A DNA stretch of 60,000 nucleotides from Squalus acanthias. Its lineage: Eukaryota. The notes beneath the pieces were generated by a model. The model worked only from the letters and a program-made list of their open reading frames with translations, was not told the DNA's origin and searched no databases. Positions 1-60,000 of the stretch are shown in pieces. Location: positions 98,706,001-98,766,000 of the forward strand of contig CM059431.1 of assembly GCA_030390025.1 (NCBI GenBank), given 5' to 3'. Every line of letters begins with the position of its first letter. Positions within the stretch are counted from its first letter, which is position 1. The position numbers and the translations under genes are program-made.

Positions 1-1352
1 CTGTTTATTACATCCTCAAAGAACTCTAGCAAATTTGTCAAACACAATTTCCCTTTCATAAAACCATGTTGACTCTGCTTGATTGTCTTATGTTTTTCTA
101 AATGTCCTGCTATTACCTCCTTAATAATGGATTCCAGCATTTTCCCAATGACAGATGTTAGGCTAACTGGCCTATAGTTTCCTGCTTTCTGTCTCTCTCC
201 TTTTTTGAATAGTGGCGTTACATTTGCGGTTTTCCAATCCGCGGGGACCTCTCCAGAATCCAGGGAATTTTGGTAGATTACAACCAACGCATCCACTATC
301 TCTGCAGCCACTTCTTTTAAGACCCTAGGATTCAGGCCATCAGGTCCAGGGGACTTGTCAGCCTTTAGCCCCATTACTTTGCCTAGTACTTTTCCTCTAG
401 TGATAGAGATTGTTTTAAGTTCCTCCCTCCCTCCCTATAGCCCCTTGATTATCTATTATTATTGGGATGTTTTTAGTGTCTTCTACCGTGAAGACCGATC
501 CAAAATAATTGTTTGGAGTCTCTGCCATTTCTCCATTTCCCATTATTAATTCCCCAGTCTCATCCTCTAAGGGACCAATGTTTACTTTAGCTACTCTCTT
601 CCTTTTTATATACCTGTAGAAGCTCTTACTGTCTGTTTTTATATTATTTGCTAGTTTACTCTCATACTCTATCTTCTCCCTCTTTATAATTTTTTTAGTC
701 ATCCTTTGCTGGTTTCTAAAAATTTCCCAATCCTCTGGCCTACCACTAATCTTTGCAACATTATATGCCTTTTCTTTCAATCTGATACCATCCTTAACTT
801 CCTTAGTTAGCCATGGATGGTGCATCCTTCTCGTAGAGGCTTTCTTTCTCACTGGAATATACCTTTGCTGAGATTTATGAAATATCTCCTTAAATGTCTG
901 CCACTGCTGATCTACTGTCTTACCCTTTAATCCATTTTCCCAGTCCACTTTAGCCAACTCTGTCCTCATATCCTTGTAATTGCCTTTATTTAAGTTTAGG
1001 ACACTCATTTCAGACCCAAGTTTCTCACCCTCAAACTGAATTTGAAATTCTACCATGCGATGATCACTCTTTCCTAGGGGATCCTTTACTATGAGATCAT
1101 TAATTAATCCTGTCTCATTACACATTACCAGATCTAAAATAGCCTGCTCCCTGGTTGGTTCTTCAACGTATTGCTCTAAGAAACCATCCCGAATACACTC
1201 TATGAACTCGTCCTCAAGGCTACCTTTGCCAATTTGATTTGTCCAATCTATATGATGATTAAAATCGCCCATGATTATTGCAGTACCTTTCTTACAAGCC
1301 CCCATTATTTCTTGATTTATACTCTGTCCTACAGTATAGCTACTGTTAGGGG
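1..1352 (-). mobile_element. CR1 LINE ORF2 fragment (APE C-terminal part to RT N-terminal part), runs off window start
   Basis: ORF 415-1395 has IIMGDFN, PTREQAILDLV, LGKSDH (APE motifs). 1-414 continues in other frames with SPGPDG, NYRPVSLTS and QHGFMKGK.CLTNLLEFFE (CR1 RT). Confidence 0.93.
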
Positions 1353-2007
1353 CTGTGCCAAAGAAAGCTCTCAAAGAGCTATGGGGCTTTCCCATTCATT
1401 CTAACAGAGGGAAAGTGGTGCAGAGCGTCCGAACTATGCACCCAAATTTTCGATACGATTTCAAACTCCACACCAGGAGACCTAATCGGTAGAATCTGTC
1501 CCACTATCCATGGGTTTAATCGCATCGGGCTGTTAATCAGGTAAAAGCAAGGATTTAAAATGCTGCATCTCACGCGTATTTGAACAGTCAAAAGGTTGAA
1601 ATTGTATATTGCACTGTGTGGCGGGTTCCTGAGCAAATGTGGAAACATTAGCACAATGGACTTTAGTGGTAAAACCACATTAATCCGAGTTTTCAACAGT
1701 TGTTTCCACAAGGAAGACAATCTCAGTCCTAACAAGTCAGGTTATGACCCACTGATACCCACTTAATAACTCCAACTGATCCCAGCCTTAGGTCGCCTCT
1801 CGGCTGGGGCAGAGATCGCATCATGTAGAAGGCAGGTGGGATTACAGCTGACATACGCACGGTCTGGCCTGGACTGGTTCCGATCACCTCTGGGGGTCGG
1901 AGAGGATTTTTCCAGAGTTTTATCCGTCCCTTATCGCCCCTGGCAGATGGAAACCTTGGAGAAACGGTGTAAAAGCCATTTACGAATTTTCTCCAGCTCT
2001 TTTGAGA

Positions 2008-2317
2008 AGGCTGAGATCGATAGATTTTTGGATACGAAGGGAATCAAGGGATATGGGGATCGGGCGGGAAGGTGGAGTTGAGGTCGAAGATCAGCCATGA
2101 TGTTATTGAATGGTGGAGCAGGCTCGAGGGGCCGTGTGGCGGAGCAGGCTCGAGGGGCCGTGTGGCGGAGCAGGCTCGAGGGGCCGTGTGGCGGAGCAGG
2201 CTCGAGGGGCTGTGTGGCGGAGCAGGCTTGAGGGGCCGTGTGGCGGAGCAGGCTCGAGGGGCTGTGTGGCGGAGCAGGCTCGAGGGGCCGAATGCTGCTC
2301 CTATTTCTTATGTTCTT
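2008..2317 (+). mobile_element. CR1 3' end with internal tandem expansion
   Basis: EIDRFLDTKGIKGYG C-terminus, then the gatcagccatgat...gaatggcggagcaggctcgaggggccgaatg 3'UTR and ttcttatgttctt tail. Confidence 0.85.
2111..2292 (+). repeat. 26-bp tandem repeat, 7 copies (tggcggagcaggctcgaggggccgtg)
   Basis: Units start at 2111, 2137, 2163, 2189, 2215, 2241 and 2267. Confidence 0.95.
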
Positions 2318-2699
2318 CCGCCAAAAGTTACGGTGGGCGATCACAAGAAAACCCGCGGCAAATCAATCCCAAAATGTTTCCTAAAGGAGTTAGGACTTTC
2401 TTCATTACGAAGGATTCCCATAGCTTCAGGATTTCATCACTAGTTCCCACAATTAATAGCAGAGATGTCTTTGTCAGGTTCCTGTAACAGCCAAGTGGTT
2501 AAATGCACCAACTGCTGTGGGACTGAGCCACAGAGAGCAGGAAAGTCCCCATTTCAACCCATGCTCTGGGCCAAGTCATCTGATCTCAGGGAACAGTGGC
2601 CTCGTGTTTGGGAGGATGAATAAAGAAATAAGCTTGGGTATATGCTCTGATCCACTGTCTCTGCGGTGTCAGCCTACTTGTCTGACATCCATTCCTGGA

Positions 2700-3155
2700 T
2701 GAGCCGAAATTTCCTCCAATTAAACACTGGGAAGACCAAAGCCATTAATTCGGCCCCCGCCACAAACTCCGTTCCCTCGTCACCGACTCCATCCCACTCC
2801 CTGGCACCTGTCTGAGGCTGAATCAGACTGGTCACAACCTCGGCATCCTAGTTGACCCTGAGTTGAGTTTCTGAGCCCATATCTTCGCCATCACCAAGAC
2901 CACCTGCTTCCATCGCTGTAACATCGCTCGTCTCCACCCCTGCCTCAGCCCACCTGTTGCTGAAACCCTCATCCGTGCCTTTGTTACCTTCAGACTCAAC
3001 TATTCCAATGCACTCCTGGCCGGCCTCCCACCTGTCATCTGTCCTAATATCTCCTTCTATAGCTCGGCCTCAATTTTTGTCTGATAATGCTCCTGTGAAG
3101 CGCCTTGGGGTGTTTGGCTACACTAACGGTGCTATATAAATGCAAGTTGTTGTTG
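2700..3155 (+). mobile_element. L2-type LINE 3' fragment, internally deleted
   Basis: Degenerate RT C-terminal peptides (LNTGKTKA, NLGILVDPELSF, AETLIRAFVTFRLNYSNALLAGLP) followed by the gctatataaatgcaagttgttgttg tail. Confidence 0.8.
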
Positions 3156-3291
3156 ATCACCATCCAGTGATCCTGTGGGAGAAGTGTTGTGAGGGCAGCA
3201 CGGGACTCGGCCTCTTTTCATATGGAAGCTCCCCATCTAACCTCATAAGTGAGTATTCATCCAAGGTACCGAGGGCTGCCAGTAATGTGAA

Positions 3292-3942
3292 ACAACAGCA
3301 ACAACTTGCATTTATATAGCGCCTTTTTCACAGGAGCATTATCAAATACATTTTGACACTGGGCCACATAAGGAGATATTAGGACAGGTCTAAGAGGTAG
3401 TTTTTAAGAACCATCTTAAAGGAGGAGAGAGAGTTGGAGAGGTTTAGGGAGGGAATTCCAGAGCTTAGGGCCCAGGCAGCTGAAGGCACGGCCCCAATGG
3501 TGGAGCGATGAAAATCGGGGAGGCGTAAGGGGCCAGAATTGGAAGAGCGCAGAGATCACGAAGGGTTGTAGGGCTGGAGGAGGTTACAGGGATCTCGGGG
3601 GGTTGTGGGGCTGGAGGAGGTTACAGAGATCTCGGAGGGTTGTAGGGCTGGAAGAGGTTACAGGGATCTCGGAGGGTTGTAGGGCTGGAGGAGGTTACAG
3701 GGATCTCGGAGGGTTGTGGGGCTGGAGGAGGTTACAGGGATCTCGGAGGGTTGTAGGGCTGGAGGAGGTTACAGGGATCTCGGAGGGTTGTGGGGCTGGA
3801 GGAGGTTACAGGGATCTCGGAGGGTTGTGGGCTGGAGGAGGTTACAGGGATCTTGGAGAGTTGTAGGGCTGGAGGAGGTTACAGGGATCTCGGAGGGTTG
3901 TGGGGCTGGAGGAGGTTACAGAGATAGGGACGGGCGAGGCCA
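3292..3942 (-). mobile_element. L2-type LINE 3' fragment with internal tandem array
   Basis: caacaacttgcatttatatagcgcc tail in reverse; body matches the copies at 4428, 23163 and 25168. Confidence 0.8.
3563..3925. repeat. 37-bp tandem repeat, about 10 copies (gggttgtagggctggaggaggttacagggatctcgga)
   Basis: Direct reading; 37-bp period from 3563 to about 3895. Confidence 0.93.
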
Positions 3943-4111
3943 GGAAACGGTCTATCAACATCAGTCAGCGACTTCAGAGAGAGAGGTCGTCTGAGCAAAT
4001 GCAGGAATGTTATTTTGATCATTGTTTTGCATTGATTGCTAAAATATTTTCCCTTCAGTAGCCAGAGAATTCCAAGTGAAATTAAAATTCAGTAATATTA
4101 AAAACATGTAC

Positions 4112-4229
4112 CATAAGGATTTCTCCACTATTTTGGTCCTAAACACCTCCTCTTGATCCAGGTTGACGGTACAGTAGCAGTCCCTCATCTTATTTGGTCC
4201 TGGATAGGGAGGCATGTTTTTTGCTTCTC
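4112..4229 (-). CDS. RASA3: Ras GTPase-activating protein 3 (GAP1IP4BP), coding exon 2, start of first C2 domain
   Basis: Minus strand reads ctctttgttcttgccttgcAG | 118 nt | GTacat and translates (G)[38 protein letters not shown](C). This is nearly identical to the human RASA3 segment as I recall it ([40 protein letters not shown]). Canonical splice sites, phase 1 / phase 2. Confidence 0.94.
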
Positions 4230-4427
4230 CTGCAAGGCAAGAACAAAGAGCATGTAATTGGCACTGGAATCAAAACAAGAGCAGCTGGGTCCCGACAGAA
4301 CTCTACATGGAGATCCCATAACACAGCCACAATACAAACTGCCAAACATACCATTGCACATTGGCAGAAGGGGTTTACCTTTCTCCAAGAGTCAGACAGT
4401 CAGGGCTCAATTTAAAGCAGAACCTAT

Positions 4428-4798
4428 CGACAACAACTTGCATTTATATAGCACCTTTAACGTAGTAAAACGTCCCAAGGCGCTTCATAGGAGCGTAATC
4501 AGACAAAATTTTACACCAAGCCAATAAAGGACATATTAGGACAGGTGACCAAAAGCTTGGTCAAAGAGGTCGGTTTTAAGGAGCGTCTTAAAGGAGGAGA
4601 GAGAGGCGGAGAGGTTTAGGGAGGGAATTCCAGAGCTCAGGACCCAGGCGGCTGAAGGCACGACCGCCACTGTTGGAGCGATGAAAATCAGGGATGCGCA
4701 AGAGGGCCAAATTGGAGGAGCACAGAGATTTCAGAGGGTTGTAGGGCTGAAGGAGGTTACAGAGGTAGGGAGGGGCGAGGCCATGGAGGGATTTGAGC
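4428..4798 (-). mobile_element. L2-type LINE 3' fragment
   Basis: Same tail; translates SLHGLAPPYLCNLLQPYNP...GGRAFS.LGPELWNSLP. Confidence 0.85.
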
Positions 4799-5900
4799 AC
4801 AGGACGTCCCAAAGCGCTTTACAGCCAATTAAGTACTTTTGAAGTGTCATCACTGTTGTAACGTAGGAAACGCGGCAGCCAATTTGGGTACAGCAAGCTT
4901 CCACATACAGCAATGTGATAATGACCAAATAATCTGGTTTAGTGATGTTGGTTAATTGGCCAGGGCACCGGGGAGAAATCCCCTGCTCTTCTTCGAATAG
5001 CGCCGTGGGATCTTTTAAATCCACCTGAGAGGGCAGATGGGGCCTTGTTTTAACGTGTCATCCGAAAGACGGCACCTCCGACAGGGCAGCGCTCCCTCAG
5101 TACTGACCCTCCGACAGGGCAGCACTCCCTCAGTACTGCTCCTCCGACAGTGCAGCACTCCCTCAGTACTGACCCTCCGACAGGGCAGCACTCCCTCAGT
5201 ACTGACCCCCTGACAGTGCAGCGCTCCCTCAGTACTGCCCCTCCGACAGTGCAGCGCTCCCTCAGTACTGCCCCTCCGACAGGGCAGCGCTCCCTCAGTA
5301 CTGACCCTCCGACAGGGCAGCACCCTCTCAGTACTGCTCCTCCGACAGTGCAGCACTCCCTCAGTACTGACCCTCCGACAGGGCAGCACTCCCTCAGTAC
5401 TGACCCTCCGACAGGGCAGCACTCCCTCAGTACTGACCCTCCGACAGGGCAGCACTCCCTCAGTACTGACCCTCCGACAGGGCAGCACTCCCTCAGTACT
5501 GCCCCCCTGACAGTGCAGCGCTCCCTCAGTACTGCCCCTCCGACAGTGCAGCGCTCCCTCAGTACTGCCCCTCCGACAGTGCAGCGCTCCCTCAGTACTG
5601 CCCCTCCGACAGTGCAGCGCTCCCTCAGTACTGCCCCTCCGACAGGGCAGCGCTCCCTCAGTACTGCCCCTCCGACAGTGCGGCGCTCCCTCAGTACTGC
5701 CCCTCCGACAGTGCGGCGCTCCCTCAGTACTGCCCCTCCGACAGTGCGGCGCTCCCTCAGTACTGCCCCTCCGACAGTGCGGCGCTCCCTCAGTACTGCA
5801 CTGGAAATGTCAGCCTGGATTTTATGCTCAAGTCTCTGGAGTGGGGCTTGAATCCACAACCTTCCGACTCAGAGGTGAGAGAGCAACCCACTGAGTCACA
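4799..5900 (-). mobile_element. tRNA-derived DeuSINE (SacSINE1-like) with about 22 copies of a 33-bp repeat (5075-5798)
   Basis: A/B-box head at the right end, Deu-domain core (aattggctgccgcgtttcc) and L2-like tail, all in reverse. Confidence 0.85.
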
Positions 5901-6805
5901 AGTTGGGTAGGGAAAGAATTTGAATCCATGTTCCCTGTGCAGCAGATTAATGAGCTCATATTGGAATGCTGTTGAGTATTTTCATGGATTTTACAAACTG
6001 TCACAAATCCATGCTCTAATCTTGAAAGCACAATAGATGGTAATTGTACAGACCCACCCCCAGACTACGCAATGGCCTAGAGTTTCCCTAGCAATCCGGC
6101 TGAAAACTGGCCGCGCCCCCCGGATCGAATTAATCACTGTGGTGCGTTTCCGCTAATTGCGCCTGTTTGCGAGCCTTCGAGGAGGCTCTTAAAATTAAGC
6201 TTTTTTTAAGGACACTAATAGGCACATTTTAAAAGCTTTTAAAAACTATTTAATTTACTGAGAAACTGACTACCATACACCAAAGAAACTAGTAAATGGT
6301 TCTGTATAGTTTTAAAATTCATTTCCAGTGATTTAAAATCCGATTACTGACAGGTGGCGGACTGGACACTCTGATTAAAAATACTTTTTTTTGATGAACC
6401 CATTTTCAGTTCTATTAATCAAACTGCAGCAGCTTACAACTCTTAAGCACATCAAGAAATATTTATTAATGCAAGGATCAAAAAATAAATGATTCCGTTC
6501 TAAAACGCTGCCCGACTGCGCTGGTTCATGGAAGATTTTACGCTTGTGATTGTGCAAAAGATTTTGAGCGTAACCTCGAAGCCTAACTTCACTTTGGGAA
6601 AAATAGCGGAACTTCAGTCGCAAGTTTGCACCCGGATTGACGACTGTGCCCAAAGCGGATCGCTACCCCCGTTGTGTCAACTAATTTCCTGTACACTCAG
6701 ACTTCATAGTCATCACTTTACAGGTCTCGGTGGCATTTCTGCGACATGCTTAAAAACAAACCGATCAGTTTAACACTGATCCAGTGCTTTTAAAAAAGCA
6801 CAACT

Positions 6806-7090
6806 GTCAGCTTGGCTCAGTTAGTAGCACTCTTACCCTCAAGTCAGGAGATTGTGGTTTCAAGCCTCATCAAATTAACTTGAACTAACACTTCAGTGCA
6901 ATACTGCGGTGCTGTTTGTCAGATGAGACATTAATCTGCCTGTTCGGGTGGATATTGAAGGTCCCACCACAATATCTGAGGAACAGCGGGGAAGACTCCT
7001 GGTGTCCTGGTCACCAATCACCTAGCAACCAACACCACCAAATATAGTCATTCACCTCATTGTGGGACTCTGGTGTCACAGATTGCCGTC
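6806..7090 (+). mobile_element. Old diverged DeuSINE copy without expansion
   Basis: gtcagcttggctcagttagtagcactc head; gatgagacattaa and cctggtgtcctgg body motifs. Confidence 0.65.
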
Positions 7091-7094
7091 GAGA

Positions 7095-8600
7095 TCGCCT
7101 CCGAGTCAGAAGGACCCACTCCAGAGACCTGAGCACAAAATCTAGGCTGACACTCCCAGTGCAGTACTGAGGGAGCGCTGCACTGTCGGAGGGGCAGTAC
7201 TGAGGGAGCGCTGCACTGTCGGAGGGGCAGTACTGAGAGAGTGCTGCACTGTCGGAGGGGCAGTATTAAGGAATGCTGCACTGTTGGAGGGGCAGTACTG
7301 AGGGAGCGCTGCACTGTCGGAGGAACAATACTGAGGGAGCGCCGCACTATCGGAGGGGCAGTACTGAGGGAGCGCTGCACTGTCGGAGGAACAGTACTGA
7401 GGGAGTGCTGCACTGTTGGAGGGGCAGTACTGAGGGAGCGCTGCACTGTCGGAGGGGCAGTACTGAGGGACCGCTGCACTGTTGGGGGGCAGTACTGAGG
7501 GAGTGCTGCACTGTCGGAGGGGCAGTACTGAAGGATTGTTGCACTGTCGGAGGGGCAGTACTGAGGGAGCGCTGCACTGTCGGAGTGGCAGTACTGAGGG
7601 TGCTCTGCACTGTCGGAGGGGCAGTACTGAGGGAGCTCTGCACTGTTGGAGGGGCAGTACTGAGGGAGCGCTGCACTGTCGGTGGGTCAGTACTGAGGGA
7701 GCGCTGCACTGTCGGTGGGTCAGTACTGAGGGAGCGTCACACTGTCGGAGGGGCAGTACTGAGGGAGCGCCGCACTGTCGGAGGGGCAGTATTAAGGAAT
7801 GCTGCACTGTTGGAGGGGCAGTACTGAGGGAGCGCTGCACTGTCGGAGGGGTAGTATTAAGGAATGCTGCACCGTCGGAGGGTCAGTACTGAGGGAGCTC
7901 TGCACTGTTGGAGCAGCAGTACTGAGGGAGCGCTGCACTGTCGGAGGGGCAGTACTGACGGAGCGCTGCACTGTCGGAGGGGCAGTACTGAGGGAGCGCT
8001 GCACAGTCGGAGGGGCAGTACTGAGGGAGTGCTGCACTGTCGGAGGGGCAGTACTGAGGGAGCGCCGCACTGTCGGAGGGGCAGTACTGAGGGAGCGCTG
8101 CACTGTCGGAGGGGCAGGACTGAAGGAGCGCCGCACTGTCGGAGGGGCAGTACTGAGGGAGCGCTGCACTATCGGAGGGGCAGGACTGAAGGAGCGCTGC
8201 ACTGTCGGAGGGGCAGTACTGAGGGAGCGCTGCACTGTCGGAGGGGCAGGACTGAGGGAGCGCTGCACTGTTGGAGGTGCCGTCTTTCGGATGAGACATT
8301 AAACCGAGGCCCTGTCTGCGCTCGGGTGGACATAAAAGATCCCACGGCACTTTTTCGAAAAATATCAAGGGAGTTCTTCCTGGTGTCCTGGGGCCAATGT
8401 TTATCCCTCAACCAACATCACTAAATACGGATTATCTGGTCATTTATCTTATTGCTGTTTTTTGGAACTTGCTGTGCGTAAATTGGCTGCCGTGTTTCCT
8501 ACATTACAACAGTGACTACACTTCAAAAGTACTTCATTGGTTTTAAAGCGCTTTGGGACGTCCTGAGGTGGTAAAAGGCGCTATATAAATGCAAGTCTTT
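7095..8600 (+). mobile_element. DeuSINE (5'-clipped) with about 34 copies of the 33-bp repeat (7161-8276)
   Basis: Array gcagtactgagggagcgctgcactgtcggaggg, then the Deu core and aaggcgctatataaatgcaag tail. Confidence 0.88.
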
Positions 8601-9120
8601 GCAGTGACTTCACTTCCCCATATCGGTGAGTATGGGAGGAAGAAGCACATCAGGCAGTTTTTTTGTGGCCAGTTAGAAACTTGGCGGGAGCACTTATCAG
8701 AACCTGAAGTGGGTGGAAAAGAAACAAAAATATCATGCGCCCACTCACAAATATCCCAGACCTCGCAAGCATGTACAGTGAACTGATTAAACTATTAAAC
8801 GCTGTGGTTATTTCGCTAGATATTTGTGTTAATGAGTAGCACTCCCCAAAAATAAGACACTACCAGGGAGCCCGCATGACACTCGGCACAGAGATTACAC
8901 CCATGGCACCCGCAGCCATCTATTTCTGAAGAGTTCCCCAGGAGAACAGCCCTCGGCTCTTCTCATTTTGAACACCTGAGTTCATTTTCAGGCTCACTGG
9001 TTTTTTACTGAACAGGGGACTCACTCCCTGCATGCAGAAAGAATCCGCGACACAAACAGTGACTAACGAACTCAATAGGGACTCCACTGTGACTGGGAGA
9101 GCTACCCACCCGCTCCCCGC

Positions 9121-9310
9121 CACACACACACACACGTGAAAAAATATGAGAAAGACTGAGAGAGAGAAAGAGACAAAGAGAGATAGAGAGAGTGAGTGAG
9201 AGAGAGAGAGGGAAGAGAAAGAGACAGAGACAAAGAGAGGGGGCGACAGAGAGAGATAGAGAGAGAGACAGAGAGAGAGGGGGGTGACAGAGAGAGATAG
9301 AGAGAGAGGA
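9121..9310. repeat. (CA)n plus imperfect (GA)n microsatellite
   Basis: Direct reading. Confidence 0.9.
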
Positions 9311-10544
9311 GGCTAAAGCTCCAAAAACTAAGAGAATTCTTTCTTTAAACTTCATCTTCCCAGATTCTGAACACTTGGAATTACAGAAAAAGTTAGGTTA
9401 CTTGTCAAGTTAGCCAAGTATTAACTGAATGTGTCCCAGCAAACATCAAAATAAAAGGTCCCCTTTCAAAGTGAAGAATCTTCACGAGCCCAAAGTGAAG
9501 ATTCGTCTTTCCAATCTCCAATAGTCACAGAGGCAAATCTCACTCTGGTTGTGGTTTGGTCCAAGTGGATACCCGAATTATTTGCTCGTGAAACCCGTTG
9601 GGTTCTCTGCAAGTTTCTCAATGTCGCTGAAAGAGAGTGTCGCCTGACGGAGACTGGGTGTTTATGAACCTCACTTCCCATATGCTGAACGCAAGCCTAT
9701 TTGCCACATCAGAAACCTGAACTTCAGCCAGAGCAGAACCAACTACAGACAATGATTCAGAAGCAGAGGTTTTACAGAACAGCTGATGAAACAATTCCTG
9801 ACCTCAAGATTTCCCCAGAGAATTGGGCACGATTCAACGCCAGTTGGCATCGAAGTAAACAAGAATGAGAGACGGGGACAATGAGGCGTGATGGAGTCAA
9901 GGAGCAGCTTGACCGTTTACCCCAGTCCAATGCTATGGCACAATGACTGTGGCCATTGTATAAGTGTAGTCTGCACTTCGATACACGCGACTCGCTTGAC
10001 CATTCCCTCTCTGGTTTGGAGACAATATGCTTTGTTATTAGGGCTTTCTTCAGTGAATTGCGGACTGGATGCTCACTTGTAGCACATGAAGACAGATTCC
10101 TGGGCAAATCTCAGCATTTAAATTAATGACATATTTCCTGTTTGAATGGTTGACCTTTACAATCCTTTAAGTTGCATGTGGTGGGAAAGTAACAAAGTTA
10201 GAGTCAGCACTTAGAGGAATCCCACAACAGAAGAAAAAAGTAGTCTGAGAAGACATGTGCCAAATACTGTACTCCAACATGGATAGACCATGGATGGACC
10301 ATGAAGACATGTGCCAAATACTGTACTCCAACATGGATAGACTATGGAGGCATGTGGCAAAGACAGTGCTCCAACATGGATGGACCAGTGACCTGAGAAG
10401 CAGTCCACTAAAAGAGGATTTGATACAAAATGAAACTCACCGTTGAACTGAACAAACACAAAGAAAGAAAAATAATTTTAAATCTATTAGTCTGTCAAGT
10501 CGAGATGACCTTTTTTTCTATGAAGAAGCCGTTTTTGTCAGAAC

Positions 10545-10912
10545 ATTAAGAGGTAATCAGATAGTCGTATCTAAAATTATAAAAGGATGGGACAAAGTAT
10601 AGCTGTAGACTGTTTCCATGGATCAAGAATGAGGGGATATAGAGATTAGATTACATGTAGGTGATTGAGGACGGAGAGCAGGGGAAACCTATTTTTATAC
10701 AGGGGGGTTGTGAGGCTGTGGAATTCCCGACCAGAGTTAGTGACTGGAGCAGAGACCAGGGCCACATTTAATAATAGCTTAAATAGGTAATTGAAGGAAA
10801 GCGGGTTAAAGGGATATGGGAACAGAGGTATATTCGGATATGGCTCATGAGGAGGATGAGCACTAAACACGTTAGGTTGAACAGCTGGTTTCAGTGTTGT
10901 AATTCTACGTAA
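10545..10912 (+). mobile_element. Degenerate CR1 3' fragment
   Basis: taagaggtaatcagatag...gttgtgaggctgtggaattccc...aagggatatggg, matching the CR1 C-terminus. Confidence 0.65.
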
Positions 10913-11795
10913 CAGTGAGAGCCTGTTGGGGAAAGTGCCATAAATCTGAGATAGGGCCAAGTGCCGGTGTCTATCCACACCTCCGCAATGGCGGGAGGGT
11001 TACATGGCACCTGTGAAGGTACAGAGCAAGATCCCGCATTCCTGAGTTTGCTCTTGGATGCTTGGAGCACTATCTTTGGATCGAGCTTTCATGGTCCATC
11101 CATGTTGAAGCAAAAGGGCGAGTGTATCAAAGTACTGGGTGCATTTCACCTCATTTACAGGAGATAATGACCACACCACAATGTGACACAGTATTCAAGA
11201 CTTCACTCGTCCAAACAGAAACCTAAGCAAGCACAAATCTTTCTGGATTTTACACAAAGATCAGCATTGGAGAGAAGGTTTAAACTCGGACTCCTATTCC
11301 ACAAAAAAGTTACTTATTTTCACAACAGAGTGCTTGACTTTAGAAACAAGAAAACTAATGTGGGCCACTTGGAACATTAGTCCTACCCGAAGCATGGAGA
11401 AAAGCCAAACAATTAAGGAGACTGAGGACAGGCAATTTCAAAAATCAAAATCTAATCTTCAACACAAAGGCAACAGTTGGATCCCCTTCAAAGCTAGTTT
11501 GGGAATGGCAGGAGCTGCAGGAGAAAAACACAGCAGAAAAAGGGAGGGAACACAGAATCCGCCAGGCGCTGAATCAGAAAGCCCCGTTTCGAAAAAAAAA
11601 TGCACAACATGCATTTTAGACACCTTTCCTTTACAAGGAAACATTTGTTTAAAAGTCTCACTGACCTCTACAGACACCCCATGGTGTCTAAAACCCACAA
11701 AAGAAAAGTTAGAGAAAAACAAATCAAAAAAGAAATACTATGCTGTGAACAATCGTTTACAGATGAGATTCTCTGTTGTAACTTGGCAGGCAGTT

Positions 11796-11882
11796 TCCAG
11801 CTGCCAACTCACACACACACATCTGTCCAGCTGCCAGCTCACACACACATCTGTCCAGCTGCCAGCTCACACACACATCTGT
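11796..11882. repeat. About 28-bp minisatellite (tgtccagctgccagctcacacacacatc) x3, resuming at 12546
   Basis: Direct reading; further units at 12546-12620. Confidence 0.85.
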
Positions 11883-11903
11883 TGGACATCCTGGGGAGTT
11901 GTA

Positions 11904-12544
11904 TGTTGAACATCTTGGGGAGTTAAGGGTTAATAATCAAACTTCTTTGTATGGTGGAGCAACACGCTTTCTAATATAAACAGGATGGCTTCGCAGTGCC
12001 ATGAGAAGAAATCATGACTTGTCTTCTGTTCCAAATGTCTGAGTGTTATAGACAAGAAATGCTTGTGCAAGAAAATAAGTGACTGGAACGACATCAAGTG
12101 TAATAAATATCGGTGAAGGGATCTATTAACTATAGTGTGGAAAGATAATGGTTAATAAAGCCTGTTCTTCAAAGGATTCGAGAACAGTTGAGTCAGGGAG
12201 TCTTGTCTGAGAGAAGCAGCTTTGCATTAAACAAAAACTGTTCACGCAAATAGACTGTCAAGGGATTCAGATACGCCATGAGGTTTTATCTGTGACATGT
12301 ACCTTTGATGTAGGCAAAATAAGGTGTATAAAGGAGCATGGTTTTAAACAGGTCTTCGGAGGGCTCGAAAGATAGAACCAGGAACTGAAAACCACTCTCT
12401 GTGTACAGAATAGATCGATCACCTATACTGGATATCAATAAAGTCTGTTACGTATACTCCACCATCGAGTGTCTCGTGCTTACTGGAGGCGTGTTGTTGT
12501 AAACCAGAGAATGGAAGAGGTTGAATAACGGTTGATCCTTAACA
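11904..12544 (+). mobile_element. Putative solo LTR
   Basis: TGTT...AACA ends, TATAAA near 12327, AATAAA near 12438, flanks ttgta/ttgtc. It interrupts a minisatellite. Confidence 0.5.
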
Positions 12545-12683
12545 TTGTCCAGCTGCCAACTCACACACATCTGTTCAGCGTCCTACTAAGGTACATCTGT
12601 CCAGTGGCCAATTCACAGTATCTGCACATTCGATCCATAACTCAGGTTATTTTTCTTTTCCAGCGTCTACACTGAAGACCACA

Positions 12684-13990
12684 GTCAGCCGTGGCTCAGT
12701 GGGCAGCACTCTCGCCTCGGAGTCAGAAGGCTGTGGTTCAAGCCCCACTCCAGAGACTCGAGCACATAATCTAAGCTGACACTCCAGTACAGTACTGAGG
12801 GAGCTCCGCACTGTCGGAGGGGCAGTACTGAGGGAGCGCCACACTGTCGGAGGGGCAGTGCTGAGGGAGCGCTGCACTGTCAGAGGGGCAGTACTGAGGG
12901 AGCGCCGCACCGGAGGAGCAGTACTGAGGGAGTGCCGCACTGTCGGAGAGGCAGTACTGAGGGAGTGCTGCACTGTCGGAGGGACAGTACTGAGGGAGTG
13001 CTGCACTGTCGGAGAGGCAGTACTGAGGGAGAGCTGCACTGTCGGAGGAGCAGTACTGAGGGAGTGCTGCACTGTCGGAGGGACAGTACTGAGGGAGTGC
13101 TGCACTGTCGGAGGGACAGTACTGAGGGAGAGCTGCACTGTCGGAGGGACAGTACTGAGGGAGCACTGCACTGTTGGAGGGGCAGTACTGAGAGAGTGCT
13201 GCACTGTCGGAGGGTCAGTACTGAGGGAGCGCTGCACTGTTGGAGGGGCAGTACTGAGGGAGGGCCACACTGTCGGAGGGGCAGTACTGAGGGAGCGCTG
13301 CACTGTCAGAGGGGCAGTACTGTTGGAGGGACAGTACTGAGGGAGCGCTGCAATGTCGGAGGGGCAGTACTGAGGGAGTGCTGCACTGTCGGAGGGGCAG
13401 TACTGAGGGAGCGCTGCACTGTCGGAGGGACAGTACTAAGGGAGCGCTGCAATGTCGGAGGGGCAGTACTGAGGGAGTGCTGCACTGTCGGAGGGGCAGT
13501 ACTGAGGGAGTGCTGCACTGTCGGAGGGACAGTACTGAGGGAGCACTGCACTGTTGGAGGGGCAGTACTGAGAGAGTGCTGCACTGTCGGAGGGTCAGTA
13601 CTGAGGGAGCGCTGCACTGTTGGAGGGGCAGTACTGAGGGAGGGCCACACTGTCGGAGGGGCAGTACTGAGGGAGCGCTGCACTGTCGGAGGGGCAGTAC
13701 TGTCGGAGGGACAGTACTGAGGGAGCGCTGCAATGTCAGAGGGGCAGTACTGAGGGAGTGCTGCACTGTCGGAGGGGCAGTACTGAGGGAGCGCTGCACT
13801 GTCGGAGGGACAGTACTAAGGGAGCGCTGCAATGTCGGAGGGGCAGTACTGAGGGAGTGCTGCACTGTCGGAGGGGCAGTGCTGAGGGAGCACTGCACTG
13901 TCGGAGGGGCAGTACTGAGGGAGCGGTGCACTGTAGGAGGGGCAGTATTGAGGGAGCGCTGCACTGTCGGAGGTGCAGTATTGAGGGAGC
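12684..13990 (+). mobile_element. DeuSINE 5' half with about 36 copies of the 33-bp repeat; 3' half missing
   Basis: A-box tggctcagtgg, B-box ggttcaagccc, array 12789-13990. Confidence 0.88.
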
Positions 13991-14049
13991 TTGAAACTGA
14001 CCCCTATATCCTGCTAGGATCGTGTTATGTAGTTTGGGCTACTCATTGC

Positions 14050-14385
14050 ATAGGTTAGATAGAGAGAAACTATTTCCTCTGGTGGAGGGAGTCCAGAACA
14101 AGGGGGCATCACCTTAAAATTAGAGCCAGGCCGTTCAGGAGTGATGTCAGGAAGCACTTCTTCACACAAAGGGTGGTGGAAATCTGGAACTCTCCCCCAA
14201 AAAGCTGTTGAGGCTGGAGGTCAATTGGAAATTTCAAAACTGTGATTGGTAAATTTTTGTTAGGTAAGGTTGTTAAGGGTTACAGAACCAAGGCGGGTAG
14301 ATGGAGTTAAGATACAGATCAGCCATGGTCTAACTGAATGGCGGAACAGGCTCAAGGGGCTGAATGGCCTCCTCCTGTTCCTATA
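14050..14385 (+). mobile_element. CR1 3' end
   Basis: DREKLFPL...FTQRVVEIWNS C-terminus plus 3'UTR. Confidence 0.85.
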
Positions 14386-15836
14386 AACGCAGGCAGACTC
14401 CGAGTTGGATTCACACTTAACACACATGCATCAGTTTGTAAGTGGCTCACAAGATCACATTTCTTTTAAAGTAAATCATGTAAAATGAGTTCGACAGATC
14501 AATATCTTTGTACAACCTGAGAACTCTGGGACTCAATTTACTGATTTTATCAGTTAGCCGAGACACAACCAAATAATAAATGGGGGGAGGGGACAATTCC
14601 AGGATTTGAGGTGATGGGGGGAGTGGAAGAGGGGGAAGGAAAATCTGATGTAATCCCTGCCGAAAATAATTGGGAATGGGCAGGACATGCTCCAGCCAGC
14701 CAGTCCCCTCCAGTGGTGGTGCCTGGGCCAACTAGCGCACAGCATGCCCCCTTCACATAGGTGCAAACAATGCCTTGTGCATTCAAGGAATAAGCTGGGA
14801 GGAGGCTCGTGTGGAGCATAAACTCTGGCATGGACCTGTTGGGCCGAATGGCCTGTTCCTGTGCTGTAAATACTGTGTCATTCTATGTAAAACAAGAAAT
14901 GTTAGGTGCCAAGGTAAAGTAACAGGTCCAACAGAGCGTTGGAAAAATGCCAAAAGCCATTTATGAGTATTGATGTAGAGATAGCAATAACTTTAATTGC
15001 CTGGCATTTAGTGCCAGGGTAAATACCCTTTCCAAATGTTTGAAAATGAGAAGTTAACCATTTGCAGTCTTTGTACTGATCCATGAGGGGTCACGTTCGT
15101 GTCTTCGGTATTGAAAGGCAATAAAAGAAAACCCTTTCCCGTAAATGAACACAAAGCACAGCAGTTATCTGGAAGGATGGATTACCTTAACTTTAAACCA
15201 GCTGATACACACTGGGTAAATTTGGAAAGACTGTGATCGGAGTGTCAGGTGCAACACGCTCGATTCGCGAGACTCCCTGCTTACCAGCTGTTGAAATTAA
15301 ATCACTGGACAATCAGGAGCTCATTGACTTCCACATCCAATTCTCCGACCTACTCTTCCATCCACACTGTGGTGGGAGCAGAGTTCCCTCAAAGTTACCC
15401 TTGGGTCCATTACAAAACAGGCTTGCCTCTCTCTCTCTCTCTGCAATGCAAAGTCCCTGACAATGTTGGGCCCTCTATACGTCATCACTGTCTTTCAACT
15501 AACAAGGAGCCTGTTAATCCGTTTGTCCAATTAGCCAAAGAATTGGGATGGTATAGTTAGCACAGTCTGCAGGGAGGCTGGGCTTGGCTAGACTTTCCCC
15601 AACCGTTACCGTTCAAGACACGCAGAATCCACAGGCCCAGTGTGGACACAGCCCATGGGAGAGGGCTCACACTGGCTGCCTGCCTCTGTCCCGCATGGAA
15701 CAGGCTGATACACACTGACAATAATACTGTACCATCATTTGGTTTACAAAGTTTCCTTTTTTGCTGAAAATACATTTTAATGTATAAAAGAAAGACTTGC
15801 ATTTCTACAACGCCTTTCACGACTACCGGACGGTCT

Positions 15837-18800
15837 CATAGAGTCATACAGCACAGAAAGAGGCCCTTCGGCCCATCGTGTCTGCACCGGCCATCAAGCC
15901 CTATCTATTCTAATCCCATTTTCCAGCACTTGGTCCATAGCCTTGTATGCTATGGCGTTTCAAGTGCTCATCTAAATGCTTCTTGAATGTTGTGAGGGTT
16001 CCTGCCTCTACCACCCTTTCAGGCAGTGAGTTCCAGATTCCAACCACCCTCTGGGTGAAAAAGTTTTTCCTCAAATCCCCTCTAAACCTCCTGCCCCTTA
16101 CCTTGAAACTATGCCCCCTGGTTATTGACCCCTCTACTAAGGGGAAAAGTTCCTTTCTATCTACCCTATCTATGCCCCTCATAATTTTGTACACCTCAAT
16201 CAGGTCCCCCCTCAGCCTTCTCTGCTCTAAGGAAAACAACCCCAGCTTGTCCAGTCTCTCTTCATAGCTGAAGCGCTGCAGCCCAGGTAACATCCTGGTG
16301 AATCTCCTCTGCACCCTCCCCAATGCAATCACATCCTTCCGATAGTGTGGCGACCAGAACTGCACACAGTATTCCAGCTGTGGCCTAACTAGCGTTTTGT
16401 ACAGCTCCATCATAACCTCCCTGCTCTTATATTCTATGCCTCGGCTAATGAAGGCAAGTAGCCCATATGCCTTTTTAACCACCTTATCTACCTGTCTTGC
16501 TGCCTTCAGGGATCAAGGTCCCTCTGATCCTCTGTCCTTCCTAGGGTCCTACCATTCATTGGGTATTCCCTTGCCTTGTTAGTCCTCCCAAAATGCATCA
16601 CCTCACACTTTTCAGGGTTAAATTCCATTTGCCACTGTTCTGCCCATCTAACCAACCCGTCTATATCGTCCTGTAGCCTGAGGCTTCCCTCCTCGCTATT
16701 TACCACTCCACCAATTTTTGTGTCATCTGCGAACTTACTGATCATACCTCCTACATTCATATCTAAATCATTAATTTACACTACAAACAGCAAAGGACCC
16801 AGCACCGATCCCTGCGGTACACCACTGGACACAGGCTTCCAGTCACAAAAACAACCTTCAACCAGCACCCTCTGCCTCCTGCCACAAAGCCAATTTTGGA
16901 TCCAATGTGCCAAATTGCCCTGGATCCCATGGGCTCTTACCTTCTTGACCAGTCTCCCATGTGGGACTTTGTCAAAAGCCTTACTGAAGTCCATGTAGAC
17001 TACATCAACTACACTACCCTCATCCACACACCTAGTCACCCCCTCGAAAAATTCAATCAAATTGGTTAGACATGAACTCCCCCTGACAAAGCCATGCTGA
17101 CTATCCTTGATTAATCCTTGCCTCTCCAAGTGGAGACTAATTCTGTCCCTCAGAATTTTTGACAATAATTTCCCTACCACTGATGTTAGTCTCACTGGCC
17201 TGTAATTCCCTGGTTTATCCCTACTACCCTTCTTGAATAATGGTACTACGTTAGCTGTTCTCCAGTCCTCTGGCACCTCCCCTGTGGCCAGAGAGGTTCT
17301 GAAAGTTTGTGTCAGAGCCCCTGCAATCTCCTCCCTTGCCTCACACAGCAGCCTGGGATACATCTTGTCTGGGCCTGGGGATTTATCCACTCTTAAGCCC
17401 GCTAAAACCGCTAGTACCTCCTCCCTCTCAATACTAATTTGTTCAAGTATATCACAATCCCCCTGCCTGATTTCTATGCCTACATCGTCCTTCTCCATAG
17501 TGAACACAGATGCAAAATATTCATTTAAAACCTCACCTACATCTTCCGGCTCTACACACAGATTGCCACTTTGGTCCCTAATGGGCCCTACTCTTTCCCT
17601 GGTTATCCTCCTGCCCTTAATATACTTATAAAACACCAGGGGATTTTCCTTTATTTTGCCCGCCAGTGTTTTTTCATGCCCCCTCTTCGCTCTCCTAATT
17701 TCTTTTTTAAGTACCCCCCTGCACTTTCTATACTCCTCTAGGGCTTCCACTGTTTTTAGTCCTTTGTATCTGCCAAACGCCTCCCTTTTTTTCCAAATCC
17801 ATTCTCGTATATCCCTTGACATCCAGGGTTCCCTGGACTTGTTGGTCCCACCCTTGGCCTTTACGGGAACATGTTGGCGTTGTACTCTCTCTATTTCCTT
17901 TCTGAAAGACTCCCACTGCTCTGATGTGGATTTTCCTACAAGTAGCTGATCCCAGTCCACTTTGGCCAGATCCTGCCTTATCATATTAAAATCGGCCTTC
18001 CCCCAATTTAGAACCTTTATTTCCGGTCCATCTTTGTCTTTTTCCATGACTATCTTAAATCTCACCGAATTATGGTCAGCGTCACCAAAATGCTCTCCTA
18101 CTGACACTTCTACCACTTGCCCGGCTACATTCCCTAGAATTAGGTCCAGTACCGCCCCCTCTCTTGTCGGACTTTCTACATGCTGGCTCAAAAAGCTCTC
18201 CTGGATGCACTTTAAGAATTCTGTACCCTCTAAGCCTTTCACACTCTGACTATCCCAGTTAATATTGGGGAAGTTGAAGTCCCCTACTATTATTACCCTA
18301 TTATTTCTACACTTCGCTGAGATTTGCCTACATATCTGTTCCTCTATCTCCCCCTGACTGTTTGGGGGCCTATAGTACACTCCCAGCAAAGTGCTTGCCC
18401 CCTTTTTGTTTTTAAGTTCTACCCATATGGCCTCATTAGAGGAACCTGCTAAGATATCATCCCTCCTTACAGCAGTAATTGTCTCCTTGATTAATATTGC
18501 GACACCCCCTCCTCTTTTACACCCCCCTCTGTCTCGCCTGAAGATTCTATACCCCGGAATATTGAGCTGCCAGTCCTGCCCCTCCCTCAACCATGTCTCT
18601 GTGATAGCAACAATATCATACTCCCATGTGTTCATCAACACCTTCAATTCATCTGCCTTACTCGCAAGACTCCTTGCTTTAAAATAAATGCCATCCAGCC
18701 TTGCCATACTCCCTTGTGTCGTTACATATTTGCGCTGCCTTCCAGGCTGACTTGTTTTTTCCTCTATATTTGGCTGTGCATCACCCCCTACTATAGCTCC

Positions 18801-18868
18801 ACTCCGTATCCCATCCCCCTGCCAAGTTAGTTCAAACCCCCCCCAACAGTACTAGCAAACCTCCCCGC
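15837..18868 (-). mobile_element. About 3-kb CR1 LINE (probable ORF1 end, ORF2, 3'UTR) inserted in a DeuSINE
   Basis: The SINE tail is at 15790-15836 and the SINE resumes at 18869; CR1 ORF2 lies between. Confidence 0.93.
15910..18707 (-). pseudogene. CR1 ORF2 (APE endonuclease + reverse transcriptase), essentially full length, disrupted
   Basis: 643-aa frame (IYFKARS, ITETWL, GDFN, DH, QHGF, DFSKAFDKV, GVPQGSVLGPLLF), a stop at 16776, FADDTK in 16506-16760, a deletion/frameshift near 16500, and the C-terminus at 15910-16482. Confidence 0.92.
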
Positions 18869-19643
18869 AAGCTTTACAGCCAATTAAGTACTTTTGGAGT
18901 CTAGTCACTGTTGTAATGTGGGAAACACAGCAGCCAATTTGCGCACAGCAAGATCCCACAAACAGTAATGTGATAATGAACAGATCATCTGTTTTAGTGA
19001 TGTTGATTGAGGGATAAATATTGGCCCAGGACACCGGGGAGAACTCTCCTGCTCTTCTTCAAAATAGTGCCATGGGACCTTTTACGTCCACCTGAGAGAA
19101 CAGACGGGGCCTCGGTTTAACGTCTCATCCGTAAGACAGCACCTCCGACAGTGCAGCACTCCCTCAGTACTGCCCCACCGACAGTGCAGCACTCCCTCAG
19201 TACTGCCCCTCCGACAGTGCAGCGCTCCCTCAGTACTGCCCCTCCGACAGTGCAGCACTCCCTCAGTACTGCCCTTCCGACAGTGCGGCGCTCCCTCAGT
19301 ACTGCCCCTCCGACAGTGCGGCGCTCCCTCAGTACTGCCCCTCCGACAGTGCGGCGCTCCCTCAGTACTGCCCATCCGACAGTGCAGTGCTCCCTCAGTA
19401 CTGCCCCTCCAACAGTGCAGTGCTCCCTCAGTATTGCCCCTCCGAAAGTGCAGCACTCCCTCAGCACTGCCCCTCCGACAGTGCAGCGCTCCCTCAGTAC
19501 TGACGCTCCGACAGTGCAGCGCTCCCTCAGCATTGCCCTGGAGTGTCAGCCAAGACTTTTGTGCTCGAGTCTCTGGAGTGGGACTTGAACCCACAACCTT
19601 CTGACTCAGAGGCGAGAGTGCTGCCCACTGAGCCACGGCTGAC
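18869..19643 (-). mobile_element. DeuSINE with 12 copies of the 33-bp repeat (19142-19536)
   Basis: Intact head (gtcagccgtggctcagtggg reversed) and Deu core; tail displaced to 15790-15836. Confidence 0.88.
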
Positions 19644-20479
19644 ACTCATACAGATTTAAGTTCCTTTATCAGTTGTGCCCCTTAAAAACAGGTATTATGT
19701 AAATTTGTTTGTTCTGTTGACGACACTGCAACCTAATGTCATCCTTATTGATTATATTTTTTTTTTAAAAGGCACAGAATGTAAGTGCTTGTGTTGCTCT
19801 GGGACCATCTGAAACACTGGCTACAGCTCTTTAAACTGCCCTGCAAATTTCAGTGAAATACACACTTGTAGCAGGGAGCGACACCTCACAAAACATCCGT
19901 CTCTCCCACCGGCAGCTCTGACCTAATCACAGGTTTTTTTTTTACATCATTTCAACTTACAAGAAGCCACGACTGATCCCACATCACCGCAGGAGCGGCG
20001 CGGCCCACTGTGCAAACATTTCTCAAAGCAGGAAATGGTAAAAATGTGCAAATCATCCAAAGTGGTCACACTTACATGAGTTCATCTTCCCAATATGGCT
20101 TAGCGCCCATTCCCAATTATACTGCAGCTTGATGGATATATTCTTAATGCTTTACCGTGTGCAGGATCCATATTGAACAGCAGAAACAATTTCATAGTTG
20201 ACTTTTATTCCCCACCCCCCATGCGGGGGAATCAGCCTCTGTCACCGGTTACTTTCTGCTACGTTTTAATGTTATTTACAATCCACTTACGAAATGGCAG
20301 ATCTACTAGCCACACAATGGTGGGCACACACACAATTTCTAAAAACTGGCAAATGTGCGAAACTGCAGCCGATCGCAATGCACCTGTATAACAACCATCA
20401 GCACTTGTGTCGGGAGCCTCGGGCAATGGGAGCTCGGTCAGAGAGCTGAGGCTACAGCGTTGTAGCTCGGTCTCTGGAG

Positions 20480-20730
20480 GGGAGACGAGGAGAATTCTTT
20501 TCACTCCGAGAGTTGTGGGGATCTGGAACGCTCTACCTGAAAAGGTGGTGGAAGCGGATTCCATTAATAATTTTTAAAGGGAGTTGGACGGTACCCGAGG
20601 AGGAGGAACTGACAGGGTTACGGACAACAAGTGGGGGTGTGGGACTGAGCACGACTGCTCTTTCAAAGAGCCAGCACAGGCACGATGGGCCGAATGGCCT
20701 CCTTCTGTGTTTCTGCTGTAAGTTTCTATG
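20480..20730 (+). mobile_element. CR1 3' end
   Basis: RVVGIWNALPEKVVEADS and gggccgaatggcctcct 3'UTR. Confidence 0.8.
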
Positions 20731-21465
20731 AATCTCTGACCCTTTGAGTGCGGCACCCTCTGGGAGGGCAGAGGTGGCGGCTTTACCCAACAGTCGTTGA
20801 GAGATTAATCACAGAAACACGGAAAGTAGTACAAGAATAGATTGTGCAGATTATAGTCGACACCGGAGGGTGGAATTTCCACGATCCAACATCACCTTAT
20901 CCGTAATCCATACTGCTCTAATGGTTAAAGGCAAATTGTGGCATAGTCGGCGAGCATGACATTGGACAAGTGGTAAACCTGGAGAAAACTGGCAGGACAT
21001 GAAGAGAGAGTTAGTTGTCCATTGATTGGAGGCTGGAGAAACGTGTAGATCGAGGAGCGCGTCCCATACATTAATAATGTATTCTGTAACTTGCAGCTCC
21101 TCACAAGAATATCAGATCCAAAGGACAAGAAACAGTCCTTCAGCCCATCCCAGCTCATCGTACACTCCGATTAGGCACAAATGTCCAATCAGGGTACAGG
21201 GGTGTGTTGTAATATTCCCAGAGGAGCAACCGAGAGCTCAAACCCCATCAAGTTGTGAAACTGAACTCATGAAATCTGGCAATTAAACGGCTGACACCAG
21301 GAAGTGAATGGCTGTTGGATCATTTAAAAACCCAATGTCCTTCAGGGAGGAGAACCTTCCATCCCCACCTGGGCTGGACCGACCAGTCCCACACTACATG
21401 GCTGATTCTTGATGCTCTCGGGTCAACTAAGGATGCAGTCTTGCCAGTGTCACCCATATCCATGT

Positions 21466-22466
21466 GTCAGCCGTGGCTCAGTGGGCAGCACCCTCGCCTC
21501 CGAGTCAGAAGGTCGTGGGTTCAAGTCCCACTCCAGAGACTTGAGCACAAAAATCCAGGCTGACACTCCAGTGCAGTACTGAGGGAGCCCCACACTGTCG
21601 GAGGGGCAGTACTGAGGGAGCCCCAAACTGTCGGAGGGGCAGTACTGAGGGAGCGCTGCACTGTCGGAGGGGCAGTACTGAGGGAGCGCTGCACTGTCAG
21701 AGGGGCAGTACTGAGGGAGCCCCACACTGTCGGAGGGGCAGTACTGAGGGAGCGCTGCACTGTCGGAGGGGCAGCACTGAGGGAGCGCTGCACTGTCGGA
21801 GGGGCAGCACTGAGGGAGCGCTGCACTGTCGGAGGGGCAGCACTGAGGGAGCGCTGCACTGTCGGAGGGGCAGCACTGAGGGAGCGCTGCACTGTCGGAG
21901 GGGCAGCACTGAGGGAGCGCTGCACTGTCGGAGGGGCAGCACTGAGGGAGCGCTGCACTGTCGGAGGGGCAGCACTGAGGGAGCGCTGCACTGTCGAAGG
22001 GGCAGTACTGAGGGAGCGCTGCACTGTCGGAGGGGCAGCACTGAGGGAGCGCTGCACTGTCGGAGGGGCAGCACTGAGGGAGCGCTGCACTGTCGGAGGG
22101 GCAGCACTGAGGGAGCGCTGCACTGTCGGAGGGGCAGCACTGAGGGAGCGCCGCACTGTCGGAGGTGTTGTCTTTCAGATGAGACGTTAAACCGAGGCCC
22201 CGTCTGCACTCTCAGATCCTATGGCACTATTTTGAAGAAGAGCTATCCCCGGTGTCCTGGCCAATATTTAATCCTCAACCAACATCACCAAAACAGATTA
22301 TCCAGTTATTATCATATTGCTGTTTGTGGGATCTTGCTGTGCGCAAATTGACTGCTGTGTTTCCTACATTGCAACAGTGACTACACTTCAAAAATACTTC
22401 ATTGGCTGTAAAGCGCTTTGAGATGTCCTGAGGTCGTGAAAGGCGCTGGAGAAATGCAAGTCTTTC
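21466..22466 (+). mobile_element. Full-length DeuSINE with 18 copies of the 33-bp repeat (21573-22164)
   Basis: A/B boxes, array, Deu core and tail. Confidence 0.9.
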
Positions 22467-22894
22467 ATTTTTCTCCAAAAATATTCACTATCTTTACTTA
22501 AAATGCGCAGTTAAAGCTGGAGAACTGAGGCTTGATGACACTTATTTAGGTATGTTCGCGCAGCGCTCGTGTGCCAGAAGTACCAGTCCCCTTAATATCA
22601 GCACTCAGTTCACGCACAGAACCCCTTTGACACTGGGTAACGAAGAAACATTTCGATTTCATAGCGCGCAGGCCAATGGCATCATAGGAGTCACTGACCT
22701 GGAAGCATAACCCAAGCACTAAACCGTGAAGCAGTTGAACTGACACTCACAGCGGATGTCCAAACAGAACTGGGCTAATTCAGCACCCATGCAAAGCCAG
22801 ACAGCGTAACTTCCTCGACCCAGGGAGTTTCTGGTGAGGTCACCAGCTCACAAAAAAAACTCAAAGACTTGTGTCAGTGTTAAGTATAATCTTA

Positions 22895-24080
22895 GATTCG
22901 TACAGCACAGAAGGAGGCCATTCAGCCCATCATGCCTGTGCCGGCTCTTTGAAAGAGCTCTCCAATTAGTCCCACTCCCCCCTGCTCTTTCCCCAGAGCC
23001 CTGCAAATTTCTCCTTTTTGAATATTCATCCAATTCCCTTTTGAAAGTTACTATTGAATCTGCTTCCACCGCCCTTTCAGGCAGCGCATTCCAGATCACA
23101 ACAACTCGCTGCATAAAAAATTTCTCGTCATCTCGCCCTTTGGTTCTTTTGCCAATTATCTTACAACAACAACCTGTATTTATACAGCGCCTTTAAAATA
23201 GTAAAACGTCCCAAGGCGCTTCACAGGAGCGATTATCAGACAAAATTTGACACTGAGCCACATAAGGAGATATTAGGACCGGTGATCAAAAGCTTGGTCA
23301 AAGAGGTAGATTGTAAGGAGCGTCTTAAAGGAGGAAGAGAGGTAGAGAGGCGGAGAGGTTTAGGGAGGGAATTCCAAAGCATAGGGCCTCTGCAGCTGAA
23401 GGCACGGCCGCCAATGGTGCAACGCTTAAAATCGGGGATGCGCAAGAGGCCAGAATTGGAGGAGCGCCGAGATCTCGGAGGGTTGTAGGGCTGGAGGGAT
23501 TTGAAAACAAAGATGAGAATCTTCAATCTGTGTCCTCTGGTTACTGACCCTCCTGCCAGTGGAAACAGTGTCTCCCTATCTACTCTATCAAAACCCTTTA
23601 TAATTTTCTACATCTCAATTAAATCTCCCCTTAACCTTCTTAATTTGCGCTTATTATTTCTTCTTGCTAATTTGGGCGTTGGCTTGGACATTTGGAAAGG
23701 GCTCATCCCTGGAACCATTCTAGTAAATCTCCTCTGCACCCTCTCCAAGGCCTTGACATCCTTCCTAAAGTGTGGTATCCAGAATTGGGCACAATACATC
23801 AGCTGGGTCCTAACTAGTGTTTTATAAAGGTTTAGCATAACTTCCTTGCTTTTGTACTCTATGCCTCTGTTTATAAAGCCCAGGATCCCGTATGCTTTAT
23901 TAACAGCCTTCTCAACTTGTCCTGCCACCTTCAAAGATTTGTGTTCATACACCCCCAGGTCTCTCTGTTCCTGCACCCCCTCTAAAATTGTACCATTTAG
24001 TTCATGTCGCCTCTCCTCATTCTACCTCCCAAAATCAATCACTTCACACTTCGCTACGTTAAATTTCATCTGCCACGTGT
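22895..24080 (-). mobile_element. CR1 3' fragment interrupted by an L2 fragment (23163-23520, minus)
   Basis: ORFs 23608-23976 and 22848-23114 are CR1 C-terminal; the L2 tail caacaacctgtatttatacagcgcc starts at 23163. Confidence 0.85.
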
Positions 24081-25167
24081 ATCCCCTTCAGAGGGTAAAT
24101 ATTCCAACCAAGGATGTTCAATCTTAGTCATCATTTAGTTTTAGTTGCACTCAACGGTTGAGAGAATGAATTAACATTTAGGCGCATTTGTATGTAGACA
24201 CACCACCGACCAAAATTAGAGAGTTGTTCAAATGTTTCTGCGTAGATACTTCAGGCCACATGAAACCGTTAGACAGCGCTCTAATTTTGGTCAGTGATGA
24301 GTATACAAATCAAATTTAATTTATTTAATGTAGCTCTTTCCATGGAAAACAAGCAACATCAAAACAAACAGCAAACACAAGGACAGTTGCAAGATGCCCA
24401 AATCTGATCATTTCAGAACCTTTAAAACGTGCATCACAAAGATATGGATTTATTAACTTCCCATTCCTGAAACCGCCAAGAGTAAGACGCTAACCCCTCA
24501 GTGTTTCAGAAGAACAATCAGCCATTGCTCACTAGGAAAGGTTGTGATCGATATCGTCCAGTGCGATCAGTCGACGAGCAGGACTGGAAGCTGTTACAAT
24601 TCATTGAATGTTATTTCCTCCAACTACTGGCTACGCACAAACTCGAGGCAGCAACCTTTTCTAATTTTAGAATTTTCAAATAGAAAGAAAGCTGTCTACA
24701 GTCTACTCTCTTAAATCAACGTTAATTCAAATCGTTGGATAATTCCGTTCTTTTTTAGTATTAAATTACTACTTTGTTGCGTTATTTATATTGTTTGATT
24801 TAAAATATCGGATAATTAAACATTTTTAGCCTAAAAATTACTTGGAATCATCAGGATTAGACTGTAAACCAAACAGAACATTTTCTGTAAACATTTTTTT
24901 TTATTTTCCCCGGTGGAGTTGAACTATTACTGGGCGCAAGAGCGTTGCATCAGTTCTGGCTTTCTTTCGAGCCCATCTAGACACACAGGGAGAAGAGGAG
25001 GAGTTTGGGGAGACAGAGGAGATGGGGGAAGTCGGGGAAAAGAAGGAGTGACTGGGGATAGAGCAGGAATTCCTGTGGGGTTATGGGACCTAGGGGCTGG
25101 CCATTGACAAGGCAGAAGGTCGATATAAATAAAAACATCACAGCTACAATGATCACTTGTATGGCAT

Positions 25168-25542
25168 ACAACAAAAACAACAACTTGTATTTCCACAGCA
25201 CCTTTAATGTAGTAAAACGTCCCAAGGCGTTTCACAGGAGCGATTATCAGATAATATTTGACACCGAGCCACATAAGGAGATATTAGGACAGGTGACCAA
25301 AAGCTTAGTCAAAGAGGTAGGTTTTAAGGAGCGTCTTAAAGGAGGAAAGAGAGGCGGAGAGGTTTAGGGAGGGAATTCCAGAGCTTAGGGCCCAAACAGC
25401 TGAAGGCACAGGCCACCAATGGTGGAGCGATTAAAATCGGGGATGCACTAGAGGCCTGAATTAGAGGAACACAGAGATCTCGGAGGGTTGTAGGGCTGGA
25501 GGAGATTACCGAGATAGGGAGGGGGCGAGGCCATGGAGGGAT
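25168..25542 (-). mobile_element. L2-type LINE 3' fragment
   Basis: Near-identical to 4428-4798. Confidence 0.85.
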
Positions 25543-26311
25543 AGCATGTTGGTGGCTCGACAAACTGCAGCAGGGATTGCTGGGATGTGAGTCTGTGCCC
25601 ACTCCCCCTCGCAGGGCAAGTCCTCACTCTGCACTGGGCTGTCGGGGGGGGGGGGGGGGGGGGAGAGAGGAGGGAGGAGAAGGCACAAGTTAAATTAGAG
25701 GCACTGTAGAATGGCACTGCCAGAGGGCTGGGAGAGAGCTTCCTCTCAGTTGGGGAATGGGATGGGTTGTGCGCATGGGCCTAAACAGAAACACAAGGCA
25801 AGAACAAAACTTCAAACTGTTTGCTTAAAAAAATAACTATTTGCAAAATAAATGGCAGATTGTTCTTTCCATAAACTCTTCAAAAAATCATTTGTGCAAT
25901 AACTGATATTGCAGCTTGCTGTTGATGGTTATTAGGAAAGCGATAGTGTGCAAGAGGGTAAATTGTTTCCATCGTGATGTTTGCTCCCTCTCGGTCATTT
26001 TCAGTATTGGAATACCACTCGGTCAGACACGCCCTTTCCAAATACAATGTAAGCAAATCCCTTCCTTACAATAATTTAGTAGGGATTAGCCTCAGTACAT
26101 GTAGGGGCACCGCATCACCCTAGCTGCACGCAATCCCACAGCAATGCAACAATCTCCTCACAAATCTGATCGGGTGAGAGCAACCTGCAATTATCTGGCA
26201 GTGTAGTGTGTGTGAGGAAACTGATCAAAGTGACTGCACTCTCGCTGACCTCAGGGTGCTCACTGCAGAAGAAGGATCCTGTCAAGAAAGGCTCTGTTGA
26301 TGCGCTTACAG

Positions 26312-26699
26312 TAGGGTCGCCAACTCTGGTTGCATGCCCTCCAGTAGGTTTCATCACGTGATCTCCCTCCGCCAACCGCCCCCCCCACACTCCCGCCATT
26401 GGTCGGCCAACATGCCCATCCTCAGGGTGCCCCGCCTTCCCACAGCCAATCGGAACAGACTCCTCGTTACCTGATTGGATGATTCTTGACTGCCAGTCAC
26501 AGGCCATTTTTCTCCCCTCACCAATACTTTTGTAACTGATAAACAAAAGTGCGCAAAGAAAAATGGAGAAAAAAAACAACGTAACACTTTTTAACGCCCC
26601 TATGCTTTTTCTCCCGGGCGTTGCCAGCGGCAGTGTCCCTGGAGATTAATCCTCAATTCCTGGAGACTCCAGGGCAATCCTGGAGGGTTGGCAACCCGA
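26312..26699. mobile_element. Non-autonomous DNA transposon (MITE), probably hAT-type
   Basis: Imperfect TIRs tagggtcgccaac (26312) and gttggcaacccga (ends 26699). The 8-bp flanks gcttacag/acttggag match only 5/8. Confidence 0.6.
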
Positions 26700-27086
26700 A
26701 CTTGGAGATGTTCCTCAAATATTTCCCAGAGGGCATGTTGGGCGACCAATGGCGGGAGTGTGGGGGCGGGGCGGTTGGAGGAGGGAGATCACGTGATGAA
26801 ACCTGCTGGAGGGCATTCAACCAGAGTTGGCGACCCTACTGTAAGCGCATCAACAGAGCCTTTCCTGACAGGATCGTCTTCTGTTTAATGAGCAGCGTTG
26901 CTTTCTTCTGCAGTGCACCCTGAGGTCAGTTTCCTCATAACCCAGAGTGGTCTCATCCAGTGAAAGCTCTTGCTACATCGTGCATATACTGTACTACCTG
27001 GCACCATTATTGGATCAAATCCAGCACTAATCTGCAGGCCTTTGTTACCTCTTACTCTCATCATTGAGATGCAGAAGCAAATTGAT

Positions 27087-27528
27087 CACGGTGGACATAG
27101 TGGTTAGCACTGGTGCCTCACAGCGCCAGGGACCCGGGTTCGAATCTGACCTCGGGTGACTGTCTGTGTGGAGTTTGCACATTCTCCCCGTGTCTGCGTG
27201 GGTTTCCTCCGGGTGCTCCGGTTTCCTCCCACAGTCCAAAAATGTGCGGGTTAGGTTGATTTGGCTATGATAAATTGACCCTTAATGTTAGGGGGATTAA
27301 ATATGTGGGGTTATGGGGATAGGATGGGATATGTTAGGGGGAATTAAATACGTGGGGTTACGGGGATAGGGTGGGATATGTGTCGGTGCAGGCTCGATGG
27401 GGATTCTGTGTGAGGGGGCAGGGACAGGGTGCTGGATTTGGATGATCAGCCATGATCGTATTAAATGGTGGAGCAGGCTCGACGGGCCGAATGGCCTACT
27501 CCTGCTCCTAGATTCTATGTTTCTATGT
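27087..27528 (+). mobile_element. V-SINE (HE1-like) with CR1-derived tail
   Basis: tRNA head (agtggttagcact...gggttcgaatc), V-domain gtgtggagtttgcacattctccccgtgtctgcgtgggtttcctccgggtgctccggtttcctcccacagtcc, CR1 3'UTR tail. Confidence 0.85.
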
Positions 27529-27674
27529 TTATGGATGCAGATTCCCCAATACCTAGGGATACGGTGGTGCAGTGGTTATGTTACTGGACTAGAAATCCAG
27601 TTAGAACGTGAGTTAAAATCTCGCCATGGCAGTTTGAGAATTTAAAATCAGTTTTATAACATCCGGTCTCAATA

Positions 27675-28483
27675 AACATACGAATTAGGAGCAGGAGTCA
27701 GCCCCTCCAGCCCACTCGGCCCCTCCAGCCTGCTCCGCCACTCGGCCCCTCCAGCCTGCTCCGCCACTCGGCCCCTCGAGCCTGCTCCGCCACTCGGCCC
27801 CTCCAGCCTGCTCCGCCACTCGGCCCCTCCAGCCTGCTCCGCCATTCAATAAGATCATGGCTGATCTGATTACTCCACATTCCCACCTACCCCCGATAAC
27901 CTTTCGCCCCCTTGCTTATCAAGAATCTACCTCTGCCTTAAAAATATTCAAAGACTCTGCTTCCACCGTCCTCTGAGGAAGAGAGTTCCAAAGATTGAGT
28001 GAGAAAAAATTTCTCTTATTTTTAAACAGTGACCCCTAGTTCTAGATTCTCCCACAAGAGGAAACATCCTCTCCACATCCACCCTGTCAAGACCCCTCAG
28101 GATCTTGTATGTTTCAATCAAGTCACCTCTTACTCTTCTAAACTCCAGCAGATACAAGCCTAGCCTGTCCAACCTTTCCTCATAAGACAACCCACCCATT
28201 CCAGGTATTAGTCTAGTAAACCTTCTCTGAACTGCTTCCAACACATTTACATCCTTCCTTAAATAAGGAGACCAATACTGTACACAGTACTCCAGATGTG
28301 GTCTCACCAATGCCCTGTATAACTGAAGCATAACCTCCCTACTTTTGTATTCAATTCCCCTCACAATAAACAATAACATTCCATTAGCTTTCCTAATGAC
28401 TTGCTGTACCTGCACACTAACCTTCTGTGATTCATGCACTAGGACACCCAGATCCCTCTGCATCTCAGAGCTCTGCAATCTCT
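27675..28483 (-). mobile_element. CR1 3' fragment with 26-bp tandem expansion in the 3'UTR (about 27698-27843)
   Basis: ORF 27948-28478 (RDLGV...RPHLEYCVQYWSP); five full units plus one partial unit of ctcggcccctccagcctgctccgcca. Confidence 0.9.
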
Positions 28484-29199
28484 CAGAAAGTGACCTTAAC
28501 GTTATCGGCTGGCCGACAACAAAAGCCTGCCGTCCTTGCCCAGTCTGTGCCTATATGTGACTCCAGTCCCACACAAACATGGTTAACCCTCCACTGCCCT
28601 CTGAAGTAGTCTAGCAAGACACTCGATTGTATCAAACCCGGCTCACCAACTCCTTCTCAGGGAAACAAGGGATAGGCAATAAATGCCCACATCCCGAGAA
28701 TGAATATAAAAGATCTGATTAGCTTCTGAACTACATTAAATGTTGCAGCTCTCACTTTGTCCTGTTGCTATTCAAAGGTTCAATGCCACATTAGGAACGG
28801 AATTTGCATAATTCATTGTGGCTCTTTGCTGCGCTCAACATTTCCTCCACTGCGATGAGATTCTTGGGTTCTCCTCTATCACAGAAATCATTGCAAACAA
28901 TTTGTATTTTCCATCATTTGAGAATGGCAGCATTTCCCAAACCTTTCATAACCTTTCAGAAGCATCGATTAAGCAGCAAAGCGAGTTTCCCACACTTGTA
29001 CCCGAGAGTAAAAATTCCAACGTCACTGCTCTCCCATGTCAGCGGTGATCCTCCCACTCACACTTATGTTAAGAGCGAGCTGCTTAACAACGCTGATCCG
29101 ATGAGGGGAGCACACATGGGCATTGTGCTTGCCAACAGCATAACTCTCCCTTCTGAGCTCTTGATCAGATCTCAACCTCTCAGTTTCTGTTGTGTGAAT

Positions 29200-29560
29200 C
29201 ATAGAAGATAGGAGCAGGAGTAGGCCATTCAGCCCCTCGAGCCTGCTCCGCCATTCAATACGATCATGGCTGATCATCCAAATTCAGTACCTTGTCCCTG
29301 CTTTCTCCACCATTGGCGGCTATGCCTTCAGCTGCCTGGGCCCTAAGCTCTGGAATTCCCTCCCTAAACCTCTCCGCCTCTCTCTCCTCCTTTAAGACGC
29401 TCCTTAAAACCTCCCTCTTTGACTAAGCTTTTGGTCACCTGTCCCAATATCTCGTTATGTGGCTCGGTGTCTGATTTTGTTTGATAATCGCTCCTGTGAA
29501 GCACCTTGGGACGTTTTACTATGTTAAAGGCGCTATAGAAATACAAGTTGCTGTTGTTTC
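29200..29560. mobile_element. CR1 3' tip (minus, 29200-29308) abutting an L2 3' fragment (plus, 29309-29560)
   Basis: Both tails are recognisable from other copies in the window. Confidence 0.75.
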
Positions 29561-30137
29561 TGTTGTGTTGGTCCCATGACTTTTCCCACGTGTCTGGACA
29601 GTTTGAAGTAGCTCAGTAGAGTCATTGCTAGCATCAATTGTTATGAGGTTTTTGGGTCAGGTTTTTCCATCCTTTGGAATTCTAAGAAAATTGCAAGGAA
29701 TCCAGCCAGAGACCTTGGAGATGGGATGAATTAGGCGGGTACTGAATAACTGGGGCATAGATTATTTATCACCACTTCGGAATCAGGGTTACATACTAAA
29801 TCATGAAGAGAACAGCTGGAGGCCACTAAGTTGCTGAATTACGACATCTTTGGCAAGAGGTTCTTTGCGGTCATCATAGAATAACTTTAAATTATCCCGT
29901 AAGTATTTAATTAAGGTTGCAGCCTGTGTATTCTCTCTCATTAGTGAGCTCCGTATGTCAGTAATGTACTTGTCAAATGGAATAGGGGATGTGAGGAGAC
30001 AGAGCACAATCACTCGTGCATTGTGTGAAGGCAGACTGGGAATTGGACATGTCACTGCACGGGTCATCCAATACTCCAAGTGCGATATTTGGATCATTCC
30101 AGACACATCCGCAAAGCGAGCTCCATGTTTTCAAGGG

Positions 30138-30497
30138 GTCAGCCGTGGCTCAGTGGGTAGCACTCTCGCTTCTCGCACTCAGAAGATTGCATGTTTTAGC
30201 CCCACTCCAGTGACTTGAGCACAAAATCTAGTCTGACACTTCGGCACCAGCACTGAGGGAGTGCTGCACTGTGGAGATGCAGTTTATTGGAGGAGATGTT
30301 AAACCAAGATCCCATCTGCCCTCTCAGGAGGATGATCTGGTCATTTATCTCATTGCTGTTTGTGGGAGCTTGCTATGCGCAAATTGGCTGCCACGTTTCC
30401 CACATTACAACAGCGACTACATGTCAAAAGTACTTCATTGGCTGTAAAGCGCTTTGGGACATCCTGAGGTCATGAAAGGCGATGTCGAAATGTAGGT
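30138..30497 (+). mobile_element. DeuSINE, single unexpanded unit, internally deleted
   Basis: Head, Deu core and tail motifs. Confidence 0.8.
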
Positions 30498-30847
30498 TTA
30501 TATAAATTTCTTTGGGGGGCTGCCATAATTTCAGCGGAAGATCAGCAGAAACACCGTTTACGCATCGATCGGGGTTTCCGAGGATCTCCACCAAAGTTAC
30601 ACAGGCCAATCAGGAGAGCGTCCCCACCCCCTCCTCTCTGCTCCCCCCTCCCCTCCCCCCCTCCGCACCCCGAGGAAATTCCCGGGGCTTATTTTTAGTG
30701 ATATGGTCTTGAGTTAGTTTCTTTATTAAATGTCGGCTGAAAGCATTTTCAAAAATATTTTCAGTGATTTCATTGGGCTTCCCTGCTTATTGTTTTATTG
30801 GTAACTGTTTGCTGACACTTAATGAGTAGGTTTAGTATTTAATGAAA

Positions 30848-31085
30848 AGACTTACATTTCTGTAGCACAACCTCATGTTGTCCCAAAGCGCTTTACAGCC
30901 AATGAAGTACTTTGAAGTGTAGTCACTGTTGTAATGTGGGAAACACGGCAACCAATTTGCGCACAGCAAGCTCCCACAAACAGCAATGTGATAATGACCA
31001 GATAATCTGTTGTAGTAATGTTAGTTGAGGGATTAACATTGGCCCCAGGACACCGGGGAGAACTCCCCTGCTCCTCTTCGAATAA
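30848..31085 (-). mobile_element. DeuSINE 3' half
   Basis: Deu core and tail in reverse. Confidence 0.8.
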
Positions 31086-31317
31086 CGACCAATAAAATCT
31101 AAGCATTATGTAAAAATAAGGACAGAACACAAGATTTCAATTCCTTTATTTTCTTGCAAGCCAATAATTGTTTATTATTTCACCAGATGCAGCAGTGTAT
31201 ATTCTTGGGGGGGGGGGGGGGGAACATAGAAATATTATTTTGACTGCAAGAATCAAAGACATTGAAATGATCAGTTCCCAATCTTGTGCAGACCCTTGCT
31301 CAGATTTATTCCTCTTT

Positions 31318-34300
31318 CATAGGAACATAGCAACAGGAGGAGGCCATTCAGCCCCTCGAGCCTGTTCCGCCATTCAATGAGATCATGGCTGATCTGCGAC
31401 TAAACTCCATATACCTTTGGCCCATATCCCTTAGAACATAAGAAATAGGAGCAGGAATAGGCCACTTGGCCCCTCGAGCCTGCTCCGCCATTCAATAAGA
31501 GCTAGGGCTCAAAGCCACTTCCCTGCCCGCTCCCCATAATCTTCCACTCCCTTATCTTGGAAAAATGTGTCTATCTCCACTTTAAATGTATTTAATGACC
31601 CAGCCTCGTAGCTCTCTGGGGCAGAGAATTCCACAAATTTACAACCCTCTGAGAGAAGAAGTTCCTCCTCATCTCAGTTCTAAAAGGGCAAGCCTTTATT
31701 CTGAGACTGGGCCCCCGAGTTCTAGATTTCCCCACGAGGGGAAACATTCTCTCTGCATCTACCCTGTCGTGCCCCCTCAGTATCTTATATGTTTCGATAA
31801 GATCACCTCTCATTCTTCTAAATTCCAATGAGTATAGGCCCAGCCTGCTCAACCTTGCCTCATAAGTCAAACCCCTCATCTCTGGAATTAACCTAGTGAA
31901 TCGTCTCTGAACTGCCTCCAATGCAAGTATATCCTTCCTTAAATAAGGAGACCAAAACTGTACGCAGTACTCAAGGTGTGGTCTCACCAATACCTTGTAC
32001 AGTTGTAGCAGGACTTCCCTGCTTTTATACTCCAACCCCCTTGAAATAAAGGCCAACATTCCATTTGCCTTTTTGATTACTTGCTGCACCTGCATGCTAA
32101 CTTTTTGTGTTTCATGCACAAGGACCCCCAGGTCCCTTGGAACTGTAGCATTTTGTAATCTCTCTCCAGTTAAATAATAGTTTGCTTTTTTATTTTTCCT
32201 GCCAAAGTGGATAACCTCGCACTTTCCCACATTATACTCCATCTGCTAAATGTTTGCCCACTCACCTAGCCTGTCTATACCCCTTTGCAGATTCTTTGAG
32301 TCTTCTGCACAACTTGCTTTCCCACCCATCTTTGTATCATCTGCAAACTTGGCTACATTACACTCGATCCCTTCATCCAAGTCATTAATGTAGATTGTAA
32401 ATAGTTGGGGCCCCAGCACCGATCCTTGCCAGGCAATGACTATCTCCAACAAGCGAGAGTCTAACCACCTCCTTGACATTCAATGGCATTACCATCGCCG
32501 AATCCCCCACTATCAACATCCTGGGGGTCACCATTAACCAGAAACTTAACTGGACCAGCCACATAAATACTGTGGTAACAAGAGCAGGTCAGAGGCTAGG
32601 TATTCTGCGGCGAGTGTCTTACCTCCTGACTCCCCAAAGCCTTTCCACCATCTACAAGGCACAAGTAAGGAGTGTGATGGAATACTCTCCACTTGCCTGG
32701 ATGAGTGCAGCTCCAACAACACTCAAGAAGCTCGACACCATCCAGGACAAAGCAGCCCGCTTGATTGGCACCCCATCCACCACCTTAAACATTCACTCCC
32801 TCCACCACCGGCGTACCGTGGCTGCAGTGTGTACCATCTACAAGATGCACTGCAGCAACTCGCCAAGGCTTCTTCGACAGCACCTCCCAAACCCGCGATC
32901 TCTTCCACCTAGAAGGACAAGGGCAGCAGGCGCATGGGAACACCACCACCTCCAAGGTCCCCTCCAAGTCACACACCATCCTGACTTAGAAGTATATCAC
33001 CGATCCTTCATCGTCGCTGGGTCAAAATCCTGAACTCCCTCCCTAACAGTACTGTGGAAGTACCATCACCACACGGACTGCAGCGGTTCAAGAAGGCGGC
33101 TCACCACCACCTTCTCAAGGGCAACTAGGGATGGGCAATAAATGCTGGTATTGCCAGCGACGCCCACATCCCATAAACGAATTTAAAAAAAAACACTAGT
33201 TACCGTTTGCCAACCAAAAAATGACCCATTTATCCCGACTGTCTGCTTTCTGTTAGTTAGCCAATTCTCTATCCATGCTAATATACTACCCCCAACTCCG
33301 TGAGCTCTTATCTTATGCAGTAACCTTTTATGTGGCACCTTATCGAATGCCTTCTGGAAATCCAAATACACCACATCCACTGGCTCACCCTTGTCCACCC
33401 TGATTTTTACATCCTCAAAGAACTCCAGCAAATTTGTTAAACATGATTTCCCTTTCCTAAAACCATGCTGACTCGGTTTGACTGCAGTATGTTTTTCTAA
33501 ATGCCCTGCTACTGCTTCCTTAATGAAGGACTCCAGCATGTTTCCAACGACAGATGTTAGGCTAACTGGTCTATAGTTTCCTGCTTTCTGTCTCCCTCCT
33601 TTCTTAAATAGGGGTGTTACATTAGCGGTTTTCCAATCCGCTGGGACCTCTCCAGAATCCAGGGAATTTTGGTATATTGCAACCAATGCATCCACTATCT
33701 CTGCAGCCACTTCTTTTAAGACCCTGGGATGCAGACCATCAGGTCCAGGGGACTTGTCATCTTTTAGTCCCATTATTTTACCAAGTACTATTTCCTTAGT
33801 GATAGTGATTGTCTTTAGTTCCCCCCCTCCCTGTGGCCCCTTGATTATCCATTATTGGGATGTTGTTAGTGTCTTCTACAGTGAAGACCGATGCAAAATA
33901 TTTGTTCAGAGTTTCTGCCATTTCCCCGTTCCCCATTATTAATTCCCCAGTCTCATCCTCTAAGGGACCAACATTTACTTTAGCTACCCTCTTCCTTTTT
34001 ATATGCCTGTAGAAGCTCTTACTATCTGTTTTAATGTTTCTTGCCCGCTTACTCTCATAATACCTTTGGTTAACAAAAATCTATCAATCTCCGATTTAAA
34101 ATTAACAATTGATCTAGCATCAATTGCTGTTTGCGGTAGACAGTTCCAAACTTCTACCACCCTTTCTGTGTAGAAGTGTTTCCTAACTTCACTCCTGAAA
34201 GGTCTGGCTCTAATATTTAGACTATGCCCCCTAGTCCTAGAATCCCCAACAGCGGAAATAGTTTCTCTCTATCTACCCTATCTGTTCCCCTTAATATACT

Positions 34301-34872
34301 GAAAACTTCAATCAGATCACCCCTTAACCTTCTGAATTCTAGGGAACACACCACCCTAGTTTGTGTAATCTCTCCTCGTAATTTAACCGTTGAAGTCCGG
34401 GTATCATTCTGGTAAACCGACGCTGCCCTCCCTCCAAGGCCAATATATCCTTCCTAAGGTGTGGTGCCCAGAACTGCTCACAGTACTCCAGGTGTGGTCT
34501 AACCAGGGCTTTGTATAGCTGAAGCATAACTTCGACCCCCTTGTATTCTAGTCCTCTAGATATAAAGGCCAGCATTCCATTAGCCTTTTTGATTATTTTC
34601 TCTACTTGTTCATGACATTTTAATGATCTATGTACCTGGACCCCCAAGTCTCTTTGGACCTCCACTGTTTTTAGCTTTTCACCATTTAGAAAGTAGTCTG
34701 TTCTATCCTTTTTAGGTCCAAAGTGGATGATCTCACATTTGCCTGCACTGAAATCCATTTGAGACAGTTTTGCCCATTCACTTAATCTATTAATATCTCT
34801 GTAATTTTATGCTTCCATCTACACCACATATCATCAGCAAACTTGGATATGTGGCTCTCCAACCCATCATCT
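31318..34872 (-). mobile_element. Nested CR1s: outer copy (31318-31432 + 34058-34872) split by inner copy (31433-34057)
   Basis: The outer 3'UTR breaks at cccatatccctt and resumes at taatacctttgg. Inner ORFs: 31592-32242, 32246-32420, 33183-33773. Outer ORF: 34339-34758. Confidence 0.88.
32427..33193 (+). mobile_element. 5'-truncated LINE of a different CR1/L2/Jockey-group family inserted into the inner CR1
   Basis: RT C-terminus ILGVTINQKLNWTSHI...IYKAQVRSVMEYSPLAW; distinct tail gggatgggcaataaatgctgg...cacatccc plus an A-run. Confidence 0.85.
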
Positions 34873-35742
34873 AGGTTGTCCTAACACTGGGCTATTTCTC
34901 TCTTATGAAGAGCCCAATTCCTTGCAGCACAGGTTTTTTTTGTTGACTGTGTCATTGTCATTCTTACTAAAGTTTGCTTTCTTAAAATATTACATTTCCC
35001 CAAAACAAATCGTGATTTTGGTTATGAAGTGTGAGTGAAGAAAGTGAGTCAGCTCTTATTGCACCTCTACACTTCCACCTTCCATTCACCCGCTCAGCAA
35101 ATGATGGATATATTTTAAACCACAGAATGATGTGCCTATGTATTTGATTTACATCCTGTTGGATTCTTTACATAGTTGGCCCTGCTCTCTTTTTCATCTC
35201 GTTAAGAAAATGTGTTGGTTCACAGTTAACAGTCTGTCTTCTCAAAAGGTCTCAGCCTCTTTATCAGCAGAACTTTACACTTGTTCCTGTTCTTGACTTT
35301 ATATACTTCCTTACGATCCAGTAATGGATTATTTCTCCAAATGTAGGAGCTGGTTTTTTTATCAATTATTTTTCTGCGATTTTTTTCACTTGGCCGTTGG
35401 CAGCCATGAGAACATGTTCCCTTTCTCCCGCTCCCCTCCTCACCAAACAGAACATCTCCACACTTCAAAATGTAATTCGCTGAGTGTAAACCCTTCGGGA
35501 CATCCTGAGAATGTGAGAAGGCATACAGTAGTGTCTCTACCGCCCTCTCCTCCTGTAAGACGTTCCATAAAACCTACCTCACTGTCCCAAAAGCTCCTTA
35601 TGTGGCTCGGTATCAAATTTTGTCTTTAATACACTCCTGTGAAGCGACTTGGGACGTTTCACTACGTTAAAGGCACTATATAAATGCAAGTTGTTGCTGT
35701 TGTAATCGCAAATTCTTCAATCAACATCTCAGCGAGCATTGA

Positions 35743-36735
35743 CATAGAAACATAGAAAAATAGGAGCAGGAGTCGGCAATTCGGCCCTTCGAGCCTGCTC
35801 CGCCATTCAATATGATCATGGCTGATCCTCTATCTCAATACCATATTCCCGCTCTCTCCCCATACCCCTTGATGCCTTTTGTGTCTAGAAATCTGTCTAT
35901 CTCCTTAAATATATTCAGTGACTTGGCCTCCACAGCCTTCTGTGGTAGAGAATTCCACAGGTTCACCACCCTCTGAGCGAAGAAATTTCTCCTCATCTCA
36001 GTCCTAAATGTCCTACCCCGTATCCTGAGACTGTGACCCCTCGTTCTAGACAAGCCCCCCCCGCCCCCTCACCCCTCCCAGCCAGGGGAAACATCCTCCC
36101 TGCATCCAGTCTGTCTAGCCCTGTCAGAATTTTATATGTTTCAATGAGATCCCCTCTCATTCTTCTAAACTCTAGTGAATACAGGCCTAGTCAACCCAAT
36201 CTCTCCTCATACGACAATCCTGCCATCCCAGGAATCAGTCTGGTGAACCTTCGCTGCACTCCCTTTATGGCAAGTATATCCTTTCTTAGATAAGGAGACT
36301 AAAATTGCACACAGTACTCCAGGTGTGGTCTCACCAAGGCCCTGTACAACTGTAGTAAGACATCCTTGTTCCTGTACTCAAATCCTCTTGCAATGAAGGC
36401 CAACATACCATTTGCCTTCCTAACTGCTTGCTGCACCTGCATGTTTGCTTTCAGTGACTGGTGTACAAGGACACCCAGGTCCCTTTGTACATCAGCATTT
36501 CCCAATCTATCACCATTTAAATAATACTCTACCTTTCTGTTTTTCCTACCGAAGTGGATAACTTCACATTTATCCACATTATACTGCATCTGCCATGTAT
36601 TTGCCCACTCACTCAACTTGTCGAAATCGCCTTGAAGCCTCTTTGCATCCTCCTCACGACTTACAATCCCACCTAGATTTGTGTTGTCAGCAAACTTGGA
36701 AATATTACATTTGGTTCCCTCATCCAAATCATTGA
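35743..36735 (-). mobile_element. CR1 3' fragment (about 1 kb)
   Basis: ORFs 36299-36727 (KFADN, RDLGV) and 35835-36053; (catagaaa)n tail. Confidence 0.9.
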
Positions 36736-37089
36736 CCTTTGCAACTACAGACTAGACTTACTTGTTCTTGAATTCTTTATATAATTCAGCTGGGTGCCAA
36801 TAAGCATCATTCTGAACAGCTTGCTTTTGTCCGACAATGTCTCAGAGTGATAAACACTTTGTCCCCTCGAGCACAGAATCCTTGGCTTCCCTTCACAGAT
36901 CTTCCCAAGTGTTGCTGAATTTTTGATGTCCATCACACTCCAAGACTAGGTTATTTCTCTCCTGTGAATCGATGTTCTCAGAGCAGAGATATCAGTCCAG
37001 TGCCGACTCTTCCTCACAGATCCCTATTTAAATATTTTAATGAATGTTGCTGATTTTGTTTTGAAACTCACTCCCTCGCACTCTCCCTA

Positions 37090-37370
37090 CTTTGATAGAG
37101 CAAAACTATTCCCTCGAGCGAGTGGGTCAATAGCCAAAGGTCATACATTTAAAATCATTGGCAAAAGATTTAGATGGGAGATGAGGATTATGGGGATCTG
37201 GAACGCTCGACCTGAAAAGGTGGTGGAAGCCGATTCCATAAATAATTTAAAAAGGGAGTTGGACAGGTACTTGAGGATGAGGAACTTATAGGGTTACGGA
37301 CAAAAAGCGGGGATTTGGGACTATGCACAGAATCAGCACAGGTACGACAGGCCGAATGGCCTCCTTCTGC
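37090..37370 (+). mobile_element. CR1 3' end
   Basis: DRAKLFP...IWNARPEKVVEADS. Confidence 0.75.
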
Positions 37371-37707
37371 AGTCAAACACCAAGTATAAATGCGGTATAC
37401 CCCAGCGGCCAACAACAATATTTCAATTCTCGTCTTTTAAGCGGTCACATGAACTATCAGAGGACGATCTTGTTGGTGATGATGGCCTTGTCTTTGACCA
37501 AGTCATGACCTGTAATATGAGTTTTTAAATTGGCTTTGATATGGTTTTTGCAGAAAGCCAAGGGTAGAGTTTACGAATTTACGCTCCTGGAAGATCATTC
37601 CTGCAGCAAGATACGCTGAGCTCCACCTCCTCGATATCAGAGTGTGTATCCCAGCAGGTCAAGCTCAGCAATGGGAGCCTGAATTCATAAAATCCACCTG
37701 ATACACT

Positions 37708-38210
37708 ATTATAAATAGAGGCGCAGAGTACAAAAGCCAGGAAGTCATGTTAAACCGATATAAAACACGAGTTGGACCCCGGCTAGAGTATGGTGTCCAA
37801 TTCTGGGCGCCGCACTTTAGAGAGGACATGAAAGCTTTGGAGAGGGTACAGAAGAGATTTACTAGAATGGTTCCAGGGATGAGGGAATTACAGTTACGTG
37901 GAGAGACTGGAGAAGCTGGGGTTGTTCTCCTTGGAGCAGAGAAGGTTAAGTGGAGATTTGATAGAACGTTCAAAATCATGACGGGTTCAGAAAGAGTAAA
38001 TAAAGAGAAACTGTTTCCAATGGCTGAAGGGTTGATGACCAGGGGGCACAGATTTAAGATGATTGGCAAAAGAACCAGAGGCGACATGAGGAAAAACTTT
38101 AGTTACACCACGAGTGGCTAGGATTGGGAATGCGCTGCTTGAGAGGGTGGTGGATACAGATTCAATAGTAGCCTTCAAAAGGGAATTGGATAAATACTTG
38201 GAAGGAGAAT
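37708..38210 (+). mobile_element. CR1 3' fragment
   Basis: ORF 37747-38121 has LEYGVQFWAPH and [14 protein letters not shown]. Confidence 0.85.
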
Positions 38211-39271
38211 ATGATTCTATGATTGCATGGTTTAACAATGTAACAAAATTAATCATGGCTACACCAGTGTGAATTGGATGCTGGCGCATCTCATGTACAA
38301 GTGAGTTGAAAGTCATGTTTGGTTATATCTCGATAGAAATCCACCAGTTAATTACCAATTGTTATAAAGGGACATATTTGCAACTCTTGTTACGGCATTC
38401 TATGCTGTTGGTGGACGAACAATTTAGGGAGAAGCGTTTTGTCCAGAAACCTTCCCCTTCTTCAGCTTGAAACTCTACACACTAGTGTCTTATTCCATCC
38501 TCCTTCTGGCTGCCCAGGTACAGAACCTTGACATCCGAGCATCAAACTCCCATCAGTAGAGTTGCCCATTACCACCTCGGTAGCATGACCTGCCTTCGTC
38601 CCCACCTCATCCCCACAAATGTCAGCCGAGACTCGGTGGGTAGCACCTGTGAGTCAGAAGATTGTGGATTAAACTCCAACTCCAGAGACTTGACCACAAA
38701 TTATCTAGGCTGACACTCCCAGTGCAGTACTGAGGGAGCGCTGCACTGTCGGAGGGGCAGTACTGAGGGAGCGCCGCACTGGCGGAGGGGCAGTACTGAG
38801 GGAGCGCCGCACTGTCGGAGGGGCAGTACTGAGGGAGCGCCGCACTGTCGGAGGGGCAGTACTGAGGGAGCGCCGCACTGTCGGAGGGGCAGTACTGAGG
38901 GAGCGCCGCACTGTCGGAGGGGCAGTACTGAGGGAGCGCCGCACTGTCGGAGGGGCAGTACTGAGGGAGCGCCGCACTGTCGGAGGGGCAGTACTGAGGG
39001 AGCGCCGCACTGTCGGAGGGGCAGTACTGAGGGAGCGCCGCACTGTCGGAGGGGCAGTACTGAGGGAGCGCCGCACTGTCGGAGGGGCAGTACTGAGGGA
39101 GCGCCGCACTGTCGGAGGGGCAGTACTGAGGGAGCGCCGCACTGTCGGAGGGGCAGTACTGAGGGAGTGCTGCGCTGTTGTAGATGCCGTCTTTCGGATG
39201 AGACGTTGAACAGAGGCCCCGTCTGTCCTCTCAGATGGATGTAAAAGATCCCATGGCAATTTAAAAGAAGA

Positions 39272-40222
39272 ATTAAAAAGCGGAGAAACTACGCCATGTT
39301 CTTCGCAGCCTTCAACATGTCATCGATGACGACGAACACCTTGCTAAGGCCATCCCCACGCCTCCACTACTCGCCTTCAAGCAGCCGCCTAACCTCAAAA
39401 GTACCATCGTTCGCAGCAAATTACCCAGCTGTCAGGAGAACAGCGACCACGACACCACACAACCCTGCCACGGCAACCTCTGCAAGACATGCCAGATCAT
39501 GAACACAGATACCATCATCACACGTGAGGACACTACCCACCAGGTACATGGTACATACTCATGTGACTCAGCCAACGTTGTCTACCTCATACGTTGCAGG
39601 AAAGGATGCCCCGGAGCATGGTACATCGGCGAGACCATGCAGACACTGAGACAACGTATGAACGGACACCGCGCAACAATCGCCAGGCAGGATTGTTACC
39701 TCCCAGTCGGGGAACACTTCAGCAGTCAAGGACATTCAGCCTCGGATCTGCGGGTTAGCGTTCTCCAAGGCGGCCTTCGAGATAATCGACAACGCAAAAT
39801 CATCGAGCAGAAACTGATAGCCAAGTTCCGCACCCATGAGGACGGCCTCAATAGGGATCTCGGGTTCATGTCACGCTACAGAACATGACTCGACATCGTT
39901 GTCTGTCTTTCCAGTTAAAAAAAAACACAAAAAAAACCCAAAAAAACAAACAAAAAAAAGTTAGGAGCTCAACTGCAGACGGCAGCATTTGACACGTTGG
40001 ACCCCCTGTGACCCACCTCATTGTCTTGGCTGTGCTCTGATGTTTCTTTGATGTAGTGCCTTCCTGACGGATTCTATCTCTGCAGACAAGTCGCTCTCTG
40101 TGTATATATACTGTGTATTAGATTCCCTCACTGTACCTCTACCTGACGAAGGAGCAGCAGCTCCGAAAGCTCGTAATTTTAAGTAAAACTGTTGGACTAT
40201 AACCTGGTGTTGTGCGACTTCT
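39272..40222 (+). mobile_element. Penelope-like element (Neptune-type), 5'-truncated, GIY-YIG endonuclease end
   Basis: Open frame 39280-39888 (AFKQPPNLK, CHGNLCKTC, VVYLIRC..YIGET...RMNGH...GLN); 15-bp TSD caatttaaaagaaga at 39257-39271 and 40223-40237. Confidence 0.92.
40140..40175 (+). ncRNA. Minimal type I hammerhead ribozyme motif
   Basis: tac-CTGACGA-a-GGAGC-agca-GCTCC-GAAA-gc-TC-gta: core, 5-bp stem II, palindromic AGCT stem III, 3-bp stem I. Confidence 0.75.
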
Positions 40223-40369
40223 CAATTTAAAAGAAGAGCAGGGGAGGTCTCCCCAGAGTCCTGGCCAATATTTATATCTCAACCAACATTAAAAAGGTCG
40301 TGAAAGATGTTGTATAAATGCAAGTCCTTTTTATTGCTGAAACGATCACCTGCCCTTCATCGCAAGGTT

Positions 40370-41340
40370 TGTGTTTAAAATGGTACCAATCAGTTTCTAT
40401 TGCCTCTCCTCAGTCTTCCTACCAAAATTTATCATTTCACACTTCTCTGCATTAAATTTCATCAGCCATGTGTCTGCCCATTTCCCCAGTCGGTTTGTTT
40501 TTCTGAAGTCTGTCACTATCCGCCTCACTGTTTACTACATTGCCAAGTTTCATGTCATCTGCAAACTTTGTAATTGTGCCCTGTATACCCAAGTCCAGGT
40601 CATTAATATATATTAAAAAGAGCAGTGGTCCTAATACCAACCCCTGGGGGACACCACTGTATACTTCCCGCCAGTCTGAAACACAACCTTTATAAAGCGC
40701 TAGTTAGGCCACAACTGGAGTATTGCGTCCAGTTCTGGTCACCACACTTTAGGAAGGATGTGAAGGCCCTTGAGAGGGTGCAGAGGAGATTTACCAGAAT
40801 GGTTCTGGGGATGGGTGATCTTAGCTACGAGGACAGGTTGGAGAAGCTGGATTTGTTTTCATTAGAGCAAAGGAGGTTGAGGGGTGATTTGATAGAGGTG
40901 TACAAGATTATGACGGGTTTGGATAGGCTAGACGGGGAAAGGCTGTTCCCACTAGTTGATGGTACAAGGACTAGGGGACACAGATTTAAGGTTCTGGGCA
41001 AGAGATACAGGGGGAATGTGAGGAAAAACTTTTTTACGCAGCGAGTGGTGAGGACCTGAAACTCGCTGCCAACGGAATGGTGGAAGCGGAGACACTCAAT
41101 GTTTTCAGGGGGAGACTGCATAGGCACTTGAGGGAAATAAACTTGCAGGGCTACGGGGATAGAGCGAGGGAATGGGAATAACTGGATTGCTCTGCAGAGA
41201 GCCGGCACGGACTCGATGGGCCGAATGGCCTCCTTCTGTGCCATTATGACTCTACTCTCTGCTTTCTGTCCCTTAGCCAATTTGTATCCATGCTGCCACT
41301 GCCCCTTTAATCCCATGGGCTTTCATTTCACTAACAAGTA
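40370..41340. mobile_element. Minus-strand CR1 RT fragment split by a plus-strand CR1 3' piece (40684-41252)
   Basis: ORF 40452-40640 ([18 protein letters not shown]) on minus and ORF 40625-41059 on plus; the outer copy resumes at about 41253. Confidence 0.85.
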
Positions 41341-41979
41341 TAGGCAGGACTTGGCTCAGATTCACATAGTTATGTCAGGGAATAGAATAGTGACTGCACT
41401 CCAAAAAGAATTCAGCATGAGAAGTTCTTCAAAGCATTTAGATACCATTGTAAGACGTTATATAATTGCAACGATTTTAAGGGTCTGAAATTATCACTGG
41501 GCGTACTAAACAGCGCTTGCCCACAAACCCAACACACAGTTAGCACTATTGGGAATCTCTCCCTCAGGCTCAGCACCAAGATAATGCGGACAGGAGAACA
41601 GTTAAAAATTGAGATTGCAGGTAGCGAGATCTCGTCAAGGGGCAGACACTTGTGTATCCTGAACTGTTAGCCACAAAGTGGGTGAAAACCTTTCAGTGCC
41701 AAAGCAAGAGATTCCCCAAAATAAATGAAAACATGCTCCCTTTCTCACCAAACAGAACATCTCTACACTTCAAAATGTAATTCATTGAACGTGAACCCTT
41801 TGGGACATCCTGAGAGTGTGAGAAGGTATCCGGTAGTGTCTCCGCCTCTCTCTCCTCCTTTCAGACGCTCCTTAAAATCTACCTCTTTGACCAAGCTTTT
41901 GCTCACCTGCCCCAATATCTCCTTATGTGACTCGGCAACAAATTTTGTCTGATTTACGCTCCTGTGAAACACCTCGGGA

Positions 41980-42956
41980 CATAAGAACAGAAGAAATAGG
42001 AGCAGGAATAGGCCACTTGGCCCCTCGAGCCTGCTCCGCCATTCAATAAGATCATGGGCTCAAAGCCACTTCCCGCCCGCTCCCCATAACCTTCACTCCC
42101 TTATCTTGCAAAATCTGTCTATCTCCACCTTAAATGTATTTAATGACCCAGCCTCCACAGCACTCTGGGGTAGAGAATTCCACAGATTTACGACCCTCTG
42201 AGAGAAGAAATTCCTCCTCATCTCAGTTCTAAAAGGGCGACCCTTTATTCTGAAACTGTGCCCTCGAGTTCTAGATTTCCCCACGAGCGGAAACATCCTC
42301 TCTGCATCTACCTTGTCGAGCCCCCTCAGTATCTTATATGTTTCGATAAGATCACCTCTCATTCTACTAAATTCCAATGAGTATAGGCCCAGCCTGCTCA
42401 ATCTTTCTTCATAAGTCAACCCCCTCATCTCTGGAATTAACCTCGTGAATCGTCTCTGAACTGCCTCCAATGCAAGTATATCCTTCCTTAGATAAGGAGA
42501 CCAAAACTGTATGCAGTACTCAAGGTGTGGTCTCACCAATACCCTGTACAGTTGTAGCAGGACTTCCCTGCTTTTATACTCCAACCCCCTTGCAATAAAG
42601 GCCAACATTCCATTTGCCTTTTTGATTACTTGCTGTACCTGCATGCTACCTTTTTGTGTTTCATGCACAAGGACCCCCAGGTCCCTCTGAACTGTAGCAT
42701 TTTGTAATCTCTCTCCATTTAAATAATAATTTGCTTTTTTATTTTTCCTGCCAAAGTGGATAACCTCGCACTTTCCCACATTATACTCCATCTGCCAAAT
42801 GTCTGCTCACTCACTTAGCCTGTCTACATCTCTTTGCAGGTTCTTTGAGTCCTCTGCACAACTTGCTTTCCCACCCATCTTTGTATCATCCACAAACTTG
42901 GCTACAGTACACTCAGTCCCTTCATCCAAGTCATTAATGTAGATTGTAAATAGTTG
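41980..42956 (-). mobile_element. CR1 3' fragment inserted in an L2 tail (41835-41979 + 42957-43010)
   Basis: ORF 42093-42791; same subfamily as 31433-32420. Confidence 0.9.
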
Positions 42957-43551
42957 ACGTTTCACTACGTTTAAGGCGCCATATAAATGCAAGTTGCTGT
43001 CGTTGTTGTTGACGACGACAACAATAAGGTTAATGGAAAATGGTTAGCGCTATTTGCGCAAGTGAAACGAATTAAATGTGGGCGGTCTCAGTGGGATGGA
43101 ACCCGTTTTGTGATAACGCCGTTTTCTACTAAAATTAGTGCAAGTGGGTAAAATAGTGTCGCCGTAGCAATATCTAGTGGACAACACTGCTCTAAAATAA
43201 AAGCGTTAGTCCGACTTCTCACTGCTCGTCCTGAGAGACAGACCACCTGCAGTTTACAGGAACACGGTAAATGTCAGATTGAGGGGAGTCCAAGCCACAC
43301 AACAACCGGACAGGATTATCCAGGAATAGAGAAGTATCTTAATGGCAGAGAATAGGGGAAGGGGCAAAAGAGTGAAGCAGAAACGTTGAGAGAAAAGAGG
43401 GCAGGGCCAGCCATGTCTGATGCAATAACAGCTGGTCTGTGGAGAGCACAGGCAAAGCAGAGGCACAATCGATGCTGCTTTGGTTATTGTATAGACAGAG
43501 GGAGACAGAGAGGGAGAGAGGAGGAGGGAGACAGAGGGAGAGAGGAGGAGG

Positions 43552-44051
43552 NNNNNNNNNNNNNNNNNNNNNNNNNNNNNNNNNNNNNNNNNNNNNNNNN
43601 NNNNNNNNNNNNNNNNNNNNNNNNNNNNNNNNNNNNNNNNNNNNNNNNNNNNNNNNNNNNNNNNNNNNNNNNNNNNNNNNNNNNNNNNNNNNNNNNNNNN
43701 NNNNNNNNNNNNNNNNNNNNNNNNNNNNNNNNNNNNNNNNNNNNNNNNNNNNNNNNNNNNNNNNNNNNNNNNNNNNNNNNNNNNNNNNNNNNNNNNNNNN
43801 NNNNNNNNNNNNNNNNNNNNNNNNNNNNNNNNNNNNNNNNNNNNNNNNNNNNNNNNNNNNNNNNNNNNNNNNNNNNNNNNNNNNNNNNNNNNNNNNNNNN
43901 NNNNNNNNNNNNNNNNNNNNNNNNNNNNNNNNNNNNNNNNNNNNNNNNNNNNNNNNNNNNNNNNNNNNNNNNNNNNNNNNNNNNNNNNNNNNNNNNNNNN
44001 NNNNNNNNNNNNNNNNNNNNNNNNNNNNNNNNNNNNNNNNNNNNNNNNNNN
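43552..44051. other. Assembly gap (500 N)
   Basis: Run of N preceded by a GA-rich repeat. Confidence 0.99.
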
Positions 44052-44234
44052 TAGAGGTGCTGCAACACCCAAACTGGGTGGCGTGGGGGTAATTACAGCA
44101 CAAGTTTCATTATAAATTCCTAATGTAGGCATTTTATAAATGGGTGGGTGGGGGAGACTGACTGACTGGGAAATGTGTGCAGATGTTGCAATAGGATATA
44201 CACGAGCATCTATTGAGTGCATGTTGTGCAGTTT

Positions 44235-44555
44235 TGAGAGTCAATAAGGAGAAACTGTTTCCAGTGGCAGGAGGGTCGGTAACCAGAGGACACAGATTGA
44301 AGATAATTGGCAAAAGAACCAGAGGGGAGATGAGAATTTTTACGCAGCGAGTTGTTGTGATCTGGAATGCGCTGCCTGAAAGGGTGGTGGAAGCAGATTC
44401 AATAATAACTTTCAAAAGGGAATTGGATAAATACTTAAAGGAAAAATGTACAGGGCTATGGGGAAAGAGCAGGGGGAGTGGGACTAATTGGAGAGCTCTT
44501 TCAAAGAGCTGGCACAGGCACGATGGGTCGAATGGCCTCCTACTGTGCTGCTAGA
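44235..44555 (+). mobile_element. CR1 3' end
   Basis: ORF 44213-44554 (EKLFP...FTQRVVVIWNALPE). Confidence 0.85.
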
Positions 44556-45156
44556 TTCAGTGACTCTATGATCACTATTTGATACAGGCAGTTCAAAGTG
44601 TAAAATGTTGCTTTGTGTGTGGGCTGTATCGCAATTGCCCCAGGGTAAGGGGGCTGTATTAGAATAGTTTCTGTTAACCGTGTGATCATCATGGCTGGGA
44701 ATTTTTTTTTTGCCAGGTATTCTTGGCTGCTTTCCCACTTGATGATGATTAATGCTGTTTCATTGTGGTTTGCATTCAATGATATGAGCCTGAAAATTGT
44801 GAAATCCTCTCCTGTTCCAATCAATCATGTGCAACATTCTGGTCGGTCAATCAATCCCGCCCCTTCTGTACCCGCCCCTTCTGTGTTGGGAAGTGGAGAG
44901 TCTCCATTTGGGGCGTATTGTCTATCTCATTACATATCTAGTTTTACACCAAGAGTTTTTCCTGCATTGACCTGTGGTTGAAGGTCTGGTTCCTTTACGA
45001 CTCTGATTTGAATTATAAATTCTATTTCTATAAACTGCACATTCCAGTTAATTGAATACAATAGCAAAATACTGCGGATGCTGGAAATCTGAAATAACAA
45101 CAGAAAATGCTGGAAACACTCAGCAGGCCAGGCAGCATCCGTGGAGAGAAAAACAG

Positions 45157-45193
45157 AGTTAACGTTTCAGGTCTGGGACCCTTCATCAGAACT
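45157..45193 (-). ncRNA. Minimal hammerhead ribozyme motif
   Basis: Reverse complement reads agtt-CTGATGA-agggtcccagacct-GAAA-cg-TT-aact. Confidence 0.75.
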
Positions 45194-46321
45194 GGAAAAA
45201 GCTGGAGATGTAACAGATATTAAGCAGGTGCAGAGACAGGGGGGGGGTTTAGGAGGGGAGGAAGGAGATGAAAGAACATTCTGTGCTTATGTAAGAGGCA
45301 GGAAAGGTAAAATGTTGCAAATGGGAATGGCAAAATCATACAGCATGAAAAATGGGGGCAGGGATTATTGTCTGAAATTGTTGAACTCGATGTTAAGTCC
45401 GGAAGGTTGTAAAGTGCCTCATCGAAAGATGAGGTGCTGTTCCTCGAACTTACGTTGAGCTTCATTGGAACAATGTAATAGGCCGAGGACAGAGAGATCA
45501 GAGTGGGAGTGAAGCGGAGAATTAAAGTGACAGGCTACTGGAAGCTCAGGGTCACCCTTACGGACTGAACGGAGGTGTTCCGCAAAGCGGTCACCCAATC
45601 TGCGTTTGGTCTCCCCAATGTAGAGGAGACCGCATCGTGAGCAGCGAATACAGTATATTAAATTGCAAGAAGTACAAGTAAATCGCTGTTTCACCTGGAA
45701 GGGGTGTTTGGGGTCCTGGACAGTGGGAAGGGAGGAGGTAAAAGGGCATGTGTTGCATCTCCTGCGCTTGCACGGGAAGGTGCCAGGCGAAGGAGAAGGG
45801 CTGTTAGGGGTGATTGAGGAGTGGACCAGGGTGTCGCGGAGGGAGCGGTCCCTTCGGAATGCTGAAAGGGGAGGTGAGGGGAAGATGTGTTTGGTGGTGG
45901 GATCACGTTGGAGATGGCGGAAATGGCGGAGGATTATCTGTTGAATGTGGAGGCTGGTGGGATGACCTGAGCTTCCGGTCGCCTGTCCGTTTAATTCTCT
46001 GCTTCACTCCCACTCTGATCTCTCTGCCCTCGGCCTATTACATTGTTCCAATGAAGCTCAACGTAAGCTCGAGGAACAGCACCTCATCTTTCGATTAGGC
46101 ACTTTACAGCCTTCCGGGCTCAACATTGAGTTCAACAATTTCAGACGATAATCCCTGCCCCCATTTTTCATGCTGTATGATTTTGCCATTCCCATTTGCA
46201 ACATTTTACCTTTCCTGCCTCTTACATAAGCACAGTATGTTCTTTCAACTCCTTCCTCCCCTCCTAAACCGCCCCCTGTCTCTGCACCTGCTTAATATCT
46301 GTTACATCTCCAGCTTTTTCC

Positions 46322-46358
46322 AGTTCTGATGAAGGGTCCCAGACCTGAAACGTTAACT
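46322..46358 (+). ncRNA. Minimal hammerhead ribozyme motif
   Basis: agtt-CTGATGA-agggtcccagacct-GAAA-cg-TT-aact; stem I agtt/aact. Confidence 0.75.
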
Positions 46359-46832
46359 ATGTTTCTCTCTCCACGGATGCTGCCTGGCCTGCTGAGTATT
46401 TCCAGCATTTTCTGTTGTTATTCCAGTTAATTGAATGTTGGTCCTTTTTAAATAAAAAGATGCAATTTCCACTTTTTTTAATGTATTCAAATTGGTTTCA
46501 TTTTAAAACTGGAAATGTCCCTCTAATTCCCCCCCCCCTCCCCCAGTTCTATTACTTGACAAACTCGTGATCAACTTAGTTTTGATGCCTCATGTGAATT
46601 TTCTTCTCCTCTTTCTCTGTCTCTCTCTCTGAAGGATTCCTTTCTCAGCATCTCTTTTTTTTTCAAGACCTAGCTGAGGTCAAGAATTTGCTACGTGACA
46701 CTTTTGTAAAGATCAATCTGCTTCTTGGCAGCATTGCAATGAGGTGGTGATGCTGCTGTTGCCCACACAGCTTCATAATTAGTTGGCTCGCAATTTCCAA
46801 TCGCACTACACAGCAGGGCCCTCCAATATTTT

Positions 46833-47621
46833 ATAATAGAAACAGGAAATGCTGGAAACACTCAGCAGGTCAGGCAGCATCTGTAGAGACAAACAGAGTT
46901 AACGTTTCAGGTCTGGGACCTTTTGTCAGAACTGGAAAAAGTTAGAGATGTAACAGGTTTTAAGCAAGGGGAGAGGGGGCAGGGGAGGAAAGAACAAAAG
47001 GGAAGGTCTGTGATAGGGTGGAAGGGAGGAGAGATTAAATGACAAAAGGGATGATAGTATAAAGCAGAAGGAGATGGTAATGGGACAAGTAAAGAAACAA
47101 AAGATGGGTCTGGAGGAGGTGTAAATGGGAATGGCAGAATCATCAACAGCTGCCGACTGGAAAAAATAGGGGCCGAGGTTAGAGGTTATGGTCTGAAATT
47201 GTTGAACTCGATGTTGAGTCCAGAAGGCTGTCAAGTGCCTAATAGAAAGACGAGATGCTGTTCCTTGAGCTTATGTTGAGCTTCATTGGAACAGTGTAAG
47301 AGGCCGAGGACGGAGAGGTCAGAGTGGGAATGGAGCGGAGAATTAAAATGACAGGTGACCGGAAGCTCGGGGTCCCCCTTACGGACTGAACGGAGGTGTT
47401 CCGCAAAGCGGTCACCCAATCTGTGTTTAGTCTCCCCAATGTAGAGGAGACTACGTCATGAGCAGCGAATACAGTATACTAAATTGCAAGAGGTACAACT
47501 AAATTGCTGTTTCACCTGGAAGGGGTGTTTGGGGCCCTGGACAATGGGAAGGGAGGAGGTAGAAGGGCAGGTGTTGCATCTTCTGCGTTTGCACGGGAAG
47601 GTGCTGTGGGAAGGGGAGGGG
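46833..47621 (-). mobile_element. Penelope-like element 3' fragment (hammerhead core mutated to CTGACAA)
   Basis: GIY-YIG remnants (ORF 47231-47419); 12-bp TSD ctccaatatttt at 46821-46832 and 47622-47633. Confidence 0.88.
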
Positions 47622-48579
47622 CTCCAATATTTTGTCCCTCAAGCCACACTTTTATGTGGCTCCATGCTACAAACAAGTTTAATTCCTGTTCCATTAATTC
47701 CCAGATATCTCAAGTTTCAGATCTTTGGTGTACTGATTTTAGAATTTATTTACCAGCCTCTCAAAAGTCAAATAGGCAAACCAGCAGATAAGAAACATAA
47801 GCTCAATTAAGACTTGAGTTATCCAGTTTCAAGGGTCAGATTGTCAGGGTTCAAGGTTGCAGTTTGGACATCCCCCACTCTACAGAATTCAGCCCAGGAT
47901 CTGTTACTGGTCCAGGAAATGCATTAAATTCTTATCGCTGTCGCAACAACACTCAGTGCATTTGTACATAATTATATTAATCTCAAATAGGGCGAAAACT
48001 TTTCTAAAAAGTTGGTTGTGAAGCAATCTGGTTGAATTGTTGACCAGACGTGGTGTAAAGGAAGACCCTCTAACTCGGGCTGTTTGTTATTGGAGGGGTG
48101 GGTGACATTTTCACTGGAGGGAGTGCAAAACAGGCGGTGGTGGATCAGCTGCCTGATACCCGCCTTCCTGCCTGATGATTCTTTCCATTGAAGACAAATG
48201 GAAAGTAAAGTCGGTGGGGTGTGTAATAGGGGGCCGGTCCAGTACAGGCAGTTTGCACCCCTCCTCCCAAATGCTTCTCTGACCTTGCCCCACCCCACCC
48301 TACCTTGGTGTCCTTTGCTCCTCAGACACTGGCTTATTCCTTGTTCCCTATTCTCTCTCGTTCACCATTGGCTCCTTTCAGCCATCATGCCTCAAGCTCG
48401 GGAAGGAAAGCAGGGAGATCCGAAGTCTTGGTGGTTTTCTTTACCTCTTCTTGCAGTGCTGTTCCTCCAATTTCATCTACCTACCCTTCTCTTTCCCTCT
48501 GTCCTTTTTTTAAAAAAAAATTAACGTCTTCATATGACGCATCCTGAGATATTTTCTGATGTGAGGGATACTATATTAC

Positions 48580-49044
48580 CTAGAATGTACAGCACAGAAA
48601 TAGGCCATTCGGCCCAACTGGTCCGTGCCGGTGTTTATGCTCCACACGAGCCTCCTCCCACCCCTCTTCAACTCACCCTATCAGCATATCCTTCTATTCC
48701 TTTCTCCCTCATGTGTTTATCCAGCTTCCCCTTAAATGCATCTTTGCTATTCGCCTCAACCACTCCCTGTGGTAGCGAGTTCCACATTCTCACCACTCTC
48801 TGGGTAAAGAAGTTTCTCCTGAATTCCTTATTGGATTTATTAGTGACTATCTTGTATTTTTGGCCCCTAGTTCTGGTCTCCCCCACAAGTGGAAACATCT
48901 TCTCCACGTCTACCCTATCAAACTCCTTCATAATTTTTAAAGACCTCGATCAGGTCACCCCTCAGCCTTCTCTTTTCTAGAGGAAAAGAGCCCCAGCCTG
49001 TTCAGTCTTTCCTGGGGCATATATCCTCTCAGTTCTGGTATCAT
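48580..49044 (-). mobile_element. CR1 3' fragment
   Basis: ORF 48668-48931 (FFTQRVVRMWNSLP). Confidence 0.85.
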
Positions 49045-49045
49045 A

Positions 49046-49275
49046 GGGAACGGTAGCATAGTGGTTATGTTATTGGACTGGTAATCCAGAGGCCTGGACC
49101 AATGATCTGGAGACGTGGGTTCACATCCCAGCAGCTGGGGAATTTAAATTCAGTTAATTAAAAAGCTAGTATCAGTAATGGTGATCATATAACTACCTCA
49201 TTGTCATAAAAACCCATAATGTCCTTTTTTAGGGCAGGAAATCTGCTGCGCTTACCCAGTCTGGCCTATATGTTG
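49046..49275 (+). mobile_element. Third tRNA-derived SINE family; related remnants near 21190-21440, 27556-27670 and 28500-28710
   Basis: gcatagtggttatgttattggactggtaatccagag...gggttcacatccc head; ggaaatctgctgcgcttacccagtctggcctatatgt body. Confidence 0.6.
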
Positions 49276-49281
49276 CAATAT

Positions 49282-49841
49282 AGAGTCATAATGGCACAGA
49301 AGGAGGCCATTAGGCCCATCGAGTCCGTGCCAGCTCTCTGTAGAGCAATCCAGTCAGTCCTGCTCTATCCCCGTAGCCCTGCAAGTTTATTTCCCTCAAG
49401 TGCCTATCCAGTCTCCCCTTGAAAACATTGAGTGTCTCCGCTTCCACCACTTCCGTCGGCAGCGAGTTCCAGGTCATCACCACTCGCTGCGTTAAAAAAG
49501 TTTTTCCTCACATCCCTGTATCTCTTGCCCAAAACCTTAAATCTGTGTCCCCTAGTCCTTGTACCATCAACTAGTGGGAACAGCCTTTCCCCGTCTAGCC
49601 TATCCAAACCCGTCATAATCTTGTACACCTCTATCAAATCGCCCCTCAACCTCCTTTGCTCTAATGAAAACAAATCCAGCTTCTCCAACCTTCCATGTAG
49701 CTAAGATCCCCCATCCCTGGAACCATTCTGGTAAATCTCCTCTGCACCCTCTCAAGGGCCTTCACATCCTTCCTAAAGTGTGGTGACCAGAACTGGACAC
49801 AATACTCCAGTTGTGGCCTAACCAGTGCTTTATAAAGGTTG
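49282..49841 (-). mobile_element. CR1 3' fragment, close relative of 40684-41252
   Basis: Near-identical peptides ([40 protein letters not shown]). Confidence 0.9.
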
Positions 49842-50604
49842 ACGCTTACCTGCCCTTTGAAATGGCAAGCCACTTGGTTAAAGGCAATTGGGGATGGGCA
49901 ATAAATGCAGGCCTTGCCAGCGATGCCCGTATCCTGTGAATGAATTAAAAAAAAAAGAAAAATCATCCTTGTAAAGTCTTTTTGCACCTTCTCCGGTGCC
50001 TCTATACCCTTTTTTGTAATGATGGAGACCAGAACTGTGCTCCCAAGTATATGAATGCAGGAATTTGGTATTTGGGTGTCTGTCCTGCCCTCTGTGCCCA
50101 TTAATCTTTTTTATGTGAAACAACTTCTTGTTAAATTCTGTTTTATCGTGTGACTAGTTTCCAGCAAAGCAATTAGTTTCTTACAGATTTGATGGGGTGC
50201 TAGCAGTAAAAAAAGAAATGTACTTGTACCAAAAAAATCTCCTGTTTCTTCTACAGTGACAATAATGGGCTTATCCTACCAAGGCATCCTATTGCAAGCA
50301 CGGGAACCGAATGGTAACACTGCGATCGGTACGTGGTCAACGCCACCAGTGAATACCAAAAATATAACGGTACGAACAATTTGTATGTCAATACTGCATT
50401 TATAATTAATCTAATAATGGTCCCACCATTTCAAGATTGTCAAAAAAGGAGCTTTTGCTCTTGCTGTAGGTTTTGACATATTGGTGCTTTCGTATCTTCC
50501 CTTGGAGAAGAGCATGAAGTAGCAGGAAGGATTCGCGGGCTGATTAACAGTCTGACAGGTCGCGATGTGAGCTTTATCTTTATACCAGCCCATTTTGGGG
50601 TGAG

Positions 50605-50870
50605 AAAGACTTGCATTTCTCCAGCGCCTTTCACAACCACCGGACGTCTCAAAGCGCTTTACAGCCAATGAAGTGTAGTCACTGTTGTAATGTGGGAAAC
50701 GCAGCAGCCAATTTGTGCACAGCAAGCTCCCACAAACAGCAATGTGATAATGACCAGATAATCTATTTTAGTTATGTTGGTTGAGGGATAAATATTGGCC
50801 AGGACACCAGGAATAACTCCCCTACTCTTCTTCAAAATAGTACCATGGGATCTTTTATGTCCACCTGAGT
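50605..50870 (-). mobile_element. DeuSINE 3' half
   Basis: Tail and Deu core in reverse. Confidence 0.8.
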
Positions 50871-51476
50871 GTCTCATTCCTTCAGGTTGTGAATTGTTGT
50901 TGGAGATTAAAAAAATGTAATTTTTTTATTTTTTCTCTTTCTCTCTCTCTCAATCCAATCTTTCTTTTCTCTCTCTGTTTCTCTTTCTGTACCTGATTTG
51001 ACTCTAATTCACCTTATTTCCTTGTCAGTTCTTCCTTTAATCTTATTGGTTAAGGAGATAAACTGTTGGGTCTATTCAGAGGGATTTGAGGGTCCTTGTA
51101 CACAAATCACAGAAAGCTAACATGCAAGCAATTAGGAAGACAAATGGTATGTTAGCCTTTATTGAAAGGAGGCTTAAGTATAAGAATAAGGAAGTCTTGC
51201 TGCAACAATATAGGACTTTGGTGAGACCACACCTGGAGTACTGTGTGTAGTTTTGTTCTCTTTACCTAAGGAAGGATATACTTGCCTTGGAGGCGGTGCG
51301 ACGAAGGTTCACTAGATTGACTCCTGGGATGAGAGGGCTGTCCTATGAGGAGAGATTGAGTAGAATGGGCCTATACTCTCTGGAGTTTAGAAAAATGAGA
51401 GGTGATCTCATTGAAACGTATTACATTCTTGGAGGGCTTGACAGGGTAGAGACTATTTCTATGGAGAGAGAAACCG

Positions 51477-51513
51477 AGTTAACGTTTCAGGTCGAAGACC
51501 TTTCATCAGAACT
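51477..51513 (-). ncRNA. Minimal hammerhead ribozyme motif
   Basis: Reverse complement reads agtt-CTGATGA-a-AGGTC-ttc-GACCT-GAAA-cg-TT-aact. Confidence 0.78.
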
Positions 51514-52560
51514 GGAGACAGCAGGAAATCAAATAGATTTAAAGCAAGGATAAAGCTGGGAAAAGGGGGAGGGGATAAAAGAACAAAAGGAGACATTGAG
51601 AGACATTAAGGGCAAGAGGAGGTGTTAATGTGACAGGTTAAGGCTGAAAGAAGTGTGAAATGCACTGGCAGAATGAAAGACAGCTGCCAGCTTCTAGGAG
51701 GGAAAAAAAAGGGGGGGGCAAATAAAAGGGTGGATGAGAAAATAAAATATAAATGTGATGGGGCTAAGGTTATGATCTAAAATTGTTGAACTCGATTCAA
51801 CTTGACCGCTCCCTCCGCGACACCCTAGTCCACTCCTCTACCACCCCCAGCACCCCTTCCCCTTCGCCCGGCACCTTCCCATGCAAGCGCAGGAGATGCA
51901 ACACATGCCCTTATACCTCCCCTCTTCCCACTGTCCAGGGCCCCAAACACCCCTTCCAGGTGAAACAGCGATTTACTTGTACTTCCTGCAATTTAGTATA
52001 CTGTATTCGCTGCTCACGATGTGGTCTCCTCTACATTGGGGAGACAAACGCAGATTGTGTGACCGCTTTGCGGAACACCTCCGTTCAGTCCGTAAGGGGG
52101 ACCCCGAGCTCCTGGTCGCCTGTCACTTTAATTCACCGCTTCACTCCCACTCTGACCTCACCGTCCTCGGCCTATTACACTGTTCCACGGAAGCGCAGCG
52201 TAAGCTCGAGGAACAGCACCTCATCTTTCGTTTAGGCACGCTACAGCCCTCTGGACTCAATATTGAGTTCAACAATTTTAGATCATAACCTCAGCCCCAA
52301 TCACTTTTATATTTTATTTTCTCATCCACCCTTTTATTTGCCCCCCCCCCACCTTTTTTTTTCCTCCTAGAAGCTGGCAGCTGTCCTTCATTCTGCCATT
52401 GCATTTCACACTTCTTTCAGCCTTAACCTGTCACATTAACACCACCTCTTGCCTTGATTATCTCTTAATGTCTCTTAATCTCTCCTTTTGTTCTTTTATC
52501 CCCTCCCCCTTTTCCCAGCTTTATCCTTGCTTTAAATCTATTTGATTTCCTGCTGTCTCC

Positions 52561-52597
52561 AGTTCTGATGAAAGGTCTTCTACCTGAAACGTTAACT
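52561..52597 (+). ncRNA. Minimal hammerhead ribozyme motif (stem II shortened by one mismatch)
   Basis: agtt-CTGATGA-aaggtcttctacct-GAAA-cg-TT-aact. Confidence 0.7.
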
Positions 52598-53714
52598 CTG
52601 TTTCTCTCTCCACGGATGCTGCCTCGCCTGCTGAGTTTTTCCAGCGTTTTCTGTTGTTATTTCGGATTTCCAGCATCTGCAGTATTTTGCTATCGTAGAG
52701 ACTATTTCCTCTGGCTGGTGAGACTAGAACTAGAGGTCATAGTCTCAGGATAAGGGGTCGGCCATTTAGGATTGATGAGAAATTTCTTCACTCAGAGGGT
52801 TGTGAATCTTTGGAATCCTTTACCCCAGAGGGCTGTGGCGGCTCAGTCATTGAGTATATTCAAGACAGAGATCGACAGATTTTTGGGTACTAAGGGAATC
52901 AAGGGATATGGGGATCGGGCGGGAAAGTGGAGTTGAGACAGAAGTTCAACCATGATCTCATTGAATGGCGGAGCAGGCTCGAGGGGCCGAATGTCCTCCT
53001 CCTATTTCTTGTGTTATGATCCCATCGTTCACCAAGGCCCCATTATCAGTTCGCACTTCTAGCAAGTTACAGGGCAAAAATGTTTTGAGCTGAAGGTTGA
53101 GGGCACGCTGCGAGATGCCCCACTCCAGCAAATTCTGGCCCATTGTAACTCTATGCATTAACTTCTTGCATTACATTACTGCAGTGCTTCAGCAGGGCGA
53201 GTAGTGCGATTACTCATTCGAACACTCAAGAGAAAAACAACGCCACCACTTACATCTGGAACCCAACTTCAGAGAATTGCAAAACTAAAATGGTATTTGT
53301 GTAAGTATCTTGCTGCTGGTTGACCCTGAATTTTCAAAACCCAGAAATGACATGAGGTGCTCAAATGACTGTGGGAAACCATTTGAAAGCTACACCGTGA
53401 ATCTTCTCCCCCAGAGAAACGGCACAAAAACTGTCTGTTTACACGGTTTCTCCGGGGCTTCTACCCTGTGGAAATTTGAGTGCCCCAGCCTTTGCTTTGG
53501 ATGAGCAGGCAGGTCTAGCTTCTGCCCAAACTGGACAATACCCAACTTGTGCCCACTCCCAGGTTAGACTGAACCCAACCCTGTGTGGACTTGTGCATTA
53601 AGAATAGTCACTTGGGTAAGGTTCTGTGCCTGTAGAATGGCACATGACAAGAATTTAATATCTTGAGAGAAGAAAAATTCAGGGGGGAAAAAATATTCAG
53701 AGACCATTGATAGA

Positions 53715-54112
53715 GGGCTTTTTAAATTTATGAAGAGGTTTGAACGGGTAGATGGAGATAAGGGGGGAAAAATTCAGTTGGTTGCGCCTCCCGTTAGCAC
53801 CTTAAGAGGGCGCTAATGGGGCGCAAAGCAACTAGTGCCCGGGCGCAGCGATGTTTGCGCCGCTCGCGAAATTAACTAGACATTTTGCGGTGGTGCTAAA
53901 CAGTACCGCCACTATCTCCTGCGCCGGCAGATCGTGACGTCAGTCGAGTGCGCAACGCCCCGGTGTGGATATTGAGTGGCGCCCCCTGCCTTACCGCCTG
54001 CCGCTAGCAACGACAGGTTATGGGGAGCGTTTTGCAGTCAGGAAGGGACTGGGGGAGCGCTATTTAAAGGCGACCGCTTCCTGCCTTTTTTTGTTGGCGA
54101 CATTTTTGAACC

Positions 54113-54143
<31 letters not shown>

Positions 54144-54955
54144 CTTCTGGAGAGATTCAACGCTGTGTGAAGGAGTTTTGGGTACTGAGCAGCACTTTGC
54201 AGGTTCATTTTGATTTGCCCTTGTATCGATTTAGAAGAGACTGTGGGGGCTGCACTCTGAGCTCTTTCCCTGGGCCTCTCCATTGTTCTTTCCAGCAGAT
54301 TTGATGTACAGGTCTCTCCAGGCCGAGATTCAAGGCTGCAATGAGCAGGATGTGGATGGAAAGCAAGATCAACCCTCCCCTTTAAGAACTGGCCGGGGCC
54401 ATTGTGTCTGTGTTCCATTGCTGACTGACATCACATGAGCTTCACCAGCGCTCTGAGTTAGCGCCTTGCTCCTTGGCCTTTGCGCCTTAAGACAGATGTG
54501 TAGCGCCTGATTTAGCGCTCCAATCACCTCCAGGGGCGATAAAAGTCAAGTTTGCAGTTGGAGGCGATAATTAGCGCCAGGTGCTAATCTTTGCGCCCGG
54601 CCGATAATTGCGCTCCAAACGGGGCGATACTGAATTTTTCCCCCAAGGTGTTTCCACTTGTGGGAGAGTCCAAAACTAGAGGCCATCAATATAAGATAGT
54701 CACTAATAAATCCAATAAGGAATTCAGGAGAAACTTCTTTACCCAGAGAGTGGTGAGAATACCACAGGGAGTGGTTGAGGCGATTAGCATAGATGCATTT
54801 AATGGGAAGCTTGATAAGCAGATGAGAGGGGACTAGAAGGATATGTTGATAGGTTTAGCTGAAGTAGGGTGGGAGGAGACTCGTGTGGAGCATAAACACC
54901 GGCACGGCACTGTTGGGCCAGATGGCCCGTTTCTGCCCTGAAAATTCTATGTAAT
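53715..54955 (+). mobile_element. CR1 3' fragment split by a MITE
   Basis: RVDGD|KVFPLVGESKTRGH is restored by removing 53763-54647. Confidence 0.8.
53763..54644. mobile_element. 882-bp non-autonomous DNA transposon, likely PIF/Harbinger
   Basis: Perfect 16-bp TIRs gggggaaaaattcagt / actgaatttttccccc; 3-bp TSD aag (53760-53762, 54645-54647). Confidence 0.8.
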
Positions 54956-55344
54956 GGGGGGGTGGAGAATAGAACAGGAGGGTGTGAGTGACAGGTTCCT
55001 ACAATTACAGTCTTTGGACTGAGGACAGTACTCCATCCATATCCAAGGCACTGGGCAAAAAAAGGGACAGTGTTAAACCCAATTCTTAGTTAGTCGCATC
55101 TCTAGTAATATTTTAACTGGTTGCTGATTACTTATTAGTGGTGGGAGGGGGGTGTAAGCGGATCTACCAGGAGCATCTCAAGCCATGCAGTAACCTCGTT
55201 ACCAAAGCAAAATCCAGGCAGTACTAAAACATTTTGCAGAAAACTGCTCCCAATTCAAAGTCTTTGGAAAAAATCTACCATCTACTGTACTGTAAGCAGT
55301 GCAGCATGGATTTATATACAATAGACTGGATGTTGGGCAGGTCT

Positions 55345-55690
55345 TCATTTCCCAGAGAGCAGTGAGCCTCTGGAATACATTGCTAGCTGGTGTGATGGAT
55401 GCTGCCTCTCTGCCGTCAAGAGGGAGCTTGACCGGTTCCTGACTGGGGCAGAGATCGCATCAGAGACGATAAGTGGATTAACTGATAACACTTTGTCTGG
55501 TGGACTGGTTTCAATTGTCTGAGGGGGTCGGAGAGGAATGTTATCCCTTCTTGACCCTTGGTTTTGTGCCTCTACCAGGAGATTACATGCTGTGGGGAGG
55601 AAGTATCTAGTCATGATGCTGTGGCCATGATGAGGCAGGCTTGGTGGACCAGCTGGTCTTCTCCTGCCCCTCAATCTTGTATGTTTGTGA
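55345..55690 (+). mobile_element. Degenerate CR1-like 3' end; related remnant at about 1800-1920
   Basis: QRAVSLWNTL...FKGELDRFL-like peptide; ctggggcagagatcgcatca and gggggtcggagagga shared with 1800-1920. Confidence 0.6.
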
Positions 55691-56362
55691 TATTTAAGCC
55701 AATGATTGCTTTCTATTACAGAGCGACTGTTGCCCAGAGCAAAGCTGTTTATTGGCTACAAGTACGCTCCCAAGAAATCTGTGAGTAATCATTATTAATT
55801 CATATCTTTTAACAGAACTGAGCAAAATTAATTCCATCAGCTGTGAGGTGGGGAAATTTGTATTGGAGTTTTGACAGTAATAAAATCATCTCGCTTAAAA
55901 TCTGTACCGGGTGGAGGAAGGAGATGGAGAAAAGATGAATGAAATGTGACCATTTGAATAATCTTTCCCCACTGCACTGGACCATCTGTTCCCAGTGAAT
56001 AGTTAAGGGGTGATTGCACAAGTGTTATTGAAGAATAAAATAATACGGGGTAGATCTTGACTTTGTGCAATGGTCTGTGATCCAATTGCATTCCACAAAA
56101 ACTACCTCCAGCTTTAAGACCCCTCTTCAATGCTTGGTCCAGTAACACAAACCCTTTAGTGGGTAATTTAACCCAGTTTGCCCAGCGGCAATCTGGCTGG
56201 ATCGGATTGCCCCCATTCCCTCCCACTTTACACACCACAGCATTTTCACTTTCCATTGGAAGTCCGTGGAAAGTAAAATTGTGCCGTATGCAAAATGGGA
56301 TGGGGGAGGGGAAGGGGGATAATCCGAACCCCTCCGTTTCCTTCCAGCTTGGGTTACAATTA

Positions 56363-56564
56363 CAGAAAATGCTGGAAACACCTTAGCAGGTCAGACAGCA
56401 TCTGTGGCGAGAGAAACTCGAGTTAACGTTCTGACGAAGGGTCATCGACCTGAAACGTTAACTCTCTTTCTCTCCCCACAGATGCTGCCTGACCTGCTGA
56501 GTGTTGCCAGCATTTTCTGTTTCTACTTCAGATTTCCAGCATCCGCAGTGCATCGCTTTTGTTT
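56363..56564. mobile_element. Miniature fold-back Penelope-derived element, about 200 bp
   Basis: Inverted arms (about 56362-56430 vs 56454-56520) of the PLE terminal sequence; probable decayed 14-bp TSD (11/14) at 56349-56362 and 56565-56578. Confidence 0.8.
56428..56462 (+). ncRNA. Minimal hammerhead ribozyme motif
   Basis: gtt-CTGACGA-agggtcatcgacct-GAAA-cg-TT-aac. Confidence 0.7.
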
Positions 56565-56939
56565 TCGGTTTACAATAACCACCCCACACATTTTTAGTCT
56601 TAACAGCCGCAAAGAGACTTCCAACTCTGTGAACCCGCTTTTGCATTTAAAATACATCAACCCGATTATAACTCGCTTTCATATCCTTGCTGTAGAAAAA
56701 ATGGTCATAGAAATCTTTAAATTGCCACAGAATGTTCGGGTTGTGCTCCGAGCCTCATTTGCCCTGTGCGGACAGAAGTCACAGGTTGTGTGAGCACATC
56801 TCCCTGATGATGCAGGCTCGGCGGATGAGGCATTTCTTCTATTTTTTGATTGGTGAGGTTATTCGTATTTCTTTCCCATTCCTATTGGTAACTTTTTAGT
56901 AGATTTTTAGAATACAAAATTCCTTCGTTGCTGTCTAGT

Positions 56940-57378
56940 GTCAGCCGTGGCCCAGTGGGTCGCACTCTCTCCGGAGTCCGACGGTCGTGGGTTCCAGCCC
57001 CGCTCCAGAGACTTGAGCACACAATCCACGCTGACACTCCCAGTGCAGTGCTGCGGGAGCCCCGCACTGTTGGAGGTGCCGTCTTTCAGATGAGACATTA
57101 AACCGAGGCCCCGTCTGCGCTCTCAGGTGGACGTAAAAGATCCCGTGGCACCAATGGAAGAAGAGCAGGGGAGTTCTCTCAATATTTATCCCTCAACCAA
57201 CATCTAAAACAGATGATCTGGTCATAATCACATTGCTGTTTGTGGGAGCTTGCTGTGCACAAATCGGCTGCTACATTTCCTACATTACAACAGTGACTAC
57301 ACTTCAAAAGTACTTCATTGGCTGTGAAGCGCTTTGGGACGTCCTGAGGTTGTGAAAGGGGCTATAGAAATGCAAGTT
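56940..57378 (+). mobile_element. Full-length DeuSINE with a single unexpanded 33-bp unit
   Basis: Head, hairpin unit at about 57040-57075, Deu core and tail. Confidence 0.88.
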
Positions 57379-59282
57379 CATTCTTTCTAGTATTGATGGT
57401 TATTGCACTGACTCACATTTTATAGGGAAAAATCGGTTGCTATTGTAATTTTTAAACTAATCCTGTCTCTTTGTTTTATTTTATAGCTCGAACTTGTTCC
57501 GGTTCTGTGAAGTGCATGTCTGGATTTGCTGTGCTTGCCACATTCATGGTTTGGTCTCTTACTGCATTCTGAGCAGTAACACCATACTCTGCACAGCAAT
57601 GTAATGTACATTTTATTTGGGTATTTGAGGTTGTTAAAAATGGATTCTATTCTGCAAATGAGCTCATAATTAAAGGCCAAATTCTCAAACCAGTCCTAAG
57701 GCATCACCTTTTAACCCACTTCTACCGGGAGTTTAAGATGAAGGAACTACCGGCTCAATAACTTGCAAACAGATGGGGGGACATCTGATTTTATACATGT
57801 GTAAAAACTATTCTGACTAACTTTGACTTGACGTGATGTAAATGGAGAGTTGTACCACAGACTTTAGCAAACAAAATTAAACTATCACTTTAGGTGTCAT
57901 TACTGTCACAATGAAGACCATTGATTTTTTTTCATACCTCCTTGCTGCTTTTAATTGTCTCCTTCTTTCAAAAAAGGAAAAGGAGATCTTTATTGAATGT
58001 GACTACCAGCTTTAGGGTGGGAAGAAAATATACTCTGGGGCTGCTTAGGAAACATGCACGGTTAAATTTCAAAAAAAATTCTTGAAGCTTGAATTATAGA
58101 TATCCCACCCTGCGCCTGCCTAAATCAGTTAAGGCAGGCAACTCTTAAATATCAGTAGATCATCTTGTATTCCCCCATACCTCCCTTTATTGCTGACATC
58201 CAATATTAGGTCTGTGCACCTGGTATTACTGCTTTCTAGCCTATCGGACTTGCTGTGGTTTGAAACACTTGCACTGATCAGATGGGATGCATTCCAGGAC
58301 CGGTGCGTATTTTAAATAAAGTTAGTTCGCCCGTTCACTGGGAGGTGCAAATTGAGAGGGAAGAATAGAAGTGAGCAACTTCATTCCTTTGCAGCTTTCA
58401 AGGGGAATAAAATGGGGAGGGGAGGCAAGAGAAGAGATGGGACAACACAAAATCAGGAGACCAATAGTAAGAAAATTATAGGCGGAGGAAAAAAAATGCA
58501 GCTATCTATGAAGGATATTGGGTTCGTTTACAGATGGTTCTTGGAACCTTTGACCGTATTTGAACCTACTTGAATTGGGATGGGATATGTTTTATGATGT
58601 TGTTGTCGCTACTTTTGAATAAAGATTTTTCACAAGTTTTTACCTGTAGTTTTTTTTCTGAGCGCCTTAAAAGCACCCAATCACAACGCAGGCAATATAT
58701 CGATGAATCCAAGTTTGGGTAATGAGCAATTAGTTAGCCTTTCTGTAGTTACTTTACTTTGTACAGTTTGTGAAGTTATTTTGATATGAAGGAACAAACT
58801 TAACAGCATTTTTAAAAATTAAGGTAACTACTTGTTTTATTTAAACCTGTGTGGGTAAAATGCTGTAAAACATTGCTTTAGTTAGTGTCTACATTGTGAT
58901 AAAATAGGAAATGACAGCTCTGAAATATCTGAAATGGAAACTCTTCCTTAACCCAATTTCAAACTGGAGGACCTAGATTCAAACTTGTTACAGGACAAGG
59001 CCAGGCTGATTGATCTGGAATAGATCACAAGTTTTGTTCCAGGTGCTTTCTCTGGGGAGAAGTGAGAGGCTGATGGACAAAGTGGGAAGTAAAAGCATTA
59101 AATTCTACATGGCCGAAGTATTTAGTTACACAAGAGGTAGATGATGTGCAAAGCACATGCTCATTAGCAATGATCTATATTGATACTAATCGGGGATAAT
59201 GAACTGATCTGACCGCAACCTTTTAGACAGTTTAACACTGGGCAGCGCTCCCCGAGGGTTTTAGTTCCGACTAGAGATCTGT

Positions 59283-59890
59283 GGAAATCTGAAATAAAAC
59301 GGAAAATGCTGGAAATACTCAGCAGGTCAGGCAGCATCTGTGGAGAGAGAAACAGAGTTAATGTTTCAGTTCGATGACCTTTAGTCAGAACTAGGAAAAA
59401 GTTCGAGATGTGACAGGTTTTAAGCAAGTGCAGGGATGGGGTTGGTGGGGGGAGGGAAGAGGTGGAGCTGCCATTTACAGTTCCTCTAGACCCTTTTTTT
59501 TTGTTTCTTTACGAAAGCAAAATACTGCGGATGCTAGAAATCTGAAATGTAAACAAAATGCTGGAAATACTCAGCAGGTCAGACAGCATCTGTGGAGAGA
59601 AACAGAGTTAATGTTTCAAACTGGCAAACGTAACCGGTTTTAAGCAAGCAGGGGCAGGGAAGGGGGGGGTGGAAGAGAGAGGAAAGAACAAAAGGGAAGG
59701 TCTGTGATGGGGTGGAGGGCAGGAGAGATTAAATGACAAAAGGGGGCGGTAATGGGACAAGTAAAGAAACAAAAGATGGGTTTAGAGGCGGTGTACATGG
59801 CAACAGCAGAACCATTACCCAGCACCTGCTGTTTGGGGGGGAGGGGGGGGGGAGCAGAGGTTATGATCTGAAGTTGTTGAACTCAATGGG
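59283..59890 (-). mobile_element. Two degenerate Penelope-like 3' ends with a short inverted piece (about 59465-59512)
   Basis: ggaaatactcagcaggtcaggcagcatctgtggagaga terminal motif occurs twice; hammerhead cores are mutated or deleted. Confidence 0.78.
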
Positions 59891-60000
59891 CTCGATTTTT
59901 GTCATTGGGGTGGGCTGGGGTCGTGTCATCTGCTTTTCGTATTAGCCACCTGACTCCACTTGGATGTGGGAGAATTATTCGATTTTCCCCTAATTGGGCA

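Follow-up and report, generated by a model that had tools for sequence, protein, structure and literature searches.

Minimal hammerhead motifs in a Squalus acanthias genomic window as probable relics of Penelope-like elements

Minimal hammerhead ribozymes (min-HHRs) were described in the pseudo-LTRs (pLTRs) of metazoan Penelope-like elements (PLEs) by Cervera and de la Pena in 2014 (PMC4209133), with fishes, the coelacanth, Xenopus and reptiles as hosts and no shark noticed among them. These ribozymes are of type I, and all that stands for helix III is a 15.2-16.2 dinucleotide that is complementary to itself. One nucleotide between A9 and 10.1 is left unpaired, helix I has 3-4 bp and helix II has 5 bp. 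Truncated elements have left thousands of them, mostly as solitary copies, and opposite-strand pairs a few hundred bases apart also occur. All of these features recur in the shark sequences described below, whereas the 10.1-11.1 pair, a highly conserved G-C in the published min-HHRs, is G.U or A-U in one of the two shark families (family A). Newt satellite 2 and avocado sunblotch viroid carry hammerheads (Forster et al. 1988, as summarised in PMC4209133 and PMC6765202) whose helix III is likewise not strong enough for a monomer, and for them, as here, activity is expected only when two copies are paired. Those systems, in the same summaries, have a short helix III hairpin and tandem repeats, in contrast to the shark copies, which have neither.

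The insertion behaviour of PLEs has been set out by Craig et al. in 2021 (PMC8557442, Fig. 2), and the scheme in that figure, with strong 5' truncation, a hammerhead within the pLTR, an inverted 5'-truncated copy adjoining the main copy and a tail of 30-40 bp that is often confined to one end, shows no difference of substance from the shark copies. The Poseidon element PAc of Anolis carolinensis, in the available part of its description (PMC11167929), has two RT start sites, extension of both target strands and a protein-assisted hammerhead. As in the shark families, the element can end at either of two 3' positions (the RT start sites), one of them longer by a 30-40-nt tail, with the hammerhead about 100-130 nt upstream, and the AUG inside the CUGAUGA box of the hammerhead is shared by many family A copies. 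Unlike PAc as presented there, many shark copies have ACG in the box, and the shark families are known from sequence alone.

The window analysed here is a 60,000-nt stretch of Squalus acanthias DNA, in which all eight motif sites reported in an initial annotation were verified at their coordinates; these give the low-coordinate end of each motif, stem I included. The CUGA boxes of the intact copies start at 40143 (+), 45189 (-), 46326 (+), 51509 (-), 52565 (+) and 56431 (+), and those of the decayed copies at 46929 (-) and 59388 (-). To describe the motif in full we used a descriptor whose 5' half consists of CUGANGA, 0-1 extra nucleotides, a stem II of at least 4 bp and GAAA, and whose 3' half consists of A-xy-U with self-complementary xy, H17 and a stem I of at least 3 bp. 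When the whole window was scanned with this descriptor exactly six matches were obtained, namely the six sites that had been annotated as having intact cores, as against a match in 0/200 simulated windows (first-order Markov). The type I core (C3 U4 G5 A6 N7 G8 A9...G12 A13 A14, A15.1-U16.1, H17) is complete in these six copies, and 72 instances across the sequence examined have all core letters in order together with stems I and II. In the copy at 52565 the pair that closes the stem II loop is gone, leaving 4 bp with the core intact, and the copy at 56431, located at the centre of a head-to-head hairpin, has a stem I of only 3 bp. Both motifs annotated as decayed (46897- and 59356-) are indeed so, with G8 changed in each (CUGACAA at 46929- and CUGACUA at 59388-) and with ACAU replacing ACGU in the latter. 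The description of stem III as a 4-nt palindrome, ACGU or AGCU, held in both families.

The Rfam hammerhead models matched none of the motifs at the gathering score, nor did they with the limit relaxed to E<=10. The silence of Rfam would be expected if its models need a helix III hairpin. With only about 11 fixed letters in the core and nothing reported by Rfam, the matches might be taken for chance hits to a short degenerate motif. The probability of this is negligible, and a chance origin was rejected, in view of the simulation and of the fact that every match occupies one fixed place within two repeat families. Seven of the eight sites belong to family A, with ACGU as helix III, and the motif at 40143 belongs to family B, with AGCU. 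The motifs and their surroundings are as follows.

4114..4230, minus strand: exon coding for aa 19-57 of a shark RASA3 (tblastn; 39/39 residues identical to the shark RASA3 query P0022).
39272..40225, plus strand: 5'-truncated family B Penelope-like copy, sharing its 3' end with loci L013, L014 and L018.
39260-39271 and 40226-40237: 12-bp TSD of the preceding copy, read directly.
40140..40175, plus strand: family B min-HHR with a 3-bp stem I, CUGACGA, extra A, 5-bp stem II with a 4-nt loop, GAAA, AGCU and C17; predicted cut after 40172.
43552..44051, no strand: assembly gap of 500 N inside the span of the motif cluster.
45057..46003, minus strand: family A Penelope-like 3' fragment with GIY-YIG ORF (45422-46003; Pfam GIY-YIG 23.4 bits, cut-off 22.6), hammerhead and long (tailed) 3' end.
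45157..45193, minus strand: intact family A min-HHR, CUGA at 45189; scored at 80.9 bits by model R1, with the cut predicted between 45161 and 45160.
45966..46422, plus strand: inverted 5'-truncated arm of the same insertion as 45057..46003, with the short 3' end; arms of this first inverted pair (45057-46422) 462 bp and 95.5% identical, with a 13-bp TSD around the whole pair (45044-45056 and 46423-46435).
46322..46358, plus strand: intact family A min-HHR, CUGA at 46326.
46835..47623, minus strand: family A copy of greater age, whose hammerhead (46897-46933) is dead through a G8 to A change (CUGACAA).
51462..51796, minus strand: inverted arm of the second pair, with an intact min-HHR at 51477-51513.
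51804..52697, plus strand: longer arm of the second pair, with a tailed 3' end and a min-HHR at 52561-52597 (stem II 4 bp); arms 351 bp and 92.3% identical, the pair flanked by an 11-bp direct repeat.
56362..56531, plus and minus arms: head-to-head mini pair (hairpin); the plus arm begins at the hammerhead 5' edge (56428-56463, with an intact core and a 3-bp stem I), and the minus arm is the post-cleavage segment alone.
59289..59488, minus strand: family A copy in decay; its hammerhead (59356-59392) has U for G8 and ACAU for ACGU.
59542..59888, minus strand: further decayed family A copy without the 5' part of the hammerhead, 24 bits.

In the Rfam search the 56362-56531 hairpin gave a weak miRNA-like match.

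The repeat copies have a fixed common 3' end and variable 5' truncation (L013, L014 and L018 being among the loci compared), and many of them have an inverted 5'-truncated partner, TSDs and an optional tail of about 38 nt on one end only. Their 3' ends fall into two discrete classes about 38 nt apart (56 long, 39 short, 11 other). Among the candidate head-to-head pairs 12/23 are flanked by a TSD of 9 bp or more, and in all 12 of these the tail is on one arm only, as the one-ended tail of the scheme in Fig. 2 of PMC8557442 would have it. The TSD-flanked pairs also fit the extension of both target strands reported in the available part of the PAc study (PMC11167929). Coding sequence of PLE type accompanies the motif: a GIY-YIG ORF lies directly upstream of it in the window, in L021 and in L022, and when 30 loci were chosen by their GIY-YIG match alone, 24 had a family A hammerhead-like sequence on the same strand, 225-898 nt downstream, with core and palindrome intact in 13 of the 30. 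In the family A locus L055 a single ORF of 843 aa contains a weak match to RVT_1 (aa 374-501; 24.9 bits, under the 29.6 cut-off) followed by a C-terminal GIY-YIG domain (aa 753-819; 24.7 bits, above the 22.6 cut-off), the order found in EN+ Penelope-like elements, and the motif lies 276 nt past its stop; no hammerhead was found upstream in L055. For family B an RVT_1 ORF (35.2 bits) is located upstream of the hammerhead in L023, and GIY-YIG was not found at that locus. A complete tandem pLTR-ORF-pLTR unit was absent from the window and from the four longer loci (L021, L022, L023, L055), a weak negative because the sample is small.

Together with the description in PMC4209133, this element context bears out the view of the motifs as minimal type I hammerheads of Penelope-like elements, and the term ultra-minimal does not denote anything new, since the lack of helix III, the additional nucleotide after A9 and the short helix I all belong to the published min-HHR design. 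We consider it very probable that the motifs are PLE min-HHRs situated near the element 3' end, in the pLTR, and carried here in passive truncated relics. The window would contain about nine dead-on-arrival 5'-truncated insertions from two PLE families, and several of these would have gone in as head-to-head inverted pairs, each in one event in which both cut DNA ends prime reverse transcription. In the PLE's own transcript the motif is thought, from the literature, to cut after U17 or C17. Since it is without helix III, cleavage would take two motifs joined by base pairing of their palindromes (ACGU or AGCU), probably with assistance from the PLE protein.

Both families are very abundant in this 3.7-Gb genome, with at least 801 candidates for family A and at least 2209 for family B at first look; the best 40 of these candidates are 92-100% identical. 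Comparison of the families with each other shows that 8/11 helix pairs differ (stem I pairs 1-4, stem II pairs 1, 3 and 4, and the palindrome) and that all changed versions but one, a C.A mismatch (B-i), still pair. MAFFT misplaced the loop gap, and this comparison, like the stem I variants inside family B (U-A, U.G and C-G), was read by eye. The palindrome belonged to the search pattern itself, and therefore only the CG to GC switch between the families counts as independent evidence for it. Neither the core letters nor the extra A differ between the families, and the extra nucleotide after A9 is A in 44/44 distinct variants (72 instances). The 10.1-11.1 pair is G-C in family B and, in the 32 family A rows with letters, G.U in 16, A-U in 14 and G-C in 2. 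Within family A alone covariation did not exceed that of shuffles (paired cells 95.8% versus 95.4%, with 139/500 shuffles as high). In nearest-neighbour folding of family A, the fold with stems I and II was 3.1-3.4 kcal/mol above the alternative for the two copies outside a hairpin, and 11.8 kcal/mol above it for the 56431 copy at a hairpin centre.

The retention of every catalytic core letter between the families, while nearly every helix base has changed, is the pattern predicted by selection for catalysis, and it speaks against the idea that the motif is kept mainly for a role other than cleavage, as an RT-EN binding or assembly platform, a template dimerisation site or a marker of transcript or ORF start. 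We regard this idea as unlikely, the more so as many copies read CUGACGA, so that there is no AUG in the box, and as fungal PLE hammerheads cleave efficiently as monomers (PMC4209133). It nevertheless draws on the AUG within the CUGAUGA box of many family A copies and on the available part of the Anolis Poseidon work (PMC11167929), in which catalytic hammerhead mutants left insertion in vitro unaffected, cleavage needed protein, no RNA-seq ends lay at the cut site and the ORF begins inside the CUG-AUG-A box. The 5' ends of short genomic copies point in the same direction: they cluster at the first base of stem I (9/26 within 3 nt, in several subfamilies), and there was no pile-up at the predicted cut site (3/26 within 5 nt). 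The genome thus bears no record of cleaved templates, in agreement with the absent RNA ends in the Anolis element as given in that part of PMC11167929.

Copies of about 100 nt that run from the hammerhead to the element 3' end were found at L066, L067, L068 and L077, two of them with TSDs. These may, as a tentative reading that we hold to be somewhat doubtful, record a discrete short RNA extending from the ribozyme 5' edge to the RT start site and retro-copied alone. The frequent copying of such an RNA from both strands of the target would give hairpins. In that case the 5' end of the template RNA would be marked by the ribozyme, and cleaved RNAs would seldom be used as templates. The same four copies could instead suggest non-LTR retrozymes, that is, non-autonomous tandem hammerhead repeats spreading via small circular RNAs, and a 2026 preprint, in its available part, derives animal retrozymes from PLE pLTRs and has them in its one Chondrichthyes genome. 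However, no head-to-tail tandem occurs in the window or in the loci read, where copies are single or head-to-head, and most window copies have PLE coding sequence upstream, which makes a retrozyme origin very unlikely.

The motif cluster had also been placed in a host intron. RASA3 does lie on the minus strand, with the cluster upstream, in the transcription sense, of the aa 19-57 exon, the only host exon detected within the window. The best match to RASA3 aa 1-21 is on an unplaced contig and not on this one. As exon 1 is not placed here and an assembly gap occupies 43552-44051, the cluster lies in one of two places, intron 1 or the 5' flank. That the two intact minus-strand copies might dimerise via ACGU in the RASA3 pre-mRNA, and as host-exapted ribozymes cut the host transcript, finds some encouragement in the orientation of the gene and in the presence of two intact motifs on its strand. 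The motifs are, however, 6.3 kb apart, and in MFE folds of the transcripts across the inverted pairs (-966 and -741 kcal/mol) 29/29 and 28/29 hammerhead nucleotides pair with the inverted arm. The competition from each motif's own arm that had been foreseen is therefore seen in these folds, and dimerisation is unlikely at equilibrium. Moreover, the same sequences are present hundreds to thousands of times elsewhere in the genome, exon 1 is not placed on the contig and the span contains a gap, and single copies decay like neutral DNA, chiefly at CpG sites, those of the palindrome and of G8 included. Host exaptation is thus extremely improbable. On the preferred reading, PLE min-HHRs in truncated insertions, the window copies would be neutrally decaying relics with no sign of host use.

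The motifs are not host features; they are an ordinary case of the ribozyme already known from Penelope-like elements, and the finding has little weight beyond annotation. If the reading of the short copies as a discrete RNA is true, they would be indirect in vivo evidence on how PLE transcripts arise and are used. The lesson for annotation is that the standard minimal hammerhead is present in two shark PLE families that are very abundant and were recently active, that these motifs escape scans based on Rfam, and that copies of this kind, when they lie in or close to genes, are relics and not host ribozymes. The sample is a clean genomic illustration of the published mode of PLE insertion: one event, two primed strands and a tail at one end.

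The hammerhead motif recognised in the initial annotation is real, was rightly identified, and is of an already described kind, here carried by two shark Penelope-like element (PLE) repeat families, A and B. All eight sites first listed are present in the window, where they had been entered by the low-coordinate ends of the motifs, stem I included. Seven belong to family A and one, the motif at 40143, to family B.

Hammerhead motifs in the window, by start of the CUGA box
40143, plus strand: intact, family B
45189, minus strand: intact, family A
46326, plus strand: intact, family A
46929, minus strand: decayed, family A
51509, minus strand: intact, family A
52565, plus strand: intact, family A
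56431, plus strand: intact, family A
59388, minus strand: decayed, family A

A descriptor consisting of CUGANGA, zero to one extra nucleotide, stem II (minimum 4 bp), GAAA, A-xy-U with xy self-complementary, H17 and stem I (minimum 3 bp) matched the six intact motifs and nothing else in the window, and was found in 0/200 windows simulated with a first-order Markov model. The Rfam hammerhead models gave no match in the window, even when the threshold was relaxed from the gathering score to E<=10. The strongest of the weak Rfam hits was to a plant miRNA model (56381-56501, 33.6 bits vs a gathering score of 73), which only reflects the hairpin formed by two head-to-head copies. An assembly gap of 500 N (43552-44051) lies within the span of the motif cluster.

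Family A reads, in order, CUGAYGA, one additional A, stem II (5 bp, 3-nt loop), GAAA, CGU, U17 and AACU. In family B the stem sequences differ, the loop has 4 nt, the palindrome is AGCU and position 17 is C. With a 161-nt query, at least 801 first-look candidates for family A were obtained across the 3.7-Gb assembly, and the 40 that were scored showed 96-100% identity; for family B there were at least 2209 first-look candidates, with 92-100% identity among those scored. In each family the 3' end is fixed, about 95 nt past the CUGA box, while the 5' ends vary, and many copies of both families have an inverted copy at their 5' side. A covariance model built from 8 family A copies (R1) was used only for locating and aligning family A, which it detects by sequence; it does not detect family B.

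The minimal type I hammerhead ribozyme (min-HHR) of metazoan PLEs was defined by Cervera and de la Pena 2014 (PMC4209133). Helix III is absent, positions 15.2-16.2 are palindromic, an unpaired nucleotide lies between 9 and 10.1, and helix I has 4-5 bp. The motif occurs in thousands of mainly solitary copies, opposite-strand pairs 100-700 bp apart were reported, and a dimer model was proposed, the activity in vitro being weak (PMC4209133). A review (PMC6765202) gives the same picture and refers to Lunse et al. on cleavage by dimers, and a 2026 preprint derives vertebrate non-LTR retrozymes from PLE pseudo-LTRs (pLTRs), with one Chondrichthyes genome included. All structural features measured in the shark families fit the published PLE descriptions with one exception, the 10.1-11.1 pair, which is G.U or A-U in family A but G-C in the published min-HHR consensus.

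The coding context was assessed in the window and at other loci (L numbers) of the same genome. The ORF immediately upstream of the 45189(-) motif (45422-46003, minus strand), one of 41 window ORFs scanned for Pfam domains, matched GIY-YIG (23.4 bits, cut-off 22.6). GIY-YIG likewise lies upstream of the motif in L021 (24.1 bits) and, slightly under the cut-off, in L022 (20.9 bits), and in L023 a family B motif is preceded by a 586-aa ORF that matched RVT_1 (35.2 bits). In L055 a single 843-aa ORF matched both RVT_1 (aa 374-501, 24.9 bits, short of the cut-off at 29.6) and GIY-YIG (aa 753-819, 24.7 bits), with the hammerhead 276 nt past its end. For a ribozyme-independent test, 30 loci were picked solely by their GIY-YIG match, from a search with 15,241 first-look candidates of which 150 were scored and 31 had E<=0.01. 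The same strand carried a family A hammerhead-like sequence 225-898 nt downstream in 24/30 of these loci, with core and palindrome intact in 13/30; at the remaining 6/30, no other hammerhead was found downstream.

As read by eye, the core AUG of CUGAUGA copies (45189, 46326, 51509, 52565 and many loci) opens a stop-free frame of about 45 codons that spans the post-cleavage segment and the tail. Many copies carry ACG in place of this AUG. The ORF of Anolis Poseidon reportedly begins at the same core AUG (PMC11167929).

The 3' ends come in two discrete forms (56 ends long, 39 short, 11 other), set apart by a tail of roughly 38 nt. In the sequence examined there were 23 candidate head-to-head pairs, and 12 of them, all of family A, are flanked by a target-site duplication (TSD) of at least 9 bp: the window pair at 45044-46435 and those in L005, L021, L022, L026, L029, L033, L040, L058, L063, L076 and L085. 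The tail is on exactly one arm in 12/12 of them (10 long/short, 2 long/other), which is unusually clean, mixed arms being expected in about half of the pairs from random pairing. This arrangement agrees with the 'tail at one end' drawing of Craig et al. 2021. For Anolis Poseidon, PMC11167929 describes two reverse transcription start sites, which explain the tail, and cleavage and extension of both target strands.

Flanked insertions in the window
45057-46422: head-to-head pair, 13-bp TSD at 45044-45056 and 46423-46435
Second head-to-head pair: 11-bp flanking repeat
39272-40225: family B copy, 12-bp TSD

Since the inverted pairs in the window are flanked by a TSD or direct repeat, each pair represents one insertion event.

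The 5' ends were classed in 67 family A copies unselected for upstream sequence (8 from the window, 30 incidental and 29 obtained via the post-cleavage segment alone), a small sample in which both arms of one event may be counted. The copy began upstream of the motif in 41/67, -39 to -27 nt from the cut site in 11/67, -26 to -5 nt from it in 11/67, no more than 5 nt from the predicted cut site in 3/67 (3/26 short copies) and further downstream in 1/67. With 3/26 short copies near the cut site, the genome therefore keeps no trace of cleaved templates. Among these 26, nine have their start between -34 and -32, a 3-nt span on the first bases of stem I. Copies of about 100 nt that begin at this edge are found in L063, L066, L067, L068, L077, L084 and L085 and at 56428 in the window; clean TSDs are present in two (L067, L068) and hairpins in several. 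These starts hint that a discrete RNA may begin at the edge of the ribozyme. For Anolis Poseidon, PMC11167929 states that the hammerhead cuts only if protein is present, that insertion in vitro is unaffected by catalytic mutants, and that RNA-seq ends at the cut site were not found. In four of the 24 listed shark sequencing runs, all of them Logan contigs and 18 only presumed to be RNA, summed contig depth was greater over the post-cleavage segment, a difference that does not bear interpretation.

Tail-only copies in L057, L059 and L060 were considered as starts at the cut site and rejected, as they look like copies of one repeated structure and so are not evidence of cleavage. In all three, a short tandem repeat stands immediately before the family A post-cleavage segment (around 1480-1570), and two lie on the same contig. 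The repeat resembles a microsatellite at the 3' end of a different retroelement, which we take to be of CR1 type.

The initial annotation had placed the cluster in an intron of RASA3 and proposed that the minus-strand copies could dimerise in its transcript. An exon 65 kb below the window belongs to RASA3, its top named relatives being shark and ray "ras GTPase-activating protein 3" (95-98% identity). Mapping of a shark RASA3 protein (P0022) placed its exons on the minus strand, running from aa 808-833 to aa 18-58, the last of them within the window (4114-4230, minus strand; 39/39 residues identical over aa 19-57). Residues 1-18 had no match in the window, and the best genome match of aa 1-21 was on an unplaced contig (C3544:30509-30571, E=0.028, 81% identity with a 30-residue query); the beginning of this gene may be unplaced or wrongly assembled. 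The cluster does lie upstream of a minus-strand RASA3 exon, 36-52 kb from the first mapped coding exon, but because aa 1-21 have their best match on the unplaced contig, its location is either intron 1 or the 5' flank. The competing pairing of each copy with its own inverted arm was borne out in the predicted structure: if the region is transcribed across the pairs, the minimum free energy fold joins 29/29 and 28/29 hammerhead nucleotides to the inverted arm. As modelled, such pairing would argue against cleavage of the host transcript at equilibrium, and the idea of a host ribozyme finds no support. In nearest-neighbour folds of 55-nt monomers and dimers, which are uninformative for a ribozyme that depends on tertiary structure, stem II was present in all, and the dimer optimum did not use the 4-bp palindrome alone.

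The window also contains large tandem repeat arrays (period about 33 or 66 bp, both strands, 86-98% alike) in five places, LINE-type ORFs unrelated to the PLE copies, and an open frame on the strand opposite RASA3.

Other features of the window
5000-8300, 12700-14000, 19100-19540, 21570-22170, 38720-39180: tandem repeat arrays
418-1395, 16779-18851, 33186-33851, minus strand: LINE-type ORFs (Exo_endo_phos and RVT_1)
11187-11909, plus strand: 240-aa open frame, weak VGLL4 Pfam match (24 bits, cut-off 27)

In the family A alignment, older copies have lost the ribozyme mostly through decay at CpG, with ACGU changed to AUGU or ACAU and CUGACGA to CUGACAA (loss of G8), and both dead window copies (46929, 59388) show decay of this type. 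The sense-strand CpG change to CUGAUGA is harmless because it affects position N7. Individual copies decay, and the host therefore does not conserve them. Within family A, no covariation beyond chance was observed (paired cells 95.8% vs 95.4% in shuffles, with 139/500 shuffles as high as observed), as expected when recent copies derive from a single master sequence. The two families were compared pair by pair by eye, as the joint MAFFT alignment misplaced a one-base loop gap. They differ at all four stem I pairs, at 3/5 stem II pairs and at the central palindrome pair, and all of these still pair, except for one C.A mismatch in subtype B-i; within family B, one stem I pair occurs as U-A, U.G and C-G. 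Neither the core letters nor the extra A vary across the two families. Since core and palindrome were built into the search pattern, independent evidence comes from the helices and the extra A only. Judged from sequence, the pattern between the families fits selection on active elements for the hammerhead fold.
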